Assembly: GCA_018665965.1 (NCBI GenBank)
Contig: JABJBF010000023.1
Coordinates: forward strand, 1 to 64,000
DNA length: 64,000 nt
Reading direction: 5' to 3'
DNA from: Candidatus Falkowbacteria bacterium
GTDB taxonomy: Bacteria; Patescibacteriota; Patescibacteriia; UBA11705; JABHMO01
Part shown: positions 1-64,000 of the stretch, one piece after another
How the letters are laid out: the number at the start of each line of letters is the position of its first letter
How positions within the stretch are numbered: the first letter of the stretch is position 1
Translations under genes and position numbers: made by a program
Notes under the pieces: model-generated
Seen by the model: only the letters and a program-made list of their open reading frames with translations
What the model was told of the DNA's origin: nothing
Databases searched by the model: none

Positions 1-2
1 AT

Positions 3-986
3 TTTGATAAATTAATGTCTGAGTTGGAAGTGCTTTCAGGTGGCTTAGGCTTTGCTGAACTTAAAGTAAAAGCTGAAGCTGGTGATAAAGAAGCGCTTCA
101 AGTGATGCGCGATTATATTGCGAAGAAAGAACAAATTGTGGAGTTTATAGAAACTAAGGAAATGATAGAAGTGGTCGTGCCAGAACGTACCAAGCGTGGT
201 TCTTTGCTCCCCAAAAGTCCGGATAATCCGCATAAAGATGAAGAGCCAGATCAAGATTATTTAATGCCCGAAGTGGAGCTAACATCACCGGAAAAAGCAG
301 TAGAAGCGCTGAAACAAATGTTTCCTGGATTAAACACAGAAAAGTGGTCAGAGGCATTAGAAAAAGGAGTTGCCCCAGCAATAAAAGCCTGCCAAGAGTT
401 GGGAATAGATCCAGAAAGACTGGTTGTTCATCCTTGGATAAAGCGAGAAGCCTTGTCAAGACTTGGTAATACAAACACAACGCACCACGGAGCATTGATT
501 GAAGAAGTAGTCCTTCCTAAACTTGAAGAATTGTATAAACCCAAAGGAATAAAATTTAAGAATTATATAGAAGGTGCGATGTCAGATGATAACCATCTGC
601 AAATGGAGACGGAATTTGCAAAATGGCTAACAGATAGAGAACAAGAAGTAGACGGTGATATATGCTTCAGTGCTCAGATCTTAGATTTACAGCAGGGATT
701 TAGTCCAGACGCAACAAAACATGAATTATCAAAAAAGTCTAACCTTATGGGGTCAAGTTGTTATCTAACTATGCAAATGCTGTTAACGCAAATACAATTG
801 CAAACAAAATGGGAAGAATTGCATTGGTGGATGTCAGCAGATAAGTATGATTTTGAAGGAGAAGCTCGGTTCCCGTCTGCCTTGTATTGCGGTGTGCTTG
901 GAGTCGGTTTCGAGTTTGTCAGCGCTCGCGCGGATAGCGCTTATACGCGGTGCGGTTCGCTCGTCCTGCCGTTCGAAGTGCTTTAG
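3..986 (+). CDS. Paralog-family protein (5'-truncated by window edge); conserved N-terminal domain '...FDKLMSELEVLSGGLGFAELKVKAEAGDKEALQVMRDYIAKKEQIVEFIETKEM' plus a unique C-terminal domain
   Basis: Reading frame is open from nt 3 (FDKLMSELEV...). The N-terminal ~60 aa are near-identical to the N-termini of the ORFs at 1092, 1902, 4191, 61001, 62124 and 62877. The C-terminal ~250 aa are unrelated to the other members. Confidence 0.6.
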   Translation, partial: FDKLMSELEVLSGGLGFAELKVKAEAGDKEALQVMRDYIAKKEQIVEFIETKEMIEVVVPERTKRGSLLPKSPDNPHKDEEPDQDYLMPEVELTSPEKAVEALKQMFPGLNTEKWSEALEKGVAPAIKACQELGIDPERLVVHPWIKREALSRLGNTNTTHHGALIEEVVLPKLEELYKPKGIKFKNYIEGAMSDDNHLQMETEFAKWLTDREQEVDGDICFSAQILDLQQGFSPDATKHELSKKSNLMGSSCYLTMQMLLTQIQLQTKWEELHWWMSADKYDFEGEARFPSALYCGVLGVGFEFVSARADSAYTRCGSLVLPFEVL

Positions 987-1091
987 TCATGAAGTACATG
1001 CGAAGCATGACTTGCGTATCACTTATCACGTATCCAATAACCAATATCCAATACCAAATAACCAATATTTAATAACCAATAAATAATCATC

Positions 1092-1898
1092 ATGAAAAGT
1101 TTAGAACAAATACAAGAACGCTCACTCCACGCTAACTTCACCGAAGTTCAGCAACAACATTTTGATAAATTAATGTCTGAATTAGAAATAATCTCAGGTG
1201 GTTTAGGTTTTGCTGAGCTTAAAGCAAAGGCTGAAGCGGGAAGTAAAGAAGCACTTCAGGTGATGCGAGATTACATTACCAAAAAAGAGGAGATTGTGGA
1301 GTTTATTGAGACTAAAGAAATGTTGAAGGAAAATGAATTTGGAGTAAGGGAGATACGGGAAAATGATAAGGTTTTTCTAGTAAATTTAAATCCAATAAAT
1401 GGTGGGTATTTTGTCAACTATGCTGTATCTAGTAAGGACACTATAGGGCCATTAACTGTTGATAAGGTAGAGAAAGTAGAGGGGCAGTTGGAACCTAAGC
1501 TGTCTGTGAGAAGAGGTACTAGGACCAAGGATGTTAATCCAATAGATCCAGTTTTTGTAGAAGGGTATTATGTGGCGATAAAGAACACAGAAGAGATAAC
1601 TAGAACTTCCAGTGGTGAGGAATACGTAATTTATTCCTTGGATACAAATAGATTTGGTAGTGTCGAGATGGGAAAAAAATATAAGATGAAGAAAAAAAAT
1701 AATTTAAAGTTTCAAAGTGGGCGGGTTTTTGAACCAAAAAACTTTTTTGTTTCTTGGGCTAAAAGTTTGGAAGAGGAGCAGTATCATCCGACCAATAATG
1801 ATGATAGGTGTATTTGGGTTACTTTAGATGCTGCTTTTGGCGGATCTAATTCTTTTCTTTTAGAGGATTTTGTTAAAAATTTTGAATTAGTAGAATAA
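1092..1898 (+). CDS. Paralog-family protein (conserved ~85-aa N-terminal domain with LMSELEIISGG motif; unique C-terminal domain)
   Basis: N-terminus 'MKSLEQIQERSLHANFTEVQQQHFDKLMSELEIISGGLGFAELKAKAEAGSKEALQVMRDYITKKEEIVEFIETKEM' is shared with 6 other ORFs in the window. Good spacing to the upstream gene. C-terminal part is unique. Confidence 0.65.
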   Translation: MKSLEQIQERSLHANFTEVQQQHFDKLMSELEIISGGLGFAELKAKAEAGSKEALQVMRDYITKKEEIVEFIETKEMLKENEFGVREIRENDKVFLVNLNPINGGYFVNYAVSSKDTIGPLTVDKVEKVEGQLEPKLSVRRGTRTKDVNPIDPVFVEGYYVAIKNTEEITRTSSGEEYVIYSLDTNRFGSVEMGKKYKMKKKNNLKFQSGRVFEPKNFFVSWAKSLEEEQYHPTNNDDRCIWVTLDAAFGGSNSFLLEDFVKNFELVE

Positions 1899-1901
1899 AA
1901 T

Positions 1902-2687
1902 ATGATCAACCCCGAGCAACAATTACAAGAAAATGCACTCCAAGCTAACTTCACCGAAGTTCAGCAACAACATTTTGATAAATTAATGTCCGAGTTGGAA
2001 GTGATTTCAGGTGGTTTGGGTTTTGCTGAACTTAAAGAGAAGGCTGAAACTGGTGACAAAGAAGCCCTTCACGTGATGCGTGATTACATTACCAAAAAAG
2101 AGGAGATAGTTGAGTTTATTGAAACTAAGGAGATGTCGGAAGAACCGAGCGATCCTGATTTTGAAAAAATGCTGGAAGCTCATGAAGAAATTAAACCAGG
2201 AGATGTTTACATTGATACAAGTTCAGGCGAAAGATTTGAGGTTATTGAGGTGTTCGATGGTTCAGATAACGAGGTGTCATCAGTAAATAGAAATAATCGT
2301 GATGGTGTAATAAAAATAACAATACAAGGCAGAAGCAGTTCTAATCCTGTGTATTGTGAAATACCTGACAACGATAGTACTATGGATCTTGTTATCGGAC
2401 TTAGTGAACCTTGTATGGAGTTTTCAGTTTCTGCAAAGCCCAAAAATCGTCATGATGTTTTAGATTTACGTACTTTCGGTGGTTTCTCAGTTGGGGAAGA
2501 GTTTCAAAATAGAAGTGTGGAAGCCACTAAATCAAAAATTAAATATTTTGTTTGGGATAAAGAAGAGAAAAAGACCCGAGTGGTTTTTGAAATGATTCAC
2601 ACTCCAGTAGTTGGTAAAGAGACAAAAGATATTTCGATTTTTGACTTAGGTTTATTCGCAGGACTTTATACTAAAATTGAAAAATAA
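1902..2687 (+). CDS. Paralog-family protein (conserved N-terminal domain; unique C-terminal domain)
   Basis: N-terminus 'QANFTEVQQQHFDKLMSELEVISGGLGFAELKEKAETGDKEALHVMRDYITKKEEIVEFIETKEM'. Lies 4 nt after the previous paralog (tandem). Confidence 0.65.
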   Translation: MINPEQQLQENALQANFTEVQQQHFDKLMSELEVISGGLGFAELKEKAETGDKEALHVMRDYITKKEEIVEFIETKEMSEEPSDPDFEKMLEAHEEIKPGDVYIDTSSGERFEVIEVFDGSDNEVSSVNRNNRDGVIKITIQGRSSSNPVYCEIPDNDSTMDLVIGLSEPCMEFSVSAKPKNRHDVLDLRTFGGFSVGEEFQNRSVEATKSKIKYFVWDKEEKKTRVVFEMIHTPVVGKETKDISIFDLGLFAGLYTKIEK

Positions 2688-2758
2688 ATATGATTAGTGC
2701 ATTAAGTAAATATTTTTACCATTTTTAATTAAATTCTAAAATAAATCCGTAAATTCAT

Positions 2759-4024
2759 ATGCAATCCGTACTCCGTATCTTAGAAAAATTATTAGCCAAG
2801 CTAGCGAAAGCTATCATTAATAAATATCAACCAAAAATTGTTGGTATTACCGGTTCAATGGGCAAAACTTCTGCCAAAGAAGCGGTTTATGCTGTTTTGA
2901 ATGGTAAATTTAATGTTCGCAAAAATATAAAAAACTATAATAATGAGATCGGAGTGCCTTTGACTATTATTGGTGTGGAAACTGGTGGTAGGTCGCCGAT
3001 TAAATGGGGCTTGGTATTTCTGCGGGCTGTAAAACTAATTTTCACCAGACAAAAAGATTATCCTGAAGTTTTGGTTTTGGAAATGGGAGCGGATAAACCT
3101 GGTGATATTGGTTATTTAGTAAATCTATTTCCTTGTGATATTGGGGTAGTTACCAAGATTGGGCCTGCTCACATGGAAGCTTTTAAGACTGTAGAAAAAA
3201 TTACTAGAGAAAAACAAAAAATGGTAACTCATTTAGATAAAGACAAGATTGCTGTTTTGAATTGTGATGATGAATTAGTTCGTGCTATGCATAAAAAAGT
3301 AAAAGCTAAAGTAATTTTCTTTGGTTATAGTGAAGAAGCTAATATCCGTTCAGTTGATTTGCATAATCAGGGTGACGGTATGGATTTAACGGGAATCAAA
3401 TTCAAAATCGCTTATGGTGGAAGCACCGTTCCAGTGGCTTTGCCTGGTGTGGTTGGCGCTCACCAAATTAATTCAGCCTTAAGTGCTGCCGCTGTTGGCA
3501 TTGCCCTCGGAATGAACTTGATCGAAGTTTCTGAAGGACTAAAAAATTACAAAGCACCCAAAGGCAGAATGAGCTTGGTTCAGGGTAAACAGACCTTAAT
3601 TATAGATGATACTTATAATTCATCACCACGCGCTGCTAGCGCGGCGCTGGACGCTCTACAGAAGTTGCAGATTGAGCAGGTTGAGCGAAAAATAGCGGTT
3701 TTAGGTGATATGTTGGAGTTGGGTGATTTTTCTGAACAAGCACACCTTGAACTTGGACAAAAAGCAGCTGAAAGCGAGGTTGATCTATTGGTTTGTATTG
3801 GTCCTAGCCGTGAGTTGATAGCCAAGGGTGCTGAAAAGGCAGGATTGAGCTTAGAAAAAATTATGCAAATTCCGGATTCCAACTTGGCCGCTGACAAGAT
3901 GATTGATATTATTAAAGAGAATGATTTGGTTCTTGTAAAAGGTTCTCGTGGTATGCGTATGGAATTGATTGTTAAAGCATTGATGAAAGAGCCAGAGCTC
4001 GCTGAACAATTATTGGTGAAATAG
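2759..4024 (+). CDS. murF: UDP-N-acetylmuramoyl-tripeptide--D-alanyl-D-alanine ligase (Mur ligase family, MurF-like)
   Basis: Mur ligase P-loop 'GITGSMGKTSAKEA'. 'DDTYNSSP' matches the MurF 'DxYNANP' region. Length 421 aa. Confidence 0.7.
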   Translation: MQSVLRILEKLLAKLAKAIINKYQPKIVGITGSMGKTSAKEAVYAVLNGKFNVRKNIKNYNNEIGVPLTIIGVETGGRSPIKWGLVFLRAVKLIFTRQKDYPEVLVLEMGADKPGDIGYLVNLFPCDIGVVTKIGPAHMEAFKTVEKITREKQKMVTHLDKDKIAVLNCDDELVRAMHKKVKAKVIFFGYSEEANIRSVDLHNQGDGMDLTGIKFKIAYGGSTVPVALPGVVGAHQINSALSAAAVGIALGMNLIEVSEGLKNYKAPKGRMSLVQGKQTLIIDDTYNSSPRAASAALDALQKLQIEQVERKIAVLGDMLELGDFSEQAHLELGQKAAESEVDLLVCIGPSRELIAKGAEKAGLSLEKIMQIPDSNLAADKMIDIIKENDLVLVKGSRGMRMELIVKALMKEPELAEQLLVK

Positions 4025-4065
4025 ATTATTAGGTCTAATTACGTCTGATAATTTAAAAGCGTTGA

Positions 4066-4150
4066 GATTCCGGATCAAGCCCGGAATGACGATCTAGGGT
4101 GGGTCGGCGCAGCACAACTACAAACGTCACTCCGGACTTGATCCGGAGTC
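4066..4150. repeat. Imperfect ~25-bp inverted repeat (gattccggatcaagcccggaatgac ... gtcactccggacttgatccggagtc) flanking a GC-rich spacer
   Basis: Each arm is itself a hairpin (ttccgg-N-ccggaa and ctccgga-N-tccggag). The two arms are near reverse complements of each other. Lies between murF and the paralog at 4191. Confidence 0.5.
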
Positions 4151-4190
4151 TGGTGATAAATACTATTAATAGTTTGTCGTTTATTGCATT

Positions 4191-5324
4191 ATGTTAAACT
4201 TAGAACAATTAACTGAAAAATCTCTCCAAGCTAACTTCACTGAAGTTCAGCAACGTCATTTTGATAGATTAATGTCTGAGTTGGAAGTGATCTCAGGTGG
4301 TTTAGGTTTTGCTGAGCTCAAAGCGAAAGCTGAGGCCGGAAGTAAGGAGGCGCTTCAGGTGATGCGCGATTATATCGTTAAGAAAGAACAGATTGTGGAG
4401 TTTTTGGAAATCAAAAAAATTCCTAATGAAACAAAGTCAGCAGAAGAATTGTGCATGGAATTTAGAGGTGAGCCAGTTAAGGTTGCCCACCAGCGTCTAC
4501 ATGCATTAATGGAGACAAGTGCTTATATGAAAGGTCATCATATGTTTCGTCAAGGAATAGATTCTGAGGTTGTTTCTCGGGGTTATTCTTCTAAAGAGCA
4601 AATGTTAGGAAAAATAGTAGCTCATATGGCAGGAGATGGAATTTTGGCTGATTCCCTAACCAATGACATACAAGGCACGTTCTATGACCGAAGTATGCGT
4701 TTATTTAAGGCCAATGATAGATTTACAGGATTACAGACTTTTGATGCTAATACACAATTCTTGTCTGTGGTTGCTTTTATGCTAGAGGGCAAAACCCCTG
4801 CTTTTGAATTGGCCAAGTTTAGTGATCGTCTAAAAGACTCTGAATTATATAATAATGATAAGAACGTGTGGAACCGAAGAATAAGTCCGGACGGAGTACT
4901 TGATGGGCAACTGTACGCTGATGATTATTTGATAGAAATTTTAGCAAACTATTTTTTGGGAAAAACAGAGGAAGTTGAAAAATTATATAAAGAAATGGCC
5001 GAAAGACAGGGTGGAGATTTTTGGGGGGATGGGATTGTGCTGGAATCTCCAGAGGCTGATATTTCAATAAATGAACGTAGTAAAGATCTATTACTGGCAA
5101 TTATAACCCAGGCTTTGGTGGCTGACCCGCAAAAAGCTTACGCCCGATGGCTCAAAGGCAAAGAATTAGATTTGTATGATAAGGATAAAAAATTATGGTA
5201 TGAACGTAAAAATCATAGAGAAGCAGGAAAAATTTATCAGAACCATACAGTTGAAAATGAATTATTAGATATTATGGCGGAAGCGATTTTCATTAAACTT
5301 GGCTTGCATGATGATATTGAATAG
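4191..5324 (+). CDS. Paralog-family protein (conserved N-terminal domain; C-terminal domain of the subfamily shared with the 61001 and 62877 paralogs)
   Basis: N-terminus 'MLNLEQLTEKSLQANFTEVQQRHFDRLMSELEVISGGLGFAELKAKAEAGSKEALQVMRDYIVKKEQIVEFLE'. C-terminal motifs '...ANYFLGKTEEVEKLYKEM...' and '...ELLDIMAEAIFIKLG' recur in the 61001 and 62877 proteins. Confidence 0.65.
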   Translation: MLNLEQLTEKSLQANFTEVQQRHFDRLMSELEVISGGLGFAELKAKAEAGSKEALQVMRDYIVKKEQIVEFLEIKKIPNETKSAEELCMEFRGEPVKVAHQRLHALMETSAYMKGHHMFRQGIDSEVVSRGYSSKEQMLGKIVAHMAGDGILADSLTNDIQGTFYDRSMRLFKANDRFTGLQTFDANTQFLSVVAFMLEGKTPAFELAKFSDRLKDSELYNNDKNVWNRRISPDGVLDGQLYADDYLIEILANYFLGKTEEVEKLYKEMAERQGGDFWGDGIVLESPEADISINERSKDLLLAIITQALVADPQKAYARWLKGKELDLYDKDKKLWYERKNHREAGKIYQNHTVENELLDIMAEAIFIKLGLHDDIE

Positions 5325-5391
5325 ATTCACGTATCGAGTATCTTGGAATGTGAAGCAATATAGCAATTTAACAGTATAACAATATAATTTC

Positions 5392-5823
5392 ATGTCAAAA
5401 ACAAGTGTTACAATTTTAGTGATTGTGTGTTTAATTATTTTTTGTGTAATTACCATGTTTCCTGGTTGGTTTCCAATACGACCGTTAGAAGGAGTGTTTA
5501 CCAAGGTTTGCGATGATGTTTTGAAAGGTGAATTTACCAAATTTGATGAAGACGTGTACGTTGGAAGTCTTGGCGTCCCAACGCGGAAAGACTATGTTAT
5601 TTGTGGCAGAGATCCGGCGGTTGACGCTAATGAAGTTTGCTATATTGCACCGATGGAAGAAAGTATAGTTTATGATGGTAATCCTATGGGTTCAGAAATG
5701 GCTGATGAATGTTATCATTGTCAGTACGGTTGGGAATTAGTGAAGCATGGAAAAAAGGTTTTAGGTAAAGTTTGTAAACCGTACAAAAGTATTTGGAGGT
5801 GGAATTATAAGAGCCCTTTTTAG
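5392..5823 (+). CDS. Small Cys-rich protein with N-terminal transmembrane/signal anchor
   Basis: Hydrophobic N-terminus 'VTILVIVCLIIFCVITMF'; 8 Cys in the remainder; no recognisable family. Confidence 0.45.
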   Translation: MSKTSVTILVIVCLIIFCVITMFPGWFPIRPLEGVFTKVCDDVLKGEFTKFDEDVYVGSLGVPTRKDYVICGRDPAVDANEVCYIAPMEESIVYDGNPMGSEMADECYHCQYGWELVKHGKKVLGKVCKPYKSIWRWNYKSPF

Positions 5824-5890
5824 TTAATGATTAATTATCAAGCACCAAATATCAAATAATTTATAAAATTCAATTTTTAAATTATAAATC

Positions 5891-5918
5891 AAAAAAACAG
5901 GATAAATCCTGTTTTTTT
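5891..5918 (+). terminator. Rho-independent terminator (aacagga-taaa-tcctgtt + T-run)
   Basis: Perfect 7-bp stem followed by TTTTTTT, located downstream of the 5392 ORF. Confidence 0.6.
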
Positions 5919-5976
5919 GTTCCACCAGTCTTAGCAAAATCTTTATGGCTGCGCCAGTCGAAGCTTTAGCGAAGAC

Positions 5977-5994
5977 TGGTGACCCCACGGAGAA
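5977..5994. repeat. 18-nt direct copy of the tRNA-Glu 3' end (tggtgaccccacggagaa)
   Basis: Identical to 6160-6177, the 3' acceptor/T-arm end of the minus-strand tRNA. Looks like an att-like footprint. Confidence 0.6.
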
Positions 5995-6159
5995 ATCTCA
6001 CACGCCACTTCGTGTGCTCTTGGAAGGGTTTCCGCCCCTCCATCTCCCCCCCCCCAGAAAGTAAGGGAATCCTTCCCTTACCATCCCTGGTTCGATTCTC
6101 CTAATTACAAAATAATTATTTGACAATCAAAAAACGATTATCCTTCGATATTCGTTTTT

Positions 6160-6234
6160 TGGTGACCCCACGGAGAATCGAACTCCGGTTACATGGATGA
6201 GAACCATGCGTCCTAACCACTAGACGATGGGGCC
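6160..6234 (-). tRNA. tRNA-Glu (anticodon CUC)
   Basis: Reverse complement folds into a canonical cloverleaf: acceptor GGCCCCA/TGGGGTC, D-arm GTCT-AGTGGTTA-GGAC, anticodon stem CATGG/CCATG with loop TTCTCAT, T-arm CGGAG-TTCGATT-CTCCG, encoded CCA. Confidence 0.8.
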
Positions 6235-6243
6235 ATAATTATA

Positions 6244-6492
6244 TTATAATTTCCGAAAAAATATTTTTTTTATCTTTTTTCTTCCTGCACAGGATTTCCA
6301 GTATTTTTCTCTTTTGATAGCAGCTTTTAAAGTATCTACTTCTTCAAGAATGTGAGCCTCAAAGGTATCAAAGTTTTTTGTTGATTTTACTTTGCCATTC
6401 TTATGCTCCTGCATTCTTTGTTCAAAATTGTTAGTTTGGCCAGTGTATGTTTTTGTGCGCCATTGATTTATTAAAAAGTATATTTTGTGCAT
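6244..6492 (-). CDS. Small GIY-YIG nuclease-domain protein (UPF0213/Slx1-like)
   Basis: 'IYFLINQWRTKTYTGQTNNFEQRMQEHKNG' matches the GIY-YIG core (GIY...YIG...R..EH..G). Start is taken at the internal Met; the longer ORF-track start would run through the tRNA-derived repeat. Confidence 0.6.
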   Translation of the reverse strand: MHKIYFLINQWRTKTYTGQTNNFEQRMQEHKNGKVKSTKNFDTFEAHILEEVDTLKAAIKREKYWKSCAGRKKIKKIFFRKL

Positions 6493-6568
6493 AGAATTGA
6501 GCTTAATAGTGTTGTCAATATATATGCGTCCCCGACTCGCGTCGATGAGCACCGCGAGTCGAGGCGGG

Positions 6569-6593
6569 CTAACCACTAGACGATGGGGCCATA
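6569..6593. repeat. 25-nt direct copy of the tRNA-Glu 5' end plus 3 flanking nt (ctaaccactagacgatggggccata)
   Basis: Identical to 6213-6237. Together with the intact tRNA it brackets the GIY-YIG gene. Confidence 0.7.
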
Positions 6594-6813
6594 AGGCTTG
6601 TTGTATTATAAATCAGTTTTTTGCAATTAGCAAGAATCAAATAGGCTATAGTTTTTGTTCGTATTATATATTTTAATTCATGAATCAAAAATGTTGGCTA
6701 AGTTTAGTTAATTTTACCCATAATTCTTAATTCATACTTCATAATCCATGTTTCACACCTTGACAATTATAAATATATATTATAAGTTTAATTGTTATAT
6801 AGTTAATTGAAAA

Positions 6814-7728
6814 TTGGAGAAAAAAATGGATAAGCTACTTGAGGTTCGATTTAGCCGAACTACGGAAAATGAAATTAAAGGAAAAATATTTCATGATCCT
6901 AGGCCAGTTGAGGAAGAAATAACCTTATCGCTTGGTGAGAACGATGTTGGCGAGGATATGACGGAGGCGATGGCCAGTGTTGATGGATTTAAGCAAAAGG
7001 TTCCTCGTCTGGCAAAAATTGTTTTGATCAATGGCTTCAACAAAGATCGAGTGAACAATTGGGAAACGCCATTGCCACAAGATGGTGAATGGTGGTTGTG
7101 TCAGGAGATTCGTGACACTCGAGCAGGTGATGCTAATAAAGGCGCAATTATTGTTCGACTATGGCAAAATCTGACAGCTGAGAAATTGGCGGAGATCAAT
7201 AAAGAAAAACGGTTCTTGAATCCGATAATTGATTATATTCAAGAAGCTGAAAAATTTGGTGGTAGCGCTAAGACGGATAGTGAAATCTACGAAATGGCTT
7301 GTGAACTTCGTTCATATACTGAGTATATGGTTGACCATCTAGGAGTGGATGTCGCGATAGGAACACTCAGACAGGCTCGCAAGTCGTCTTCTTTAGTTGG
7401 TATGCATAGTGAGATAAGTAAAGTGAATGTCAATCTTCTTGATCATTATGTCTGGACAAGTTTGCAGCAGTTCGATATTGTTGAGACCGTTCGTCGGTTG
7501 TGTTTGGAGGCTATGATTGTATGGCTTGGCAAGATTAAAAAGGGTGAAGTTCAAGTAAGGAAAAATTTCTTCATGACTCGAGTCCAATATTTTAAATGTC
7601 CTCGTTGTCCTACAAACGTAAAGGTCTCGGATAATGCTTGGCAAAATTTTCAAGCTCAGAAAACTGTACTGTTAAAGTGTCCGATTTGCAGTACTGAGGG
7701 TCGAGCTTTACCAATGCTTAAAACATAA
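6814..7728 (+). CDS. Hypothetical protein with C-terminal double CxxC zinc ribbon
   Basis: 'CPRCPTNVKV...CPICSTEG' at the C-terminus. The internal Met at 6826 has the better SD (ggaga). GC visibly higher than the surrounding genome. Confidence 0.5.
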   Translation: MEKKMDKLLEVRFSRTTENEIKGKIFHDPRPVEEEITLSLGENDVGEDMTEAMASVDGFKQKVPRLAKIVLINGFNKDRVNNWETPLPQDGEWWLCQEIRDTRAGDANKGAIIVRLWQNLTAEKLAEINKEKRFLNPIIDYIQEAEKFGGSAKTDSEIYEMACELRSYTEYMVDHLGVDVAIGTLRQARKSSSLVGMHSEISKVNVNLLDHYVWTSLQQFDIVETVRRLCLEAMIVWLGKIKKGEVQVRKNFFMTRVQYFKCPRCPTNVKVSDNAWQNFQAQKTVLLKCPICSTEGRALPMLKT

Positions 7729-7835
7729 AGGGAAGTATAAACTCATGCTTCCTTTTTTTATTTTAAAAAGTTTTGATTTTCTGCTAAACTGAAGGGGTAG
7801 TTATTTGACAATTATAATACTATGAGGGGGACGGT

Positions 7836-16493: not shown

Positions 16494-16568
16494 ACCTACA
16501 TCCCTTTAACTCCAGAATTAATTATTAAGATTAATCTTTAAACTTGGTTAGTCTTTGGCAGTGGAGCC

Positions 16569-16618
16569 TTATTGCCGTGTCTAGCTTTGTTTAGCCTTAT
16601 TATTTGTATGAATACTGA
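16569..16618 (+). repeat. ~45-bp intergenic repeat, copy 2 (ttgccgtgtctagctttgtttagccttattatttgtATG)
   Basis: See copy 1. Confidence 0.55.
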
Positions 16619-16732
16619 AGATATCAAGAAATCAATTTTAAAATTTCTAAAGAGATTGTCGGAATAAAAAAATACTACCTGATTTTCCTTTTAAAACTTG
16701 GTGAAGTTTATCGGGTAGTTTAGAATGATGAT

Positions 16733-16981
16733 ATGTTAGAACAAATCAATCAACAAATCGAAGTTTTAGTTGCTTTTATGCGGGATCGGGTGATGCCGCT
16801 TTCTTTTTCTTGGAATAATAAAAAACATTCAATAAATAAAGTGAATTTGGTTAATAGCGAAAGAATCGGCCGGGACAAGGTTTATTATTATTCAGTAAGT
16901 TCGAACGGGAATTATTTCAAATTGTGTTTCAATACAGAAAGTAATAAATGGTTATTATCAGAAGCATACTATGATAATTGA
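16733..16981 (+). CDS. Small hypothetical protein immediately upstream of and overlapping dinB (possibly YolD-like polymerase accessory protein)
   Basis: 82-aa ORF overlapping the dinB start by 11 nt. This position is typical of small accessory proteins of Y-family polymerases; no motif confirmed. Confidence 0.35.
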   Translation: MLEQINQQIEVLVAFMRDRVMPLSFSWNNKKHSINKVNLVNSERIGRDKVYYYSVSSNGNYFKLCFNTESNKWLLSEAYYDN

Positions 16982-18188
16982 GAGAACAATTTTTCACATA
17001 GACATGGATTCGTTTTTTGCCACCATTGAACAGCAAGCCCGGCCATACCTTCGCGGTAGGCCGATCGTTGTTTCTGGCAAGGAAGGTTCGCGGAGCGTAA
17101 TTGTAGCTTCATCTGTGGAGGCTAAGAAGTTGGGGATCAAAACGGGCATGTTGCCATTTGAGGCTAAGGCTCTTTGTAAGGCTCTTATTTTTGTAGAACC
17201 AGATGGATTAAAGTACGAAAACGCTTCTAGGAAAATGATAGAAATATTCAAGCAGTATACTGAAAAAGTAGAGGTTTTTAGTATTGATGAAGCCTTTTTG
17301 GATATGACTGGTTATTGCAAAGATGCTGAACAAATAAGTTGTTCAGCTAGGAGAATCAAAGCCCAAATTAAGGCCGAGTTAGGGGAGTGGGTTACTTGTT
17401 CAGTAGGTGTTGCGAAAAATAAATTATTGGCTAAATTAGCCTCAGGATTAGACAAGCCAGATGGTTTGTTTTTTATTAATGATCAAAATAAAGAGGCAGT
17501 TTTGAGCAATATTGAATTAGATGATTTTTGTGGTATTGGTAGGCGGATAAAAAAGCATTTGAGTGATTTAGGTGTTGATACTGTTAGCAAGCTTAGAGAA
17601 TATCCAAAGGCGGAACTATGCAGGATTTTCGGTCCTTTTTATGGTGAGAAACTTCAGAACATGTCGTGGGGTGAAGATAACGAGCCAGTCACCTCTTATT
17701 TACAACAAGCAGAAGCAAAATCTGTTGGCCGGTCATATACTTTAGCTAAGAACACATTTGATAAAACTGAGATACTCACTGTATTACTGCATCTATGTGA
17801 AAAGACCGGCCGTGAACTGCGTCGTAATAATTTGGCTGGTAAGACAATAGTTGTTTATTGGAGGTATGCTGATTTTACTCACGGTGGAGTACGTAAAACT
17901 TTTCCAGGTTATTTGAATGATAGTTTTCGGTTTTATGAACTTGGAAAAAAGAAGATTTCAAATTTCAAATTTCCCAATGCTGTACGTTTACTTGGAATTC
18001 ATGTTAGTAATTTAGTAAAAGATTACCAACAGTTGCCGTTATTCTCAAAAGATCGTCAACAAAAAAAACTTTTACCATATCTTGATGAAATTAATGATCG
18101 CTATGGGGAATTAACTATTAAACCTGCATTTTTATTGAAACTCAATCGCTTGCGTAATAAAGTTGGTGGATTTCGCTTGCAGGATTAG
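16971..18188 (+). CDS. dinB: DNA polymerase IV (Y-family)
   Basis: 'IFHIDMDSFFATIEQ', 'VFSIDEAFLDMTG', 'GVAKNKLLAKLAS' conserved Y-family motifs. Confidence 0.85.
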   Translation: MIIERTIFHIDMDSFFATIEQQARPYLRGRPIVVSGKEGSRSVIVASSVEAKKLGIKTGMLPFEAKALCKALIFVEPDGLKYENASRKMIEIFKQYTEKVEVFSIDEAFLDMTGYCKDAEQISCSARRIKAQIKAELGEWVTCSVGVAKNKLLAKLASGLDKPDGLFFINDQNKEAVLSNIELDDFCGIGRRIKKHLSDLGVDTVSKLREYPKAELCRIFGPFYGEKLQNMSWGEDNEPVTSYLQQAEAKSVGRSYTLAKNTFDKTEILTVLLHLCEKTGRELRRNNLAGKTIVVYWRYADFTHGGVRKTFPGYLNDSFRFYELGKKKISNFKFPNAVRLLGIHVSNLVKDYQQLPLFSKDRQQKKLLPYLDEINDRYGELTIKPAFLLKLNRLRNKVGGFRLQD

Positions 18189-18225
18189 TTGTGTTATAAT
18201 TTAACTATAAAAATAAAGTATTATT

Positions 18226-18312
18226 ATGAAATGTGACAAATGTAAATGCGCTCCTTGCAAGTGTAAATCTAAATGTACCAGCTGTGGTTGTAAGACCTGT
18301 AAGTGTAAATAG
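18226..18312 (+). CDS. Metallothionein-like Cys-rich peptide (28 aa; MKCDKCKCAPCKCKSKCTSCGCKTCKCK), not in ORF track
   Basis: 9 Cys in CxC/CxxC arrays. -10-like 'tataat' upstream. Hairpin terminator downstream at about 18321-18375. Confidence 0.4.
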   Translation: MKCDKCKCAPCKCKSKCTSCGCKTCKCK

Positions 18313-18404
18313 TCATAGTTGAAAGGACGAGCCTACCTGCTGTAAGCAGGTTAATCACAGCTCGTTCTTTTGTTTAGGTGAAAATTTTGTTATAATCCTA
18401 TTAT

Positions 18405-19379
18405 ATGAAAAAGTCTGAATTTGATAAATTTGTAGCAAAATTGCTAGAAAAGGGTTTCGTTTATTCTCCAGTTAAAGATGGAGAAATGGTTTTAGTTAAA
18501 CAAATTTTTAAACCGGGGGATATGGACTGGTCTGGTGACATACCATTGAATTCATTCAAGTCAATTGTTTTGCCAGCTAAACAAGATATGGCGACATATT
18601 CCAAGGACGTAGCTAAAGTTATTAATGAAAAAATAAAGCCTATTTTTATTCTTGGATTAAATATTTTAGATTTACGAGCCTTGGCTTTATTTGAACAGGT
18701 TTTTGCTAAAGATTATTATTTTCAAAAGCGTCGACAATCCTTACATTATATTGGTTTAACTAATGGCATTGAGGATGATTTACGTAAATACAAAGTGTTT
18801 AATAAAAAATATGAAGAAGATGTGTTAGAGCATCTTATTTTTGATGTTTTTGTTGAAAGACAGAAGAGTGGTAATTTGATTTTGTTTTCCGGCTCGGAAA
18901 AAGGTCAACAGCTTCTGGAAAAAAGTAAAATTGAAGACTACGAAAATATTGAATTTGCTGGATTTATACCTGAGCATGGTCCCAATCCTTTGATTGAACA
19001 AAAAAAGCTAGCAATATTGAACAATCCTGACCACCCACTATGGGATAAATTAGCTAAAATTTGTCTTAGTTGCGGGAAGTGCTCAATCCATTGTCCAACC
19101 TGTTTTTGCTTTGACCAGAAGGATAAGGTTGAATTTGATCAAGTCGTGAAAACACGACAATGGACAACCTGTTTTTATCCAAAGTTTTCTGAAATAACGG
19201 GTGGTAATAAAGAATTGGATTCAGTAAAAAAGAAATTATATTTTTGGTATTATCATAAATTTGTACGCATTCCTGATGAGTTCGATTACTATGGTTGTGT
19301 TAGTTGTATGCGTTGTTACAAAACTTGCCCAGTTGAAATTAATATTGCTGAGAATTTGCAAGAATTGAAAAAAGTATGA
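18405..19379 (+). CDS. [NiFe]-hydrogenase group 3b-like iron-sulfur subunit (HydB/beta-like)
   Basis: Two ferredoxin-like Cys motifs 'CGKCSIHCPTCFC' and 'CVSCMRCYKTCP'. Lies in an operon with hydrogenase small and large subunits. Confidence 0.6.
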   Translation: MKKSEFDKFVAKLLEKGFVYSPVKDGEMVLVKQIFKPGDMDWSGDIPLNSFKSIVLPAKQDMATYSKDVAKVINEKIKPIFILGLNILDLRALALFEQVFAKDYYFQKRRQSLHYIGLTNGIEDDLRKYKVFNKKYEEDVLEHLIFDVFVERQKSGNLILFSGSEKGQQLLEKSKIEDYENIEFAGFIPEHGPNPLIEQKKLAILNNPDHPLWDKLAKICLSCGKCSIHCPTCFCFDQKDKVEFDQVVKTRQWTTCFYPKFSEITGGNKELDSVKKKLYFWYYHKFVRIPDEFDYYGCVSCMRCYKTCPVEINIAENLQELKKV

Positions 19380-20173
19380 AAAATCAATATGCCCTACAAC
19401 CAGCAAAGGTTATTAAAGTAGTTAAAGAAAATTCAATTACCAATACTTTTTATTTTAGTTTGGACAAGCAAAATGAATTAAAATTTTTGGCAGGGCAGTT
19501 TATGCAAATTGGCTTACCAGGTTTTGGTGAATGCCCTATTTCAATTTCTTCGAGCCCAAAGTTGTCAGATAAACATTTTTGTTTAACAATTCGTAGTGTT
19601 GGAGAATTAACTGCTAAATTAAATAACCTGAAGGTTGGCGATAAAGCTTTTGTGCGTGGACCTTTTGGTAACGGATTTCCTGAGGTTACTAAAAATTTAA
19701 TTCTGATCGGTGGTGGTTGTGGTTTTATTCCATTGCGAAGCGTGTTCGAAGAAAATCGCAATCGTAAAGATATTAAGCTTCAAGTGTTGGTTGGTTGTTC
19801 GACACAGGAATCACTAGTATTCAAAAGAGAGTATTCAAAAATAAAAAACAAACATGATTTTGGATTGATTTTGGAAAATGAAACTATTCCCGGGTTTGCT
19901 AAACAAAAAGGATTTGTTACGGACTTAATAAAGAAAAAGAAGTTATTGAAGAATTCGTTAGTGTTTGTCTGTGGGCCAGCGATAATGTACAAGTTCGTTG
20001 TGAAAGAACTTTTGGCCAAAAAGGTTGAGCCAGCTAATATGTATTTTTCATTGGAAAAAAGAATGCATTGCGGAGTAGGAGTGTGTCAGCATTGTGCTAT
20101 TGGGTCCAAGTATATTTGCAAAGATGGTCCTGTGTTTAATTATGAATTTTTAAGAAGTGTAAATTATTTTTAA
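19376..20173 (+). CDS. Hydrogenase FAD/NAD(P)-binding subunit with C-terminal [2Fe-2S] motif (HydG/gamma-like)
   Basis: Ferredoxin-NADP reductase-like fold ('LIGGGCGFIP'). C-terminal 'CGVGVCQHC...C' motif as in DHOD electron-transfer / sulfhydrogenase gamma subunits. Confidence 0.6.
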   Translation: MKNQYALQPAKVIKVVKENSITNTFYFSLDKQNELKFLAGQFMQIGLPGFGECPISISSSPKLSDKHFCLTIRSVGELTAKLNNLKVGDKAFVRGPFGNGFPEVTKNLILIGGGCGFIPLRSVFEENRNRKDIKLQVLVGCSTQESLVFKREYSKIKNKHDFGLILENETIPGFAKQKGFVTDLIKKKKLLKNSLVFVCGPAIMYKFVVKELLAKKVEPANMYFSLEKRMHCGVGVCQHCAIGSKYICKDGPVFNYEFLRSVNYF

Positions 20174-20193
20174 TGAGTGAATAGATAAAAAAT

Positions 20194-20667
20194 ATGCCAA
20201 CAATTTTCAAAGACAAGGTTCAAACTTATCATTTAATTACTGCGATTCTGGTAATCACCTGTTTGATTTTTCTTATAATTCTAATGTCGCAGTACACAGA
20301 TAAACCAATTGCTTTGGACAACGCTTCAAAAACTGTATTAGCAATTATTTTATTGTTGAATGTTTTCATTTTGGCGTCTTTTCGAGAGTTAAACATCAAG
20401 GTAAGTGATACGCATTTAATCTTCGGGTTTATGAAATTCCGCAAGCGTATTTTAATAAGTAAAATAAAAAAAATAGAATTTAGTGAGTATAAGTTTCAAA
20501 ATTATTTAGGTTACGGTATTCGATTTGGTCGTGACAAAACAGTTGGTTATGTGCCTCGGGGAGGTAAAGGTTTAGTTATTACAGTTGCTGGCCAAAGACG
20601 ACCATACTTTTTTGTAACCAATCGACCTGAAGAATTAAAGGCAATTTTGGAACAACGTAAAAAGTAA
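20194..20667 (+). CDS. Hypothetical membrane protein (2 TM + bPH-like C-terminal region)
   Basis: Hydrophobic N-terminal segments; no catalytic motifs. Confidence 0.4.
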   Translation: MPTIFKDKVQTYHLITAILVITCLIFLIILMSQYTDKPIALDNASKTVLAIILLLNVFILASFRELNIKVSDTHLIFGFMKFRKRILISKIKKIEFSEYKFQNYLGYGIRFGRDKTVGYVPRGGKGLVITVAGQRRPYFFVTNRPEELKAILEQRKK

Positions 20668-20700
20668 CCAGTAAAGTGTAAAGGGTAATAAGGGACTGTT

Positions 20701-21069
20701 ATGAATAAAATAAATAATTATTACGATTTAAAGGCTTGGCAACGTGCATATAAATTTACTTTAAAAGTTTATGAGGTGACATCGGATTTTCCTGCTGAAG
20801 AAAAATTTGGACTTATAAGTCAAATCCGAAGAGCTTCAATATCGATCACCGCCAACATTGCTGAAGGATTTTCTCGCTATTATTTCAAAGATAAGATTCG
20901 ATTTTATTATCAAGCGAGGGGTTCGTTGTCAGAAGTGCAAAGTTTTTTACTTGTTTCAAGAGGTCTTAATATATTAGAAAGCAGTTTTTGTGAAGAGTTA
21001 GTAAATCATGCAGATGAGGTGAAAAGACTTATAAATGGTTTGATAAAATCAATTCAAAAACAGTTGTGA
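20701..21069 (+). CDS. Four-helix-bundle protein (PF05635-like), second copy
   Basis: 'YDLKAWQRAYKFTLKVYEVTSDFP...ISQIRRASISITANIAEGFSR' resembles the 14610 ORF family. Confidence 0.55.
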   Translation: MNKINNYYDLKAWQRAYKFTLKVYEVTSDFPAEEKFGLISQIRRASISITANIAEGFSRYYFKDKIRFYYQARGSLSEVQSFLLVSRGLNILESSFCEELVNHADEVKRLINGLIKSIQKQL

Positions 21070-21102
21070 TTACTTTTTACCTTTTACATTTTACTTATTA
21101 CT

Positions 21103-21870
21103 ATGAATAACAAAATAAAAGTAGGAATATTCCCATTGACCGGCTGTGAAGGTTGCTGTGTTGCGATTTTAGATTTACCAAATAAGTTACTTGAATTGAA
21201 TGAAAAAATTGAAATAGTAAATTTTCGTTTATTTGAAGAGGACGAACACTCACCAGATGAAAAGTACGATATTGTTTTTGTTGAAGGTAGCCCTTTGACC
21301 ACGCGAGATATCAAACAGTTAAAGTTGGTTAGGAAAAATTCAAAGTATGTCATCTCAATTGGTAGTTGCGCACATATGGGTGGAATTTATCATTTAAAAA
21401 TGTATCAAGATAAAAACAAAATTCATGATTATGTTTATCAAGGTGAAAAGGGAATTGAGAATTTGGATGTCAAGCCACTAAGTGCATACGTTAAGGTGGA
21501 TTTTTCTATCCCAGGATGTCCAATAACAGGAGAAGAATTTTATGATTTTGTATACCAGCTATTAATTGGCAAAGAACCAGCTATTACTCAAAATCCAGTT
21601 TGTTATGAGTGCCAAGTGAGGGGACAAAAGTGTGTTTTGCAATATGGTGAGGTCTGTATGGGGCCAATTACGCAAGGCGGATGTGATGCTATTTGTACAA
21701 AATCAATGCAAGGCTGTTGGGGTTGTCGTGGTTTAGTTGAAGATGCGGAAGTAGATAATTTAATCAAAAAATTAAAAGAAAAATATTCAGATAAAGAAAT
21801 CTCTAAATTTTTTGAAGTTTTTGGCGTTAAAGAGTTAGTTTGGAAGAAAAGAAATAAACTTAGAAAATAA
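21103..21870 (+). CDS. [NiFe]-hydrogenase small subunit (group 3-type, HydD/delta-like)
   Basis: 'GIFPLTGCEGCCVAILDL' and 'GSCAHMGG' proximal-cluster motifs; additional Cys clusters at the C-terminus. Confidence 0.7.
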   Translation: MNNKIKVGIFPLTGCEGCCVAILDLPNKLLELNEKIEIVNFRLFEEDEHSPDEKYDIVFVEGSPLTTRDIKQLKLVRKNSKYVISIGSCAHMGGIYHLKMYQDKNKIHDYVYQGEKGIENLDVKPLSAYVKVDFSIPGCPITGEEFYDFVYQLLIGKEPAITQNPVCYECQVRGQKCVLQYGEVCMGPITQGGCDAICTKSMQGCWGCRGLVEDAEVDNLIKKLKEKYSDKEISKFFEVFGVKELVWKKRNKLRK

Positions 21871-21883
21871 TTAGAAATTATTT

Positions 21884-22906
21884 ATGGCATTAACCAAGCA
21901 AGAAGAAAAAATATTAAAGTCAATTGTAATTGCATCGGAAAATAATCCAGAAAAGCCCGAATTTCCAGTTGATGATCCGAAGTTTCCCGCTACTCCAACT
22001 TACAAAATAAAAGTACCTGGATTTAATAATGTTTGGTTGAAGGATGAAAGTCATAATCCAACGGGGACGCATAAAGATAGAATGGCTTGGGAAATGGTAG
22101 TGACTTATCGTGATTTCTTGTTGTCAAAAAAAGGGGGACAAATAAGTAAATTACCCGATGTTTCAATAATCTCATCAGGTTCAGCAGCGATTGCCATTCA
22201 GGTGCAATTGAAAAAGTATAAATTACCTAATTTGCGAGTACTAGTTGATAATCACATTGATGATGAAATTCTGAAATTTTTGTATAAAACTGGTTGCAAG
22301 ATATTTAAAACTGATTTAAGTGAAAAAGCGTTTTCTTGGAATGAAATTTTGCGATTAACAAAAAATAAAAATGGTTTCGATATTACGTCAAGTGAAGCAC
22401 TTGATCCGACAACTAGATATTATGACTGGTTAAGTTATGAAATTATTAACAGTTCTCCTGACTATTGTTTTGTTCCGTTTGGGTCGGGACATTTATTTGA
22501 AAATATTTTAAATATTAATAAACGGGAGGTTGTGACAAGTCATCATGACCCAAGGTTTAGGGGTAGAGTGAATAAATTGAGAGCTTGTAATTTTTTTGGG
22601 TCGACCACTAACAATCCGAAGACTAAGGCTAATAAATTGTTTTCCCCTCATTTGCCCTTTGTTAATTATGATGAGCAGTGGATTAAACTTTATCGCTATG
22701 CTGGTTATTGTGGTTCGAAATCGGATGTTTATAACGTTAAAGAACAATTTATTGATGAGGCCTTGAGAGTTGCTGCGTGCCAACAAATAGATTGTGAGGC
22801 CTCTGGTATTGCTGGGTTGGCGTTGATGCTTCAATTGAAAAACAAATTACCGAAAGATAAAAAAATGTTAATTGTTAATACAGGTAAAATAAAATATCCT
22901 TTATGA
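21884..22906 (+). CDS. PLP-dependent enzyme, fold type II (Trp-synthase-beta / threonine-synthase-like)
   Basis: 'KDESHNPTGTHKDRMAWEMV' matches the 'NPTGSFKDR' PLP-lysine motif. Embedded between the hydrogenase small and large subunit genes. Confidence 0.5.
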   Translation: MALTKQEEKILKSIVIASENNPEKPEFPVDDPKFPATPTYKIKVPGFNNVWLKDESHNPTGTHKDRMAWEMVVTYRDFLLSKKGGQISKLPDVSIISSGSAAIAIQVQLKKYKLPNLRVLVDNHIDDEILKFLYKTGCKIFKTDLSEKAFSWNEILRLTKNKNGFDITSSEALDPTTRYYDWLSYEIINSSPDYCFVPFGSGHLFENILNINKREVVTSHHDPRFRGRVNKLRACNFFGSTTNNPKTKANKLFSPHLPFVNYDEQWIKLYRYAGYCGSKSDVYNVKEQFIDEALRVAACQQIDCEASGIAGLALMLQLKNKLPKDKKMLIVNTGKIKYPL

Positions 22907-24180
22907 AAACTATTAAAATAAATCACATCGCCAAAACTGAAGGCCACCTGAGTTTCGTTGGGGCTTTGCTTGGTAATGATTTTGCTCAAGCTCGCGTGGA
23001 CACAGAAGAGGGAGCTCGTTTGATCGAAGGAATATTATTAAATAGAAAATATTACGAAGCTCCGATTGTAACTTCGCGGATTTGTGGTGTATGCCCGATT
23101 GTGCATAATTTAACTTCAATTAAGGCCGTTGAGGCAGCTTTTAGTGTCAGGGTAACTCCGGAAATAATATTGCTTCGTAAGATCCTAGAAAATGCGCAAA
23201 TAATTCATAGTCATGCAGTACATGCTTTCTTTTTCTCGTTTCCTGATATCGTAGGTGTTAGTAATAATTTTGCTTTGATAAATAAGTATACCAAAGAGTC
23301 AAAAATTGCTCTTCAAGTTCGTGATTGGGGAGTGCAGTTAGCGCGAGTTGTTGGAGGTCGAACCGTTCATCCGATTAATAGTGTAGTTGGTGGATTTAAT
23401 GTTGAGCCAGACTTTGTTGAACTTAAAGAATTAATGCAAAAACAAAAGCAAGTTCTATTACAAGCTAGGCAAATTCATGATGTGGTTTTGAAATATAAAT
23501 TACCAAAGTTTCAAAGACCAACAAATTATGTTTCTTTGAAAAATAAAAATGAATATGCAGTTTATGATGGGAGCATTTATTTCTCAGATAATGATAGTTA
23601 TGATAAAGTCGAGGATTTCCTAAGTGACGTGCAAGAAACTGTTTTACCATATGAAAAAGTTAAACGCTCACATCATATGAAAGAAACGTTCATGGTTGGC
23701 GCTCTTGCTCGAGTGAACAATAATTATGCTCAGCTGAACAAAGAGGCAAAAGCTTCTTGGAATAAGCTAAAAGTGAACTTGCCGTGTTATAATTCATTCT
23801 ATAATATAGTAGCCCAGACAACTGAGATTATTAATTCAATTGAGGAGATAAATAAACTTTTTGTCCAATATGAGAAACTGCGAGCAAAACCGAAGTTTAT
23901 GAAAAACCTAAAAGTTGATTTCATAGTTAAGGCTGGTAAGGGTTATGCTGTGATGGAGGCACCTCGTGGGATCTTGTATCATGAATATGAATTTAACAAG
24001 GTGGGCGAAATTATTCATTGCAATGTAATTACACCAACCGCTATGTTTTTGGCTAATTTGGAAAAAGATCTTGAGAAATATTTGCCGCAAATTAAAAAGT
24101 TGTCAGATAAGAAGAGAGATTCGTTAATAAAAACTTTGATTCGGGCATACGATCCATGTATCAGTTGCGCGACGCATTAA
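22903..24180 (+). CDS. [NiFe]-hydrogenase large subunit (group 3b-like, HydA/alpha)
   Basis: N-terminal 'RICGVCPIVH' (RxCGxCxxxH) and C-terminal 'DPCISCATH' (DPCxxCxxH) Ni-Fe ligating motifs. Confidence 0.85.
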   Translation: MKTIKINHIAKTEGHLSFVGALLGNDFAQARVDTEEGARLIEGILLNRKYYEAPIVTSRICGVCPIVHNLTSIKAVEAAFSVRVTPEIILLRKILENAQIIHSHAVHAFFFSFPDIVGVSNNFALINKYTKESKIALQVRDWGVQLARVVGGRTVHPINSVVGGFNVEPDFVELKELMQKQKQVLLQARQIHDVVLKYKLPKFQRPTNYVSLKNKNEYAVYDGSIYFSDNDSYDKVEDFLSDVQETVLPYEKVKRSHHMKETFMVGALARVNNNYAQLNKEAKASWNKLKVNLPCYNSFYNIVAQTTEIINSIEEINKLFVQYEKLRAKPKFMKNLKVDFIVKAGKGYAVMEAPRGILYHEYEFNKVGEIIHCNVITPTAMFLANLEKDLEKYLPQIKKLSDKKRDSLIKTLIRAYDPCISCATH

Positions 24181-24240
24181 ATTTTAATTACCAAGTATAA
24201 AAAAGACCCTCCGTGTTACGGTGGGCCTTGTGTTTGTGAT

Positions 24241-25092
24241 TTACTGTTTTAGTTGCTTTTTTCTCTCGATATAGAGATCGCGAAGTTCTTCCATAGCGCT
24301 ATCGTTTCCGCTGTTGGCAGATGAAAGCGCTTTTGGGTCACCCTGGCTGATGGGCTTTGAGTCTGGCAAATTAACTCTTTCAATATCCCAATTATCTTGA
24401 GGATAAAGAACGATTTTTACAATTTCTGGCGTGATGGGCTGCAGTACTGTGTTGAAGTGTGGATGTCTACCAGGGGAGTCAAACATGTCAATTACGCCAT
24501 CTGGAAATTCATAGTACCAATACATAGGTGTTCCATCAACAGAGAAGAAACGTAGGTTTTTGTTTGGACGGACCTTATTGGAGATCCTTGGTTCACTTTC
24601 TGAAACATTCATTGAGGTGATGATTTTTTTAATTTCACCAAGGTCTGTGATGACGGGATTGCCAGTCTCGGGATGGAATTTCCATTCACAAGAAATTTCT
24701 TCATAACCGTTTAAGCCTGCAGCATAGCATTTATTTGCTTTTCCTGTAATGGGGTCAAATGAGCGATCTGCCTCAATGGAGTACATAAAGGCGCACGTGG
24801 TGAGATAGGCGATACCCGCCATGACCATGCCGATAGTTCGTCTTTTCCTATTCCAGGAGAAAAGCATCCCAATGCCGATTACCCCGACGACTGCCGGAAC
24901 AAAGGCGATTATACTTGCTAGCCAGTGATTCATTCCAGCAGAGGATTGCAAGGCGTCGGAAATCCACGGATAGATCATGAGAAAAGCAAATACAGTGCCA
25001 AAACGAATTAAGGCCATGAAAATCAGAATTGCAAGTGCGATACAGATAATACCTAGGATAAGTCTGGAGAATTTTAATCTTTTCGTCATCAC
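24241..25092 (-). CDS. Hypothetical integral membrane protein
   Basis: Four predicted TM helices in the N-terminal half; soluble C-terminal domain. Confidence 0.45.
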   Translation of the reverse strand: MMTKRLKFSRLILGIICIALAILIFMALIRFGTVFAFLMIYPWISDALQSSAGMNHWLASIIAFVPAVVGVIGIGMLFSWNRKRRTIGMVMAGIAYLTTCAFMYSIEADRSFDPITGKANKCYAAGLNGYEEISCEWKFHPETGNPVITDLGEIKKIITSMNVSESEPRISNKVRPNKNLRFFSVDGTPMYWYYEFPDGVIDMFDSPGRHPHFNTVLQPITPEIVKIVLYPQDNWDIERVNLPDSKPISQGDPKALSSANSGNDSAMEELRDLYIERKKQLKQ

Positions 25093-25189
25093 GACCTCCT
25101 TCTGTTAAAGATCAACCTTTCATACTAGTTTTATACATTTTAATGGTTTTGTCAAGTAAAAACCCACCTTGTCGAAGGTGGGTTTATTG

Positions 25190-27409
25190 TCAAATATTGC
25201 TTACATTGAAAACATGAAGGAGTCCCTTGTCTCCAATTGCGAGGTACTTGCCGTTTGGGCTCCATGAAAGTCTGACAGAATCTGAGACATCTGACTCCAT
25301 AACCAAGACGGCCTTTGTTTGTTGGTCCCTAATATCCATGACAAAGAGAGTATTGTACGAACCTGCTTTTTCATTAAGAGCTGTTTCGTGCTGAGGAGAA
25401 TTTTTATTGATAACAAGATGAGGTTTTTTAGTGGACCAAGTGTTTACATTATAGCCATAAAAGCCAATCGCACCATCTACGAGCTTTTTCTCGTAAATTG
25501 ATCCACTTTTCGCATTTACTGTAAAAATTGTGCCAGACGACAAAGCAATAACTGCTGTTTTGCCGTCTTTTAGCCACCAAAGATCTCTTGGTTCGTCACC
25601 TTTAAACCAGTGGAGTTTATTTCCAGAAGTTGTGTCCCAAATGGAGAAGCTACTTTCTCCGTTTTGTGGCGACTCTGATGAAATTAGATGCCCGCTCGTG
25701 TAGGCGAGTTTATGAATGTCAATCTCTCCTGGGCAAAAAGAATAATAAAGAGACTCGTCATCATCTCGACAAAACTTAAACTCTTTTAGAATTGTTCTGT
25801 CAGAAAGACTGACTTGGATTATTCTTTTTGAGCTTGCAGCAAAGACAGAGGAGTTGTTTACTGGGGTTATCGCGTCAGCTGTGAATGATTGAGTTTTCTT
25901 GGTTTTCGTATTGATAATGTAAATGTGAAAATTTCTACTGTACCCAGCGGATGCTTTAAGGACAATATAATCACCAAACCAACCAAGGAAACTAGCGGCT
26001 TGGGAGCATTCGACTTCCACCCTCCAGAGCTCTTTATCATTTGTTAACGAGTAAATTGCAATCTTGGCGTTTCCTCTTTCCAGTGCACAAGAATGTGAAT
26101 AATAGATTGCAATTTTGGTTTTGCTTTGAGACCAGATCATGTCGGTTATATAGTCGCTGTTATCGTAATTAGATTCAAGCTCATAAGTTGTGCTTTGAGG
26201 AACACCCTTAATAGTCATTTTTGATGAGGTGGTGATAGCCACTGCTTTGCTATCATTTGACCAACGGATGTAACCTGCACCATCACCCCCAGGTCTGTAA
26301 TATGCAATAGAAGTCCAGATAGTGGGTTTGATAATTTTGATGTTAGCAATCGCTGCTGCTGTTTTTTGCTTACTAGCAAGTTCAGCAGCTTTTTCTCGGG
26401 CACGATTTTCAGCTTCGCGTTTCTTATACTCAATTTGTTTTACTACTTCATCAGCTATGCGGTTTTCTTCGGCTGTTATTTGCTGTCTGGCAATTTTTGC
26501 TTGGCGTGTAGCCTCGGCGATTGCTTGTAGTCTGGCAGTCCTCTCTTGACTAGCAGCCTCTTCATCGGCTTGTTTCCTAGCAATTAACGCTTGGCGACGA
26601 GCTTCAGCATTAAGGGCTGCACGAGCCTGGGTATCTGCTAACGCTTTTTCTTTTGCTAGTTTTACCTGACGCTCTCGTTCTAACCGGTCAGCTTCAGCTT
26701 TTTTTTTACGCTCAATTTCCTTTTTTTCTCGCTCACGTTCCTCTTTACGAATATGTTTTTCGTAAATCTCATCAAGAGGAGTAAGCACAGTTTCCTTGTC
26801 TGTGATAACAAGATCTCTGGCTGTCGGTTGGATTCTATTAATTACAAGGTCAAGTTCATCAAGTAGTTTGTCGATTTCATCTTCAGGCATGGTGCTAAAC
26901 ATGGTGATGTCTAGATCAAGTAGTTTTTCAGTTCCTTCTGCGTCGACAATTGCCAGTTTTGTTTTTACTTTTTCCCTATTAGTAATTCCCCAGTAGGCCT
27001 CAGCTTTTTGAATTGCCTCGAGATTATGCTTGATTGAATTACTTGAAATTGCCTGATTGTATTCAACCAAGTTTCTACGGTTACGTTCTTGTTTGATTTC
27101 TTGAACAAAAATAGAAATTTTGTCTTTGTATGTAATAAGTGCGCCAGCCAAGGTTCTTTCTTTTCTTTCGAGTTTTCTGCGAAGATGCTTTACATGTTCA
27201 AGCTTTTCTTCGGAAATTTCTTTTTTTGACTTTGGTGGAGCTTCTTTTTCTTGTGAGAGGGGAGCTGGTTCAGTATTGGAGTTAGGGGAGTTTTTTTCAG
27301 CGACTTCAGGACGAGTTGACTTATTTTTCTTGGCCTTTTTGTCTTTGTTACAAGAACAAGCAAAAATGATAATAATAACAGTAATAATTGTCTTTAGCCA
27401 TCTGGACAT
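25190..27409 (-). CDS. Lipoprotein with shared ~60-aa domain, long K/E/A/R-rich coiled coil and C-terminal beta-propeller (TolB/WD40-like)
   Basis: Lipobox 'IFACSC'. Domain 'LLDLDITMFSTMPEDEIDKLLDELDLVINRIQPTARDLVITDKETVLTPLDEIY'. Beta-propeller-like repeats ('WSPNGKYLAIGD'). Promoter TTGACA-17-TAAGAT and SD 'aaggagg' upstream. Confidence 0.6.
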   Translation of the reverse strand: MSRWLKTIITVIIIIFACSCNKDKKAKKNKSTRPEVAEKNSPNSNTEPAPLSQEKEAPPKSKKEISEEKLEHVKHLRRKLERKERTLAGALITYKDKISIFVQEIKQERNRRNLVEYNQAISSNSIKHNLEAIQKAEAYWGITNREKVKTKLAIVDAEGTEKLLDLDITMFSTMPEDEIDKLLDELDLVINRIQPTARDLVITDKETVLTPLDEIYEKHIRKEEREREKKEIERKKKAEADRLERERQVKLAKEKALADTQARAALNAEARRQALIARKQADEEAASQERTARLQAIAEATRQAKIARQQITAEENRIADEVVKQIEYKKREAENRAREKAAELASKQKTAAAIANIKIIKPTIWTSIAYYRPGGDGAGYIRWSNDSKAVAITTSSKMTIKGVPQSTTYELESNYDNSDYITDMIWSQSKTKIAIYYSHSCALERGNAKIAIYSLTNDKELWRVEVECSQAASFLGWFGDYIVLKASAGYSRNFHIYIINTKTKKTQSFTADAITPVNNSSVFAASSKRIIQVSLSDRTILKEFKFCRDDDESLYYSFCPGEIDIHKLAYTSGHLISSESPQNGESSFSIWDTTSGNKLHWFKGDEPRDLWWLKDGKTAVIALSSGTIFTVNAKSGSIYEKKLVDGAIGFYGYNVNTWSTKKPHLVINKNSPQHETALNEKAGSYNTLFVMDIRDQQTKAVLVMESDVSDSVRLSWSPNGKYLAIGDKGLLHVFNVSNI

Positions 27410-27487
27410 TTGGGCCTCCTTGTCATTTTGTTGTAAAAGTTCATAATCATTGTATCTTACTAATATTTTACGTTATTGTCAATAATA

Positions 27488-27513
27488 AAACCAGCACGGT
27501 GTGGTGCTGGTTT
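27488..27513 (-). terminator. Hairpin terminator (accagcac-ggtgtg-gtgctggt), copy 1
   Basis: 8-bp GC-rich stem followed on the minus strand by a T-run; immediately downstream of the 606-aa lipoprotein gene. Confidence 0.6.
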
Positions 27514-27520
27514 GTGTTAT

Positions 27521-29341
27521 CTACTCATCTTCAAAATACTCATTGTATAGTTTTTCTAATGGTATTTTTTGTGTGTCATTTTCTTTAATCACGAGTTCCT
27601 GGGCGTTTGGTTGAATTTTTGTGATAACCAAGTCCAATTGAGCAATCATCTGGTCCAATTTGTTCTCGTCTAAGCTGTCCAGAATTTTTGCATCAAGCTC
27701 CAGTTGTAATTGAGTGCCTTCAGACTCCACTAAACTTTTGCTAGTAGTTAAAAGCTCATGTTTAATAAAGTCCATGTAGGCCAAAGCTTTTTGCATCGCT
27801 ACAAGATAATTGTTTATCCGGTCATTCTTGACCGCTTCTTTATAGCTTGCAATATTGTTGTGTAGTTTCAAGTCAGTGATTGTTGATTTGTATCTGTCTA
27901 CGTCAGTTTGGAAGGATCGAAGATCATCTGATAGTGATTCTTCCTTTTTTTGTAATTGTTTTATGAGAGAGCGAACAGTGGTTAATTTTTTTACTGTTTC
28001 TTCTTTGATTGTCAGCTGATGTTCTGTATTATTGGAAGTTCTCTTTTTGTTGGCGACGATGATTCTATAAGAAGAGTCAATCTCCCAAATTTCTACAAAG
28101 CCTTCGTCGTCATTCACTTCAGTCGCCAGGGCGAATTGATTGAATTCCGGATTCCAGGCAAAATCATTAATTTTTTCTGAACTTTCATGAAAAGTTAGAT
28201 TCGAATTCAGGTTGTCCCAAAAATAAATTTTATTTTTGGTAATGACTGCTAAAATATTGCCATCTTTGTTCCAGGCAATATCATTACTCATAATATCCAG
28301 TGTTTTTTGGAGTTCCAATTTTTCATTGAACAGTAAAATATTGTTCATGAATTGAACTGCCAGAACATCACCTGATACATTCCATTTTAGGGTCACTGCT
28401 TCACTGCCAGAGTGATTGTAGGTGTAAAGCTGTTTACCTGAGAAACAACTATCCCAAAGACTTAGAATGTTGTCAGAACTTAAAACTGTTATTTTCTTAG
28501 TTCCGGGTTGCCACTCTGCAGCCATAATTTTGTAATCATGACTGCATTGTTTTATGGAACAATGAGGCCCCTTCCCGTCGTCGGCTTGATTGAAAATCTT
28601 TAACAGATTTCCTTTTGTGGACAAGAAAATTGTCATTGCGCCGAGGTGTGTATTTCCTTCTTTTGTTTCTTCTGTTTTTCGCACAGAATAACTTTTTACT
28701 TCATGAAAAAAGTGATTTTTCGAACTAGACTCTATGAAAGTCTCCATCCCTGCACGACTGCTGGAGGAAAAGAAGTATGTCCCATCAAAGTAGATTATTT
28801 TTGAATCGAGAGCGTGGGTGACATATACCTTGAGGTCAGCTGAGATTGTTTGAGCGGAGCCACTTGCTATTTCTTTTAAGTAATGTTTTAGTCTAAGGTC
28901 GTAGACTTTTGACAAGAATCTCACATCGTAATCGTTCTCGTGTTTTTTCTTGCAGTCATTGCAACGTTCATAGTCAGAGTAACGACATTCGCGCTGACAG
29001 CTATATTTAGAAATTTCGTGATCAATAAAGGCTAAGTAACTACCATCAGTACTGAATTTTATGTCGGTGAGTTGCTTGCCATCATGAACAAATTGTCGAG
29101 TTTTGTTTTCAGTGTTCCAGATGAAAGCTGTGTCTCGGTAGTGTCTAGATGCAATTAGTTTTCCATCAGGATGCCAGTCAATTCCATAAACTGCTTGTGT
29201 GTGCTTGAATTTAGCAAGTAGTTTAGCGGAGCTGTTGGGTTTTGAATCTATGACTTCATTTGGCTGTTCATTTTTACTGCAGGTCACCGAGAAGAAAATA
29301 ATAACAAGTAGGAGAACTATTGTATTCAAGTAATGTTTCAT
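27521..29341 (-). CDS. Lipoprotein with N-terminal beta-propeller (TolB/WD40-like), coiled coil and C-terminal shared ~60-aa domain
   Basis: Lipobox 'SVTCSK'. Repeats 'DWHPDGKLIAS', 'FSTDGSYLAF'. C-terminus 'LELDAKILDSLDENKLDQMIAQLDLVITKIQPNAQELVIKENDTQKIPLEKLYNEY'. Confidence 0.6.
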   Translation of the reverse strand: MKHYLNTIVLLLVIIFFSVTCSKNEQPNEVIDSKPNSSAKLLAKFKHTQAVYGIDWHPDGKLIASRHYRDTAFIWNTENKTRQFVHDGKQLTDIKFSTDGSYLAFIDHEISKYSCQRECRYSDYERCNDCKKKHENDYDVRFLSKVYDLRLKHYLKEIASGSAQTISADLKVYVTHALDSKIIYFDGTYFFSSSSRAGMETFIESSSKNHFFHEVKSYSVRKTEETKEGNTHLGAMTIFLSTKGNLLKIFNQADDGKGPHCSIKQCSHDYKIMAAEWQPGTKKITVLSSDNILSLWDSCFSGKQLYTYNHSGSEAVTLKWNVSGDVLAVQFMNNILLFNEKLELQKTLDIMSNDIAWNKDGNILAVITKNKIYFWDNLNSNLTFHESSEKINDFAWNPEFNQFALATEVNDDEGFVEIWEIDSSYRIIVANKKRTSNNTEHQLTIKEETVKKLTTVRSLIKQLQKKEESLSDDLRSFQTDVDRYKSTITDLKLHNNIASYKEAVKNDRINNYLVAMQKALAYMDFIKHELLTTSKSLVESEGTQLQLELDAKILDSLDENKLDQMIAQLDLVITKIQPNAQELVIKENDTQKIPLEKLYNEYFEDE

Positions 29342-29418
29342 TAAGGCCTCCTCAATGGGTTGTTGTCAAAGTCCAATTAGGTTATTTTCCCTTATTTTTT
29401 ATGATTTGTCAATGAAAA

Positions 29419-29444
29419 AACCAGCACGGTGTGGTGCTGGTTTT
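29419..29444 (-). terminator. Hairpin terminator (accagcac-ggtgtg-gtgctggt), copy 2
   Basis: Identical hairpin to 27488-27513; downstream of the 182-aa lipoprotein gene. Confidence 0.6.
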
Positions 29445-29456
29445 GATGAGTTGTTT

Positions 29457-30005
29457 TCAAAGTTCATTGAAAAGTTTTTCTAGTGGCGTTTTGGGTGTGT
29501 TTTCATCATTTAATACCAGGTTATCTGCTGTAGGCTGGATTTTGTCAATCACTAAATTCAATTGCTTAAGTGTTTCTTCCAGGTCGGCATTTTCTATGCT
29601 TTCAAGCATTTCAATGTCAAGCTCAAGTTGCATCTGAATACCATATAATTCAATGGCGGCTTGTTCAGTTTTTTTATCTTCTTCCTTAAGTATTTTTAAA
29701 TATGCTTCAACTTTTTGGTAGGCTGTTAGATGGATCATTAAAGGCTTGTTGTTTTCTGCCTCAGCATAAGACGAAATTCCACGTTTGGATTTAATCCCTT
29801 TGATGGCTTTTTTGAATTCAGTTTTTTTGTCTTTGAACTTTTTTATTGTGTTGTCAATGTTGACATGCTTCTCATGTAGTTTTTCCATTAAGGAAATTAC
29901 AGTTTCATATTTTTCCTTAGTTTCCTTTTTTGCATCTCTTTTGTTGCAGGTGGGTAAACAAAGAAGAAATATTAATGTAAAAAAACATATTGTATGATGT
30001 CGCAT
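29457..30005 (-). CDS. Small lipoprotein with C-terminal shared ~60-aa domain
   Basis: Lipobox 'LCLPTCNK'. C-terminus 'MQLELDIEMLESIENADLEETLKQLNLVIDKIQPTADNLVLNDENTPKTPLEKLFNEL'. Confidence 0.55.
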   Translation of the reverse strand: MRHHTICFFTLIFLLCLPTCNKRDAKKETKEKYETVISLMEKLHEKHVNIDNTIKKFKDKKTEFKKAIKGIKSKRGISSYAEAENNKPLMIHLTAYQKVEAYLKILKEEDKKTEQAAIELYGIQMQLELDIEMLESIENADLEETLKQLNLVIDKIQPTADNLVLNDENTPKTPLEKLFNEL

Positions 30006-30119
30006 GTTTCCCCCTTGTTTTGTTGTTAAAGTTCAATTAGGTTATTTTCCCTTATTTCTAGTTATTTGTCAATGTTTTCTGAATTTAAAAACTCGACAAT
30101 AAGATTGTCGAGTCCACGT

Positions 30120-30890
30120 CTACTTCTGAATAAAATATTTATTCCAAGTGCTTTTGAGATCTGAGGAACCTCTGTTGTAATCATTGATTACGTATTCCTC
30201 TGCTACAGGCTTGATTTTTGTGATGACATTATCAAGCTTTTTAATCAAATCGTCCATTTCTTCTTGATCTGTCGCTTTTAGCATTGTTAGATCAAGGTCA
30301 AGATTAGCCCGTATTCCTTGAAGCTCAACACCCGCTCTGGCAACTGCTCTTTTCTCAGCAGTCACGATTTCGAGATAAGCTTGTGCTTTGGCAATTATCT
30401 TGAGTTTGGTGTTGCTTTCTTGATTCCTTACTGCATCATTGAAGCTCCTGATTTGCCCACGTCTAATGTTACTCTGAATTGTCCCAACATTGCTAGCGAT
30501 TGTTGCTTTGAATTCTGTTTCAGCAACTCCCAGTTTAGTTATTTTTTCGGACAATTTTTCTTGCAGTTCTACTACTTCCTTTCTCTTTTGCTTATACTCA
30601 GAAGCAATTTTGGAATCACCGGTGAGGATGTGACCGTTGCCAGATATTTGAATGATTAAAAGGACAATCATAAAAATAATCACAACTGGAGCAACAAAGA
30701 ACATCAATACTAACTGGACTTTCATCTTATCATCATCTTTTTCTTTTTCTCTTTTTTTTCTTTCTTTTTCTTTCTCTTGTAGAGCATTATTCGCCTTAAT
30801 GTGATCTATATACCGTTGGCGATTTCTTTCTTGCTCAACACTGAACCCCTCTCTGCGTGCTCGGCTTTCATCTGCACTTGTCCAGACCAT
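30120..30890 (-). CDS. Membrane-anchored coiled-coil protein with C-terminal variant of the shared domain
   Basis: Internal TM 'VLMFFVAPVVIIFMIVLLII'. C-terminus 'LQGIRANLDLDLTMLKATDQEEMDDLIKKLDNVITKIKPVAEEYVINDYN'. Terminator hairpin at 30089-30113. Confidence 0.5.
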   Translation of the reverse strand: MVWTSADESRARREGFSVEQERNRQRYIDHIKANNALQEKEKERKKREKEKDDDKMKVQLVLMFFVAPVVIIFMIVLLIIQISGNGHILTGDSKIASEYKQKRKEVVELQEKLSEKITKLGVAETEFKATIASNVGTIQSNIRRGQIRSFNDAVRNQESNTKLKIIAKAQAYLEIVTAEKRAVARAGVELQGIRANLDLDLTMLKATDQEEMDDLIKKLDNVITKIKPVAEEYVINDYNRGSSDLKSTWNKYFIQK

Positions 30891-31023
30891 AACCTCCTCC
30901 TATATAAAGCATTTCTGCTTGTTAACGTTCATTTTTATTAATATAACAATAAAGACCTCTTTTGTCAATAAAGTAATTTTAATTACAATAAATATTATGC
31001 TATAATTAATATATCAAAAAATT

Positions 31024-31278
31024 ATGCATGATCTTCATGTAGCGGACAAAATCCACAAGCTTGTGCTGGAACAAGCGAAAAAAAATAACCTCAAGCAGGT
31101 TAAGAAGATTTTGATTGATTTGGGTTCAGTGATCGAACATGGTGCAGATATTAGTTCTGAAAATTTAGAGTTCAATTTACAGATGTTGAGTAGAAATACA
31201 GTTGCCGAGGGCGCAAAAGTTAAAATTAACAAAGTTGACGGTAGCTCCTGGGAATTGATTTCGATTGCAGGGGATTAA
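31024..31278 (+). CDS. HypA-like protein (hydrogenase nickel-incorporation factor N-terminal domain) lacking the C-terminal zinc-finger cysteines
   Basis: 'MHDLHVADKIHKLVLEQAKKNNLKQVKKILIDLGSV...LEFNLQMLSRNTVAEGAKVKI' aligns with the HypA N-terminal domain (MHE.S.A..I......A......V..V.L.IG......S.L.F.F......VAEGA.L.I). No CxxC pairs. Confidence 0.4.
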   Translation: MHDLHVADKIHKLVLEQAKKNNLKQVKKILIDLGSVIEHGADISSENLEFNLQMLSRNTVAEGAKVKINKVDGSSWELISIAGD

Positions 31279-31287
31279 AATAAAAAA

Positions 31288-32445
31288 ATGAAATTAAAAT
31301 CAATTAAAAACAAAGTTCGGCGAATGCCGGAGGAGGATTTGAAAAATAAACGAATTGTCCTTCGTGTAGATTTTAATGTCCCAATAATTAAAGGCAAGGT
31401 CCAGGATGATTTTAAGATTGAGAGAGCTTTACCTACTATTAAATATTTAATAAAGCAAAAATGTAAAATAGTTTTGATCTCTCATTTTGGAAGACCTGAA
31501 GGTCGACGTGTGAAAAGTCTAAGTTTGGAGCCAGTTTACAAGGTTTTGAAAAAGCAGTTAAAAGGTGTTGATGTCAAATTCAAGTCTGGGACTGCCACAG
31601 TGTTGTTACTTGAAAATGTTCGCTACGATAAAAGAGAAGATGAAAATAACTTAGTGCTTGCGAAGGAATTGGCAAAACTTGGTGATGTTTTTGTAAACGA
31701 GGCGTTTGCTGTTAGTCATCGCAAAACTGCTTCTACTGTTGGAATCACTAAGTTTTTACCAAGTTACGCGGGATTGAATTTTGAGAATGAAGTAAAGTAT
31801 TTAAGTAAGGCATTGAATCCGAAAAAGCCGGCAGTTGCTTTGATTGGCGGAGCAAAAGTAAAAACAAAGTTTGATGTAGTAGAAAACTTTCTAAAAACTT
31901 ATTCGAAAGTTATGGTGGCCGGAGGTGTGGCAAATACATTTTTGTTAGCGAAAGGTTTCAAAATTGGAGATTCTTTGGTTGAAGTGTCAAAAATATCAAA
32001 AGCAAAAAAAATGTTGAATTCAAGAAAAATATTATTACCAAAAGATGTTATTATTTCTGATAAATCAATGCGAAAAATTGTTGTCAAGAAAATCGGAAAA
32101 GATAAGAATTTATGCAATAGAAATGAAATGATTTTAGATATTGGACCTGAAACAATTAAATTATTTTCAAAACATATTCGTGAAGCCAGAACTATTGTGT
32201 GGGGCGGTCCAATGGGCTTGCTGGAAAATAAAAAATTTAGTCATGGCACTATAGCATTAGCTAAATTAATTGGTGCACGGTCATCGGGAAAAAATATTGG
32301 TATTGCTGGAGGTGGCGAAACAACCTTGGCAATTGAAATGTCAGGAATGGGTCGGTATTATGACTTCATTTCTACTGGCGGTGGGGCCATGTTAGAGTTT
32401 TTAGCTGGAAAAAATTTACCAGGTGTTAAATCATTATTAAAATAA
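31288..32445 (+). CDS. pgk: Phosphoglycerate kinase
   Basis: 'RVDFNVP', 'ISHFGRP', 'GGGA' C-terminal motifs; 385 aa. Confidence 0.85.
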
Positions 32446-32449
32446 TATT

Positions 32450-33709
32450 ATGAAAATCAAAAAAGTTTTTGCTCGTGAAATTTTGGACTCTCGTGGTAAT
32501 CCAACTGTGTTAGCACAGGTAGAATTAACTAACGGGATAAAAGCTAGGGCCTTTGTCCCATCCGGAGCTTCTACTGGAATTCATGAAGCATTAGAATTAA
32601 GAGATGGTGACAAAAAAAGATACAACGGGAAGGGCGTATTAAAAGCTGTTAACAATGTAAATAGAAAAATCGCACCTAAGTTAAAAGGTATCAATGTTAC
32701 TCTACAGAAAAAGATTGATCAGTTGATGCTTGATCTTGATGGTACACCGAACAAAGCAAAACTTGGTGCTAATGCAATTTTAGCTGTCTCTTTAGCGTGC
32801 GCTCGAGCAGGCGCTAGAGCAAAGAAAAAACCACTTTATCGTTATATTCGAGAAACTTACAAGCTGAAAGAAAAGGGATGGAAGATGCCATTGCCAACCA
32901 TGAATATTATCAACGGCGGAAAACATGCTGATAATTCAGTCACAGTTCAGGAGTTTATGGTTGTGCCAAAGGCGCCTTCTTTTGCAAAGCGAGTTCGAAT
33001 TGGTGCAGAAGTTTTCCATTCTCTTAAAAAGTTATTAAAAGACGCAGGTTACCAAACGTTGGTTGGTGATGAAGGTGGGTTCGCGCCTAATTTAAAATCA
33101 AATGAAGAGGCTTTTGAATTTATTATAAAAGCAATTAAAAAAGCAGGATATAAACCTGGAAAGGATGCGTTTCTAGCATCTGATTTGGCCTTGTCTGAAT
33201 ATTATGATAAAAAATCCGGAAATTATTCATTGAATGATAAATCCGGAAAGAAAAAAGTTTCAGCAGATGAAGTTATAAAAACTCTTGATAAATGGTTGAA
33301 AAAATATCCAATAATCTCACTTGAAGATCCATTAGATGAGGATGATTGGATTAACTGGATGAAAGCAACTGGTTTTATTGGTTCTCAAGTAACTTTAATT
33401 GGCGATGATTTGTTTGTTACAAATGTTGAACGTCTGCAAAAGGGGATAGATATGGGAGTTGGTAATGGGATTTTAATCAAGCTAAATCAGATTGGTAGTT
33501 TAACAGAGACCATTAATGCAATTTACTTAGCAAAAAAACATAAGTATAAAGTTAGCATTTCACATCGATCAGGTGAAACTTGTGATACCTTTATTGCTGA
33601 TTTGGCAGTTGCGGTTAATGCAGATTTTATCAAAACCGGATCTTTGTCTCGCAGTGAGCGAGTGGCTAAGTATAATCGTTTAATGTCGATTGAATTAGAC
33701 TTAAAATAA
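32450..33709 (+). CDS. eno: Enolase
   Basis: 'SHRSGETCD' signature and '[12 protein letters not shown]'; 419 aa. Confidence 0.9.
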
Positions 33710-33730
33710 TTAATAAGTTCCAAAAAAAAT

Positions 33731-33976
33731 ATGAATACAGAGATGGAAATACCAAGAACAGTTGAAGGAAAAGAGGGAGTTACTTTAGATGTTTTAGTTG
33801 AAAAAGCTAAAGCCTTGGTGATGGAAAAAATGACGATGTTAAAAGAAGCTTTGAGAGCATCAGAAAGTGCCAGACACAGGGCGATTGATGAACTAAAAAA
33901 GACGAATCCGGAAGCTGCTGAACAAATTGAAGAAGATTTTATTAATACCATCAGTGGTTTTGATTCACAAATGTAA
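33731..33976 (+). CDS. Small hypothetical protein
   Basis: 81-aa ORF between eno and gpmI; helical, charged. Confidence 0.35.
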   Translation: MNTEMEIPRTVEGKEGVTLDVLVEKAKALVMEKMTMLKEALRASESARHRAIDELKKTNPEAAEQIEEDFINTISGFDSQM

Positions 33977-33985
33977 GATTATTCT

Positions 33986-35530
33986 ATGGGACCTGTAGTA
34001 TTATTAATTCTAGATGGATGGGGAATTGCACCAAAAAGCAAAGGCAATGCAATTGAGTTGGCGAAAAAGCCAAACTTTGATTTGCTTTGGAAAAAGTATC
34101 CGCATACAGAATTAAAAGCTCATGGTCTTAATGTTGGTTTACCAAAACATTATGTTGGGAATTCTGAGGCTGGGCATATTAATATAGGCGCAGGAAGAGT
34201 TGTCAAAGACGACGCAGTTGAGATTTCCGAAGACATTTTGAATGGACGATTTAAGAAAAATTCAGCTTTAAATCAAACAATTGAAGTAGTCAAAAAAAAT
34301 AAATCAGCCTTGCACTTGATGGGAATGGTTTCAGATGGAGAAAGTCCACATTCATCTTTGGATCATTTGTATTCTTTGGTTGATTTAGCTTACAGTAAAG
34401 GGCTTCGGAAAATATATTTACACTTGTTTACGGATGGGCGTGATGCGCCGCAGTTTCATGCTTTGAAAATTGTTGATGAAGTATTGAAAAATGTTTACGG
34501 TAAAGCTGTAATTGTTAGTTTGATTGGTAGGTTTTATGCTATGGATCGAGGTAAAAACTGGAAACGAACTCAAAAAGCTTACGACTGCATGACTATTGGA
34601 AAAGGAGCATTTTTTAATGATTATCGTGATGCGATCGTACATGCTTATAATCAAAAGCAAACGGATGAGTTTATCGAGCCGTGTGTTATTGGTAAAGACA
34701 AAAAGCAGACAGAAAAGACTAGAATAAAAGAAAAAGATGGAGTGATATTTTTCAATGCGCGTTCTGATCGCTCCAGGCAGTTGAGCAAATGTTTTGTTCA
34801 ACATGATTTTAATAGAATGAATAAAGGTGCTTTTCGTCGATCTAAAGTATACAAAGGGTTGGAGTTTTGTGCTTTAACTGATTTTGGCCCAGATTTAGAT
34901 CATATTTTAACTGCCTATCCTGCTGCTGAATTAAATGCAACTTTGCCAATAATTTTGGATGACAAAAAACAGCTTTATATTGCAGAAACAGAAAAATATG
35001 CCCATGTTACTTACTTTATGAATGGAGGTTCAGCTGATCCGGTAAACGGTGAAGCAAGGCTTAAAATTAATTCACCTCGAGTGAAAAGTTATGCACTTAA
35101 ACCTGAAATGAGTGTTTACAAAATAACTAACAAAGTAAAACAATTTATTGAAAGAAAAAAATTCGATTTCTTTGCAATTAATTTTGCTAATCCAGACATG
35201 ATAGGTCATACGGGTAATTTGAAGGCAGTCGTGGAGGCAGTCAACCATGTAGATAAATGTATTGGTGAATTGACTAAGCTAGTATTAAAAAATAAAGGTG
35301 TTATAATTATAACTGCTGACCATGGTAATGCTGAAAAAATGATTGATTTAAAAACAAATGAGATTTGGACTGGGCATACTACTAATCCAGTCCCGTTTGT
35401 TCTAGTTTCTGATGAACACAAGGGGGTTAAATTAAGAAAAGGTATTCTAGGTGATATTGCGCCAACAGTATATGATTTATATAATCAAGAAAATATTTCA
35501 AAAAAAATAAAAAAATCTCTAATAAAATAA
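33986..35530 (+). CDS. gpmI: 2,3-bisphosphoglycerate-independent phosphoglycerate mutase, copy 1
   Basis: 'LLILDGWGIAP', 'GNSEAGHINIGAGR' (Ser nucleophile), 'ADHGN'; 514 aa. Confidence 0.8.
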   Translation: MGPVVLLILDGWGIAPKSKGNAIELAKKPNFDLLWKKYPHTELKAHGLNVGLPKHYVGNSEAGHINIGAGRVVKDDAVEISEDILNGRFKKNSALNQTIEVVKKNKSALHLMGMVSDGESPHSSLDHLYSLVDLAYSKGLRKIYLHLFTDGRDAPQFHALKIVDEVLKNVYGKAVIVSLIGRFYAMDRGKNWKRTQKAYDCMTIGKGAFFNDYRDAIVHAYNQKQTDEFIEPCVIGKDKKQTEKTRIKEKDGVIFFNARSDRSRQLSKCFVQHDFNRMNKGAFRRSKVYKGLEFCALTDFGPDLDHILTAYPAAELNATLPIILDDKKQLYIAETEKYAHVTYFMNGGSADPVNGEARLKINSPRVKSYALKPEMSVYKITNKVKQFIERKKFDFFAINFANPDMIGHTGNLKAVVEAVNHVDKCIGELTKLVLKNKGVIIITADHGNAEKMIDLKTNEIWTGHTTNPVPFVLVSDEHKGVKLRKGILGDIAPTVYDLYNQENISKKIKKSLIK

Positions 35531-35537
35531 ACAAAAT

Positions 35538-37121
35538 ATGCAAAAAATACCTAAACCAGTTGTACTTATAATTCTTGATGGTTGGGGAATTGCTCCAGCG
35601 TCAGAAGGTAATGGTGTGACTTTGGCCAAAACACCTAATTTTGATAAATTAGTAGCAAATTATCCTGCTATGACTTTGTTAGCTTCAGGTGAGGCTGTGG
35701 GGTTATCCTGGGGTGAAATGGGGAATTCGGAAGTTGGTCATTTGAATTTAGGTGTAGGGAAGATTTTTTATCAAAACTTACCTAGGATTAGCAAGGCAAT
35801 TGAGGATGAGACAATCTTTGAAAATGAAACTCTCAAGAAGGCAATTGCTCATGTACAAAAACATAATTCAAAATTGCATCTTGTGGGGTTGATGAGTGAA
35901 GGTAAGGTTCATGGTATGAACAGTCATTGTTATGGTCTTTTGGAATTAGCCAAGAAAAATAAAGTTAAAGAAGTGTATGTACATGCATTTTTAGATGGCC
36001 GTGATTCACCATATAATAGTGGTGAAGGATTCATTCAAGAACTTGAGGAAAAATTCAAGGAAATTGGTGTTGGCGTAGTGGCTTCTCTGCATGGACGTAT
36101 GTTTGCTATGGATCGTGATAATCGTTGGGAAAGGATAGAAAAAACATATCGAGCAATGGTCGAAGGAAAAAGTGAAGAGTATTACAAAAATCCAGTAAAA
36201 GCAGTTCAGGGTTCTTATAAGCATAAAGTTTATGATGAAGAGTTTGAGCCAGTTGTAATTGGTAAAGATGGAAGGCCAACTTCTGTAGTTGAAAAAAACG
36301 ATGCGGTGATATATTTCAATTATCGAGCTGATCGTGCTAGGCAGTTGACTAAAGCTTTTGTTATGGATGATTTTGATAAGTTTCAGAGAAGTGAAAAAAT
36401 TGCAAATTTGTTTTTTGCTACAATGACAGAATATGAGGAGGGCCTACCAGTAGAAGTTATTTTTCCAAAAGAAGAAATCAAGATGTCACTACCAAAAATT
36501 TTAAGTCAAAAAGGGTACAAACAGTTGCATATTGCGGAAACTGAAAAGTATGCCCATGTTACTTTTTTCTTTAGTGGTGGAACGGAGGATCCATACGAAG
36601 GCGAAGACAGAATTGTAATTCCTTCTCCAAAGGTGGCAACATATTCAGAAAAGCCGGAAATGTCAGCCAAGAAAGTTACTGATGATTTGATGAAAGAGAT
36701 TATGAGTGAGAAACATGATTTTATTGTGGTTAATTATGCCAATCCTGACATGGTTAGTCACACTGGTGAAATTAAGCCAACAGTTCAATCAATTGAGTAT
36801 ACTGATAAATTGTTGGGCGATGTTGTGAATTTAATTTTATCAAAAGGCGGGCAGGCAATGATAGTTGCAGACCACGGTAATGCTGAAGAGTTAGTGAACT
36901 TACAAACAGGTGAAAAAGACAAGGAGCATAGTACTAATCCTGTGCCGTGTCTAGTGATTGGCAAACAATTTGAAGGAAAAACAATCGAGGATGTTCAGTT
37001 GGTAGGCAATGATTTAAGTTTAGTTCAGCCGATTGGTCTTTTGTCTGATGTTGCACCAACGATTTTAAAAATGATGAATATTGATATTCCTGATGAAATG
37101 TCAGGGCGGTCGTTAATTTAG
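35538..37121 (+). CDS. gpmI: 2,3-bisphosphoglycerate-independent phosphoglycerate mutase, copy 2 (tandem paralog)
   Basis: 'LIILDGWGIAP', 'GNSEVGHLNLGVGK', 'ADHGN'; 527 aa. Confidence 0.8.
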   Translation: MQKIPKPVVLIILDGWGIAPASEGNGVTLAKTPNFDKLVANYPAMTLLASGEAVGLSWGEMGNSEVGHLNLGVGKIFYQNLPRISKAIEDETIFENETLKKAIAHVQKHNSKLHLVGLMSEGKVHGMNSHCYGLLELAKKNKVKEVYVHAFLDGRDSPYNSGEGFIQELEEKFKEIGVGVVASLHGRMFAMDRDNRWERIEKTYRAMVEGKSEEYYKNPVKAVQGSYKHKVYDEEFEPVVIGKDGRPTSVVEKNDAVIYFNYRADRARQLTKAFVMDDFDKFQRSEKIANLFFATMTEYEEGLPVEVIFPKEEIKMSLPKILSQKGYKQLHIAETEKYAHVTFFFSGGTEDPYEGEDRIVIPSPKVATYSEKPEMSAKKVTDDLMKEIMSEKHDFIVVNYANPDMVSHTGEIKPTVQSIEYTDKLLGDVVNLILSKGGQAMIVADHGNAEELVNLQTGEKDKEHSTNPVPCLVIGKQFEGKTIEDVQLVGNDLSLVQPIGLLSDVAPTILKMMNIDIPDEMSGRSLI

Positions 37122-37227
37122 GCTTTAAGTTTATGAAATATTAAACAGAGATTAGACAGATATTTAACCAATATTGTAATAATATTTGCGTAATATTGGT
37201 GCAATATTTGTGCGATATTTGTGTTCT

Positions 37228-38097
37228 ATGCCAGAATTGCCAGAAGTTGAAACAATTCGTCTGGGTTTAGTTTCTAAAGTTTTAAATAAAAAAATTAAAA
37301 GAGTTTGGATTGAATCCAGTTTTAAAAATAAAATTTCCCCAAATGCCGGGAAGTTTATTAAATTATTGAAAGATGAGAAAATTAAAGATATCGAAAGAAA
37401 GGGAAAGTTGTTGATTTTTAAAATAACAAGCGACGATTTTATACTAGTTCATTTGATAATGACTGGGCAATTAGTTTACCAGTCGAGTAAGGGTAGTCTG
37501 GTGGCAGGTGGGCATCCTATTCAAAATCAAGAAGTTTTGCCAAATAAATTTACGCGAGTACAGTTTGACTTTATTGATGGTTCGCGACTATATTTTAATG
37601 ATGTAAGAAAATTTGGTTATTTGAAATTAGTTGATAAACTTGAAATGGAACAAGCAAAAGCACGGTATGGGGTTGAACCAATTGATAAAGATTATACTTT
37701 TGAATATTTTAATAAAGTCTTGAGTAAACGCCCAAACCAAATGATTAAAGTACTGCTTCTTGAACAAAAGGACATTTCAGGCTTAGGTAATATTTACGTT
37801 GATGAAACTTGTTTCGCCGCAGGCGTTAAACCACAAAGACGGATAAAAACCTTGAGCAAGGTTGAAAGAAAAAAAATATTTATTAATACAACAAAAATTT
37901 TACAAAAAGCTATAAAATATCAAGGAACTTCGTTTAGCAATTATCTGAATAGTGAAGGACAACTTGGAGGATTTCAAAAGTTTTTGAAAGTTTACGGTAG
38001 AGTTGGAAAACCTTGTTTGATGTGTGAGAACTCTGAGTTGAGAAGAATAAAAATAGCCGGACGTACGTCCAGCTATTGTCCTGAATGTCAGAAATAA
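37228..38097 (+). CDS. mutM: Formamidopyrimidine-DNA glycosylase (Fpg/MutM)
   Basis: Starts 'MPELPEVE' (catalytic Pro2). C-terminal zinc finger 'CLMCENSELRRIKIAGRTSSYCPEC'. The upstream in-frame extension in the ORF track is discarded. Confidence 0.85.
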   Translation: MPELPEVETIRLGLVSKVLNKKIKRVWIESSFKNKISPNAGKFIKLLKDEKIKDIERKGKLLIFKITSDDFILVHLIMTGQLVYQSSKGSLVAGGHPIQNQEVLPNKFTRVQFDFIDGSRLYFNDVRKFGYLKLVDKLEMEQAKARYGVEPIDKDYTFEYFNKVLSKRPNQMIKVLLLEQKDISGLGNIYVDETCFAAGVKPQRRIKTLSKVERKKIFINTTKILQKAIKYQGTSFSNYLNSEGQLGGFQKFLKVYGRVGKPCLMCENSELRRIKIAGRTSSYCPECQK

Positions 38098-38102
38098 GGA
38101 AG

Positions 38103-38531
38103 CTAAAAAATTAGAATATATAAAACTACAATCAATACCCCAGTTAAGGCACCGAAAAATAGTTCAAGTGGAGTGTGGCCAAGTCTTTCTTTTAAGTGGT
38201 TGAACTTGGCGCCTTCGGCTGACTTAAGGCCATGAACTAAAAGATTTAGTTCTTGTGCGTGTCGACCTAATACCATTCTAAAGCCACCTGCGTCGCGAAT
38301 TACAATTACTGCTAGAATTAAAGCTAATGCGGCAGCAGCACTATCCCAGCCTTCGAAATGGCCGGTGATAGCAAATAATGCTGTGACTAGGGCTGCGTGA
38401 GATGAGGGCATCCCACCATAACTGTTCAAGTCTTTCCAGGAAAATTTGTCTTGAATTCCGTTGATAATTAATTTAATAAGTTGAGCAATAATTGCCGCCA
38501 TTAGCGGCACAATAATAAGTTGATAGTTCAT
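38103..38531 (-). CDS. Divergent PAP2-family membrane protein (DUF212 / acid phosphatase-vanadium haloperoxidase-related)
   Basis: 'YGGMPSSHAALV' signature; 4 TM helices; 142 aa. Confidence 0.6.
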   Translation of the reverse strand: MNYQLIIVPLMAAIIAQLIKLIINGIQDKFSWKDLNSYGGMPSSHAALVTALFAITGHFEGWDSAAAALALILAVIVIRDAGGFRMVLGRHAQELNLLVHGLKSAEGAKFNHLKERLGHTPLELFFGALTGVLIVVLYILIF

Positions 38532-38534
38532 ACG

Positions 38535-38612
38535 AGCGAGACAAGCGAGACAAGTGAAACAAGCGTTACAAGTTTTTTGATCAAACTCGTCTTGCTCGTC
38601 TTACATGTCTTG
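38535..38612. repeat. Two blocks of 9-bp tandem repeats in a divergent intergenic region (gcgagacaa x2-4 on one side; ctcgtcttg x3 on the other)
   Basis: 38535-38571 'gcgagacaa gcgagacaa gtgaaacaa gcgttacaa'. 38586-38612 'ctcgtcttg ctcgtctta catgtcttg'. Read outward, each gene is preceded by C(T)TGTCT-like 9-mers. A -10 'tataat' follows at 38621. Confidence 0.5.
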
Positions 38613-38625
38613 CTGATAGTATAAT

Positions 38626-39441
38626 ATGTTATATTTTTACTCTTTAATTTTAGGAATAGTTCAAGGGATAACTGAGTTTATTCCAGTTTCCAGTTCTGGG
38701 CATTTGGTGATTCTTCACGATTTGTTAAAATTTAATCTTCAAGATAGTTTGGCGTTTGATGTGGCTTTGCATTTGGGGACATTGTTGGCAGTGGTGATTT
38801 ACTTTCGAGTTGAATTACTGAAGTATATAGTAGCAGTTTTGGAGCTATTTATTCCGAATCGCCAGGTTAATAAAAAGGATTTAAGCGAAGTTGGCCTTTT
38901 GATTTATGGCACAATCCCGGCAGCCATAATTGGTTTTCTTTTTGAAGAGCAGATTAAAAATGTTTTTCGGAATTCCTGGACAGTTGTTATTACGTTAGTG
39001 TTAGTTTCAGTACTGTTTTTTGCAGCTGAAAGATTTTCTAGACAGAAAAAGAATTTTTCGGAAATTGGATTTTGGCAGGCATTTTATATCGGTTGTGCCC
39101 AGGCCTTGGCTCTAATTCCTGGCGTTTCTCGTTCTGGTATAACTATTGTAGCAGGAATGAGTACAAAAATGAAGCGTTATGAAGCCGCTCGATTTTCCTT
39201 CCTTTTGAGTGTGCCTGTGGTTTTAGGCGCGGGTTTATTTAAGTTTTTGGATATAGAATGGGGCGAACTACCGCCAGTTGAAATGGCTTTGTTTATTATT
39301 GGCTTTTTGAGTTCATTTGTTGTCGGTTATATAGTAATAAAGTTTTTGATGAAATTCTTGCAGAAGAACAAGCTAAATGTGTTTGCTTGGTATAGATTAG
39401 GGTTAGCATTATTGTTGTTAATTTGGCTATTAGTTAAATAA
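38626..39441 (+). CDS. uppP: Undecaprenyl-diphosphate phosphatase (BacA/UppP)
   Basis: 'GITEFIPVSSSGHL' and 'PGVSRSG' motifs; 8 TM segments. Confidence 0.85.
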   Translation: MLYFYSLILGIVQGITEFIPVSSSGHLVILHDLLKFNLQDSLAFDVALHLGTLLAVVIYFRVELLKYIVAVLELFIPNRQVNKKDLSEVGLLIYGTIPAAIIGFLFEEQIKNVFRNSWTVVITLVLVSVLFFAAERFSRQKKNFSEIGFWQAFYIGCAQALALIPGVSRSGITIVAGMSTKMKRYEAARFSFLLSVPVVLGAGLFKFLDIEWGELPPVEMALFIIGFLSSFVVGYIVIKFLMKFLQKNKLNVFAWYRLGLALLLLIWLLVK

Positions 39442-39482
39442 AAACTTGATTTTTTCTTAAATTTACAGTAAATTTTATATAT

Positions 39483-40565
39483 ATGAAAATAGTCATTTTG
39501 GCTGGAGGTGGAGGAACCCGACTTTGGCCGCTTAGTCGACAAAATAAACCCAAGCAGTTCAGTCGTCTTGTAGGCGACAAAACTTTGTATGAAACAACCA
39601 TTGACCGGTTTCGTAATGATTTTGATGTCAATGATATTTATGTTTGTTTAAATGATAAGCTGTTGAGCCAAGCAAAAAGTTTGGTTCCAGATATTCCAGA
39701 ACAAAACTACATTATTGAACCAGAAAAAAGGGATACTGCTGCTGCTATGGGCTTTGTGGCCGCAAAGTTGTCAATTGAATTTCCGGATGAACCAATTGCT
39801 TTTATTCCTTCAGATCATTATATTAGTTATACTACTAAATTTATTAGGATGATTAAACGGGCGGATCAGTTGATTCGTGATACTGGAAAAATGTTGGACA
39901 TTGCTGTTTGGCCAACTTTCCCTAGCACAGTTCTTGGTTATACCCGAATTGGTAAAAAAGTTGAGGCTAATAATGGGATTGAGGTTTATGAATTCAAAGG
40001 ACATGTTGAAAAGCCAGAATTTGAGGTGGCAAAAGAATATTTAGCAGCTGGAGATTATTTATGGCATGCTAATTATTACATGTGGACACCAAGAAAAATT
40101 TTACAGGCTTTTGAGAAATATTGTCCAGGACATTATTTATACTTAGAACAAATGGTAGAAGCTTTTAAGCAAAATGATTTAGGTAAAGTTAATTTGGCTT
40201 TTTCACAAATGGAAAAAACTTCTTTTGACTATGCTATAACTGAAAAGATTGATGTTAAAGATGTTTTGATTATTAAGGGTGATTTTGGTTGGAGTGATGT
40301 TGGTGCTTTTGATGTGTTACATGAATCTCAGAAATCTAAAAGTGACAAAAATGGTAATGTGATAAATGGTAATTATATCAGTCAAGATAGTGCAAACTGT
40401 TTGATTTATAGCAAGAGTGATAAACTAATTGTGGGCATTGAAATCGAGGACTTAGTTGTAGTTGACACAGAGGATGTGCTGATGATCTGTCCCAAAGGAA
40501 AAGCTCAAAAGGTAAAAAAGGTTGTGGAAAAACTTAAAGAAAATAACATGAATAAATATTTATAA
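39483..40565 (+). CDS. Mannose-1-phosphate guanylyltransferase-like nucleotidyltransferase
   Basis: 'KIVILAGGGGTRLWPLSR' sugar-nucleotidyltransferase motif; 360 aa. Confidence 0.7.
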   Translation: MKIVILAGGGGTRLWPLSRQNKPKQFSRLVGDKTLYETTIDRFRNDFDVNDIYVCLNDKLLSQAKSLVPDIPEQNYIIEPEKRDTAAAMGFVAAKLSIEFPDEPIAFIPSDHYISYTTKFIRMIKRADQLIRDTGKMLDIAVWPTFPSTVLGYTRIGKKVEANNGIEVYEFKGHVEKPEFEVAKEYLAAGDYLWHANYYMWTPRKILQAFEKYCPGHYLYLEQMVEAFKQNDLGKVNLAFSQMEKTSFDYAITEKIDVKDVLIIKGDFGWSDVGAFDVLHESQKSKSDKNGNVINGNYISQDSANCLIYSKSDKLIVGIEIEDLVVVDTEDVLMICPKGKAQKVKKVVEKLKENNMNKYL

Positions 40566-40568
40566 TAT

Positions 40569-41564
40569 ATGAGAAAAGTTGTTGGTGTAATTGTCGTCAT
40601 ATTCTTAATTTTTATAATTTATTTTTATCAGCAGGTTAATACTACACATGATAATGCTTTTGGAGAAAGGCAGTTTATTATTGAAAAAGGGCAGGGTGTT
40701 GAAGCTATTGCAGACAATTTACAGTCCCAAGGTTTTATTAAGAGCCCATTTTGGTTCAAGGTCTATGTAGCCTCTTCGGGCAAAAGATCTGAGTTTGTTG
40801 ACGGTACTTTTGAGCTACGTACAGACCTTAGCTTGAAAGAAATTGCGAATTTTTTAACTGAAACAATGGGTGCCGCAAAAGAAACTGAATTTACGTTACT
40901 GGAAGGATGGAGTGTGGAACAAATGGACGAGTCTCTGGCAAGTGAAGGTTTAATTAAAGCCGGTGAGTTAATTGAATATAGTGATAAATTTAATGACAAA
41001 AGTTTTTTCTTTTTGATTGATAAGCCAAGGTCCGCTGACTTACAAGGATATTTATATCCTGATACTTATCGAGTGTATCAAAATAGTTCTGTGGGTAAGA
41101 TTGCTGAAAAAATGTTGAGTAACTTTGACTCAAAATTAACTGATGAAATACGAAAAGAAATAAAAAGACAGGGCAAGACTGTTTTTGAAGTTGTGACTTT
41201 GGCAAGTATAGTTGAGAAAGAAATGTTTGGTTATAAGAACCGGCAAGTGGTTGCTGATATTTTTAATAAGCGATTGGAGATTGGTATGGCCTTGCAGTCC
41301 GATGCTACTGTAAATTTTGTAACTGACAAGGGGATTGCTGCTCCGAGTTTAGTGGATACTCAGGTTGATAGTTTGTATAACACATACAAATATCCAGGAT
41401 TGCCACCAGGTCCAATCTGTAATCCTAGTATTGAAGCAATTAAGGCGGTGGTGTATCCTGAAAAAACTAATTATTGGTATTTTTTGAATACTCCTGAAGG
41501 CGATATAATTTACAGTAAAAATCACGATGAACATGTAACTAATAAATATAAATATTTAAAGTAA
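40569..41564 (+). CDS. mltG: Endolytic murein transglycosylase MltG (YceG family)
   Basis: N-terminal TM. 'LQGYLYPDTYRV' and 'TLASIVEKE' YceG motifs. Confidence 0.8.
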   Translation: MRKVVGVIVVIFLIFIIYFYQQVNTTHDNAFGERQFIIEKGQGVEAIADNLQSQGFIKSPFWFKVYVASSGKRSEFVDGTFELRTDLSLKEIANFLTETMGAAKETEFTLLEGWSVEQMDESLASEGLIKAGELIEYSDKFNDKSFFFLIDKPRSADLQGYLYPDTYRVYQNSSVGKIAEKMLSNFDSKLTDEIRKEIKRQGKTVFEVVTLASIVEKEMFGYKNRQVVADIFNKRLEIGMALQSDATVNFVTDKGIAAPSLVDTQVDSLYNTYKYPGLPPGPICNPSIEAIKAVVYPEKTNYWYFLNTPEGDIIYSKNHDEHVTNKYKYLK

Positions 41565-41655
41565 AGAGTAAAGTGTAAATAGTAACTGGTTTAAATATAT
41601 CACTCACTACCTGCCTGTCATTAGGCGGGCTCATCACTTACTACTCATAATTATT

Positions 41656-42231
41656 ATGCTTAATAAAAAATTCTGGCAAGGTGTGTTGCAAGGTCAAACT
41701 GAATATGACATCTCCAGACGAAAGATTATCGGTGAAAGTTCAGGTGCCTTACAATCAGCGAAACAGGCAATTTTTGCTTTACAAAGAGATAATAAGGCTG
41801 AAGCCGAAGAAAAAATTAAAGAGTCAAAAAAAGGACTTATTAGTTTAGAAGAGCGTTTTGGGAAAGATGGTAAGCTCCGAATTGAAGGTGCTTGGAAGGC
41901 GGCAGTAGAAGAATATGTAGAAGCTAAATTATTTAGTGACTTTATTGAAGGGAGAAAAATTGATGGTGTTGAAGAATTTTTTGTGTTGCCAGATGAATAT
42001 ATTGGGGGTTTGTCAGATTTGACTGGGGAAATTGTTCGAATGATGATTCTTTGGACGACTAGAGGTGAGATTGAAAAAGTGAAAAAGGCCTCTGAAGTTA
42101 TAGATGGTATTATTCATGAACTTATGCAGTACAATTACGGGGGTTACTTGCGAACTAAGTTTGATCAAGCTAAACGGTCATTACAAAAAGCGCAACAAAT
42201 TCTTTATGATTTAAGTATTCGTGAAAAATGA
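41656..42231 (+). CDS. Hypothetical protein
   Basis: 191-aa soluble helical ORF; no motif recognised. Confidence 0.35.
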   Translation: MLNKKFWQGVLQGQTEYDISRRKIIGESSGALQSAKQAIFALQRDNKAEAEEKIKESKKGLISLEERFGKDGKLRIEGAWKAAVEEYVEAKLFSDFIEGRKIDGVEEFFVLPDEYIGGLSDLTGEIVRMMILWTTRGEIEKVKKASEVIDGIIHELMQYNYGGYLRTKFDQAKRSLQKAQQILYDLSIREK

Positions 42232-42740
42232 AACATTCAAATGAAAAAATAAAACGAGAGATAGATTTTGCAGTGGAAAACCATCAGTATTTGGAAGAAA
42301 AGAGAAAGCATTTGAAAGATTCGAAACGTGAGTCGAATGATAGCAAGAAAGAAAAAAGAAAACATTCAACGAACAAGATGTGTTGCTGGATGATATTTAT
42401 TGTGTTGTGTCTTGCTATTCTTGTTATCTTTTATTTTGTGCGGAGTATAAAAACTAACATAGTGGATGATTACTATAATAAAAAGGAACAGATTGAAAAG
42501 ATTTTACCACAAGGAAAAGAAGATGTTAAACAGGGGATTGAGCAGGGAGAACAGTTGATTGGCGAGACTAAAGAAAATTTTGAGGATCTTCAGCAGAAGT
42601 ATGAACAGGCCAAAGAGACAATTGAGGATGTACAAGAGGGCTATGAAAAAGCCAAGGATACTTACGAGGACATACAGGAATTAAAGGAGAAAGCAGAAGA
42701 TTTTATAAGTCCAGATCCAGTAGGTCCTGAACCAGAGTAA
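42228..42740 (+). CDS. Hypothetical membrane-anchored coiled-coil protein
   Basis: TM 'CCWMIFIVLCLAILVIFYFV' followed by an E/K/Q-rich repeats region. Confidence 0.4.
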   Translation: MKHSNEKIKREIDFAVENHQYLEEKRKHLKDSKRESNDSKKEKRKHSTNKMCCWMIFIVLCLAILVIFYFVRSIKTNIVDDYYNKKEQIEKILPQGKEDVKQGIEQGEQLIGETKENFEDLQQKYEQAKETIEDVQEGYEKAKDTYEDIQELKEKAEDFISPDPVGPEPE

Positions 42741-42978
42741 GTTTAGTTTTCAGCAACAAAAAAACACTTTTTGTCATCCTGAACTTGTTTCAGGATATAA
42801 AAAGTGTTTTTTATTTGAAGAGGCAGAGTCGTTTTTTATTTTGCTACTTTTTGGCGCCAAAAAGTAGCGCAAAAAGCGCTGGGGCTCAAATCGCGTGGGT
42901 CTTGGCATGTTTGAAGCGTCTGCTTCGGCGAACTCCGCCCTAGACCCCAAGTAATAAATTGTTTATTGTTTTGAACTT

Positions 42979-43857
42979 CTAAATGCCTATGCTTTCGCGG
43001 AGTTGATTCAATGCTTTGAGTCGTTTCTGAGCCAAAATATAAAACCGTTTTTCAATTTCAAAGCCTAAGTAGTTTCGTTCTAGTCGTTTAGCAACTACAG
43101 CGGTTGTTCCAGAGCCCATGAATGGATCAAAAATTAATTCCCCTTTGTTCGAACTTGCTAGTATAATTCTTTCAATAAGTTTTTCCGGTTTTTGGGTAGG
43201 ATGTTCAGTGTTTTCCGGCATTGACCAAAAGGGGACCGTTAAATCAGTCCAAATGTTGGATGGGTGAGTCATACGAAATTTCTTGCCATCAACTTCCTGC
43301 CAATCTTTTGGTTTTCCTTTTTTGTCAACGTATGGGGCGATAACAGCTTTTTTAACTTTAACAGCCTCTAAATTAAAAGTGTAATCATCGCCCTTGGTTG
43401 CAAACCAGATATCTTCCATGTTATTTTTCCAATTCTTTTTGGCGCCGCGCCCTTTGTCTCTCTTCCATGTAATGCGATTGCGAATTATGAAATGGTTTTT
43501 TAAGATAGCTTCAATAATAGTTGAAGCTTCCCAGTTTATGCAAATATAAATTGAACCGTTTGGCTTGAGTATTCGAAAACATTGTTCAATCCAGTTTTCG
43601 CACCAGGTTATAAATTCTTTTTCTTTCGTGGTGACGGTGCCTTTACCGAAATCTTTGCGTATGGTGTAGGGTGGGTCAGTTACGATTAAGTCAACAAAAC
43701 TGTCTGGTAATTTAGACATCTCTTTAATGCAGTCTCCATAAAAAAGTTTGTTGATTAAATTTGGTCTTGGAGGTTGGGTATTGTGTATTTTAAAAACTGG
43801 AAAGTTTTTTTCATCCTCTTTTGTGACGCTTATAGTTTTGTTACGCTTGGATTTCAT
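42979..43857 (-). CDS. DNA methyltransferase (N6-adenine/N4-cytosine, PF01555-type; orphan)
   Basis: 'LIVTDPPYT' catalytic motif and C-terminal 'FDPFMGSGTT' AdoMet motif (beta-class order). No adjacent endonuclease. Confidence 0.75.
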   Translation of the reverse strand: MKSKRNKTISVTKEDEKNFPVFKIHNTQPPRPNLINKLFYGDCIKEMSKLPDSFVDLIVTDPPYTIRKDFGKGTVTTKEKEFITWCENWIEQCFRILKPNGSIYICINWEASTIIEAILKNHFIIRNRITWKRDKGRGAKKNWKNNMEDIWFATKGDDYTFNLEAVKVKKAVIAPYVDKKGKPKDWQEVDGKKFRMTHPSNIWTDLTVPFWSMPENTEHPTQKPEKLIERIILASSNKGELIFDPFMGSGTTAVVAKRLERNYLGFEIEKRFYILAQKRLKALNQLRESIGI

Positions 43858-43983
43858 AGTGTCTTTATTATAGCAAGTCTGATTGATTTTAAAAGAGTTG
43901 ACATTTTCTTAGAAACCTGTTAGTATTAGGTATTACTCAGATATGTTTTAAAAGCAAGGTTAACCTTTTTTCGGAGGAATTGA

Positions 43984-44247
43984 ATGATCTGTTTTGCTGA
44001 TCTTGACGCGGAGGAGCATGGTACAACGTTGTTTAAGCTTAATGAGTCTGGCACTCAGGAGGATTTGTTTCTGAAAATTCCGGAACGTCATCAGTTGATT
44101 GATGGAGAAACAGGTGAAGTTTGTTGTGCTGTTCATGTCGAAACAGGTGCGCTAGTTAATATTGAAGAAACTGTAATGATTCGGCCAATCAGGGAAATTA
44201 ATGTTAACGAATGTGATTGTGGTCAGTGTGAAGAATGTGCTAGGTGA
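43984..44247 (+). CDS. Small hypothetical protein with C-terminal Cys cluster (CDCGQCEEC)
   Basis: 87-aa ORF. SD 'ggagga' upstream. Confidence 0.35.
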   Translation: MICFADLDAEEHGTTLFKLNESGTQEDLFLKIPERHQLIDGETGEVCCAVHVETGALVNIEETVMIRPIREINVNECDCGQCEECAR

Positions 44248-44640
44248 ATGATACGTTATCAAGGGAGGCTTTTTGCAACAAAAAGTCTCCTTTTAATTTT
44301 TTGTAAAAAAATGCACCGGCTTTATTGGACCAATCTTGTTTTCCTTTCATCTTGTGGATGACAGGTTGCCTTATCGGGATTGACAGACAAGCTGTCTATT
44401 CCTCTTTCCAAAGATTGTGTGCCTAGCGCGGTGCTTTGTTTTTTTCCCTACGGGACGTTACGTTGACGTCAACTCGTAGTGGTAAGGCCATTTGACCTTA
44501 ATTACTCGCTCTAATTGTAGGTTTAAGCGTGATTCCCTCCTTCAGTTTTCAAAATCAGTTTTACCTTTGCCTTTCTCCTCAAAAGGCTTTTATATAATAT
44601 CATGTCAAATTACGAGAGTCAATACGATTGTGGATAATTT

Positions 44641-44672
44641 AAAAATAGTGCGCCCCGACGTTGATCGGGGCG
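44641..44672 (-). terminator. GC-rich hairpin (gcgccccga-cgttgat-cggggcgc) followed on the minus strand by a T-run
   Basis: 8-bp stem; the minus-strand reading continues 'ACTATTTTTAAATT'. Confidence 0.45.
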
Positions 44673-44903
44673 CGATGTGTTGTTTCTGTAGATTGTTGGG
44701 CTTATTGGCCTGTGACTCGTTACACCGAGTTAACTTTGACCAACTGCGGTATTTCTCCGCCATGCCCCCATGGTTCACCTCCTTTTTTCGACAATAGTTT
44801 TTTCTATGAAACATGTAGCCACATTATAGCATAAATCTATAATCTTGTCAAGTGCCGTGGGATACATGGACAAATTGCTAAATTTTGCTATAATTTAGTT
44901 AAT

Positions 44904-45548
44904 ATGATTTACATTGTTGGAACCCCAATTGGAAATTTACAGGATATGACATTACGTGCAATTGAAGTATTGAAAAATGTAGATGTTATTCTTTGTGAAG
45001 ATACCCGGCAAACTAGAAAGTTGGTTGAAAAGTTTGAATTGAAGAAAAAGCTAATCAGCTTACATCAGCATTCATCAGAAGAAAAAATTGAAAGGCTGAT
45101 TGCTGAATATGAAGACATCGCTTATGTGTCCGATGCTGGAACCCCAGGAATTTCTGATCCTGGTGGTAAATTAGTTCAATTAGCAATTGAAGCTGGGTAT
45201 GAAGTTTGTCCAATTCCAGGACCAAGCGCAGTAGCTTCTGCTTTATCAATTTCAGGTTATCCAACCGATAAGTTCCTGTTTCTAGGATTTATGCCTCGCA
45301 AGGGGCAACAAAAGACGTTAGACTTAATGAAAAATTCAAAATATACAGTTTGTTTTTATGAATCACCACACAGAATCATTAAAACACTAGAAAAGTTGAA
45401 AACTGAACTTGAAGAAGATCGACAAATTGTAGTTGCTCGTGAATTAACTAAAAAATTTGAAACAATATATAGAGGTACAGCTGAAGAAATTCTAGAACAA
45501 GTAAAAGAAAAAGGTGAGTTTACAGTTGTTATTTCGCCAAAAAAATAA
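44904..45548 (+). CDS. rsmI: 16S rRNA (cytidine1402-2'-O)-methyltransferase RsmI-like (tetrapyrrole-methylase fold)
   Basis: 'MIYIVGTPIGNLQDMTLRAIEVLKNVDVILCEDTR' RsmI N-terminus; 214 aa (short). Confidence 0.65.
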   Translation: MIYIVGTPIGNLQDMTLRAIEVLKNVDVILCEDTRQTRKLVEKFELKKKLISLHQHSSEEKIERLIAEYEDIAYVSDAGTPGISDPGGKLVQLAIEAGYEVCPIPGPSAVASALSISGYPTDKFLFLGFMPRKGQQKTLDLMKNSKYTVCFYESPHRIIKTLEKLKTELEEDRQIVVARELTKKFETIYRGTAEEILEQVKEKGEFTVVISPKK

Positions 45549-45549
45549 T

Positions 45550-47067
45550 ATGGAAAAAAATAAATTTTACATTACAACTCCCATTTACTATGTAAATGAC
45601 AAGCCACACATTGGACATGCCTATACTACAATTGTTGCAGATGTGTTGGCTCGCTATAATCGTTTCAAACTTGGAAGCGATAAGGTTTGGTTTTTGACTG
45701 GGACTGATGAACATGGTGCCAAGGTCGCTCAGTCAGCAAAAGCAGAAAACAAGGAGCCACAGATTTTTGTGGATGAGGTCTCTGCTGAGTTTAAGTCGGC
45801 TTGGGGAAAATTAAATATTTCATTTGATGATTTTATTCGTACAACTGAAGATCGACATGAAAAAGTGGTTGGTGAGGTTCTGACAAAGTTAAAATCCGCA
45901 AAAACGCCGAAGGGTAACGATTTTATTTTCAAGGACACTTATGAAGGATTGTATTGTGTTGGTTGTGAGGCATATAAAAAAGAAGATGATTTGGTAGAAG
46001 GTAAATGTCCTGATCATAACAAAGAACCTCAAACATTGTCTGAAGAAAATTGGTATATAAAGTTGTCTGACTATGCAGATGTATTAAAGAAAAAGATTGA
46101 GTCAGATGAGATTAAGATTTTACCGGCTGACAAAAAGAAAGAGGTGTTAAGTTTTATTGAACACGGTTTGGAAGATATTGCTGTTAGTCGCGCAAATGTT
46201 GATTGGGGAATTCCGGTCCCGTTTGATAAAAAGCAAACAATTTATGTTTGGGTTGACGCTTTGATCAATTATATCTCAGCTCTTGGGTTTCCTTCGGGAG
46301 AAAACTTCAAAGAGTTTTGGCCGGCTGATACGCATTTATTAGCAAAGGACATTTTGAAATTTCATTGTATTATTTGGCCGGTAATGCTTCTGGCTGCTGA
46401 GATTGAACAACCAAAAGAACTGTTTGTGCATGGCTTCTTTACCTTAAACGGAAAAAAAATGAGTAAAACGTTGGGTAATGTCATTGACCCCAATGACCTG
46501 GTTGAGGAATACGGAGCTGATGCGGCTCGTTATTTAATAATTTCTCAATTTGTATTTGGCCAGGACGGTGATGTGAAAGTTGATGAGTTTCCAGTTAAGT
46601 TTAATGCTGATTTGGCGAATGGCATCGGTAATCTTACTAGTCGTGTTTTAAGTATGGCTGAAAAGTATTGTGATTCAAAGGTTCCGAACAAAAAGTTTGA
46701 CACTAACTTGGATTTAAAAAAAACCTGGCAAAAAATTGATAAAGGTTTTACGGATTATAAGATTTTTGAAAACCTGAGAGAAGTTTGGGATGTAATTAGC
46801 TGGTGTGATGGATACATTGATAAAACAAAGCCGTGGGTTCTTGGAAAGGAAAATAAGCAAACCGAACTTGATCAAGTGATATATAATCTTCTAGAAATAC
46901 TTCGTCACTTAGGTTGGTTACTTAAGCCAATTCTTCCAGAAACGAGCGCGGAAATTCTAATGCGTCTCGGCGAAGACGAATTAGCTTATGAAGAAGCTAC
47001 AAAAGTCGGCCGAATTAAACCCGGAACTAAGGTTGAAAAAGGTGAACCACTATTTATCCGTAAATAA
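45550..47067 (+). CDS. metG: Methionyl-tRNA synthetase
   Basis: 'PIYYVNDKPHIGHAY' (HIGH) and 'KMSKTLGN' (KMSKS). Start is taken at the Met immediately after the rsmI stop. Confidence 0.85.
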   Translation: MEKNKFYITTPIYYVNDKPHIGHAYTTIVADVLARYNRFKLGSDKVWFLTGTDEHGAKVAQSAKAENKEPQIFVDEVSAEFKSAWGKLNISFDDFIRTTEDRHEKVVGEVLTKLKSAKTPKGNDFIFKDTYEGLYCVGCEAYKKEDDLVEGKCPDHNKEPQTLSEENWYIKLSDYADVLKKKIESDEIKILPADKKKEVLSFIEHGLEDIAVSRANVDWGIPVPFDKKQTIYVWVDALINYISALGFPSGENFKEFWPADTHLLAKDILKFHCIIWPVMLLAAEIEQPKELFVHGFFTLNGKKMSKTLGNVIDPNDLVEEYGADAARYLIISQFVFGQDGDVKVDEFPVKFNADLANGIGNLTSRVLSMAEKYCDSKVPNKKFDTNLDLKKTWQKIDKGFTDYKIFENLREVWDVISWCDGYIDKTKPWVLGKENKQTELDQVIYNLLEILRHLGWLLKPILPETSAEILMRLGEDELAYEEATKVGRIKPGTKVEKGEPLFIRK

Positions 47068-47074
47068 CTTTATG

Positions 47075-47123
47075 TTGTGCCTTATTACCTTGTTTCGCCA
47101 TATTTAGCCTTATTAATTGTATG
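47075..47123 (+). repeat. ~45-bp intergenic repeat, copy 3 (gtgccttattaccttgtttcgccatatttagccttattaattgtATG)
   Basis: Same family as 16449 and 16569; ends at the tatD start codon. Confidence 0.5.
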
Positions 47124-47951
47124 TTCGATACTCATGCGCATGTAAACTTTAGCGCATACAAAGAAGACTCAGACGAAGTGATTAAACGCGCGCAAGAAAA
47201 AGGCGTTGGAATGATTTTGGTTGGTTCGCAGTACTCGACCAGTGAACGAGCAGTTCAAATGGCAGAAAAGTATGAATCTGGTGTTTATGTTGCTGTTGCC
47301 TTGCATCCAATTCATTTACAAGAAAGGGAAGTCTCTCATCAAGTTGATAATAAAGAAAAAGTGGAGTTTGTTTCTCGGGCGGAAGAATTTGATTATGATA
47401 AATATTTACAACTTGGAAAAAGTTCAGATAAAATAGTCGCTATCGGTGAAACGGGGTTGGATTATTACCATTTAACAGAAGATGATAAAGATGAGCAGAT
47501 TACAAAACAAAAACAAGTTCTAATCAAACATATAGAATTGGCGAATGAATTGGATTTACCTATGATTCTTCATTGTCGTGAAGCGTATGAGGATTTAATT
47601 CAGATTTTGAAAAATAATCGAATTAAAAAGGGGGGAGTTATTCACTGTTTTATTGGTTCAGCCGAACAAGCTGTTGAATTAGTTGATTTAGGTTTTTATT
47701 TAGGGTTTAATGGTGTGATCACATTTAACAAGGCAGAAAAATATCATGAAGTGATTAAACAAACCTCACTAGAAAAAATTGTTACAGAAACAGATTGTCC
47801 GTATTTAACTCCTGTTCCACATAGGGGAAAAAGGAACGAACCGGCCTTTGTGGAATATGTGATTGCCAAGATTGCTGAATTGAAGGGTTTGTCCGTTCAA
47901 CAAGTTGAAAAACAAACTGATGAAAATGCTAAGAAATTGTTCAAGTTATAA
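47121..47951 (+). CDS. tatD: TatD-family metal-dependent DNase/hydrolase
   Basis: 'MFDTHAH', 'GETGLDY', 'HCR', 'ETDCPYL' motifs. Confidence 0.8.
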   Translation: MFDTHAHVNFSAYKEDSDEVIKRAQEKGVGMILVGSQYSTSERAVQMAEKYESGVYVAVALHPIHLQEREVSHQVDNKEKVEFVSRAEEFDYDKYLQLGKSSDKIVAIGETGLDYYHLTEDDKDEQITKQKQVLIKHIELANELDLPMILHCREAYEDLIQILKNNRIKKGGVIHCFIGSAEQAVELVDLGFYLGFNGVITFNKAEKYHEVIKQTSLEKIVTETDCPYLTPVPHRGKRNEPAFVEYVIAKIAELKGLSVQQVEKQTDENAKKLFKL

Positions 47952-48065
47952 TAAAATATAAGAAAACCTGTTTATGTAAAAAACAGGTTTTTTATTACAT
48001 TTCTGGCATGTGTACAAAACTCTTGACCCTTTTTCAATTTAATGATAGAATGAAGTTGCTTTCAT

Positions 48066-48335
48066 ATGCTTAAAGATAAAAAACAAGACAAATTATGGTG
48101 GAAACCGGCAATTGAATTTTTTGCGCAGGTTTCAGGATGGATTGTTTTCCCAATTATAGCGGGGCTTTATTTAGGGCGCTGGATTGATACTAAGTTTGAA
48201 AGCGAGCCACTCTACCTAATCGTTTGTTTAGCAGTGGCTTTTTTAATTACCAATATTGGTTTGATTGTAATAACAATCCGAGAAATGAAGAAGATGGATA
48301 AACCGAACAAATCGAAGGAAACTAAAGAAATATGA
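48066..48335 (+). CDS. Small membrane protein, AtpI/AtpZ-like (ATP synthase operon leader gene)
   Basis: Two TM helices; immediately upstream of and overlapping atpB. Confidence 0.45.
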   Translation: MLKDKKQDKLWWKPAIEFFAQVSGWIVFPIIAGLYLGRWIDTKFESEPLYLIVCLAVAFLITNIGLIVITIREMKKMDKPNKSKETKEI

Positions 48336-49231
48336 ATTTGCAACTAGAAGAAAATCATGAGAATGAAAATCTCCAGGTAATCATTAATAATGAGGAGGTT
48401 GGAAATCAGGAGACACATGCCACTAAAGAACATATAGGGCATGAAATAACCCTTGGTGCTGAGCCAATTCTTAATGTTGGAAATTTTACTATTACTAATT
48501 CATTGTTAAATACCTGGATTGTGGTTGTGGTTTTGGTTGTTTTGGCCGTTGCAATAAGAATAAAACTTAAACAAATACCAAAAGGGATTCAAAATATTTT
48601 TGAGATGATTGTTGAGGGAGGTGTAAATCTTTGTGATTCAGTTACCGGTGATCATAAAAAATCCATGAAAGTGTTCCCAATTGTCTTAACCTTTTTCGTT
48701 TTTATTTTGATGAATAATTGGTTGGGCTTACTGCCTGGAATCGGGTCTATTGGATTTATTCAAGAGGGCCTTGGTCATAAAGTTTTTGTACCACTTTTTC
48801 GGGGAGGAACAGCTGATTTGAATACTACTTTAGCCCTTGCTCTAATATCTGTAGTTGTGGCCAACATTTTTGGTATGATCTCAGTTGGCACATTTAAGCA
48901 TTTGAATAAATTTGTTAATTTGAAGGCGTTGGCGCATATTCCAATGAAAATTAGAAAAGACCCAACTATTGTGGTGGTCAATCCAATTAAGTTTTTCGTT
49001 GGGTTGGTTGAAATAATTGGAGAGATTGCTAAAGTTGCTTCTTTGTCATTTCGTTTATTTGGGAATGTTTTTGCAGGTGAAGTGCTATTGTCGTCAATTG
49101 CCGTTATTTTTGCATTTGGTCTGCCAATTCCGTTTATGTTCTTGGAGATAATCGTTGGTGTAATTCAAGCCTTGATATTTGCTATGTTGAGTTTAGTATA
49201 TTTTTCTATTGCCATGAGTGACGAACATTAA
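48332..49231 (+). CDS. atpB: F-type ATP synthase subunit a
   Basis: 'SLSFRLFGNVFAGE' with the conserved Arg; 5-6 TM. Confidence 0.85.
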   Translation: MNLQLEENHENENLQVIINNEEVGNQETHATKEHIGHEITLGAEPILNVGNFTITNSLLNTWIVVVVLVVLAVAIRIKLKQIPKGIQNIFEMIVEGGVNLCDSVTGDHKKSMKVFPIVLTFFVFILMNNWLGLLPGIGSIGFIQEGLGHKVFVPLFRGGTADLNTTLALALISVVVANIFGMISVGTFKHLNKFVNLKALAHIPMKIRKDPTIVVVNPIKFFVGLVEIIGEIAKVASLSFRLFGNVFAGEVLLSSIAVIFAFGLPIPFMFLEIIVGVIQALIFAMLSLVYFSIAMSDEH

Positions 49232-49300
49232 TTAATTATTAATATAATTAACTGAATAACGACTTTAAACAAGAAACAATCCAGTCGATTTGAAAGTTAA

Positions 49301-49522
<222 letters not shown>

Positions 49523-49611
49523 TATTTTTGTTCTGCTTCGAAATTATTCGGAGCAGGTCCAAGAGTATTATCTTTATAGCTTTATAAACTTTTAACTTTT
49601 AACTATTTTAT

Positions 49612-50124
49612 ATGGATGATTTAATAAAAACATTTCACATTGACTGGCGATTATTAATAGCGCAAAGTGTTAATTTTGTAATTGTTATTGTAGTGCTTGG
49701 AGTCTTTGCTTTGAAGCCTTTGGTTAAGTTAATGAAAGAACGTGAGGAAAAAATCAAAAAAGGTATTACTGATGCAGAAAAAATTGAGGGAAAAATGTTA
49801 GAGATTGAAGAAGAAAGAGAAGTGGAAGTAAAAAAGGGAAGAAAGGAAGCTCAGGGCATTATTTCTAAGTCAGAAAAACAGGGAGAAGAGGTGCGAGCAG
49901 AAAAAGTAACTAAAGCACAAAAGGAAGTCGAAAAAATTATTACTGATGCACGCTCACAGATCGGTGCTGAGCGAACATTGATGTTGAAGGATGTTAAAGA
50001 TGAACTTGGCGGACTAATAGCCTTGGCGTTGGATAAAATTGCATCTGGGTCAATTGATGAAAAAAAACATAAGAAATTAATTGAGCAAACAATCGCGGAC
50101 TTGAAAAATGCGGATTTGAAATAA
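49612..50124 (+). CDS. atpF: F-type ATP synthase subunit b
   Basis: N-terminal TM followed by a long charged helix; operon position. Confidence 0.75.
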   Translation: MDDLIKTFHIDWRLLIAQSVNFVIVIVVLGVFALKPLVKLMKEREEKIKKGITDAEKIEGKMLEIEEEREVEVKKGRKEAQGIISKSEKQGEEVRAEKVTKAQKEVEKIITDARSQIGAERTLMLKDVKDELGGLIALALDKIASGSIDEKKHKKLIEQTIADLKNADLK

Positions 50125-50126
50125 CT

Positions 50127-50666
50127 ATGAAAATTGCCAAAATAAAACATTACGCAAAATCGTTGATTGAGCTAGGGGTGGAACACAACTGCTACGATCA
50201 AATAATTGACGAATTAAAGAATGTAGAAGAAAAGCTGGCAGAGAATTTGGATTTTAAAAAATATTTAATGAATAAGCAGGTTACTTTTGCTCAAAAAAAG
50301 GAAGCATTAAGTAATATTTTCCAGGATTTTCTAAGTAAAAGAACTTATAATTTTTTGTATCTCTTAATCAAAAATAATAAGTTAATATATCTTTCCCAAA
50401 TTTTACAACAAACTAAAAAATCTAACCTGAAAAATAATGAAATTGAAGAAATAGTAGTGGAGTCAGTTATCCCATTAACCCCAGAAATGGAGAAGGCAAT
50501 AAACCAAATTGTAAAAAAGAAGATCGGTTCAAGTGTTGTTTTGCGAAATGTTATAAATGAAAGCTTGTTGGGGGGATTGAAAATAATTATTGGTGATATG
50601 GTTATTGATGGTAGTGTTTACGGAAAAATAAATCGTCTTGAGAAAAAAATAGAAAACTTTGAATAA
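50127..50666 (+). CDS. atpH: F-type ATP synthase subunit delta
   Basis: OSCP-like ~180 aa; position between atpF and atpA. Confidence 0.7.
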   Translation: MKIAKIKHYAKSLIELGVEHNCYDQIIDELKNVEEKLAENLDFKKYLMNKQVTFAQKKEALSNIFQDFLSKRTYNFLYLLIKNNKLIYLSQILQQTKKSNLKNNEIEEIVVESVIPLTPEMEKAINQIVKKKIGSSVVLRNVINESLLGGLKIIIGDMVIDGSVYGKINRLEKKIENFE

Positions 50667-50702
50667 ATATATAAACATTAATTTTTAATAATTTTATTTA
50701 TT

Positions 50703-52235
50703 ATGTCGAAAAATAAAGACTTTGTAGTTGAAACATTAAAAAAACAGATTGCTGATTTTGATGAGAACATGTCAGTTGAAGAAACAGGACGAGTTGTTGA
50801 AGTTGGTGATGGAATTGCAAAAATAGCTGGTCTTTCTGAGGTTATGTCTGCTGAAATGTTGGATTTTGGCAATGGTGTATTTGGAGTTGCTTTGAATTTA
50901 GAGGAAGAATTAGTTGGAGCAATGATTTTGGGTGACTGTCTTGAAATTAAGGAAGGGACAATTGTTAAAAGTACAGGTAAAATTTTGCAAGTTCCAGTAG
51001 GGGAAGCAACTATCGGTCGTGTTCTTGATCCTTTGGGAGCTCCATTAGACGGTAAAGGAAAAATTCAAACAGAAACTTTTTATCCTGTTGAAAAGATCGC
51101 GCCGGGAGTTATTACTAGAAAATCAGTGCATCAGCCTGTTCAAACAGGAATTAAAGCTATTGATTCAATGATTCCAATTGGACGTGGACAACGAGAATTA
51201 ATTATTGGTGATAGGCAAACAGGAAAAACCGCAATTGCTATTGATACTATTATTAATCAAAAAGGTAAGGACTTAATTTGTGTATACGTGGCTATCGGTC
51301 AGAAAGAATCAAAAATTGCAAAGATTGTTGCTAAGCTGGAAGAAGAAGGTGCAATGGAGCACACAATTATTGTATTAGCTGGAGCATCTATGCCAGCTTC
51401 AATTAGTTATATCGCGCCACAGGCGGGCTGTGCCATGGCTGAGTACTTTTTGGATCAAGGCAAAGACGTTTTGATTGTGTATGATGATTTATCCAAGCAT
51501 GCCGTAGCTTATCGTGAGATTTCCTTGCTTCTAAAACGTCCACCTGGGCGTGAAGCTTATCCTGGTGATGTGTTTTACTTACATTCACGTCTACTTGAGC
51601 GGTCTGCTAAATTGAATGAAGATTTTGGTGGTGGTTCTATTACTGCTTTACCAATAATTGAAACACAGGCAGGCGATATTTCAGCTTACATCCCAACAAA
51701 TGTTATTTCTATTACTGACGGTCAAATATTTTTAGAAAATGATTTATTTAATCAAGGTATTAGACCTGCTGTTAACGTTGGTTTGTCAGTTTCTCGTGTT
51801 GGGTCAAGTGCTCAAATCAAAGCCATGAAAAAAGTGGCTGGGAAATTACGATTAGAAGTTGCTCAATATCGTGAATTAGCAGCTTTTGCTCAATTTGGAT
51901 CTGATCTGGATGAATCAACTCAAAAGCAATTGGAAACTGGAAAGAGAATTACAGAAATTCTAAAACAAGGCCAATATCAACCAGTAGAAGTTGAAAAGCA
52001 AGTTATTATTATTTATTCAGTAATTAATGGTCATTTGGATGATATACAAGTAGCAAAAGTTAGCGAATTTGAAAATGGTTTATATAAATACTTTGATAAT
52101 AATGCTAAGGATGTATTGCTAGATCTAAAAAAGAAGGGTGCACTTGATGAAAAATTAGAAAAAGATATCGTTAAAATTGTTAAAGATTATAAGGGAACTG
52201 TTGAGGAAATGTTAATAAAAACAGAAAAAGCATAA
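50703..52235 (+). CDS. atpA: F-type ATP synthase subunit alpha
   Basis: 'GDRQTGKT' Walker A; '[32 protein letters not shown]'. Confidence 0.9.
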
Positions 52236-52240
52236 TATCT

Positions 52241-53200
52241 ATGGCAAAAGGTACAAGAGAAATTAAACGTCGATTAAAATCAGTCGGTAATACTAGGAAA
52301 ATTACCAAGGCTATGGAAATGGTCGCTGCTGCAAAAATGCGCAAAGCGGTTGATTCAGTTTTGGCAACACGTGACTATTCAAATTTAGCCTGGGCAACAG
52401 TATTGAATTTAGCTGAGCGAACAGACTCGGATAAGCATGTGCTATTGGTTAACCGTCATAAGATTGAAAATGTCGCTTTGGTTTTGATTGGATCAAATCG
52501 TGGCTTATGTGGTGGATTTAATCTTCAAGTTGTACAAAAAGCAATTGCTTCAATAAAAAAACATGAAAAAAATATAAAAACTACGGAAGTTATAACTTTG
52601 GGCTCGAAACCAAGGGATATAATTAAAAGCGCTGGATATAATATCGTGGCAGATTTCCAAAAGCAAGATTTAACTTTAACCGCTGATGAGGTGGCGCCGG
52701 TTGCTTCAATTGCCATAAAAGATTTTAGTAGTGGCAAGTATGATAAAGTGTTTGTGGCTTTTACAGATTTTGAGTCAAGTATGAAACAAACAGTACGAGT
52801 AAAACAGCTTTTGCCAATTGAGTCAGAACCAGATGAGTATTTAGGTGTTGTAGGTAAAAGTGAAGGTGCTGGTGTTGGAACCAGAAAACAGTTTATTGAC
52901 GAAAAAAGAAAAAGATATTTAATTAAAGGCAAGTACAGTTATGAATATCTTTTTGAACCAAGCGCAGAGAAAGTATTGGAACAGTTACTCCCACGTTTAA
53001 TTGAAGTACAGGTTTATCAAGCTGTTTTGGAGTCAGAAGCTTCAGAGCATAGTGCTCGAATGATGGCGATGAAAAATGCCTCTGATGCTGCAGAGGATAT
53101 GATTAGTGATTTGACTTTGTCTTTTAATCAAGCCAGACAAGCTGCCATTACTCAGGAGATCGCCGAGATTAGTTCTGGGGCTGCGGCGTCAAAGTCTTAA
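52241..53200 (+). CDS. atpG: F-type ATP synthase subunit gamma
   Basis: N-terminus 'IKRRLKSVGNTRKITKAMEMVAAAKMRKA' and C-terminal helix 'ARQAAITQEIAEI'. Confidence 0.85.
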   Translation: MAKGTREIKRRLKSVGNTRKITKAMEMVAAAKMRKAVDSVLATRDYSNLAWATVLNLAERTDSDKHVLLVNRHKIENVALVLIGSNRGLCGGFNLQVVQKAIASIKKHEKNIKTTEVITLGSKPRDIIKSAGYNIVADFQKQDLTLTADEVAPVASIAIKDFSSGKYDKVFVAFTDFESSMKQTVRVKQLLPIESEPDEYLGVVGKSEGAGVGTRKQFIDEKRKRYLIKGKYSYEYLFEPSAEKVLEQLLPRLIEVQVYQAVLESEASEHSARMMAMKNASDAAEDMISDLTLSFNQARQAAITQEIAEISSGAAASKS

Positions 53201-53252
53201 ATTGAAAATTAATTTTGTGTAATTATATAATTATAAATCTTTAATCTAATAA

Positions 53253-54623
<1,371 letters not shown>

Positions 54624-54630
54624 AAAACAC

Positions 54631-55086
54631 ATGAAAATTAATTTTAAAATTGCTACACCAGAAAAAGTCGTTTACAAAGACGACGTTGATTCGGTTACTG
54701 TTCCTACAGAAATGGGTGAAATTACAATTTTGCCAAATCATATTCCGCTAATTTCTATTTTAAAAGCTGGTGAAATTATTATTAGGAAGGGAGAAGGTGA
54801 AACAACGGTGTCAGTTGCTGGAGGTTTTCTTGAAGTATTGTCAACTAAAGTTGTAGTTTTAGCAGACAGAGCAGAGCGATCAGAGGAAATTGATTTAGAA
54901 AGAGCTAAAGTTGCTATGCAGAGAGCAACAGATTTGAGAGAACAAAAAGCAGTTGACTCTCGAGAGTTTGCAGCCCTGACTGCACAAATAGAAAAAGAGC
55001 TGGCTCGAATTAGAGTCGGTCGTAAGCATTTACGACGCATTGAACAGCGGGGAATAAATATTAAAGATTATGAACATAAAGGTTAA
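54631..55086 (+). CDS. atpC: F-type ATP synthase subunit epsilon
   Basis: Beta-sandwich N-terminus 'VPTEMGEITILPNHIPL' plus C-terminal helices. Confidence 0.8.
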   Translation: MKINFKIATPEKVVYKDDVDSVTVPTEMGEITILPNHIPLISILKAGEIIIRKGEGETTVSVAGGFLEVLSTKVVVLADRAERSEEIDLERAKVAMQRATDLREQKAVDSREFAALTAQIEKELARIRVGRKHLRRIEQRGINIKDYEHKG

Positions 55087-55110
55087 TAATAATAATTTTA
55101 AATTCAAATT

Positions 55111-55521
55111 ATGTCACACAATTGCAACAATCTTTTAATTACCTGCATGGATTTTCGATTTCATAAAGCTATTTGTTGTTGGGTAAATGAGAACGGATTA
55201 ACAAAAGATTATGATTTAGTATCTATTGCTGGTGCACAAAAAGCATTATTGGATGAAGATACTCGTGCTACAGTTTTGAAACAAATTGAACTTTCAGTAA
55301 AACTCCACGGTATAAATACAGTTATATTTATGGCGCATCAGGATTGTGGTGCCTATGGTGGAAGTGATAGTTTTGACGATGATGAATCTGAAAAAGCAAA
55401 ATATGACGAAGATATGACAACGGCAGAAGAAATAGTAAAGAAAAAATATCCAGATATCGCTGTACGTAAAATGCTAGTTGTTTTTAATGAAGATGAAGAA
55501 ATTGAGATCAAGGAACTTTAA
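55111..55521 (+). CDS. Beta-carbonic-anhydrase-like protein (divergent CxDxR / HxDC motifs), paralog 1
   Basis: 'LITCMDFRFHKA' and 'FMAHQDCGAYGG' resemble the beta-CA 'CxDSR' / 'HxxCG' zinc-site motifs. Followed by a strong terminator (aaagcccctaaaggggcttttttg). Confidence 0.45.
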   Translation: MSHNCNNLLITCMDFRFHKAICCWVNENGLTKDYDLVSIAGAQKALLDEDTRATVLKQIELSVKLHGINTVIFMAHQDCGAYGGSDSFDDDESEKAKYDEDMTTAEEIVKKKYPDIAVRKMLVVFNEDEEIEIKEL

Positions 55522-55640
55522 GATAAACGTTAAAAGCCCCTAAAGGGGCTTTTTTGAGTTATTTTGCAATAGTACTTGACAATATTATAATATGTGCTAA
55601 ACTTTACAATCAGTCAAGTTCTTTACACAGGAGGGAAAAA

Positions 55641-56492
55641 ATGTCGCATAACTGTGCTTCTTTATTGGTTACATGTATGGATTTTAGGATCCAAGGTGCT
55701 GTTCACAAGTTCATGATTGATAATGGACTACGGGACGATTGTGATGTAGTCACAATTCCTGGTGGACAGAAAATGTTGGCCGATGTAATAACTCGTGACA
55801 GTACCATGAAGATGGTAAACTTGTCAGTTGATCTACATGGAGTAACTGAGGTTTACTTGGTTGCTCATGATGATTGTGGCGCTTATGGTGGAACTCAAAA
55901 GTTCAGAGATCGAGCAGCTGAGCGTAAAGCTTACAAAGCTGATCTGGAAAAAGCTGTTGCTAACATCAAGCGCAAGCATCCCAAATTGACTGTCTGGGTC
56001 AAGCTGGCCGTGTTTGATGGCGAACGTTGGAGGGTGGTTGACTTTACTGAAGACACTTCAATTGGGGTGACTGCCCACGGTGGACCGCCGGATTTTAGCC
56101 AAGGCGCCAAGGCTAACAGAGCTGAGGCGCCTGAAGTTACGCCTGAGCCTGAAGAAGATGAAGGTGTCATGGTTGACACAACTGACGATCATCCAAGTGA
56201 AATTGAAGTCGGACCAAATCCCGATGAGATTATTCTTGATTACGATGATGACGCGGGTGTTATCCTTGTTGATGCGGATGAAGTCGAAGTGCTAGATCCT
56301 ATTATTCTTGATGATGAGGATGTTATCATTGATGAAATCGAAAGTATGATCCTTGTTGATGCGGACGAGGTCGAAGTAGCAATCGAAGAAGATGAGTTTG
56401 AGTCTGAAGTATTAGTCGAAGATGAGACCTCAACAGTTACCGTTGATCCTTACTGGCAGTCAAATACCAGTGGGCGACGACGCCGTTTGTAA
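55641..56492 (+). CDS. Beta-carbonic-anhydrase-like protein, paralog 2, with a long acidic D/E/V-rich repetitive C-terminal extension
   Basis: 'LVTCMDFRIQGA' and 'LVAHDDCGAYGG'. Tail has 'ILVDADEVEV' repeated twice. Start at the internal Met with SD 'aggaggg'. Confidence 0.45.
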   Translation: MSHNCASLLVTCMDFRIQGAVHKFMIDNGLRDDCDVVTIPGGQKMLADVITRDSTMKMVNLSVDLHGVTEVYLVAHDDCGAYGGTQKFRDRAAERKAYKADLEKAVANIKRKHPKLTVWVKLAVFDGERWRVVDFTEDTSIGVTAHGGPPDFSQGAKANRAEAPEVTPEPEEDEGVMVDTTDDHPSEIEVGPNPDEIILDYDDDAGVILVDADEVEVLDPIILDDEDVIIDEIESMILVDADEVEVAIEEDEFESEVLVEDETSTVTVDPYWQSNTSGRRRRL

Positions 56493-56616
56493 AAAACATA
56501 ACGTCTGGATAAAAATTTATCTGGACGTTTTTTTGTTTTAAAAAATATGGTATAATTTCTCTAGGTGAAAATAAATTATTGGATATTTGGTATTGGATAT
56601 TAGATATTATTCATAT

Positions 56617-57114
56617 ATGGTCTCACTAGATTACATTTTATTAGGCTTGATCTTAGTTATTGGATTGCTGGGCTTCAAAAAAGGATTTCTAGAATCTCTC
56701 GGTTCTATTATTGGAATAATCGTAGCAGTTATTATTGCTAGTCGTTATTTTCCTGTAGTAGCTACTTGGTTTGGTGATTCGAATTTTTCTAAAGTGATAG
56801 CTTTTATCTTGATATTTTCCGTTTCTATAAAAATAGTCAGTTTAATGTTTTGGGTGTTTGGAAAGATTTTTAGAATTATTACTATACTGCCGTTTGTGTC
56901 AAGTTTTGATAAATTACTGGGATTAATTCTAGGTCTAGTTGAAGGAATCTTTGTTTTGTCAGTGATTTTACATTTCTTACTTAAATATCCGCTTAATGAT
57001 TGGTTATTATGGCAAATGTCAATTTCTAGCGTGGCGAGTGTGTTGTTAGTAATTGGTTCGGTATTTGTTCCATTGTTTCCCGAAGCTTTGAAGAGTATTA
57101 AATCGGCATTATAA
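56617..57114 (+). CDS. cvpA: CvpA-family membrane protein
   Basis: 'LDYILLGLILVIGLLGFKKGF' CvpA N-terminus; 4 TM. Confidence 0.6.
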   Translation: MVSLDYILLGLILVIGLLGFKKGFLESLGSIIGIIVAVIIASRYFPVVATWFGDSNFSKVIAFILIFSVSIKIVSLMFWVFGKIFRIITILPFVSSFDKLLGLILGLVEGIFVLSVILHFLLKYPLNDWLLWQMSISSVASVLLVIGSVFVPLFPEALKSIKSAL

Positions 57115-57189
57115 GAGGGCAAAATTAGATAACTTTAGAAAGTTCAAATAAAAAAAACGGGGTTCAGGTGCGAACCGCGTTTTGTATTT

Positions 57190-57498
57190 CTATCTTGTTT
57201 TGCAACCTGTTTTCTTCATCTCTGTAGTCATTGAATCGGTCGGTCTTGGGTTTCGGCCATTAAAGCGGGAGGAAATTTCCCCGATGTCTGGTCTAATAAT
57301 CGCTCGTTTCATTCGTTCTTCTCTAACTAGTTCAAGTTCTGCTTGATCCGAGAGTTGTTTTATTTCTGCTTTAGGCAGTGGCATGGCATGTTGGCAAGCA
57401 GGACAACGTAGAACAACTATGCCTTTCTGCATCAGTTTGTACTGTCCATGTTGAGCACACTCTGGACAAAAGTTCCCTTGTTCAAATATTTTGCTCAC
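57190..57498 (-). CDS. Zinc-ribbon protein, paralog A
   Basis: 'CPECAQHGQYKLMQKGIVVLRCPACQH' four-Cys ribbon. Confidence 0.4.
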   Translation of the reverse strand: MSKIFEQGNFCPECAQHGQYKLMQKGIVVLRCPACQHAMPLPKAEIKQLSDQAELELVREERMKRAIIRPDIGEISSRFNGRNPRPTDSMTTEMKKTGCKTR

Positions 57499-57524
57499 TG
57501 TTTACTCCTGAGCCATTGATGAGC

Positions 57525-57791
57525 TTATTTTGCACCACCGCGTGTGTTTGGTCTAGCAAAGAGTTCTTTTCCGTCCATTGATAAAGCACTACGAAAAGCA
57601 ATTTTACCACCATGCTCTGAACGTACTTGTTCACGAGCAAGTTTTTCCTTTATCTCTTCACTTTCCATGAAAACTATATCATGCCCTTTAGGACAACGCC
57701 AAAAAACTGATTTTTCCTCCATTAACGCATTGCATGTTCCTCCTTGCCCATTGGGCTGAGTGCAAAAACGGCCATCAGAGAATCTCGACAT
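57525..57791 (-). CDS. Zinc-ribbon protein, paralog B
   Basis: 'CTQPNGQGGTCNALMEEKSVFWRCPKGH'; same layout as paralog A. Confidence 0.4.
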   Translation of the reverse strand: MSRFSDGRFCTQPNGQGGTCNALMEEKSVFWRCPKGHDIVFMESEEIKEKLAREQVRSEHGGKIAFRSALSMDGKELFARPNTRGGAK

Positions 57792-58018
57792 TTGATCTCC
57801 TCACACTAAGAGTTTAAATGAACTAGCTGTACAAATACTTTTCTAAAATATCATTTATGGTTTTTGGTGTCAATGTGTACAATCTTGATTTCAATAGATT
57901 AGCAATTATTTCAAGTAATGTCAAGTCTCAAGGTGGCCTAGGAGAGACAGGAGCATGTAAAGATACCTGATTTGGGTCTCTTGTCTGACGGGTCTTTTTT
58001 GTGCTAATATATACACAT

Positions 58019-60997
58019 ATGAGTCTAATTTCTGAATCAAATGAACAACAAAAGCAAGCCATTATTCACGAAGATGGACCTCAGTTGATTGTGGCTGGAG
58101 CTGGTACGGGGAAGACTCGGGTTGTAACTGCCAGAATTGCATATTTGATTACTGAAAAAAATGCTAATGTTGATGAAGTATTAGCTTTAACTTTTACTGA
58201 AAAATCTGCGCAGGAAATGGAAGAGCGCGTGGATCAAATGCTTCCATATGGTTATGTTGATTTGTGGATTTCAACTTTTCATGCTTTTTGTGACAAAATT
58301 TTGAAACGGCATGCTCTGGATATTGGTTTGCCAAATAATTACAAACTCGTGGATGGGACGGAGGCCTGGCTCTTGGTGAGGAAAAATTTGGACAAGTTCA
58401 AATTAGAATATTATCAGCCGTTAGGTAATCCAACCAAGTTTATCCACGCACTGTTAAAGCATTTCTCTCGTTGCAAGGATGAAGGTATTTATCCTGAAAA
58501 TTATTTAAAATATGCACAGGAAATCAAGTTAAATGATGATGTTCACGATTTCGTAAACAAAATAGATTTCAGTAAGGTTGACGAAGCTAATCAAAAAGAA
58601 ATATTAAAACAAGAAATTCTTCGAATTGAGGAAATTGCCAATGCCTATCAGACTTATCAGCAAATTTTAATTGATAATGAGAGCTTGGATTTCGCTGATT
58701 TAATAAATTATACAATTCAATTATTTAAAAAGCGCCCATTAATTTTGGCTAAATATCGTCAACAGTTCAAACACATTTTGGTTGACGAGTTTCAGGATAC
58801 AAACTTTGTTCAATACGAGTTAATTAAACTTTTGGCCACACCCAAAAACAATATCACAGTTGTAGGAGATGATGATCAGAGCATTTACAAGTTTCGTGGA
58901 GCTTCGATTTCTAATATAATGCAGTTCAAAAAAGATTACCCAACGGCTAAAGAAGTTGTATTAATAGAAAACTATCGATCTACACAGGAAATTCTAGATT
59001 TAGCCTACAATTTTATTTTACAAAACAATCCATATCGATTGGAGGAAAAATTAGGTATTGATAAAAAATTAAAATCTAACGTTTCTGAAAAAGGCGAGGT
59101 TGTTCACTATCATTTGTCGTCTGTTGAGGAAGAGGCAAAGGCAGTAATTCAAAAAATAATAAAATTAAAACAAGATCAGCAAGCGGAGTGGTCAGATATA
59201 GCAATTTTAGTTAGGGCTAATGATAGCGCCAATATTTTTATTAATTATTTAGAACAAGCTCAAATTCCGTACCAATTCCTGGCTATGCGAGGGTTGTACA
59301 ATAAATCAGTTGTGGTTGATATTATTAATTATTTCAAGTTGCTGGATAATTATCATGAGAGCGCGGCAGTTTATCGAATTCTAAACTTGCCATTTCTAAA
59401 TATTGAGCCTGAACAAATTGTTAAATTGGTTCATTTAGCTAAGAGAAAATCAATATCTATATTCGAATCATTAAAGCAGGCTTCAACAGTTCCAGGCTTA
59501 ACTGAACAAACTTTGAAGTCAATTAACAATATTTTAGTTCAAGTTGAAAAAGATACTCAGTTAGCACAAAATAAAAAACCGACTGAAGTTTTATTAAGTT
59601 TTTTGTACGGCTCAGGTTATTTGGAGTATTTGAATGATTTGGAACCAGCAAAAGCAAAAGAAACGCTAGATTTTGTTCAACAATTTTTCAAGAAAATTCA
59701 AGAAGTGGAAATGTCGTATGAGGATCCGAGGCTTAGTGACTTAATGGAGCTTTTGAATATGGAAATGCAATCGGGCGAAAGTGGGAAATTGGCGTTTGAC
59801 GTGGAAACTGGTCCGGACATGGTGCGTATTATGACAATTCACAGTGCCAAGGGTTTAGAATTTGATTATGTGTTCGTTTCTTGTTTGGTTGATCGAAAAT
59901 TTCCGACCGATCAGCGTAAAGAGGTAATTGAAATTCCAGATTCTTTGATAAAAGAAGACTCCTCAGAAGGTGATTTTCATTTAGAGGAAGAACGGAGATT
60001 ATTTTATGTAGCAATGACCAGAGCAAAAAGGGGATTGTTCTTCACTTCAGCTGATGACTATGGTGGAGCACGAAAAAAGAAATTGTCTCGCTTTTTAACA
60101 GAATTAGGGTATAATAAACCTGAAGAATCTGGAAAAGCTGAGCCTACAGTTGAGCGAGTACAAAAGGATGACTCTAAGGCTTTTGAATATCAGCTACCGC
60201 GCAATTTTAGTTATTCACAAATGCAGACTTATGAAACTTGTCCTTTGAAGTACAAGTTTGCCAATGTTTTAAAAATTCCAACCTTTGGTAATCACTATTT
60301 TTCATTTGGTTCAACTATTCACAATACTTTACAAAAATTTTTGGAAGAATGTTTTACGGTTGGACTGCATACCCAACAAGATATATTTGCGGTAGGAGGG
60401 AGCGAGACAGGGATGTCTCGCGAACCAGCAAACCAAAATAGATTATTGTCGTTAGAAAGGTTATATGAAGTTTATAATGAAAACTGGCAGGATGATTGGT
60501 ATGTTAATGCAAAACAAAAAGAGGAGTATTTAGAAAAAGGCAAAGATTTATTAAAAAACTTCCACCAAGGTTTTGAAAAAAACAAACCAAAAGTTAAATT
60601 ATTGGAACAGTCGTTCCGATTGAAGATTGGGGAATACACCTTTGTTGGGCGTATTGACCGAGTGGATGAATTAGAAAAAGGGCAGTTTGAAATTATTGAT
60701 TACAAAACTGGGCAAGTTAAAGAAAAATTATCCACAGAGGACCGACGCCAGCTAATGTTCTATCAGATTGCAGCTGAAGAAGTTTTGAATATAAAGTTAG
60801 AAAAATTAACCTATTATTTTCTTGATGATGACAGCCAAGTCTCTTTTCTTGGCAACTCTAAAGACAAGGAAAAACTCAAACAAAGGTTTTTGGATAATAT
60901 TGAACAAATTAAAAAGCAAAATTTTGATCCTAAACCCAGTCAACACATTTGTGGGCATTGTGACTTTAAAGATATTTGTGAATTTCGAAAATTGTAA
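58019..60997 (+). CDS. UvrD/PcrA-type SF1 helicase fused to a C-terminal RecB/Cas4-like PD-(D/E)XK nuclease domain with Cys cluster
   Basis: Helicase motifs 'AGAGTGKT', 'ILVDEFQDTN', 'ENYRST', 'TIHSAKGLEFD'. Nuclease 'GRIDRVDE...EIIDYKTG' and terminal 'CGHCDFKDICEF'. Start chosen at the first ATG (the ORF track uses an upstream GTG). Confidence 0.75.
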   Translation: MSLISESNEQQKQAIIHEDGPQLIVAGAGTGKTRVVTARIAYLITEKNANVDEVLALTFTEKSAQEMEERVDQMLPYGYVDLWISTFHAFCDKILKRHALDIGLPNNYKLVDGTEAWLLVRKNLDKFKLEYYQPLGNPTKFIHALLKHFSRCKDEGIYPENYLKYAQEIKLNDDVHDFVNKIDFSKVDEANQKEILKQEILRIEEIANAYQTYQQILIDNESLDFADLINYTIQLFKKRPLILAKYRQQFKHILVDEFQDTNFVQYELIKLLATPKNNITVVGDDDQSIYKFRGASISNIMQFKKDYPTAKEVVLIENYRSTQEILDLAYNFILQNNPYRLEEKLGIDKKLKSNVSEKGEVVHYHLSSVEEEAKAVIQKIIKLKQDQQAEWSDIAILVRANDSANIFINYLEQAQIPYQFLAMRGLYNKSVVVDIINYFKLLDNYHESAAVYRILNLPFLNIEPEQIVKLVHLAKRKSISIFESLKQASTVPGLTEQTLKSINNILVQVEKDTQLAQNKKPTEVLLSFLYGSGYLEYLNDLEPAKAKETLDFVQQFFKKIQEVEMSYEDPRLSDLMELLNMEMQSGESGKLAFDVETGPDMVRIMTIHSAKGLEFDYVFVSCLVDRKFPTDQRKEVIEIPDSLIKEDSSEGDFHLEEERRLFYVAMTRAKRGLFFTSADDYGGARKKKLSRFLTELGYNKPEESGKAEPTVERVQKDDSKAFEYQLPRNFSYSQMQTYETCPLKYKFANVLKIPTFGNHYFSFGSTIHNTLQKFLEECFTVGLHTQQDIFAVGGSETGMSREPANQNRLLSLERLYEVYNENWQDDWYVNAKQKEEYLEKGKDLLKNFHQGFEKNKPKVKLLEQSFRLKIGEYTFVGRIDRVDELEKGQFEIIDYKTGQVKEKLSTEDRRQLMFYQIAAEEVLNIKLEKLTYYFLDDDSQVSFLGNSKDKEKLKQRFLDNIEQIKKQNFDPKPSQHICGHCDFKDICEFRKL

Positions 60998-61000
60998 AAC

Positions 61001-62113
61001 ATGAAAACATTAGAACAAATTCAGGAAAGTGCACTAAAGGTTGACTTTAATAGGGCTCAGCAACAACATTTTGACAAATTAATGTCTGAATTAGAAGTGA
61101 TTTCAGGTGGTTTAGGATTTGCTGATCTTAAAGCAAAGGCTGAGTTGGGTAGTAAAGAAGCACTTCAAATTATGCGGGATTACATTACAAAGAAAGAAAA
61201 AATTGTGGAGTTTATTGAAACCAAGCGAATGCCATATATAGACGCTGAAACTATGCGAAATATTTTAAATGAAGGCACAGCTGAAAAAGCCAAAGAAAAA
61301 TTACAAGTATTGTTATATACTTCAGCCTTTGATAAGCAAAAGCAAATGTTAACCCAAAAACTTGGTGGGGTAGGTAATGCAGTGACCCATAGGAATTGTG
61401 TTCTTCTTGAATTGGCAGGCCAATTGACAGGTGACATACAAACTTCAATAACACAGCCGTGGGAAAGTAAAATGTATAACCGAGAAAACAGGCTATATAA
61501 TTGTGCCGATCTGAGTCTTGGGGTTGAAGAGTATGATGCTGAAGGGCAATTTTTGAGTATTTTGATGGTTTTGATCCAGCCCAAAAATGATCTTGCTGAT
61601 ACTGCTGGTCAGCGCTTGTCAGATTTAAAGAAACTTAAGTTTTATATGGAAGAGTTTGATTCATGGTTTACTAGTGTGACCCCAGATACAACTCAAAATA
61701 AAACATTAAACTTTACTGATTTAAGTTTGTATTCTAAAGATCAACTTTTGTATCAATTAGTAAACTTTTTTCTTGGTCAGGAAGAAGAAGCTCGACAGGG
61801 ATTTGGAAATCTTAAACAGGAATATTATGATCCAAAACTTGGTTGGAAACAGTCTAATTACCATCATCACGATGAAGAGGTAGAGAGAACTTCAACTGAT
61901 CAACTAATGGGTATCATGGCTGAAGCCATTTTGGGTAGTCCCTATGAGGCAAAAGAAAAATGGCAGGAATTAAAAAAAGACCCACGTTGGGTTGAGCCTG
62001 AGTCTGGTTGTTGGCGAGCTACAGAGAACAGTGTAAAAGGTTATAATACTTCGGATGAGTTAATGGATATTATTTTAACTGCGATTTTCGAGAAATTAAA
62101 AATAAAAAATTAA
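61001..62113 (+). CDS. Paralog-family protein (conserved N-terminal domain; C-terminal domain of the 4191/62877 subfamily)
   Basis: 'VDFNRAQQQHFDKLMSELEVISGGLGFADLKAKAELGSKEALQIMRDYITKKEKIVEFIETKRM'. C-terminal '...VNFFLGQEEEARQGF...LMDIILTAIFEKLKI'. Confidence 0.65.
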   Translation: MKTLEQIQESALKVDFNRAQQQHFDKLMSELEVISGGLGFADLKAKAELGSKEALQIMRDYITKKEKIVEFIETKRMPYIDAETMRNILNEGTAEKAKEKLQVLLYTSAFDKQKQMLTQKLGGVGNAVTHRNCVLLELAGQLTGDIQTSITQPWESKMYNRENRLYNCADLSLGVEEYDAEGQFLSILMVLIQPKNDLADTAGQRLSDLKKLKFYMEEFDSWFTSVTPDTTQNKTLNFTDLSLYSKDQLLYQLVNFFLGQEEEARQGFGNLKQEYYDPKLGWKQSNYHHHDEEVERTSTDQLMGIMAEAILGSPYEAKEKWQELKKDPRWVEPESGCWRATENSVKGYNTSDELMDIILTAIFEKLKIKN

Positions 62114-62123
62114 CTATTATAAA

Positions 62124-62855
62124 ATGAAATCACTAGAGCAAATACAAGAACGCGCACTTCATGCTAGCTTCACCGAAGTTCAGCAACGTCATTTTGATAA
62201 ATTAATGTCTGAGTTGGAAGTAATCTCAGATGGTTTTGGGTTTGCTGAGCTTAAGGCAAAGGCAGAAGCAGGGGATAAAGAGGCGCTTCAAGTAATGCGT
62301 GATTATATCGCTAAGAAAGAAAAGATTGTTGAATTCATTGAAACTAAAGAAATACCTTTAGGGACTAATTTAGAGTGGAAGTCATATTTTATTGGTGTTG
62401 GTGATGAGGGGATGGTTTGGCATCCAGGTAAACCATACCATGGGAAGATGTGTGAAGTTGAAGAAGTTACCCAAGAGGATAGTCGTGGATTACTCTATAA
62501 AGTAAAAATGCTTGACAATACTCCGCTTTGGCTTTTTTCAGATCAATTAATTAAGACTGATCATGTTCAACAAGTTTTGAACGGTTTTATCACTACGTTG
62601 GCTGTTAAGTCGATTTTTGGATTAGAATTGCATAAACATTATCAACTTGATAAGAGTAAGAGGAATCCAGAAAACATTGTCGGTAGTCGATTGCAATCTT
62701 TGCTTGATAAAGAAGAAGTCACATCAATAAGCATAACAGCAGTCGAGCATATTAATAATGAGCCTGAGCAAGTAAGGGTACATGTCGAAGCAGAATTACA
62801 GACTGGGGAGCTATCTTCAAGAAAACATAATTATATGCTATATTTTCCTGAATAA
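62124..62855 (+). CDS. Paralog-family protein (conserved N-terminal domain, with GG replaced by DG; unique C-terminal domain)
   Basis: 'HASFTEVQQRHFDKLMSELEVISDGFGFAELKAKAEAGDKEALQVMRDYIAKKEKIVEFIETKEI'. Confidence 0.65.
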   Translation: MKSLEQIQERALHASFTEVQQRHFDKLMSELEVISDGFGFAELKAKAEAGDKEALQVMRDYIAKKEKIVEFIETKEIPLGTNLEWKSYFIGVGDEGMVWHPGKPYHGKMCEVEEVTQEDSRGLLYKVKMLDNTPLWLFSDQLIKTDHVQQVLNGFITTLAVKSIFGLELHKHYQLDKSKRNPENIVGSRLQSLLDKEEVTSISITAVEHINNEPEQVRVHVEAELQTGELSSRKHNYMLYFPE

Positions 62856-62876
62856 ATTGAATTATAAAGTTGGTTT

Positions 62877-63968
62877 ATGAAAATTGAATCCGAATTACAA
62901 GAAAAAGCACTCCACGCTAGCTTCACTGAAGTTCAGCAACGTCATTTTGATAAATTAATGTCTGAGTTAGAAGTGATTTCAGGCGGTTTAGGTTTTGCTG
63001 AGCTTAAGGCGAAGGCGGAAGCGGGAAGTAAGGAGGCACTTCAGGTAATGCGGGACTATATAACAAAAAAAGAACAAATCGTTAATTTTATTGAAACTAA
63101 GGAATTTTTTCCGTTGATGAAGCCAAATGAATTATTAGAAAAGCTACGAAGCGGGCCATCAGAGGAAGTCAAAGAAAATACAGGTAGGTTATTTAAAACA
63201 ACGGCTTATGGCGATACCGGATTATGGGATGATTTCGTTGAATCTGAATCAGGTGTCAGTCGGGTAACTTCAGCTACACAGTTTTTATCTGCAATTAATA
63301 TGAATTTAATTAAGCCGCAAGAGCGTTTTACGGATAGCTTTCTGCACTTAATTGATATTAGGTGCAAGAGTGATGGTTTATATAAACATAGATTTGATGG
63401 ACCAGAAAATTTTTATTGTAATTCACAGCTTTATGGCGTCCTGGCATTTGTGTTTGATGGACAGATGGCAAGAGCTAAGGATTTTTATAGTGAGATACAG
63501 CAAAGCGAGTTATATGACGTTGAGGCAGAAGTTTGGATGAATAGAGTAGGTGAATTTGGTGAAGATTCAAGTCAAATGACTGAAAACTATTTACTTCAAG
63601 TTATAGTTGAATATTTTTTAGGTAATCAAGAAAAAGCTGAGCAGGTTTATCGTGACTTGAAAAAAGTCAGTTACCAAGAAGCGGAGGGTATGTGGAATGA
63701 TCAATTGTCAGATGAGGCTGATTCCTACGTATCAAGGGTGCAGCTTCTAGGAAGCTTGGCCCATGGGTTAGTTGAAGATCCAGACGAGGGTGAAATAGAT
63801 TGGTGTCGGATGAAGAATACTGATTTGTGGGATAAGAAAAAGAAAATGTGGCGTTATATGGAAAAAGATGAAGGTGTAGATAAGGACATTGATATTCATA
63901 CCCGAGATCAATTTTTGGAGAATATTTTAGTGGCAGTGTTTAAGAAGCTGAATTACATTGAAACATAA
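62877..63968 (+). CDS. Paralog-family protein (conserved N-terminal domain; C-terminal domain of the 4191/61001 subfamily)
   Basis: 'HASFTEVQQRHFDKLMSELEVISGGLGFAELKAKAEAGSKEALQVMRDYITKKEQIVNFIETKEF'. C-terminal '...VEYFLGNQEKAEQVY...FLENILVAVFKKLNYIET'. Confidence 0.65.
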   Translation: MKIESELQEKALHASFTEVQQRHFDKLMSELEVISGGLGFAELKAKAEAGSKEALQVMRDYITKKEQIVNFIETKEFFPLMKPNELLEKLRSGPSEEVKENTGRLFKTTAYGDTGLWDDFVESESGVSRVTSATQFLSAINMNLIKPQERFTDSFLHLIDIRCKSDGLYKHRFDGPENFYCNSQLYGVLAFVFDGQMARAKDFYSEIQQSELYDVEAEVWMNRVGEFGEDSSQMTENYLLQVIVEYFLGNQEKAEQVYRDLKKVSYQEAEGMWNDQLSDEADSYVSRVQLLGSLAHGLVEDPDEGEIDWCRMKNTDLWDKKKKMWRYMEKDEGVDKDIDIHTRDQFLENILVAVFKKLNYIET

Positions 63969-64000
63969 AAACATCAGAACATTTACTGTAATTGCTTTAA

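Follow-up and report, generated by a model that had tools for sequence, protein, structure and literature searches.

Constant terminal modules joined to variable partner domains are known from adaptor, export and shell-cargo systems. F-box and SOCS-box substrate receptors belong to the first type, and the F-box itself comprises about 45 residues in three helices. Peptides exported through double-glycine leaders share a consensus core at positions -8, -7, -4, -2 and -1. Shell cargo carries a constant tag, such as the INT domain of vPARP or the cargo-loading peptides of encapsulins. Prokaryotic effector-associated domains (EADs) are typically found on enzymatic effectors and a core NTPase (Kaur, Iyer, Burroughs, and Aravind; PMC8195603).

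The locus described here, a stretch of 64,000 nucleotides from “Candidatus Falkowbacteria” (the window), encodes proteins with a constant N-terminal domain (N-domain) and variable C-terminal domains. These are tentatively proposed to be cytoplasmic adaptors.

Results

Members and genomic context. The seven ORFs that a sequence-only reading had grouped by their N-termini are all present, on the forward strand, and share an N-domain with similarity far above chance. A profile HMM of this domain, run with filters off against every stop-to-stop ORF of the window, returned exactly the same seven (E values of 1e-31 to 1e-47) and no eighth member, the next match having an E value of >1. Cluster 1 starts with an ORF at positions 3 to 986, which is 5'-truncated at the window edge and retains residues F24 to E76 of its N-domain (nucleotides [nt] 3 to 161). 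It is followed by ORFs 1092 to 1898 (268 amino acids [aa]; N-domain, nt 1092 to 1319), 1902 to 2687 (261 aa; N-domain, nt 1902 to 2132), and 4191 to 5324 (377 aa; N-domain, nt 4191 to 4418), the last lying directly 3' of murF (2759 to 4024). Cluster 2, at the other end of the window, begins with ORF 61001 to 62113 (370 aa; N-domain, nt 61001 to 61228), which starts 4 nt past the gene for an AddA-like helicase-nuclease. Next are ORF 62124 to 62855 (243 aa; N-domain, nt 62124 to 62351), whose product is identical to NCBI HN858_00885 of “Candidatus Falkowbacteria,” and ORF 62877 to 63968 (363 aa; N-domain, nt 62877 to 63104), the last gene of the cluster.

Public contigs of the same population extend cluster 1 upstream by two further members, giving the order FtsI, 421 aa, 230 aa, 352 aa, 268 aa, 261 aa, MurF, and 377 aa, in which the 352-aa gene is the full-length form of ORF 3 to 986. 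Cluster 2 consists of exactly three members. This population thus has nine members within ~75 kb, and two more on another contig (HN858_02290 and HN858_02295), and a 190-kb contig of a relative carries at least 10. Family genes are codirectional and tightly packed amid housekeeping genes; the gaps between consecutive genes in both clusters are 3 to 166 nt, with no ORF inside. No conserved nonfamily neighbor was found across the eight loci examined. Gene content varies between relatives and includes a nonsense allele.

The family comprises 53 representatives among 1.84 billion proteins, and all those with a named source are from “Candidatus Falkowbacteria.” It is absent from GTDB species representatives and from viral contigs, and is a tiny lineage-specific expansion so far seen in a few “Candidatus Falkowbacteria” populations only. 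The N-domain has no match in Pfam (even at an E value of ≤1), NCBIfam, or the PDB. Taken together, the evidence favors what the sequence-only reading had kept as its fallback, a new modular family.

The N-domain. The N-terminal ~80 residues of the seven members align without gaps at a mean column identity of 81%, and each N-domain is 77 to 83% identical to that of ORF 1092, taken as the reference. The shared domain is ~76 aa long, acidic (median pI of 5.0 and net charge of about -4), and located at the extreme N terminus in 53 of 53 representatives; a stand-alone N-domain protein (P0055, 87 aa) also exists. Nearly every residue is fixed, charged surface positions included. Many charged and polar residues, among them Q20, Q21, E30, E32, E42, K64, K65, E66, E73, and K75, vary little or not at all, beyond what folding alone requires. 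Because pS between paralogues is near saturation (~0.63) while dN/dS is low (0.03 to 0.14; pN of 0.065), the domain is constrained at the protein level rather than homogenized at the DNA level. Identity is equivalent within (0.62 to 0.76) and between (0.63 to 0.76) genomes, indicating an absence of concerted evolution. Conservation of the N-domain is as tight as that of core housekeeping proteins, a degree of constraint that implies an important shared interaction.

AlphaFold2 models residues 1 to 76 as a compact four-helix domain, which is predicted to fold as an independent unit. Prediction reaches a pLDDT of ~80 when only one sequence is used and of ~90 when an alignment is supplied. The modules are joined by a short flexible linker, frequently starting with Pro78 and predicted with low confidence at residues 80 to 83. 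Fold-level matches of the N-domain are generic helical ones and provide little information.

The C-terminal domains. The sequence-only reading had sorted the C termini into at least five unrelated classes. BLASTP does separate five, one containing ORFs 4191, 61001, and 62877 (25 to 28% identity) and four singletons, but because profiles merge some of these, the true count is three or four. The C-terminal part of ORF 1902 enters a large beta-rich class with tandem SH3/Tudor-like character (E value of 2e-10 in a leave-out HMM test), and that of ORF 62124 enters the same class through close relatives. The beta-rich C-terminal part of ORF 1092 joined this SH3-like class in a single iterative run, and its membership is therefore weak. 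The ~270-aa C-terminal part of ORF 3 to 986 is a separate class with an orthologue, at locus L001, of 69% identity, and the ~296-aa part of ORF 4191 appears helical, as judged from its sequence.

The C-terminal part of ORF 62124 is modeled by AlphaFold2 as two SH3/Tudor-like barrels (mean pLDDT of 81.5), and Foldseek finds that the C-domain barrels resemble tandem Tudor/PetP/PsaE-like barrels. Among 68 members, searches of Pfam, PADLOC, and PHROGs matched WD40 and other beta-propellers, a KOW/SH3 motif, and one HEAT/ARM domain. The recognizable C-domains are nonenzymatic binding modules: SH3/Tudor-like barrels, WD40 and other propellers, WG-like repeats, and helical domains. The architecture described by the sequence-only reading, a constant N-terminal module with variable C-terminal modules in tandem copies, is correct.

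C-domain orthologues in a related genome share 67 to 75% amino acid identity. Their dN is 0.15 to 0.24 and their omega 0.16 to 0.43, compared with a dN of 0.03 to 0.06 and an omega of ~0.065 for MurF and two neighboring genes. The C-domains evolve 3 to 4 times faster than their housekeeping neighbors, yet remain under purifying selection.

Discussion

Proposed function. The proteins of this family are soluble and most likely cytoplasmic, since export signals are absent, although CPR bacteria may have an unconventional export route. It is tentatively proposed, as a reading that falls somewhat short of an even chance, that they are adaptors in which the constant N-domain attaches the variable binding modules to a single conserved putative partner. 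As a docking module, the N-domain would connect every paralogue to the same partner or assembly, with the variable C-domain giving each a different ligand or target specificity. F-box and SOCS-box substrate receptors, like other adaptor-domain families, follow this logic. The proposal is based on N-domain constraint, the predicted autonomous N-terminal fold, the binding-type C-domains and their faster evolution under purifying selection, the lack of a signal peptide or transmembrane segment, and the codirectional packing among housekeeping genes. Against it, none of the proteins encoded in the window has the domain in a hub-like arrangement, and no nonfamily gene is conserved beside the clusters at the eight loci examined. 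Nor did the analysis identify a Skp1/cullin-like or NTPase hub.

Such strong conservation of a helical domain may also mean an intrinsic function, for example, self-assembly, and this is a point against the adaptor proposal. N-domains of different paralogues could associate into homo- or hetero-oligomeric bundles or a filament, forming a multivalent scaffold for diverse binding domains. Inspection of alignment columns reveals heptad-like double hydrophobic stripes in the helices, and the paralogues keep essentially one surface, as a mixed assembly would require. The stand-alone protein P0055 is also consistent with association through the N-domain. However, the AlphaFold2 model is a closed monomeric bundle of high confidence, and generic helical matches carry little information; self-assembly is considered unlikely, if plausible.

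A role for the N-domain as a secretion signal is judged improbable. The signal would serve an unconventional or as yet unseen system, being either cleaved after GG by a C39 peptidase-containing ABC transporter (PCAT) or used in a route like that of type VII secretion systems (T7SS), and the C-domains would be secreted or surface modules for interaction with the host. The sequence-only reading had compared the segment with double-glycine, Nif11, and NHLP leaders, and its “ELxxIxGG” does fit the leader core at -8, -7, -4, -2, and -1 (an example peptide across the site is LMSELEVISGGLGFAELK). Constant helical N-domains with variable C termini in tandem arrays also recall PE/PPE and LXG proteins. 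The quick evolution of C-domains, the variation in gene content, and the nonsense allele are common in interaction proteins, and CPR bacteria live attached to hosts. Nevertheless, six N-domains and three full-length members gave no match at an E value of ≤10 to the NCBIfam leader models named in that reading (TIGR01847, Nif11 TIGR03798, and NHLP TIGR03793).

The GG motif itself is present in most members and is DG in ORF 62124 (loop variant “SDGFGF”), as had been noted, but it is not invariant in the family. In 26% of distinct members, Asp, Gln, or Asn occupies the position of the first Gly (position 36, or -2; among 62, G in 46 [74%], D in 12 [19%], and Q in 2 plus N in 1 [5%]), and distant relatives lack the motif entirely, having “HFGQIKL” in its place. 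The mean frequency of the top residue is 0.82 at positions 14 to 37 and 0.81 at positions 38 to 76, with conservation extending 40 residues beyond GG; because it is equal on either side and collapses only at residue 77, GG is not a module boundary. In the AlphaFold2 model, SGGLGF is the loop joining helices 2 and 3 inside the four-helix domain. A cleavable double-glycine leader was consequently rejected on the lack of an HMM match, the variable -2 Gly, and the position of GG in a folded-domain loop.

Within the window and the loci covered, the genomic context also argues against export. ORF and Pfam scans confirmed the earlier observation that the window contains neither a C39 transporter nor small immunity-like ORFs. 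Pfam scans of the 64-kb window and of the large or adjacent flanking ORFs of loci L007 to L012 yielded no Peptidase_C39/ABC exporter gene, and no C39/ABC gene or EssC-type ATPase was found in the window or the eight loci. The sole FtsK-family gene seen (L007, 4833 to 7295) has 4TM, alpha, and gamma domains and, because of the gamma domain, is assigned as a DNA translocase. Signal peptides and transmembrane segments are lacking in all members, and the N terminus is not hydrophobic. Matches to Pfam WXG100, LXG, PE, or PPE are absent among members, and the turn reads S-[GD]-G-L-G-F. There is also no YxxxD/E motif, as Tyr61 is followed by I-[AT]-K-K-E, with Lys65 at +4 and Glu at +5.

A full-length Major Vault Protein (MVP) homologue is encoded at 10813 to 13728 (Pfam MVP_shoulder, E value of 3e-28; Vault_3, E value of 3.5e-9), 5.5 kb downstream of ORF 4191. 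A protein of a Falkowbacteria metagenome-assembled genome (MAG) matches it with 100% identity, and it is syntenic in related contigs. Any link between MVP and the N-domain family is speculative. The N-domain could target the paralogues to an MVP shell, as the INT domain of vPARP or encapsulin peptides do for their cargo, and the nearby syntenic gene, the co-occurrence of family and MVP in the same Falkowbacteria assemblies, and the occurrence of one constant tag on diverse proteins, which is the hallmark of cargo loading, all fit this. However, >1,780 MVP homologues occur over many bacterial phyla and the N-domain family occurs in no GTDB species representative, so MVP works without the family nearly everywhere. 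In addition, no MVP lies within 10 kb at the six other family loci (L007 to L012), no similarity to a known vault-interaction domain was detected with Pfam, and the MVP shows no lineage-specific feature besides a variable disordered loop. Cargo targeting is accordingly very unlikely. It would be a similarly long shot that the N-domain is a tag loading SH3/Tudor-like, WD40, and helical binding proteins into or onto an MVP vault or, more generally, that it provides the docking in a CPR-specific F-box-like receptor system for a putative machine.

The polymorphic toxin or secreted effector system suggested by the sequence-only reading, in which variable C termini would be toxins for competitors with cognate immunity proteins, has the constant-N/variable-C tandem architecture as its one argument and is largely refuted and hardly credible, as 0 of 68 members match a toxin or enzyme family (Pfam, PADLOC, and PHROGs), the modeled C-domain is a tandem SH3/Tudor-like barrel, the short intergenic gaps leave no room for immunity ORFs here or in related loci, Pfam finds no known trafficking domain (such as LXG, PAAR, RHS, or MIX), a signal peptide is absent, and C-domain orthologues are stably kept between genomes.

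Significance. Many copies of the family are kept in a minimal CPR/Patescibacteria genome. Identification of the putative partner would show what an entire block of “hypothetical” genes does. It might also bring to light a new kind of adaptor logic among episymbiotic bacteria, either an analogue of substrate receptors or a tag targeting proteins to a shell or to cell envelope machinery. If the vault reading were true, a cargo system would be described for a prokaryotic vault for the first time. The analysis further rules out the tempting but mistaken labeling of these genes as encoding double-glycine leader or polymorphic toxin proteins.

Comparison with known systems. Substrates with double-glycine leaders (class II bacteriocins, Nif11, and NHLP) resemble the family in having E-L-x-x-I-x-G-G ~37 residues in and a helical, acidic N terminus. 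They differ in that the family has no leader HMM match, a variable -2 Gly, a conserved block reaching 40 residues past GG, GG in an intradomain loop, no nearby exporter, and “cores” that are folded domains of 150 to 470 aa. Type VII PE/PPE and LXG/WXG100 proteins likewise have a conserved helical N-domain (~80 to 200 aa), diverse C termini, and many tandem copies. Unlike them, the family lacks a WXG, LXG, or YxxxD/E motif, toxin domains, and immunity genes, with no EssC/EccC ATPase seen in the window or the eight loci and no sequence or specific fold match. Shell cargo tags (vPARP INT, encapsulin peptides, and microcompartment encapsulation peptides) share the pattern of one constant tag on diverse proteins with a shell gene nearby. 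The known tags, however, are either short peptides or, in the case of INT, a domain of ~160 aa, and are unrelated in sequence to the N-domain, and known shell cargo is mostly enzymes; here, moreover, the phyletic distributions mismatch and most loci have no nearby MVP.

Eukaryotic F-box, SOCS-box, and DCAF proteins and prokaryotic EADs differ from the family in other respects. The N-domain has no match to the F-box or to Pfam adaptor domains and consists of ~76 residues in four helices. Unlike in EAD systems (PMC8195603), an NTPase or enzymatic domain is present in 0 of 53 representatives (56 to 445 aa, with the domain always N-terminal). As in these systems, a small, noncatalytic, helical terminal domain occurs in many paralogues of one genome, here on at least nine proteins within ~75 kb, with interchangeable partner modules that include WD40 propellers and with lineage-specific expansion.

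Conserved N-terminal domain

Seven ORFs with a common N terminus, all on the + strand, had been recognised in the sequence-only reading, and the ORF listing confirmed each of them: 3-986 and those starting at 1092, 1902 and 4191 (cluster 1), and at 61001, 62124 and 62877 (cluster 2). The first ~80 residues of the seven proteins align without gaps at a mean column identity of 81% (77 to 83% identity to the 1092 member). An HMM of this N-domain, run with filters off, matched exactly seven window ORFs (E values from 1e-31 to 1e-47; next ORF, E > 1) and revealed no divergent hub copy in the window. Differences in the N-domain DNA alignment lie mostly at third codon positions; by the Nei-Gojobori method (52 codons), mean pS between paralogues is 0.63, close to saturation, mean pN is 0.065, and pairwise dN/dS is 0.03 to 0.14. 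The near-saturated pS and low dN/dS indicate that the paralogues are old and that very strong purifying selection at the protein level has preserved their identity. Judged from these alignments, neither recent duplication nor gene conversion nor an RNA element can be its source. The last two, the RNA element as conservation of the 5' ends, are contradicted both by the synonymous sites and by N-domain identity within genomes being equal to that between genomes.

The N terminus had been read as a possible double-glycine export or processing leader, an interpretation that failed on four counts. Leader models (TIGR01847, Nif11 and NHLP) gave no matches to the N-domain. Among 62 distinct members, the first glycine of the pair is variable (position 36: G 74%, D 19%, Q or N 5%; position 37: G 95%), and the distant relatives P0053, P0054 and P0058 carry “HFGQIKLDEL” where the GG loop would be. 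Mean conservation in the same 62 members is 0.82 at positions 14 to 37 and 0.81 at positions 38 to 76, and collapses at positions 77 and 78, where Pro is frequent; this evenness across the GG, followed by collapse, places the module boundary at about residue 76, not at the GG. Finally, the AlphaFold2 model has four helices (residues 4-13, 18-35, 40-48 and 52-74/80; pLDDT of ~80 without an alignment and ~90 with one of 23 sequences), with “SGGLGF” as the loop joining helices 2 and 3, inside the folded domain, and residues 80 to 83 as a low-confidence linker. The tryptic peptide expected across the GG site is LMSELEVISGGLGFAELK.

The N-domain is acidic (median pI of 5.0, net charge of -4). Curated libraries and solved structures contain no detectable relative, a fold search returned generic helical bundles only, and no description was found in the literature searches made. 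Weak matches to YlbF/YmcA-like proteins (NCBIfam E of 0.05 to 0.4; PDB 2iaz, E of 0.058) and to the RDAC family, TraM and Pan3_PK all fall short of the threshold, extend over helical segments only and were not taken as homology. A DNA-binding transcription factor was also rejected, as the domain is acidic and one recognition surface would be common to all paralogues.

Two anomalies were seen within the domain. In P0010 and P0011, short metagenome fragments, the N-domain continues to about Lys46, beyond which the sequence is unrelated (in P0010 it is cytidylate kinase); either the assemblies are chimeric or recombination has taken place inside the N-domain. In L001, an ENA contig syntenic with the window, a CAG-to-TAG change at 10169-10171 turns the near-invariant Gln56 codon of one member (10001-10690, +) into an in-frame stop, the remaining ORF being intact. 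As this nonsense allele occurs on five contigs from different samples (L001 to L005), it is recent and has spread.

Variable C-terminal domains

At least five unrelated C-terminal classes had been proposed. BLASTP indeed gives five groups, with 4191, 61001 and 62877 together at 25 to 28% identity and the other four window members as singletons, but iterated profiles merge 1902 with 62124, so unrelatedness does not hold throughout. The C-domains of 68 members form 24 BLAST clusters, and iterated profiles place 35 or 36 of the 68 in a single beta-rich class, with 1902 and 62124 among them, and 1092 in one of two runs only. In leave-out tests of this class, 1902 was recovered (E of 2e-10), 62124 via close relatives only, and 1092 not at all. 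A profile search with the class found family members and no outside homologues; the 4191/61001/62877 class has no sequence relative in the PDB.

For 62124, AlphaFold2 (mean pLDDT of 81.5) predicts two small beta-barrels past the linker. In the PDB, Foldseek matches these best to PetP, PsaE, NdhS and the tandem Tudor domains of Crb2, UHRF1 and SETDB1, all with E > 0.01; a fold search against viral structures gave nothing but small SH3-like barrels, all from uncharacterised phage proteins. Pfam detected only WD40 or other beta-propellers (four), a KOW motif (two) and Hepar_II_III_N (two) in the 68 members. PADLOC added one HEAT/ARM repeat match and PHROGs nothing meaningful among family members; on these grounds, and given the absence of the family from IMG/VR viral contigs, a defence-system or phage origin was rejected. 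A polymorphic toxin system, suggested by the constant and variable modules, was likewise abandoned, as no toxins, immunity genes or known trafficking domain were found. The reported lack of immunity-like small ORFs in the window was borne out, and none lie between members in the loci compared. Orthologous C-domains of the window and L001 differ at dN of 0.15 to 0.24 (omega of 0.16 to 0.43), the N-domains at dN of 0.07 to 0.13, and MurF and two other neighbours at dN of 0.03 to 0.06 (omega of ~0.065).

Distribution and genomic context

A word index of 5.8 billion proteins yielded 11 matches, all fragments, and an HMM run exhaustively over 1.84 billion cluster representatives yielded 53 (47 below 1e-10; 56 to 445 aa), with the N-domain forming the first ~85 residues of full-length proteins. 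No family member occurs among 185,579 GTDB species representatives, and JGI metagenomes added six further loci (three long contigs). Member 62124 is identical to NCBI HN858_00885, annotated as Candidatus Falkowbacteria bacterium, and the window region is also present on contig JABHIS010000005.1 of GCA_018670895.1. Clusters comprise one to eight tandem, co-directional members, and at least 10 occur on one 190-kb contig; L001 has eight around murF. No non-family gene, as a candidate partner, is common to the eight loci compared.

On same-population contigs, cluster 1 reads FtsI, 421, 230, 352 (the full-length form of ORF 3-986), 268, 261, MurF and 377 (members by length in aa). Cluster 2 consists of exactly three members; after them come a 225-aa gene on the opposite strand, then DciA, a tRNA synthetase and MreBCD-PBP2. 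Public contigs show two arrangements upstream of the 352-aa member, Band7-FtsI-421-230 (L016 and L017) versus a block running from GreA to AspRS and SerRS (L018). The GreA block is found downstream of cluster 2 as well, suggesting that a rearrangement broke the sequence where the family cluster ends. Circularity of the window, with family genes at both ends, is incompatible with the 32 nt that follow the last stop versus ~24 codons missing from ORF 3-986, and with different genes beyond both edges on public contigs.

Family clusters often adjoin cell envelope or shape genes: ftsI and murF flank members in the window and relatives, mreBCD-pbp2 lies four genes downstream of cluster 2, rodZ-like-recA precedes the L007 cluster, murI and rseP flank that of L009, and a Mur ligase and rmlB follow those of L010 and L012, respectively. 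Genes of this kind are frequent in genomes so small, and the proximity therefore hints only weakly at a connection with envelope or division machinery. Directly after 4191 lies a 143-aa Cys-rich protein (5392-5823, +) with an N-terminal hydrophobic segment and no Pfam match, 94% identical in L001, which exceeds the conservation of MurF.

The rest of the window holds ordinary CPR housekeeping genes, including those for MurF, DEAD helicase, HD protein, LexA, DinB, Fpg, BacA, YceG, MetRS, TatD, ATP synthase, CvpA and an AddA-like helicase-nuclease. Two cofactor-independent phosphoglycerate mutase (iPGM) genes stand in tandem (33986-35530 and 35538-37121, both +) after PGK and enolase. The sole tRNA, tRNA-Glu (CTC; 6160-6234, -), adjoins a small GIY-YIG-type ORF (6244-6576, -). 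A NiFe-hydrogenase-like cluster (18405-24180, +) encodes a 4Fe-4S protein, an FAD/NAD-binding subunit, a small subunit, a PLP-dependent enzyme and a large subunit. Between its FAD/NAD-binding and small subunits lie a 157-aa ORF (20194-20667) and one of two “23S rRNA intervening sequence protein”/bAvd-like four-helix-bundle genes (20701-21069, +; the other at 14610-15008, +); no reverse transcriptase was found among the Pfam-scanned window ORFs. Two adjacent large WD40-repeat proteins (25190-27409 and 27521-29341, both -; 739 and 606 aa) lack the family N-domain. The Translin family is mainly eukaryotic and archaeal and unusual in bacteria; one member is encoded at 41656-42231 (+; Pfam E of 6e-19).

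A full-length, 971-aa Major Vault Protein (MVP) homologue (10813-13728, +; Pfam MVP_shoulder, E of 3e-28; Vault_3, E of 3.5e-9) is 100% identical to HOM83_04735, annotated as Candidatus Falkowbacteria bacterium. Its only lineage-specific feature seen is a variable, long disordered loop, acidic and then Lys rich, at about residues 160 to 225. Bacterial MVP homologues have already been described (bioRxiv 10.1101/872010).

Possible function

What remains is a family of soluble, two-module proteins in which the constant module is constrained over essentially its whole surface and the variable module is a binding scaffold wherever recognisable. Tentatively, the most economical mechanism is that the N-domain would act as a docking (adaptor) domain through which a range of binding modules attach to a single conserved partner or assembly. 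The closest rival, which seems unlikely, is that the N-domains assemble with one another. Somewhat less likely again is an unrecognised export route: no export signal is detectable in the family proteins, no member has a hydrophobic N terminus or transmembrane segment, and the window, where the sequence-only reading had already seen no C39 transporter, contains no ABC/C39 exporter or secretion system. That the N-domain is a cargo tag for an MVP vault is possible but unsupported and very improbable, since, despite an MVP gene 5.5 kb downstream of 4191 and syntenic in relatives, MVP is widespread in bacteria (>1,780 matches across phyla, Parcubacteria included), whereas the family is confined to the Falkowbacteria lineage and its other loci have no MVP nearby.

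The family exists as described and is under unusual constraint; for a minimal genome it is large, and it is confined to a narrow lineage. The N-domain itself is without a detectable known relative; the design, a constant adaptor with variable modules and lineage-specific expansion, is already known.

Follow-up and report, generated by a model that had tools for sequence, protein, structure and literature searches.

The window, that is the whole 64,000-nt stretch of DNA that was analyzed, contains a single tRNA gene, a tRNA-Glu with the anticodon CTC (CUC in the transcript), which was identified by ARAGORN and scored 60.6 bits against the Rfam tRNA model (Table 1). Read along the minus strand, this complete gene is preceded by a small GIY-YIG ORF, the stop codon of which lies 9 nt ahead of the tRNA, and the ORF is itself preceded by a displaced copy of the tRNA 5' end, so that it is located between the displaced copy and the intact gene. 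The 26-nt identity of the two 5' segments includes 4 nt of upstream flank, and the extended alignment covers 31 nt at 94%; the 25-nt copy proposed in an earlier, sequence-only reading of this DNA is real and one base longer. The tRNA-Glu(CUC), the 82-aa GIY-YIG gene and the 18-nt copy of the tRNA 3' end, which the same reading had pointed out, were confirmed as well. Exact repeats of 18 and 26 nt inside 1 kb are far beyond chance. The displaced 5' copy is interrupted in the D arm by a GC-rich palindrome, past which it resumes with GACGCAT, a layout that is also present in the related loci L008, L009, L010, L023 and L034. Since GACGCAT continues the 5' copy beyond the palindrome, the displaced copy spans tRNA positions 1-29. 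The tRNA-Glu is not split into exons, as a complete tRNA follows the ORF and the upstream piece duplicates positions 1-29. The displaced 5' copy is preceded, at a distance of about 12 nt, by a promoter-like site, and the promoter scan of the tRNA strand found none in the interval from the ORF to the tRNA; judging from its match to the consensus, this site would drive a common transcript of the fragment, the ORF and the tRNA. At the other end, the minus-strand unit is closed by a terminator-like hairpin sitting after a 143-aa gene. Near-identical loci occur in independent assemblies, and 61 blocks of the sequence collection list the protein in their index.

Table 1. Features of the tRNA-Glu locus, listed in the minus-strand direction (positions refer to the window).
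Feature	Position	Strand	Evidence or remark
Promoter-like site TTGCTA-17-TATAAT, 10/12	6605..6633	-	consensus match alone
Displaced 5' copy of tRNA-Glu: 4 nt flank + positions 1-22 (acceptor 5' strand, D arm)	6569..6594	-	26/26 identical to 6213-6238
38-nt GC-rich palindrome CCCGCCTCGACTCGCGGTGCTCATCGACGCGAGTCGGG inserted in D arm of displaced 5' copy	6531..6568	.	folds as 12-14 bp hairpin
GACGCAT = tRNA positions 23-29, displaced 5' copy resuming past palindrome	6524..6530	-	direct reading
GIY-YIG nuclease gene (predicted), 82 aa, catalytic domain only	6244..6492	-	Pfam PF01541, E 3e-14
tRNA-Glu(CUC), intact, CCA encoded	6160..6234	-	ARAGORN, Rfam
AT-rich hairpin, then T run, terminator-like, directly after tRNA	6128..6161	-	inverted repeat I18
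GGAGAATCGAAC, reverse complement of the tRNA's own T loop + T-stem 3' strand	6090..6101	-	
GC-rich hairpin filler of 3' unit, G10 run included	5995..6089	-	RNA fold z = -2.5
Displaced 3' copy of tRNA-Glu (T-loop end, T-stem 3' strand, acceptor 3' strand, CCA)	5977..5994	-	18/18 identical to 6160-6177
Hairpin CCAGTC-TTCGCTAAAGCTTC-GACTGG, overlaps CCA of 3' copy	5954..5979	-	loop invariant
Perfect 14-bp hairpin, T runs on both strands, bidirectional terminator-like	5890..5919	.	inverted repeat I15

The structure model of the 82-aa protein (mean pLDDT 91) comprises the catalytic domain and a basic C-terminal helix, and nothing more; a separate DNA-binding domain, which would give a long recognition site, is absent according to both Pfam and the model. 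The protein possesses the conserved GIY-YIG residues Y5, Y16, G18, R26, H30 and E62 and, near its C terminus, an invariant REKYWKSC.GRKK motif. The closest structural match of the model is the I-TevI catalytic domain (TM 0.61), with Slx1 among the fold neighbours; among UPF0213/YhbQ-type proteins, the family profile matches BH0048 (PDB 1zg2) at no better than E 9e-4, and the NCBIfam model of group I intron endonucleases gave a sub-threshold match (29.6 bits vs the cutoff of 56). With the catalytic residues and the modelled fold intact, the protein is presumably an active nuclease. In a library of 1.84 billion proteins, a profile search retrieved 305 clusters of the family with the threshold at E<=1e-10 and 4530 with that at E<=1e-3; all of them are short, and many ORF calls within the family extend into tRNA-derived sequence. 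Several other affiliations were considered and rejected. PADLOC returned a weak partial domain match (E 5e-4 over 34 residues) and no family of known anti-phage defence systems. As for carriage by phages or plasmids, no relatives were found in viral contigs or plasmids, and the phage collection yielded one partial match of 34% identity, a phiN3 homing endonuclease. The possibility of a group I intron with an endonuclease ORF was examined by an Rfam search of positions 5300-7300 at E<=10, which returned no intron family.

The 38-nt palindrome is present in one copy in the window. In the relatives it forms a sequence family with 9-bp terminal inverted repeats, the members of which have either orientation (22 vs 25), occupy several positions within the D arm and may be nested or arranged in tandem; within 244 kb of related loci, 55 of the 67 copies lie no farther than 270 nt upstream of the ORF, and the rest are mostly in tRNA pseudo-copies. 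No target-site duplications were seen at the palindrome junctions. The related loci L019 and L018 differ from the window by an independent palindrome insertion polymorphism, and the cassettes at other tRNAs contain palindromes of different sequence. That the palindrome loop, TGCTCAT, is the anticodon-like loop of an odd tRNA was considered and rejected, as the palindrome belongs to a conserved family occurring in both orientations.

Downstream of the tRNA, the 3' repeat bounds just 165 nt of hairpins. This ORF-less unit opens with an AT-rich hairpin, analogs of which follow the tRNA in L034, L039, L054 and L047, and continues with a motif complementary to the T arm of the tRNA itself. The inverted T-arm motif is also found 42-63 nt after the tRNA in L034, L039, L046 (twice), L047, L049 and L054. 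The plus-strand 12-mer of this motif was considered to be what an ancestral plus-strand tRNA, such as the one of L019, had left behind, and this was rejected, because the motif opens the 3' unit in seven other loci and in L049 mirrors the variant T loop of that locus. The stem of the hairpin that overlaps the CCA of the 3' copy covaries in L088. A structured RNA in the 3' unit was likewise rejected: RNAalifold, applied to five units, found the closing stem alone to be common, and Rfam gave no match. Comparable displaced 3' copies were detected in 21 of the 56 relatives with a downstream tRNA, at a distance of 89-506 nt downstream of it. The hairpins and the C/G run described by the sequence-only reading for the region 5925-6110 are present, and what had been taken for debris is mostly a recurrent structured unit, seen in distant relatives too. 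The preferred interpretation of the 165-nt segment together with the 18-nt 3' repeat is that they are left over or derived, without the ORF, from another type of cassette, one consisting of a tRNA, an ORF and a 3' copy.

The layout of the locus is reproduced in its relatives. All three database relatives with 49-59% identity have the displaced 5' tRNA-Glu piece with a palindrome, the ORF and the intact tRNA-Glu. A pattern-limited search among 185,579 species representatives recovered seven full-length relatives (from Komeilibacteria, Portnoybacteria, 'Parcubacteria' and other MAGs), which share the same order of tRNA-Glu piece with palindrome, ORF and tRNA, with the exceptions of L011, where the contig ends inside the tRNA, and L015, where the 5' piece is barely recognisable. 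In a set of related loci gathered with protein patterns of the Glu clade, and so not an unbiased census, a same-strand tRNA was located within 120 nt of the ORF in 64 of the 79 non-redundant loci (55 downstream, 8 upstream, 1 both), and an opposite-strand tRNA within this distance in none of the 79. In the neighbour-joining tree, the ORFs are grouped by the associated tRNA (Glu, Arg, Gln, Asn, Ser, Leu, Phe). For most loci with a downstream tRNA, the region upstream of the ORF aligns to the tRNA from position 1, the alignment ending mostly between positions 19 and 41, and the displaced 5' fragments of these loci carry insertions of at least 20 nt in the D arm; the fragment end is variable among the relatives, with no fixed insertion point. 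The upstream-tRNA loci are a mirror image: there, it is the 3' copy that carries palindromes, in its T loop or its anticodon loop. Near-complete tRNA copies are present on both sides of the ORF in L033, L052, L070 and L093, tandem units occur in L003, L066 and L025, and L071 has an extra tRNA pseudo-copy upstream of the cassette. In L025, one tRNA-Glu has the cassette ORF upstream and, downstream, a candidate second and different GIY-YIG ORF (recognized by eye), followed by a decayed 3' copy. Tiny GIY-YIG genes nested in partly duplicated tRNA genes are a widespread CPR/Patescibacteria family, no description of which was found in the literature searched.

Comparison of individual loci revealed mosaic structures and insertion differences. 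L067 and L078 show 120/120 identity over the flank, fragment, palindrome and leader, 82% over the ORF and again 100% downstream; the tRNA-Arg of L078 is chimeric, its 5' acceptor strand mismatching its own 3' strand, with which the displaced fragment pairs 7/7, and an 89-nt 3' unit is present in L067 and absent from L078. The homology between L053 and L056 starts no more than 2 nt from the start of the 5' fragment, and that between L071 and L072 exactly at it, the upstream flanks being unrelated in both pairs. The displaced fragment comes from another tRNA allele than the intact gene in 7 of the 9 loci where the two differ. The strain contig L003 contains two 356-bp cassette units, although a loop made by the assembler could account for the extra one. 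A single informative relative came from the homologues of the 300-aa neighbour. In the syntenic relative L019, the corresponding intergenic region contains a plain tRNA-Glu, with no ORF and no fragments; this tRNA-Glu is on the opposite strand and some 200-800 bp around it are non-homologous, so that L019 is not a clean empty site. A search for a strain-level empty site by means of the exact neighbouring protein showed that all contigs with this protein carry the cassette, and thus no difference in presence or absence was seen inside the population. On the whole, the distribution is sporadic and the flanks are mosaic or recombinant at the insertion site. The view that the duplicated termini are footprints of inserted DNA, with both ends of the tRNA used, was supported, and so were presence/absence differences, namely those seen with L019, the extra 356-bp unit of L003 and the 3' unit of L067/L078. 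The suggested link to an adjacent 'MVP island' was not upheld, as the MVP gene and the synteny are also found in the cassette-free L019. As to a conserved arrangement without insertion polymorphism, which the sequence-only reading had named as evidence against integration, the first half was observed, the order of fragment, GIY-YIG gene and tRNA being kept across distant lineages, and the second was not, since the cassette is sporadic and polymorphic.

We find it moderately probable that the locus, which comes from Candidatus Falkowbacteria, belongs to a selfish cassette family residing in tRNA genes of Patescibacteria (CPR), which would be of a homing type, with the tRNA-derived flanks serving as homology arms and the working tRNA preserved. 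An intact copy of the same tRNA is kept beside the displaced, inactivated piece, and the host consequently retains a working tRNA-Glu(CUC). According to this proposal, the unit would be transcribed from the promoter ahead of the displaced 5' piece, and the tRNA would be freed from the ORF-tRNA co-transcript. The nuclease would cut a tRNA gene that encodes the same isoacceptor and lacks the cassette, and the repair of the break would be templated by the cassette-bearing copy, in which the displaced 5' piece would act as the left and the intact tRNA as the right homology arm, resulting in the ORF being copied in. The GC palindrome may break the direct repeat, so that recombination between the repeats does not remove the ORF; it may instead provide the nuclease with a site in cis, or it may be a small hairpin that moves on its own and is tolerated in dead tRNA copies alone. 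Against the homing reading, the intact tRNA beside the ORF should stay a target of the nuclease, and an 82-aa protein devoid of a DNA-binding domain is unlikely to be a sequence-specific homing enzyme. A broader version, which falls somewhat short of being probable and is offered here tentatively, sees in the family a two-part selfish system, made up of a minimal GIY-YIG nuclease and portable tRNA-derived arms and representing a hitherto unrecognised class of widespread tRNA-gene parasites of Patescibacteria: any gene for the same tRNA that lacks the cassette would be open to homing by the ORF, the functional tRNA would always be rebuilt, the palindromes would be functional as an anti-excision lock or as the structured DNA site of the nuclease, and the nuclease clades would be specialised by tRNA.

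Among the other explanations, we judge a Campbell-type insertion and excision through the homologous recombination of the host to be rather unlikely. The ORF and a tRNA copy, joined in a small circle or a tandem unit of about 356 bp, would recombine with the resident tRNA to give tRNA-ORF-tRNA, one of the copies would then decay, and the nuclease would at most stimulate the process. The loci with near-complete tRNA copies on both sides of the ORF, the tandem units and the extra pseudo-copy of L071 agree with such a course of events, and the variable ends of the displaced copies are what erosion predicts; nevertheless, the nuclease gene as a constant cargo and the ORF clades tracking the tRNA identity are left unaccounted for, and no circular junctions were observed. 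This scheme overlaps with homing, the main difference being the initiating step.

It is unlikely, too, that the GC palindromes are the primary mobile element, with the GIY-YIG protein being their structure-specific nuclease, comparable to the enzyme of a REP/MITE family, and the dead tRNA copies their preferred landing pads. The palindromes do constitute one family, which has terminal inverted repeats, occurs in either orientation and at more than one place in the D arm and includes nested or tandem copies, they show the independent insertion polymorphism mentioned above, and Slx1, a structure-specific nuclease, is among the nearest folds. However, they are not dispersed, as follows from the one copy in the 64-kb window and from their concentration closely upstream of the ORF, they lack visible target-site duplications, and the palindromes of cassettes at other tRNAs differ in sequence.

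A host function, i.e., a domesticated tRNA-linked housekeeping or repair factor accompanied by fragments that are by-products of local tandem tRNA-gene duplication, appears to be quite improbable. The ORF is intact and conserved, with its invariant C-terminal motif, and the cassette is better conserved between L041 and L054 (87%) than the upstream flank (79%), which fits vertical inheritance under selection. This explanation is opposed by the sporadic distribution, including the lack of a cassette in the syntenic L019 and the mere seven full-length relatives in the pattern-limited genome search, by the occurrence of ORF exchange and chimeric tRNAs, by the break of homology at the fragment edge, and by the origin of most differing fragments from a different tRNA allele, unlike the prediction from local duplication. 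Finally, classical site-specific integration, in which the 18- and 26-nt repeats would be attL/attR cores that an integrase left behind on inserting and excising islands, as the sequence-only reading had proposed, is very improbable: tRNA 3' ends are classical integration sites, short att-flanked remnants without an integrase are known, and the 18-nt 3'-end repeat around a short insert resembles an att duplication, but Pfam revealed no integrase or recombinase among the 15 largest ORFs (positions 15 to 19379, about 13 kb around the locus), the inserts are just 165 and 356 bp and the bracketed DNA about 600 bp, the 5' repeat, broken by the palindrome and abutting the nuclease ORF, is not an att structure, the 3' units hold an inverted copy of their own T arm, which is no att feature, and the ORF-centred design is repeated in dozens of unrelated contexts and at many tRNAs.

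The proposed homing-type cassette can be compared with several known systems. Like the Seg family of T4-like phages, it has an intron-free GIY-YIG gene beside or within presumed target genes, a sporadic distribution and flanks exchanged by recombination. SegB is located in the tRNA gene cluster of T4-like phages, and the Seg proteins are of about 200 aa or more, with DNA-binding domains. In contrast to them, the protein described here is an 82-aa catalytic domain alone, its host is a cellular CPR genome and not a phage, and the cassette includes GC palindromes as well as a duplicate of a portion of the tRNA gene that it targets. One report credits SegB with driving preferential inheritance and segmental amplification of tRNA regions (PMC13096335). 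With I-TevI and other GIY-YIG endonucleases of group I introns the cassette shares the catalytic domain, that of I-TevI being the best structural and profile match, and many displaced fragments end around the anticodon loop, as with the group I introns of tRNA anticodon loops. The anticodon loop is the classical intron position in bacterial tRNA genes. Unlike the intron systems, the cassette has no ribozyme according to Rfam, the tRNA is uninterrupted, and the nuclease has neither a linker nor a DNA-binding domain.

Free-standing homing ORFs of fungal mitochondria, such as the Allomyces atp6 mobile ORF and the Ophiostoma rps3 insertions, carry a duplicate of the displaced gene end, often together with GC-rich hairpin elements. 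As in these ORFs, where an element-borne copy restores the host gene and a displaced pseudogene piece is left behind, we are dealing with AT-rich genomes and mobile GC-rich hairpins; the mitochondrial elements differ in having organelle protein-coding targets and full-length endonucleases, whereas here bacterial tRNA genes, a minimal nuclease and palindromes placed systematically inside the displaced copy are found. Mitochondrial genome papers report duplications of gene fragments near homing endonuclease ORFs. The UPF0213/YhbQ-type proteins and the nuclease domain of eukaryotic Slx1 are also stand-alone GIY-YIG domains of about 80-100 aa, the likeness being at the domain level only, and no tRNA-nested arrangement is reported for them in the literature searched. 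The cassette has in common with tRNA-targeting islands, prophages and ICEs the insertion at a tRNA gene, the direct repeat of a tRNA end and the preserved functional tRNA, and is distinguished from them by the absence of an integrase, the inserts of 165-356 bp, the repeats of both 5' and 3' ends and the palindromes interrupting the repeats. In CPR bacteria, rRNA genes hold endonuclease-bearing insertions, including GIY-YIG ORFs outside introns, as described in a paper with 0 occurrences of 'tRNA' (PMC11270868). Those insertions interrupt the gene and are dealt with in the RNA, by removal or tolerance, while in our case the RNA gene is kept intact through duplication. The palindrome, for its part, is similar to MITE/REP-like elements in its terminal inverted repeats, both orientations and nested or tandem copies, and differs from them in the lack of genome dispersal, with one copy in the 64-kb window, and of target-site duplications.

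If the homing-type interpretation is true, essential tRNA genes of the smallest known bacteria would be routinely colonised by autonomous mobile units that are among the smallest conceivable, each made up of borrowed tRNA sequence and a coding part of about 250 bp, and homing elements would be able to invade uninterruptible, non-splicing genes by rebuilding their target. It would also bear on the annotation of CPR tRNAs, as CPR genomes are rich in fragments of tRNAs, in pseudo-copies into which hairpins are inserted and in ORFs called through tRNA sequence, and on the frequent contig breaks at cassette loci. The family would then provide a natural set of very small nucleases, with clades tracking different tRNA genes, in which the recognition of a tRNA gene by an 82-aa protein would be directly testable.

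A single tRNA gene was found in the 64-kb window by ARAGORN, that of tRNA-Glu(CTC) on the minus strand (6160-6234; 60.6 bits with the Rfam model). The sequence-only reading had reported partial copies of both ends of this gene, and the mapped layout bears them out (26/26 positions at the 5' end and exact 18 nt at the 3' end); its observation was therefore correct, the 5' repeat being a little longer than was given and resuming past a palindrome with tRNA positions 23-29. The G10 run of the minus strand corresponds to a C10 run at 6044-6053, within the 3' unit, and an adjoining A to C change at 6056 is seen in L001 (L-numbers denote related loci and contigs compared with the window).

Features of the tRNA-Glu locus in the window
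Feature	Position	Strand	Remark
Promoter-like TTGCTA-17-TATAAT	6633-6605	minus	
TTAT and tRNA positions 1-22	6594-6569	minus	26/26 identical to the 5' end of the intact gene with its flank
GC-rich palindrome, 38 nt	6568-6531		between tRNA positions 1-22 and 23-29 of the displaced copy
GACGCAT, tRNA positions 23-29	6530-6524	minus	
AT-rich spacer, 31 nt		minus	after GACGCAT, before the ORF
82-aa ORF	6492-6244	minus	
Spacer, 9 nt			between the ORF and the intact tRNA
Intact tRNA-Glu	6234-6160	minus	CCA encoded
AT-rich hairpin with T run	6161-6128	minus	
GGAGAATCGAAC	6101-6090	minus	T loop and stem of this tRNA in reverse complement
GC-rich hairpins, 95 nt	6089-5995	minus	G10 run included
Copy of the tRNA 3' end	5994-5977	minus	exact, 18 nt
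Further hairpin	5979-5954	minus	
Perfect hairpin	5919-5890		bidirectional, terminator-like

The 82-aa ORF matches the GIY-YIG family in Pfam (E 3e-14), and the NCBI entry of the identical protein, from Candidatus Falkowbacteria, bears the name GIY-YIG nuclease. Residues Y5, Y16, G18, R26, H30 and E62 are invariant among its relatives. The structure model (pLDDT 91) is nearest to the catalytic domain of I-TevI (TM 0.61), followed by UPF0213 BH0048, Slx1 and the N-terminal domain of UvrC. The protein comprises the catalytic domain alone and a basic C-terminal helix (REKYWKSCAGRKKIKK), no DNA-binding domain being found in it.

All three database relatives of the protein (49-59% identity), residing on short contigs, are preceded by a tRNA-Glu 5' piece with a GC palindrome and followed by an intact tRNA-Glu. 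The window arrangement is also shared by the seven full-length relatives revealed among 185,579 species representatives (Komeilibacteria, Portnoybacteria, 'Parcubacteria' and other Patescibacteria MAGs), with the exceptions of L011, where the contig ends inside the tRNA, and L015, where the 5' piece is barely recognisable. A metagenome scan contributed 80 further loci. A same-strand tRNA lies no more than 120 nt from the ORF in 64 of the 79 non-redundant loci (55 downstream, 8 upstream, 1 both), and an opposite-strand tRNA in none of the 79; among the other 15, most are truncated by the end of the contig or show a same-strand tRNA a little beyond 120 nt. Relatives of the ORF with at least 44% identity reside mostly at tRNA-Glu (CTC or TTC) and in few cases at tRNA-Arg, Ser or Leu, more distant clades being found at tRNA-Arg, Gln, Asn, Ser, Leu, Phe, Pro, Trp, Met and Gly; in the neighbour-joining tree, the ORFs cluster by tRNA identity. 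Searched with the family profile, 1.84 billion representative proteins yielded 305 clusters at E<=1e-10 and 4530 at E<=1e-3, every match listed being short. Many gene calls of the family possess N- or C-terminal extensions that are the translated neighbouring tRNA ('AELVDALDSKSS...GSIPA', '...LSSSG'); therefore, the association of the ORF with tRNA reaches well past the loci fetched. We consider it highly probable that the window locus belongs to a recurrent family of tRNA-nested GIY-YIG cassettes.

The loci were divided into type A, with the tRNA downstream of the ORF, and type B, with the tRNA upstream. In most type A loci, the sequence upstream of the ORF aligns with the tRNA starting at position 1; these alignments stop mostly between positions 19 and 41, in few loci the displaced copy is nearly complete, and the copies contain one or more insertions of at least 20 nt in the D arm. 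Type B mirrors this order, being composed of the intact tRNA, the ORF and a 3' copy interrupted by a palindrome in the T loop or anticodon loop. The insertions at tRNA-Glu and tRNA-Gln form a single sequence family of palindromes, in which a conserved asymmetric core is enclosed by 9-bp terminal inverted repeats (CCCGCCTCG...CGAGGCGGG); either orientation is found (22 vs 25 copies), and the insertions follow at least four different D-arm positions and are sometimes nested or in tandem. Of 67 copies counted in the 244 kb of related loci, 55 are located no more than 270 nt upstream of an ORF, the remaining ones residing mostly within downstream tRNA pseudo-copies; the 64-kb window holds a single copy. 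The cassettes at tRNA-Arg, Asn, Pro and Ser possess other GC palindromes at equivalent places. Sequence conservation of the palindromes across cassettes whose ORFs share only 44-68% identity argues for either function or recent spread.

A GC-rich palindrome of 42-44 nt (GCCCGTCTCG...CGAGGCGG) is present in L019, a syntenic relative of the window (7913-7957), and in L018 (41-85), and is missing at about position 6733 of the window, where the otherwise alignable AT-rich flanks are contiguous; this is an independent insertion polymorphism and shows that GC palindromes can insert on their own. Downstream of the L014 cassette (about 3040-3100), a GC-rich palindrome lies between AAAGTTCAAAG direct repeats inside an apparent coding region. 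The L015 (2740-2935) and L008 (305-530) loci each show one tRNA nested in another downstream of the GIY-YIG ORF: a complete tRNA-Glu with short inverted repeats on either side is located within the anticodon loop of a second tRNA-Glu, the halves of which are still recognisable.

The 3' unit, that is the terminator-like hairpin, the inverted T-arm 12-mer, the GC-rich hairpins and the 3' copy, was also revealed in L034, L039, L046 (twice), L049 and L054/55; in L047, the inverted motif is present and the 3' copy is not detectable. The motif of L049 mirrors the local variant T loop (TTCGACT) and was therefore copied from the local tRNA; on this finding, along with the recurrence of the unit, the reading of 6090-6101 as a relic of an ancestral plus-strand tRNA was rejected. 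A simpler unit, the 3' copy with a short T-loop hairpin, occurs in L010, L026, L040 and L067. L025 carries a type A ORF upstream of tRNA-Glu and, downstream of it, an apparent second, different GIY-YIG ORF (recognised by eye) followed by a decayed 3' copy. Because of this recurrence, the simpler versions and the L025 layout, the 165-nt unit of the window is read as a putative ORF-less remnant or derivative of a type B cassette. The hairpin at 5954-5979 (minus strand) has counterparts right after tRNA 3' ends in L088 (about 1328-1353) and L085 (minus strand); its 14-nt loop TTCGCTAAAGCTTC is invariant, its stem shows covariation between very distant lineages (CCAGTC/GACTGG vs CCATGC/GCATGG), and the hairpin may be a conserved structured element.

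The best-supported reading of the locus is a homing-type nuclease cassette with tRNA-derived homology arms, and we hold with moderate confidence that homing through such arms is driven by the nuclease. The tRNA-derived flanks of the ORF could serve as the arms in any genome with that tRNA, and one complete tRNA is kept in every case. Expression would probably proceed from the promoter ahead of the displaced piece; in the interval from the ORF to the tRNA, the scan revealed no promoter-like sequence on the strand of the tRNA. The palindromes may break up the direct repeat that would otherwise delete the ORF; were a crossover to occur upstream of the palindrome, the D arm of the sole remaining tRNA copy would contain a palindrome. 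Other possibilities are that the palindromes represent a structured DNA site of the nuclease, or small mobile hairpins that are independent and are tolerated in dead copies only.

The close relatives L067 and L078, both with a tRNA-Arg cassette, are identical (120/120) across the upstream flank, displaced fragment, palindrome and leader, only 82% identical (192/234) in the ORF and 100% identical again downstream of it; the 89-nt 3' unit is present in L067 and absent from L078. The 5' acceptor strand of the L078 tRNA (GCCCCGG) pairs with the 3' strand at 5/7 positions, and GCCCACG of the displaced fragment at 7/7, the configuration that would be expected from an incoming cassette recombining inside the tRNA. 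In the pairs L071/L072 and L053/L056, homology (86-93%) begins at the displaced fragment, exactly at its first base in L071/L072 and no more than 2 nt from it in L053/L056, the upstream flanks showing no relatedness. At 7 of the 9 loci where the fragment and the self-consistent intact gene differ, the fragment comes from another tRNA allele, which a simple local duplication does not predict. In L003, a contig of one strain of the window's species (ERZ4200961 NODE_3117, 2300-3020), the 356-bp unit of displaced fragment, palindrome and ORF is doubled in tandem (n=2), and L021 shows the same SNP haplotype but one unit; the duplication reflects either a genuine difference in copy number or a loop introduced by the assembler. 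Arrays were found in L025 and L066 too, and an extra tRNA pseudo-copy lies upstream of the L071 cassette. Counting against mobility, every contig with the exact 143-aa neighbour also bears the cassette, and the L041 and L054 cassettes resemble orthologues passed on by vertical descent.

In L019, the neighbouring proteins are syntenic and 70-87% identical to those of the window, and the corresponding intergenic region holds a plain tRNA-Glu(CTC), without the ORF or fragments. This tRNA is on the opposite strand, and within the replaced segment homology covers only the tRNA itself; L019 shows that the cassette is dispensable at this site, but L019 is itself no clean empty site. The MVP gene, to which the 5' copy had earlier been tied, holds its place in L019 without the cassette, and that tie is dropped. 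This gene (10813-13728, plus strand) of a CPR bacterium encodes a 971-aa major-vault-protein-like product with MVP_shoulder and Vault_3 domains (Pfam); the gene has 46-49% GC vs about 36% background, and its synteny is conserved in L019. The 377-aa protein encoded at 4191-5324 (plus strand) has a stretch of about 20-27% in common with about 50 other Falkowbacteria proteins, some fused to WD40 repeats; being 70-85% identical and the sole part in common, it is an unusually conserved module. At 15075-18188 (plus strand), genes of LexA (15075-15677) and a DinB/ImpB-type translesion polymerase (16971-18188) enclose a 154-aa ORF with no family match.

The repeats had been interpreted as attL/attR sites of integrase-mediated insertion at tRNA-Glu; this interpretation is supported in part. 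Insertion footprints at both tRNA ends stand, but the integrase model fails because a scan of 15 ORFs no farther than about 13 kb away gave no recombinase, the inserted segments are tiny, att sites do not take the form of a 5'-end repeat interrupted by a palindrome, and the nuclease ORF forms the centre of the design at every occurrence.

In its working, the cassette is closest to free-standing GIY-YIG homing endonuclease genes, such as the T4 Seg family, whose member SegB is located in a tRNA cluster. Another likeness is to endonuclease ORFs of fungal mitochondria, where the host gene is rebuilt by an element-borne duplicate. However, the window protein is devoid of a DNA-binding domain and so falls outside these families; nor is it an intron endonuclease, because the window locus has no ribozyme. 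Endonuclease-bearing insertions are known in CPR rRNA genes, the survey of which leaves tRNA genes unmentioned (PMC11270868). No description of tRNA-nested GIY-YIG cassettes was found in the full-text literature, subscription-only papers being outside its scope, and the family is provisionally regarded as undescribed. The cassette adds unusual features to the known kind of homing-type nuclease cassettes, with a large, apparently unrecognised family behind it.

Follow-up and report, generated by a model that had tools for sequence, protein, structure and literature searches.

A conserved tandem array of membrane-anchored paralogs sharing an undescribed three-helix module in Candidatus Falkowbacteria

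Results

Gene Content of the Locus

The locus occupied the minus strand of the window (the whole stretch of DNA that was analysed, 64 kb in length) and contained five genes, named here by a letter and the length of the encoded protein:

24241..25092, minus strand: E283, polytopic membrane protein of 283 aa (from the ORF list)
25190..27409, minus strand: A739, lipoprotein signal, linker, module, long helix, and WD40-type beta-propeller
26735..27229, minus strand: A739 module, residues 61-225
27521..29341, minus strand: B606, signal peptide with Cys, WD40 propeller, and C-terminal module
27524..28009, minus strand: B606 module, residues 445-606
29457..30005, minus strand: C182, signal peptide with Cys (LPTC), then the module alone (residues 25-182)
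30120..30890, minus strand: D256, charged N-terminus (1-55), one transmembrane helix (~57-83), and module (93-256)

The earlier note had described four consecutive minus-strand genes with a common module between positions 25190 and 30890. All four ORFs (739, 606, 182, and 256 aa) were present exactly at the coordinates given there, and BLASTP established that their modules are homologous. The fifth gene of the locus, E283, fell outside that interval. The ORF list gives a GTG start, but an ATG three bases further in, at 25089, is the more likely start codon. The protein contained approximately three N-terminal transmembrane helices followed by a C-terminal domain of ~170 aa, lacked the module, and had no match in Pfam, NCBIfam, or PDB. 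Its transmembrane region resembled that of P0030, a family member comprised of transmembrane helices and the module (E 1e-5).

A Three-Helix Module

The module spanned ~155-160 aa in each of the four proteins. Pairwise BLASTP with compositional adjustment aligned the paralog modules at E 7e-24 to 1e-30 and 32-39% identity, nearly gap-free over ~155 residues. The ~60-aa module of the earlier note was correct as to homology but not as to length, its pattern covering the C-terminal third of the domain. An exhaustive profile search of 1.84 billion representatives recovered 302 cluster representatives at E<=1e-3, of which 117 also passed E<=1e-10. Among the matches listed, almost every one aligned to profile positions ~3-160, i.e., over the full length. 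Four polar positions (K22, Q73, Y78, and D106 in C182-module numbering) were each kept in 90% or more of the sequences in a 51-member alignment. No Pfam-A, NCBIfam, PADLOC, or PHROGs family matched the module in the four proteins, no curated family matched it in 76 long family members, and the best match from a profile search of PDB sequences was to short coiled coils (E 0.055). The module is an undescribed domain of ~155 aa.

There is next to no chance that the module is a low-complexity or coiled-coil artefact linking four non-homologous proteins. The region is fully helical and K/E/L-rich, and its PDB sequence matches were confined to weak coiled coils, as would suit an artefact. However, the BLASTP scores were already adjusted for composition, and the family matches were almost all full length. 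A profile of the four modules, searched against six frames of the 64-kb window, found no further match, the charged helix of A739 included; the similarity is therefore not an effect of coiled-coil composition. Conserved polar and Pro positions (e.g., IQKA.AY and IQP.A) are not heptad features, and together with the BLASTP result and the specificity of the profile they refute a coiled-coil origin of the similarity.

AlphaFold2 predicted an elongated antiparallel three-helix coiled coil for the module (pLDDT 92, pTM 0.81), with helices at 2-51, 63-112, and 119-136, that is, two 50-residue helices (~7.5 nm) and a shorter third. Fold searches with this model returned generic coiled coils only.

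Membrane Anchoring

A strict lipobox was defined as an N-terminal basic region, a hydrophobic region, and [LVI][ASTVI][GAS]C. A739 carried the sole canonical lipobox in the array (IIFAC). B606 (SVTC) and C182 (LPTC) each had a signal peptide and then a Cys, but the residue at -1 was Thr, which is non-canonical and failed the strict pattern; of the three lipobox signal peptides previously proposed, these two are retained as signal peptides with Cys but not as canonical lipoboxes. D256 lacked a lipobox and had a positively charged N-terminal flank before its single transmembrane helix. Among 147 family representatives, 31 carried the strict lipobox and ~98 had 1-6 hydrophobic segments ahead of the module, which nearly always lay behind a lipoprotein signal or transmembrane anchor.

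The array proteins are membrane-anchored. They are probably also extracytoplasmic, given the signal peptides with Cys ahead of the module, the charged flank of D256, and a Cys pair (C547 and C559) invariant in 15 A739-type propellers. The suggestion of a cell-surface or periplasmic family is thus upheld for the anchors, and these same features make it probable for the placement.

Propellers and Long Helix

A739 comprised a signal (1-18), a disordered linker (19-60), the module (61-225), a long helix (222-355), and a propeller (358-735). The AlphaFold2 model of A739 gave a signal helix, disordered linker, and module, then helices at 222-289 and 304-355 and the propeller at 358-735. The long helix was 78% A/E/K/R/Q/D and 14% hydrophobic, and was predicted with medium confidence (pLDDT ~52-75 over 222-310 and ~70-88 on to 355); its ~134 residues would measure ~20 nm if they form one continuous helix. 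Long K/E/A/R-rich coiled coils had been reported in two proteins; the one in A739 was present, but no other array protein has one. Like ER/K single alpha-helix spacers, the A739 stretch is dominated by A/E/K/R/Q/D, poor in hydrophobic residues, and predicted to form long uninterrupted helices; unlike them, it is Ala/Gln-rich in its second half and could be a dimeric coiled coil.

B606 had a different order: a signal peptide (SVTC), a WD40 propeller (~27-443) with a Cys-rich insert, and a C-terminal module (445-606). Lying ~420 residues from the anchor, this module is not merely a membrane-proximal spacer.

Profile scores above threshold and a propeller fold placed the propellers among WD40 beta-propellers. 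B606 scored 42.4 bits against PF00400 (cutoff 27) and 42.9 bits against PF12894 (cutoff 22.9). A739 scored 24.8 bits against PF12894 (cutoff 22.9), and its propeller model matched NLE1/Rsa4, ODA16, G-beta, and WDR5 at E 2e-17 to 1e-13. Of the TolB/WD40-like assignment made earlier for both propellers, the WD40 part stands and the TolB part does not: the best 50 structural matches listed for the A739 propeller were all WD40 proteins, with no TolB, and none of the five array proteins matched the Pfam families TolB_N, PD40, or MotA/ExbB/TolQ. The two propellers had no significant similarity to each other. The module has been joined to two unrelated propellers in opposite order (C-terminal in A739, N-terminal in B606), which is domain shuffling, as had been proposed. 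Bacterial WD40 proteins resemble the array propellers in profile score (B606, PF00400) and structure (A739, E 2e-17); the array propellers differ in carrying export or anchor signals, in being fused to a new module (in A739 also to the long helix), and in being related to one another by fold only.

Promoters, Leaders, and Terminators

Each array gene had a TTGACA-type promoter and its own terminator. The following elements were located:

25102..25113, minus strand: E283 leader motif GATCTTTAACAG, 21 nt upstream of the start codon
25150..25155, minus strand: E283 promoter -35 TTGACA (read from sequence)
25158..25182, minus strand: A739 terminator hairpin cccacc-ttcgacaa-ggtggg and T run (read from sequence)
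27431..27442, minus strand: A739 leader motif GAACTTTTACAA, 33 nt upstream of the start codon
27454..27482, minus strand: A739 promoter, TTGACA, 17-nt spacer, TAAGAT
27476..27513, minus strand: Repeat D3 copy 1, B606 terminator (hairpin 27488-27513) and A739 -35 box
29349..29414, minus strand: Repeat D1 copy 1, B606 promoter (-35 at 29407-29412) and 5' leader
29363-29374, minus strand: B606 leader motif GGACTTTGACAA, within Repeat D1 copy 1
29406..29443, minus strand: Repeat D3 copy 2, C182 terminator and B606 -35 box
30009..30074, minus strand: Repeat D1 copy 2, C182 promoter (-35 at 30067-30072) and 5' leader
30023-30034, minus strand: C182 leader motif GAACTTTAACAA, within Repeat D1 copy 2
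30087..30112, minus strand: D256 terminator hairpin ctcgacaa-tcttat-tgtcgag and T run (read from sequence)
30919..30930, minus strand: D256 leader motif GAACGTTAACAA, 40 nt upstream of the start codon
30940..30968, minus strand: D256 promoter, TTGACA, 17-nt spacer, TATATT, with TG before the -10

The leader motif, G..C.TT.ACA[AG], occurred 21-40 nt upstream of the start codon in all five array genes and before no other gene in the window; the remaining three matches in the 64 kb (both strands) were intragenic. It was found at a like position in L004, L005, L008, L014, and L015, five loci of related genomes. A leader common to the five genes implies common control. The near-identical upstream regions seen earlier before the 606- and 182-aa genes correspond to a 66-nt promoter/leader block present twice at 83% identity (D1), and the GC hairpin accagcac/gtgctggt does occur twice, in 38-nt blocks that are 95% identical (D3).

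Related Genomes and Age of the Paralogs

A synteny check in related genomes, as proposed in the earlier note, revealed copy-number variation in the same chromosomal slot. The number of module genes ranged from 2 to at least 7: four in the window, two each in L005 and L011, four in L015, at least four in L014, and at least six in L008, together with a propeller fragment at the contig edge. Tandem arrangement was found in every adequately long locus examined. In loci that were distant, of higher GC, or from outside Falkowbacteria, module genes were again adjacent (674 and 199 aa in L010; 632 and 188 aa in L019; 741, 716, and 392 aa in L018); this recurrent adjacency of long and short genes over distant lineages speaks for a joint function of the paralogs.

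Arrays of similar make-up recurred in other Falkowbacteria: proteins with anchor and module, proteins with anchor, module, stalk, and propeller, and the 283-aa membrane protein. E283 orthologs (41-47% identity) lay inside or at the end of the module arrays of three other Falkowbacteria, L014, L011, and L015, so that, judged by gene neighbourhood, E283 is a conserved partner of these arrays. In both the window and L011 the array was flanked by the hydrogenase operon on one side and hypA-pgk on the other, a slot that it has in several Falkowbacteria; it adjoined hydrogenase in L014 and hypA in L004. Arrays in L005, L008, and the distant loci were not beside hydrogenase genes. Between the window and L014, identity was 66% for HydA, 47% for E283, and 30-41% for the modules; the module proteins are diverging far more rapidly than the proteins encoded beside them. 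Distal domains across the family included WD40, ankyrin, TPR, SLT, Cys-rich, and Pro-rich types.

The earlier description of the family as recently amplified did not hold. Third-codon-position identity between paralog modules was saturated (32-36%), the array types recur between genomes, and a neighbour-joining tree grouped A739 and D256 with proteins of other genomes, B606 and C182 pairing weakly (38%). On this sequence evidence, the paralogs arose long ago, and local homogenisation seems to account for the near identity of the intergenic cassettes. Because the paralogs are saturated and group across genomes, the promoter and terminator cassettes do not date the gene duplications.

Discussion

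[quoted passage not shown] The locus is conserved and typical of Candidatus Falkowbacteria. Its five genes are separately transcribed and appear to be regulated in common, and all five products are tethered to the cytoplasmic membrane.

A role akin to ESCRT-III/PspA/Vipp1, with the module as a hairpin that polymerises on the outer membrane face and shapes or repairs the membrane, seems decidedly improbable. The module and that superfamily share a long antiparallel alpha-hairpin with shorter helices behind it, and the best Foldseek matches in PDB were archaeal CdvB and CdvB2 (probability <=0.99, TM ~0.5). However, those matches had E-values of 0.05-0.8, none reaching 1e-3, and did not stand clearly above those to generic coiled coils; Snf7/PspA_IM30 Pfam matches were absent from the array proteins even at E<=1 and from 76 family members at E<=1e-3. 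Topology is also opposite, since ESCRT-III and PspA work from the cytoplasmic side and the module follows secretion signals or transmembrane anchors and is predicted to be exported. The chance is very small that the array is tied to the NiFe hydrogenase and HypA, as a tether or maturation scaffold, or forms a Tol-like energised envelope system. Chromosomal position favours the former, but it is not shared by the arrays away from hydrogenase genes, the array is transcribed from promoters of its own on the other strand, and its proteins carry export signals, whereas one source labels the hydrogenase "sulfhydrogenase subunit alpha", a type that is cytoplasmic. For the latter, the A/E/R/K-rich helix and propeller of A739 superficially recall TolA and TolB. 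A739 shares with TolA domain II and TonB an N-terminal anchor, a long Ala/Glu/Lys/Arg-rich helix, a distal globular domain, and a proposed role of reaching across the cell envelope, and one relative, L008 g6, carries a Pro-rich stretch where A739 has the helix. Nevertheless, no sequence similarity was detectable between TolA or TonB and the array proteins, TolQR/ExbBD motor genes were absent from the array locus, and neither TolA nor TonB has a counterpart of the 155-aa module. Unlike the hosts of TolA and TonB, CPR bacteria are regarded as having no outer membrane to reach. Membership in TolB/Tol-Pal was rejected on the Pfam and structural results given above.

A more serious candidate, though still rather unlikely, is that each protein acts on its own as a fast-evolving surface lipoprotein or adhesin. 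Together they would make up a variable repertoire used to attach to hosts or to evade phages and predators, the module would be no more than a common stalk, and the paralogs would not co-assemble. Tandem families of paralogous surface lipoproteins are known in wall-less or host-associated bacteria, e.g., Borrelia and Mycoplasma, and, as here, are lipid-anchored and mostly helical, have their own promoters, vary in copy number between strains, and diverge fast. Separate transcription units, variable copy number, and variable distal domains fit this reading, and rapid divergence of the modules is also compatible with surface proteins that evolve independently. Plain tandem duplication, too, leaves paralogs side by side, and a promoter and terminator for each gene means that stoichiometry is not enforced by an operon. 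Against independent action, the paralogs are ancient with architectural types conserved between genomes, long and short genes stay paired even in distant lineages, the leader motif implies joint control, and C182 and D256 have no obvious binding domain. The Borrelia and Mycoplasma families, moreover, are not known to be related in sequence to the array, in which no phase- or antigenic-variation machinery, simple-sequence tracts, or inversion signals were seen.

The reading preferred here, at a probability of roughly 0.45, is that the locus encodes an envelope scaffold whose co-regulated components assemble with one another and display WD40 propellers. Module homology, family size, anchors, predicted folds, tandem arrangement, chromosomal position, and cis-elements are observed properties of the array; an extracytoplasmic location, co-assembly, a spacer role for the helix, and a binding function are inferred. 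The envelope scaffold that the earlier note raised as a possibility is retained here as a proposal. In such a scaffold the paralogs would associate next to the membrane by way of the module, which would serve as the assembly domain. The module-only proteins C182 and D256 would form the base, which the polytopic E283 probably joins. The A739 helix would be a rigid spacer, comparable to TolA domain II or to ER/K single alpha-helices, that keeps the WD40 propeller of A739 far from the membrane; in B606, an unrelated second WD40 propeller would sit between anchor and module. Binding, whether of envelope components or of a partner or host cell, would then fall to the propellers.

The array and its shared module

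The four minus-strand ORFs that the earlier note had assigned to positions 25190-30890 were present exactly as placed, and a fifth gene, downstream of A739, lay outside that range.

24241-25092 (-): E283, polytopic membrane protein without the module
25190-27409 (-): A739, 739-aa module protein
27521-29341 (-): B606, 606-aa module protein
29457-30005 (-): C182, 182-aa module protein
30120-30890 (-): D256, 256-aa module protein

By exact-sequence look-up, Candidatus Falkowbacteria bacterium MAG entries (e.g., MBT5503462-5) label all four as hypothetical or WD40. The ENA and JGI assemblies carry the same contig (99.99% identity). Contigs L001-L003 are also 99.99% identical to the window and therefore give no population-level variation.

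A single alignable region was common to the four proteins: A739 61-225, B606 445-606, C182 25-182, and D256 93-256. The homology reported earlier was thus real, but the module spans ~155-160 residues, and the ~60-aa pattern described at first is its last third. C182 matched the other three modules nearly gap-free at 32-39% identity (composition-adjusted BLASTP, E 1e-30, 7e-24, and 3e-24). A four-module profile run against six frames of the whole window matched these four genes only and gave no match to A739's own highly charged helix. The module as a coiled-coil artefact, an alternative raised with the original claim, is refuted by this specificity.

The module was absent from the curated libraries searched (Pfam, NCBIfam, PADLOC, PHROGs, and PDB sequences), no relatives were found in the viral contigs scanned, and the literature searched gave no description of the family. 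PADLOC returned nothing, and the sole PHROGs match was weak and lay beyond the module (D256, E 0.0018, a family of unknown function), so neither search pointed to a defence or phage origin. Word-indexed homology searches with C182 alone or with a 51-sequence module alignment recovered almost nothing but self. The family came to light only when the four-module profile was run exhaustively with HMMER against 1.84 billion cluster representatives. At E<=1e-3 this recovered 302 proteins, of which 117 reached E<=1e-10 and 24 reached E<=1e-30; almost all of the matches listed extend over the whole profile.

Among the best 147 of the 302 representatives, a membrane anchor almost always precedes the module: 31 carry a strict and four a loose lipobox, and ~98 have one to six hydrophobic segments ahead of the module. 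The module is C-terminal in 82 of these 147. No Pfam model fell over the module in 76 longer members, in which the attached domains were WD40 propellers (at least six), ankyrin repeats (three), TPR, and a lytic transglycosylase domain.

Structure prediction, proposed earlier as a check, was run for the module and for A739. In the AlphaFold2 model of the module (51-sequence alignment; pLDDT 92, pTM 0.81), two 50-residue helices (2-51 and 63-112) run antiparallel and are followed by a third (119-136) and a short C-terminal one. Conserved positions included polar and Pro residues foreign to a heptad pattern: K22, Q73, A77-Y78, D106, and the IQP.A motif. The best Foldseek matches of the model were archaeal ESCRT-III proteins at E of only 0.05-0.8, and the fold searches are uninformative on ancestry. 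Membership in ESCRT-III/PspA was rejected, as there was no profile match and the predicted location is contrary. The predicted fold is a generic elongated three-helix antiparallel coiled coil that we assign to no known family. We regard the module as a new and sizeable domain family, undescribed and without annotation anywhere.

Architecture of the individual proteins

Lipobox signals had been claimed for three proteins. A739 has a canonical lipoprotein signal (IIFAC), but B606 (SVTC) and C182 (LPTC) have signal peptides with a Cys that failed the strict lipobox pattern. The AlphaFold2 model of A739 (15 homologs) placed a disordered linker (18-60) before the module, followed by two long helices (222-289 and 304-355) and a beta-propeller (358-735). 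A/E/K/R/Q/D make up 78% of the residues in these helices and hydrophobic residues 14%; if one continuous helix, 134 residues would by calculation span ~20 nm. Two Cys residues of the propeller were invariant in all 15 homologs compared, which fits with an exported protein.

B606 reverses this order, with its propeller following the signal peptide and its module at the C-terminus; a Cys-rich insert, SCQRECRYSDYERCNDC, lies within the propeller. Of the TolB/WD40-like identity first given to both propellers, the WD40 part held: the A739 propeller matched WD40 proteins structurally (E 2e-17 to 1e-13), and that of B606 passed the Pfam WD40 thresholds. The TolB assignment was dropped. The two propellers had no detectable relationship to each other, and other module proteins carry orthologs of the A739 propeller; the module has therefore been joined to different propellers in different orders.

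C182 consists of its signal peptide and the module alone. D256 has a charged N-terminus, a single transmembrane helix, and then the module, which the positively charged N-terminal flank predicts to face outward. E283 has approximately three transmembrane helices and a ~170-aa domain without match.

Some module-plus-charged-helix proteins of related loci end in a short, conserved Cys/His-rich motif, C.CP...C...C....CP.HH.PL (L005 3131-4438, L015 7444-9756, and L015 11894-13105). It replaces the propeller in L005_435 and L015_403, follows a propeller in L015_770, and is possibly a metal- or disulfide-stabilised tip domain.

Related loci and chromosomal position

A scan of genome contigs with the four-module pattern gave no match; one with a 13-sequence alignment picked up four metagenome loci and three genomes from GTDB, all Candidatus Falkowbacteria (UBA11705, RIFOXYC2_FULL_48_21, and CG10_big_fil_rev_8_21_14_0_10_39_11). 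In every locus with enough sequence the module genes were adjacent and on the same strand, and copy number, which the earlier note had proposed to check, did vary (two to at least six module genes per locus). L004 and L007, with apparently single module genes, are contigs of just ~3.7 kb.

Module genes in the window and in related loci
Window: 4 module genes
L005/L012/L017: 2 module genes
L008: at least 6 module genes, and a propeller fragment at the contig edge
L011/L016: 2 module genes
L014: at least 4 module genes
L015: 4 module genes
L010 (more distant, 51% GC): adjacent module genes of 674 and 199 aa; also codes for CheW and PAS-domain proteins
L019 (more distant, 52% GC): adjacent module genes of 632 and 188 aa
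L018 (more distant): adjacent module genes of 741, 716, and 392 aa

In L014, L011, and L015, the array contains or ends with an E283 ortholog (41-47% identity), and the E283 transmembrane part resembles the anchor of one family member with both transmembrane helices and a module. E283 therefore counts among the conserved genes of the locus. In L015 (Falkowbacteria UBA11705), a second E283-like gene at 4893-5683 is broken into overlapping ORFs of 101 and 191 aa and is likely a frameshifted pseudogene or an assembly error.

The order hydrogenase operon, array, hypA-pgk was common to the window and L011. The array adjoins the hydrogenase in L014, hypA-pgk in L004, and pgk in L015. This conserved position is read as synteny and not as function, because other arrays lie elsewhere and the array here runs on the opposite strand, from promoters of its own.

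Several genes around the array were recorded separately. The NiFe hydrogenase operon (18405-24180, +), whose large subunit is named 'sulfhydrogenase subunit alpha' in one source, holds two unexpected genes between its subunit genes, at 20701-21069 and 21884-22906 (+): one encodes a 122-aa 23S-rRNA-IVP/bAvd-like four-helix-bundle protein and the other a 340-aa PLP-dependent (PALP) enzyme. The 84-aa HypA-family protein at 31024-31278 (+), read from the translation, starts MHDLHV and has no Cys, and so lacks the CxxC zinc-site motifs; it has counterparts of 57-61% identity beside module arrays in two other Falkowbacteria loci. Tandem cofactor-independent phosphoglycerate mutase genes (33986-35530 and 35538-37121, +; iPGM_N and Metalloenzyme domains) directly follow pgk and enolase. 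Farther off, a lone N6/N4 DNA methylase gene (42979-43857, -; PF01555, E 3e-53) lies amid plus-strand genes, and a 971-aa ORF at 10813-13728 (+) matched the Major Vault Protein shoulder domain (PF11978, E 3e-28) and a vault repeat (PF17795, E 3.5e-9). This vault-like ORF lies in a stretch of raised GC (0.43-0.47 vs ~0.35 around), and this CPR bacterium may have acquired it horizontally.

Regulatory DNA and age of the paralogs

The duplicated promoter and terminator DNA of the earlier note was borne out: a 66-nt promoter/leader block ahead of B606 and C182 was 83% identical, and a 38-nt block (terminator hairpin and the -35 box of the next gene) after each of these genes was 95% identical. Every gene, the next downstream gene included, has a separate TTGACA/17-nt/-10 promoter and a separate hairpin terminator. 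The proposed recent amplification proved wrong. Third-codon-position identity among the window modules was 32-36%, which is saturated. In a neighbour-joining tree, A739 fell among stalk-and-propeller proteins from other genomes and D256 also joined other proteins; the one pairing within the window, B606 with C182, was weak (38%), and the L008 paralogs were spread over at least three clades. The duplications are old, given the saturation and this scatter. The intergenic blocks, at 83-95% identity, stand in contrast to this, and a second genome repeats the pattern: the regions upstream of L008 g5 and g7 matched at 98 of 106 positions, and their modules had 27% identity.

Three elements recurred between the cassettes of different genomes, which otherwise differed: the -35 box, the Shine-Dalgarno sequence, and a motif in the leader with the pattern G..C.TT.ACA[AG]. 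The leader motif lay 21-40 nt upstream of the start codon in 5/5 window genes, and the pattern had three matches only elsewhere in the 64-kb window, all intragenic. It occupied a like position in L004, L005 (3/3), L008 (4/6, plus one at 72 nt), L014, and L015. A riboswitch-like element is unlikely, as the 5' leaders had no shared RNA fold and no greater stability than shuffled sequence. We infer that the motif may control this family specifically, acting either as an operator immediately past the promoter or as a leader signal without RNA structure; what remains of each cassette may be held alike within a genome by gene conversion limited to intergenic DNA.

In L008 (898-6042), six consecutive paralogs are each followed by nearly identical terminator hairpins, AAACCGGC(C/T)TCA(A/C/T)CGCCGGTTTT. 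Their flanks and loop resemble those of the window's AAACCAGCACCACACCGTGCTGGTTTT, a likeness that may go beyond a generic terminator.

Possible function of the locus

The function that we infer for the locus is best supported as that of co-regulated, membrane-tethered, exported proteins that would associate via the module. Short module-only subunits and E283 would form the base of the assembly, A739 would hold its WD40 propeller on a ~20-nm stalk, and B606 would hold a second propeller close to the membrane. Co-assembly is supported by the long-plus-short adjacency kept across distant lineages, by E283 as a conserved partner, and by the cis-element common to the genes; the module at the far end of B606 argues that it is not merely a spacer. 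In the fullest form of this reading, to which we give a probability of roughly one in eight, the module would be the unit of a hitherto unknown extracytoplasmic membrane-bound lattice or filament (an outer-face hairpin polymer), co-assembled in Falkowbacteria from several anchored paralogs and E283, switched on as a unit via a dedicated operator (the leader motif), with WD40 propellers on 20-nm stalks organising the cell envelope or host contact site; the paired long-plus-short versions of other bacteria would be simpler forms of it.

The main rival holds that the proteins are surface adhesins that evolve fast and act independently. Against co-assembly, each gene forms its own transcription unit. 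Between the window and L014, identity was 66% for HydA, 47% for E283, and 30-41% for the modules; such quick coding divergence would also speak against co-assembly and suits independent adhesins equally well. The shared leader motif and the conserved E283 favour co-assembly. Little support was found for ESCRT-III-like readings (archaeal ESCRT-III proteins as best fold matches, without a profile match), Tol-like readings (beta-propellers, of WD40 and not TolB type), or hydrogenase-linked readings (adjacency, read as synteny).

In function, the array proteins come closest to tethers that span the envelope, such as TolA and TonB, and to the families of paralogous surface lipoproteins in host-associated bacteria. 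Their structural components are of familiar types (a three-helix coiled coil of generic form, a helix of ER/K-like character, and WD40 propellers), and anchored, stalked surface proteins in paralog arrays are an already known kind of system. What sets this case apart is the undescribed domain family, the distinctive conserved locus, and the cis-signature.

Significance

The CPR/Patescibacteria, including Falkowbacteria, account for a large share of bacterial diversity. Beyond type IV pili, the surface structures responsible for CPR attachment are, to our knowledge, poorly characterised. According to a preprint, every cultivated member lives attached to other microbes (bioRxiv 10.1101/2024.11.25.624915). 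The locus sets near-identical regulatory DNA beside neighbouring genes whose coding sequence is past synonymous saturation. A regulon could be defined with the leader motif, and the long helix predicts densities of ~20-30 nm in cryo-tomograms. The locus is a concrete, conserved candidate for CPR surface structures: its multi-gene architecture is recognisable, its place on the chromosome is fixed in Falkowbacteria, and it carries a cis-regulatory signature of its own.

Follow-up and report, generated by a model that had tools for sequence, protein, structure and literature searches.

The PE/PPE proteins of mycobacteria, which are substrates of type VII (ESX) secretion, form a large lineage-restricted family in which a short, conserved helical N-terminal module precedes variable C-termini, often in tandem, and recombination and gene conversion among members add to their variation. 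The WXG100/LXG toxin substrates of Firmicutes, too, are targeted by a helical domain at the N-terminus, to which polymorphic C-terminal domains are joined, and they occur as multi-copy arrays. In the F-box (F-box with WD40, LRR or other domains) and BTB–Kelch adaptors, a helical N-terminal module of ~50–80 residues is joined to WD40 or other binding domains; F-box families are large, turn over rapidly and are tandemly arrayed, with a conserved module and fast-evolving heads. Dispersed homologous blocks are also found in Neisseria pilE/pilS, Borrelia vlsE and Anaplasma msp2, where a single expression site is accompanied by truncated, promoterless silent cassettes and the variable segment lies between conserved flanks.

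A family that resembles each of these in part occurs in a tiny, uncultured Candidatus Falkowbacteria bacterium, one of the CPR/Patescibacteria, organisms with very small genomes that are thought to be attached to other microbes and in which the proteins mediating attachment are mostly unknown. It was recognised in a 64-kb stretch of DNA (the window), where seven genes in two clusters share a helical N-terminal module followed by dissimilar C-terminal domains, here termed heads. Although the general layout matches that of PE/PPE proteins, there is no sequence relationship (PF00934 and PF00823 give no match at E ≤ 1), no paired PE–PPE arrangement and no nearby ESX gene, and in place of low-complexity repeats the heads have globular folds of a binding or enzyme-like kind. 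WXG100 and LXG Pfam models likewise fail to match, a turn in the module reads G–x–G–F instead of W–x–G or L–x–G, and the family lacks toxin domains, downstream immunity genes and a neighbouring secretion ATPase, none of the EssC/EccC type being seen in the window or in the family loci that were fetched. With the F-box and BTB adaptors it shares large, fast-turnover tandem arrays of a conserved module with fast-evolving heads, but no F-box or BTB Pfam match was obtained and a ubiquitin system is not expected in this bacterium; the likeness is one of possible working mode and not of membership. The pilE/pilS, vlsE and msp2 systems are comparable in having dispersed blocks that could serve as conversion substrates and short mosaic tracts, whereas here the copies are complete open reading frames (ORFs), only the 5′ block is conserved, and exchange is rare and local. 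The reading that we hold with moderate confidence is of a lineage-specific multigene family with a selected constant module and variable heads, in which exchange is local only and the module would act as a docking handle.

Family members and their genomic setting

The relevant features of the window are as follows.

1..986, + strand, g0, cluster 1, 5′ end lost at the window edge; full length 352 aa
1092..1898, + strand, g1, cluster 1, 268 aa
1902..2687, + strand, g2, cluster 1, 261 aa
2759..4024, + strand, MurF-type Mur ligase within cluster 1, between g2 and g3 (Pfam Mur_ligase_M, Mur_ligase_C)
4191..5324, + strand, g3, cluster 1, downstream of murF, 377 aa, (α/α)6-type head
58001..60997, + strand, helicase–nuclease fusion (UvrD-like helicase, Cas4-like PD-(D/E)XK nuclease) bordering cluster 2 on its upstream side, 3 nt before g4
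61001..62113, + strand, g4, first gene of cluster 2, 370 aa, module 61001–61228, then a ~294-aa (α/α)6-barrel-like head
62124..62855, + strand, g5, second gene of cluster 2, 243 aa, module 62124–62351, disordered linker, head opening with an SH3-like β-barrel
62877..63968, + strand, g6, third and last gene of cluster 2, 363 aa, module 62877–63104, (α/α)6-type head akin to those of g3 and g4

Cluster 2 contains exactly these three genes, with a convergent gene after g6 (L012), and its N-terminal module of ~76 residues is common to all four family genes of cluster 1. An earlier note on this DNA had placed three paralogs carrying the cluster 1 cassette in the same orientation 57 kb away, with the helicase–nuclease on one side and murF as the other neighbour, and this arrangement is borne out. 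The truncated g0 is whole on a public contig (L013, 938–1996) whose positions 1011–6127 are 100% identical to window positions 1–5117, and which carries a further family member (230 aa) upstream of g0. All seven copies in the window and this eighth are intact ORFs with their own ATG. Family genes are embedded co-directionally in housekeeping operons; the members of cluster 2 directly succeed one another, with gaps of 3–21 nt.

The helicase–nuclease is identified by its domains (Pfam UvrD-helicase, 1.4e-80; UvrD_C, 4.6e-54; PDDEXK_1, 1.6e-37), and its ortholog in a related genome, at 86% DNA identity, is also followed by family genes. Cluster 1 sits in a cell-wall synthesis (dcw-type) neighbourhood between ftsI and murF. 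The murF gene, which served as divergence calibrator, is 91.6% identical to that of the relative in amino acids and 85.2% in nucleotides (dS 0.80, dN/dS 0.066). Comparison of the family loci revealed no recurring non-family neighbour gene beside the members. The family extends well beyond the window: profile HMMs count at least 26 family genes at 7 loci in the source genome, cluster 2 being one of at least seven, and the locus-tag prefix HN858_, common to the window genes and to proteins from loci L007–L011, assigns these many loci to one genome.

The 5′ cassette and the module it encodes

At the DNA level the clusters appear as direct repeats, one of 245 nt in six copies and one of 171 nt in seven, which are 77–84% identical to the reference copy; from the copy at 4187 to that at 60997, in the same orientation, is 56,810 nt. 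The shared 5′ cassette is ~230 nt long, and its likeness is real, with BLAST E-values between copies of 1e-38 to 1e-70, far beyond chance. The level of 85–90% given in the earlier note is nevertheless too high, since 77–85% was measured; over an ungapped core of 53 codons pairwise identity is 0.767–0.849 (mean 0.818), and the best 30-nt windows reach 0.88–0.90. On either side identity falls to a random level (0.26–0.29) within ~30 nt, a few bases before the ATG and after codon ~77, and the edges of the block are exactly the boundaries of the protein domain.

The module is all-helical, comprising a short helix, a long helix, a tight G–x–G–F turn (in full [GDQN]–G–x–G–F), a short helix and a long helix. 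In the protein alignment 36 of its columns are invariant, and past residue ~77 the sequences are unrelated. An exhaustive profile search of 1.84 billion proteins yielded 51 module-bearing representatives, 123–445 aa long, always with the module at residues 1–77. No match to the module was found in Pfam, NCBIfam, PADLOC, PHROGs or the PDB, and a search with the module alone found no structural analogue. AF2 models of g4 and g5, of moderate confidence (pLDDT 67–68) and built on shallow alignments, predict the same four-helix module followed by a low-confidence linker. All members are acidic. Because they have no signal peptide or transmembrane segment, and no hydrophobic segment (maximum 19-residue Kyte–Doolittle mean ≤ 1.37), the cytoplasm is taken as their default location, though they might be exported by a non-canonical route.

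A flexible linker leads from the module to the heads, which fall into about 29 similarity groups, whose folds include (α/α)6 barrels, SH3-like barrels and WD40 propellers, others being of unknown fold. Related heads within tandem arrays are 31–61% identical; the g6 head is 28% identical to that of g3 (E = 6e-24) and 25% to that of g4. These three heads are predicted to share the fold of (α/α)6-barrel glycoside hydrolases of the GH76, GH88 and GH105 type, at 6–12% sequence identity to the structural matches, and no Pfam or NCBIfam match marks them as glycoside hydrolases by sequence. The (α/α)6 head profile matches only three proteins, each of which carries the module. No nuclease, deaminase or peptidase domain was found among the heads. 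A polymorphic toxin–immunity system was considered and rejected: there is no toxin domain, family genes adjoin one another, and PADLOC returns no match.

Divergence of the module within and between genomes

The earlier note read the DNA-level conservation of the cassette as a sign of ongoing concerted evolution between the clusters, through which C-terminal domains might be swapped between expressed copies as antigenic or effector variation, or the intervening DNA deleted. The present case shows that paralogs may be ~80% identical in DNA over 230 nt owing solely to constraint on the protein and to codon bias. What decides the matter is how far synonymous sites have diverged and how orthologs compare with paralogs, not identity as such. 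Synonymous sites of the cassette are close to saturation between paralogs, with a pS of 0.63 and a mean dS of at least 1.43 (3 of the 21 pairs giving no defined value), against a dS of 0.51–0.84 for housekeeping orthologs of the source genome and the related species. This is in essence the outcome that the earlier note had named as refuting its reading. When the observed protein sequences are back-translated with random codons, identity already reaches 0.750. The module is under strong purifying selection (dN/dS 0.02–0.17 between paralogs), and the heads evolve 3–6 times faster than housekeeping genes, with a dN/dS between orthologs of 0.17–0.42 compared to 0.064–0.072 for murF and its neighbours.

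Comparison within and between genomes gives the same answer. Modules from different clusters of one genome are 0.775 identical in nucleotides and those from different genomes 0.780 (Mann–Whitney P = 0.21), with same-codon fractions of 0.580 and 0.586. For the window copies alone, module identity is 0.818 within the window, 0.811 to non-orthologs of the relative and 0.843 to orthologs, these controls coming from one related genome only. Cluster 1 and cluster 2 modules are 0.813 identical (maximum 0.849), and the longest exact run between them is 32 nt. As the likeness of the two clusters is no higher than that between species, their similarity is not maintained by concerted evolution, and there is no detectable sequence exchange between them.

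The same-codon fraction is ~0.58–0.61, equal within and between genomes, where a codon-usage null predicts 0.455; paralogs, at 0.61, lie below the 0.66–0.74 of housekeeping orthologs. This excess of synonymous identity (0.61 versus 0.455) could mean that saturation is incomplete, that codons are selected at particular sites or that conversion took place very long ago. The 77–85% identity of the cassettes is mostly a by-product of protein constraint and family-wide codon preferences.

Local exchange and gene turnover

Between adjacent copies the picture differs, and two exact tracts in the window are candidates for conversion.

1131..1177, + strand, 47-nt tract of g1 identical to 1944–1990 in g2, candidate short gene-conversion tract between adjacent paralogs
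62175..62215, + strand, 41-nt tract of g5 identical to 62928–62968 in g6, second-longest exact run, adjacent genes

The g1–g2 tract is the longest exact run of all pairs (Sawyer-type permutation, global P = 0.008), and within it the two genes, identical to each other, differ from their respective orthologs at 7 and 4 sites, although the test loses significance when confined to third positions (P = 0.23); for g5–g6 the pairwise P is 0.007, uncorrected, and such tracts rest on few informative sites. In the relative, the adjacent genes at L001 15960 and 17144 share a 53-nt exact run inside a mosaic tract of ~80 nt, and in the source genome an adjacent pair (L008 9201 and 10001) has whole modules that are 93.9% identical, with unrelated C-termini. 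Conversion tracts are short and sporadic, a single recent exchange spans a whole module, and both kinds are confined to adjacent copies.

The species differ in which genes they carry and in what order, and the breakpoints fall at or close to modules (P = 0.059 for the breakpoint in the region orthologous to cluster 2). The ortholog of g0 is located after murF instead in the relative, and three extra family genes lie between the orthologs of g1 (L001 9188–9994, head 71% identical) and g2 (L001 13824–14609, 75%); those of g3 (L001 17144–18277) and g6 (L014 4224–5330) have heads that are 66% and 51% identical. A nonsense pseudogene is present in five assemblies. The family has grown by tandem duplication and by the gain and loss of whole genes. 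In tandem arrays a head has a module on both sides, which would offer a plausible route for the loss, gain or relocation of whole genes.

Ongoing conversion between dispersed clusters, swapping C-termini or mediating deletion, can draw on real direct repeats, on the identical tracts of neighbouring copies, on the single module-bounded exchange between unrelated heads and on the breakpoints near modules. As an account of exchange between the clusters it is largely refuted by the module identities, the dS of at least 1.4 (0.5–0.84 in housekeeping orthologs) and the short longest run, and as a whole we consider it improbable. Two independent assemblies are free of structural variants, one differing at a single position in 4,704 nt and the other being 100% identical over 5,117 nt, and a repeat-mediated deletion of the intervening 57 kb would cost the cell essential genes (murF, those of glycolysis, MetRS and the F-ATPase). 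The architecture of antigenic variation is absent, for the copies are full ORFs throughout, each with its own ATG, so that no silent cassettes feed one expression site; a cassette-type system was accordingly rejected, there being no truncated copies among the eight. What survives of the proposal that the modules are substrates for exchange is its occasional operation between neighbouring copies.

Possible roles of the module

The role that appears most likely, by analogy with adaptor or substrate-receptor families and with secretion handles, is that of a constant docking or assembly handle, which would tie varied binding heads to one common partner. On this proposal the need of every copy to fit one partner would keep the module nearly invariant, while the heads diversify.

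It is rather doubtful that the handle serves secretion by a dedicated non-Sec pathway, as the N-termini of WXG100/LXG and PE/PPE proteins do, with the heads exported as adhesins or glycan-active effectors acting on the host. The constant helical N-terminus, the polymorphism of the C-termini, the fast evolution of the heads and the many genes of the family would fit; glycosidase-like (α/α)6 barrels and SH3-like barrels are folds common on cell envelopes, and cluster 1 lies in the ftsI–murF neighbourhood. Yet none of the seven paralogs matches WXG100, LXG, PE or PPE models of Pfam or NCBIfam even at E ≤ 1, there is no W–x–G or Y–x–x–x–D/E motif, no toxin domain and no immunity-like gene after family genes, and neither a secretion ATPase nor a transporter is present in the 64-kb window or the other family loci; type VII secretion is not known in this phylum. 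A second export route, in which the module would be a long leader of the double-glycine type (…LMSELEVISGG↓) and a C39-peptidase ABC transporter would cleave and export it, is suggested by the resemblance of L–M–S–E–L–E–x–I–S–G–G to the consensus of such leaders, L–S–x–x–E–L–x–x–I–x–G–G, but is very unlikely. The hydrophobic register is one residue off the consensus, the first glycine (position −2) is D, Q or N in g5, P0004, the L009 members and P0053, and the motif is missing from the most distant members (P0056, P0057). The 40 residues past the ‘GG’ are as conserved as those before it, which is unexpected downstream of a cleavage site, and AF2 places the glycines in a tight turn within a predicted compact helical unit; NCBIfam leader models give no match at E ≤ 1, and no C39 or ABC transporter gene occurs in the window or among the Pfam labels of the other loci.

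That the cassette is instead conserved as nucleic acid, whether as mRNA structure, regulatory site or recombination site, is hardly to be credited at all, although some synonymous positions are strikingly uniform and the same-codon fraction (0.58–0.61) exceeds the expected 0.455. The consensus structure that RNAalifold derives from 27 copies is weak: its energy is −11.45 kcal/mol for 237 nt, with a covariation term of −1.07, and just 4 of its 34 pairs show any compensatory change. Elsewhere many synonymous sites are randomised, and the conserved stretch matches the extent of the protein domain exactly.

A bolder form of the docking-handle reading, to which we give an outside chance, is that the module is a previously undescribed CPR-specific handle through which the at least 26 heads per genome are recruited to a single machine, and that the heads recombine as cassettes. 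The putative machine might be a non-canonical export or surface-display route for host attachment, or an intracellular hub resembling the F-box adaptors; heads flanked by modules would be cassettes that homologous recombination could delete, insert or relocate. A family with an orphan invariant N-terminal domain and heads that change fast from one sister species to the next is an obvious candidate for lineage-specific interaction biology and, being well defined, it could be addressed by co-folding screens, pull-downs and metaproteomics. Its 26 or more members amount to about 2–3% of the genes in a roughly 1-Mb genome.

Within the coding sequence of the module, certain synonymous positions are strikingly uniform among copies and in both genomes, namely S29 (TCT), S35 (TCA), L55 (CTT), K64 (AAG, but K65 AAA) and E70 (GAG), and many other synonymous sites are fully randomised.

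Two gene clusters with a common 5' cassette

Seven open reading frames of the window, in cluster 1 (g0 to g3) and cluster 2 (g4 to g6), begin with a common N-terminal stretch of about 76 residues, termed here the module and encoded by a 5' cassette of about 230 nt; the C-terminal remainder of each protein is termed the head.

<1-986, + strand, g0, cluster 1 ORF truncated by the window edge
1092-1898, + strand, g1, cluster 1 ORF
1902-2687, + strand, g2, cluster 1 ORF
4191-5324, + strand, g3, cluster 1 ORF
61001-62113, + strand, g4, cluster 2 ORF of 370 aa
62124-62855, + strand, g5, cluster 2 ORF of 243 aa
62877-63968, + strand, g6, cluster 2 ORF of 363 aa

The three ORFs of cluster 2, the sharing of their cassette with cluster 1 in direct orientation and the genes flanking both clusters had been described in an earlier note, and all were confirmed. 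A repeat search of the window returned a 245-nt direct repeat in six copies and a 171-nt direct repeat in seven, with 77-84% identity to the reference copy and a spacing of 56,810 nt between the copies in g3 and g4. A UvrD-like helicase fused to a PD-(D/E)XK nuclease ends 3 nt before the start of g4, and a MurF-type ligase gene separates g2 from g3. The same note put cassette identity at 85-90%; the measured values are somewhat lower, pairwise nucleotide identity over the ungapped 53-codon core being 0.767-0.849 (mean 0.818). The identity profile forms a plateau at 0.72-0.90, bounded on the 5' side by a point a few bases ahead of the ATG and on the 3' side by codon 77 or thereabouts, and within some 30 nt at each edge it sinks to random values (0.26-0.29).

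Two public contigs extend the clusters. L013 (GCA_018662385.1, a Candidatus Falkowbacteria MAG) is 100% identical to window positions 1-5117 and gives g0 a full length of 352 aa, with another family member of 230 aa upstream, while L012, from a second, independent assembly, differs by 1 nt in 4,704 from positions 59297-64000 and identifies g6 as the last gene of cluster 2, followed by a convergent gene.

Origin of the similarity between cassettes

The earlier note attributed the similarity of the cassettes to ongoing concerted evolution, and named saturation of synonymous sites as the observation that would speak against it. In the 53-codon core the paralogues have a mean pS of 0.63 and a mean Jukes-Cantor dS of at least 1.43, undefined in three of the 21 pairs, with dN/dS of 0.02-0.17. 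When codons were drawn at random from the genome's own usage for the observed amino acid sequences, nucleotide identity was 0.750 ± 0.008 versus 0.818 observed, and the same codon is used at 0.61 of identical residues versus 0.455 expected; since the random null already reaches 0.750, most, though not all, of the similarity comes from protein constraint. Syntenic DNA of the window's genome and of a related species, hereafter the relative (loci L001, L014 and L015), is 79-87% identical, and murF and two neighbouring genes show a dS of 0.51-0.84 and a same-codon fraction of 0.66-0.74 between the two species. The synonymous divergence of the paralogous modules exceeds that of these genes, and the modules therefore predate the species split.

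A comparison within and between genomes used 33 modules labelled by genome, the further loci L007-L011 being assigned to that of the window. Modules from different clusters of the same genome have a nucleotide identity of 0.775 and a same-codon fraction of 0.580, and those from different genomes 0.780 and 0.586 (Mann-Whitney P=0.21). For cluster 1 against cluster 2 the values are 0.813 (maximum 0.849) and 0.593. Only same-cluster pairs are slightly higher (0.790-0.811 and 0.611-0.635), owing to a few adjacent pairs. Because the values are equal within and between genomes, the residual synonymous similarity stems from incomplete saturation or from position-specific codon usage that the copies share, and not from homogenisation. 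Concerted evolution between clusters 1 and 2 is thus not supported as the cause of the similarity. A deletion between the two clusters would take out murF, PGK, enolase, iPGM, MetRS, MltG and the F-ATPase.

Some synonymous positions are nearly fixed across paralogues and both species, viz. S29 TCT versus S35 TCA, K64 AAG versus K65 AAA, L55 CTT and E70 GAG, and others within module codons 24-76 are fully randomised; RNA structure explains none of those nearly fixed. An RNA structure embedded in the cassette was considered and set aside, with weak support and no covariation (RNAalifold -11.45 kcal/mol over 237 nt, covariation term -1.07).

Local exchange and gene turnover

The gene conversion proposed in the earlier note survives for adjacent copies but not between the clusters, whose longest common exact run is 32 nt. 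A Sawyer-type permutation test of clusters 1 and 2, covering their eight modules, picked out a 47-nt tract in the adjacent genes g1 and g2 as the longest concordant one (global P 0.008); third positions alone gave no significant result (P=0.23). Within this tract g1 and g2 are identical to each other, yet differ from their respective orthologues at 7 and 4 sites, a pattern that conversion more recent than the species split would leave. The second-longest exact run, of 41 nt, also lies in adjacent genes, g5 and g6. In the relative, the first 26 nt or so of the g0 orthologue track its own orthologue and the next 80 nt or so track the neighbouring g3 orthologue, including a 53-nt exact run with it. 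At L008, another locus of the window's genome, the adjacent genes at 9201 and 10001 have modules that are 93.9% identical and C-termini with no detectable similarity (best BLASTP E-value 0.21). Such tracts indicate that exchange between copies occurs, and that it is local and sporadic. The same two L008 genes also match upstream, over about 100 nt of intergenic sequence (9080-9200 and 9880-10000) that includes G+C-rich inverted repeats (…CCCGCAAACGGGATCCCGCTATGCGGG…) and then short repeats of the CCAATA type.

Gene content and order differ between the window's species and the relative. The latter has three additional family genes between its g1 and g2 orthologues, with a breakpoint at or near the module 5' end, and one of these is a nonsense pseudogene found in five assemblies; at L001 10001-10690, and likewise at L002-L005, an in-frame TAG stands at codon 57 of the module, and downstream of it lie the remaining module codons and a 137-aa ORF. 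The g0 position is upstream of g1 in the window's genome and after murF in the relative. There, the g6 orthologue lies directly 3' of the helicase, and over its first 50 nt it resembles g4 at 14 of the 17 informative sites. This arrangement would fit a simple deletion chimera of g4 and g6, but the breakpoint has P=0.059, and the g4-like N-terminal variant also occurs in the gene after the g6 orthologue and at another locus (family protein P0041), so that the chimera is suggestive only and was not adopted. Tandem arrays hold genes with related heads (31-61% identity), which shows tandem duplication to be the main route of family growth. Taken together, the comparisons show that members arise by tandem duplication, that whole genes are gained and lost, and that neighbours undergo short conversion on rare occasions.

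The module and its heads

The module had no match in Pfam, NCBIfam, PADLOC or PHROGs when all paralogues were scanned, and neither had most heads. A profile search of PDB sequences with the module gave nothing better than E=0.1, and fold searches gave matches for heads only, with no distinctive analogue of the module. In AlphaFold models of g4 and g5 the module is predicted as four helices (residues 4-12, 18-35, 40-48 and 52-74; pLDDT about 71-89), in which an invariant G-x-G-F motif forms a tight turn, and is followed by a low-confidence linker. By similarity, the heads form about 29 groups, and WD40 propellers are present in other family members. Interspecific dN/dS is 0.17-0.42 for the heads versus 0.064-0.072 for housekeeping genes, and at least 26 paralogues retain about 87% amino acid identity in the module with diverged synonymous sites. 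The family thus shows a strongly constrained, constant N-terminal domain joined to heads that are diverse, evolve fast and have binding or enzyme-like folds.

Distribution of the family

Five further loci (L007-L011), on three long contigs, came from a metagenome scan with the module. Their proteins share the HN858_ locus-tag prefix with window genes g1, g5 and g6, with parallel accession series in several assemblies, and the five loci are for these reasons other parts of the window's genome. The genome-wide expansion raised in the earlier note was found, an HMM count giving at least 26 genes with the module, spread over seven loci that are placed inside or at the ends of housekeeping operons (ftsI-murF, helicase, secY-adk-map, tyrS).

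Beyond the window's lineage the family is very rare. Nine module matches were found among 5.8 billion clustered proteins, and 185,579 species-representative genomes, scanned with patterns derived for the module, contained 40 candidate matches, of which none was confirmed. An exhaustive profile search of 1.84 billion proteins yielded 51 family representatives, all with the module at residues 1-77 and lengths of 123-445 aa, and with a sharp step in E-value from 1e-17 to 1e-4. No description of the family was found in the literature, and the family is best regarded as a hitherto undescribed multigene family of a CPR bacterium, built on an orphan domain.

Possible function and comparison with known systems

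The module may be a docking or assembly handle tying all heads to one common partner, which would explain its amino acid identity across so many paralogues despite their synonymous divergence. The partner could be an export route or an intracellular hub. Hydrophobic segments are absent from every member, and all members are acidic; given the absence of export signals, the cytoplasm is the default location. No recurrent non-family neighbour stands beside the family genes as a candidate partner. Three genes of the window bear on specific proposals:

10813-13728, + strand, 971-aa homologue of the eukaryotic major vault protein (MVP) (Pfam MVP_shoulder 3e-28, Vault_3 3.5e-9)
25190-27409, - strand, WD40/β-propeller protein of 739 aa without the family module
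27521-29341, - strand, WD40/β-propeller protein of 606 aa without the family module

A double-glycine leader was suggested by the sequence ELEVISGG, which resembles one, but the first glycine is variable, the motif is absent in the most distant members, the 40 residues after GG are as conserved as those before it, and the models set the motif in a turn within a compact domain. No C39 transporter was found in the sequence examined, the two ORFs at 25190-29341 that had been considered as C39-ABC transporters both being WD40 proteins. The MVP homologue, 5.5 kb from cluster 1, raised the idea of vault cargo, which was rejected, since MVP homologues number at least 1,780 in many phyla and show no specific co-occurrence with the module.

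In architecture and evolutionary behaviour, the family comes closest to the PE/PPE and WXG100/LXG families, and likewise to adaptor families such as F-box proteins, although it belongs to none of these because the sequence tests for membership were negative. The family also lacks the layout that defines cassette-type antigenic variation systems.

Other features of the window

Several further features were recorded:

5392-5823, + strand, cysteine-rich protein of 143 aa with an N-terminal hydrophobic segment, directly after g3
14610-18188, + strand, 23S-rRNA-intervening-sequence protein, LexA and DinB-type polymerase, close together
16438-16487, 16561-16610 and 47074-47123, 50-nt motif in three copies (…TTGCC.TGTCTAGCC.TGTTTAGCC.TATTA…TATG; 78-80% identity)
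18405-24180, [NiFe]-hydrogenase-like and Fe-S/FAD subunits, with a PLP-dependent enzyme among them
33986-35530 and 35538-37121, + strand, tandem paralogues of cofactor-independent phosphoglycerate mutase, immediately following PGK and enolase
41656-42231, + strand, Translin-family protein (Pfam PF01997, 5.8e-19)

The region of the MVP homologue has a G+C content of 0.43-0.47 versus about 0.36, and an orthologue 83% identical lies on the relative's contig with locus L001; many of the homologues are from bacterial MAGs (Parcubacteria, Riflebacteria, Anaerolineae, Polyangiaceae and others). The Translin family is mainly eukaryotic and archaeal, and a member is unusual in a bacterium. The phosphoglycerate mutase paralogues have a 43-nt repeat common to their 5' ends. 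An intergenic repeat of 66 nt (29349-29414 and 30009-30074, 83% identical) comes before the two minus-strand genes that follow those for the WD40 proteins. The 50-nt motif, which in at least one case has an ATG at its end (the TatD gene start, 47121), may be a common 5' leader or promoter element. The cysteine-rich protein is 93.7% identical in amino acid sequence between the two species, versus 91.6% for murF.
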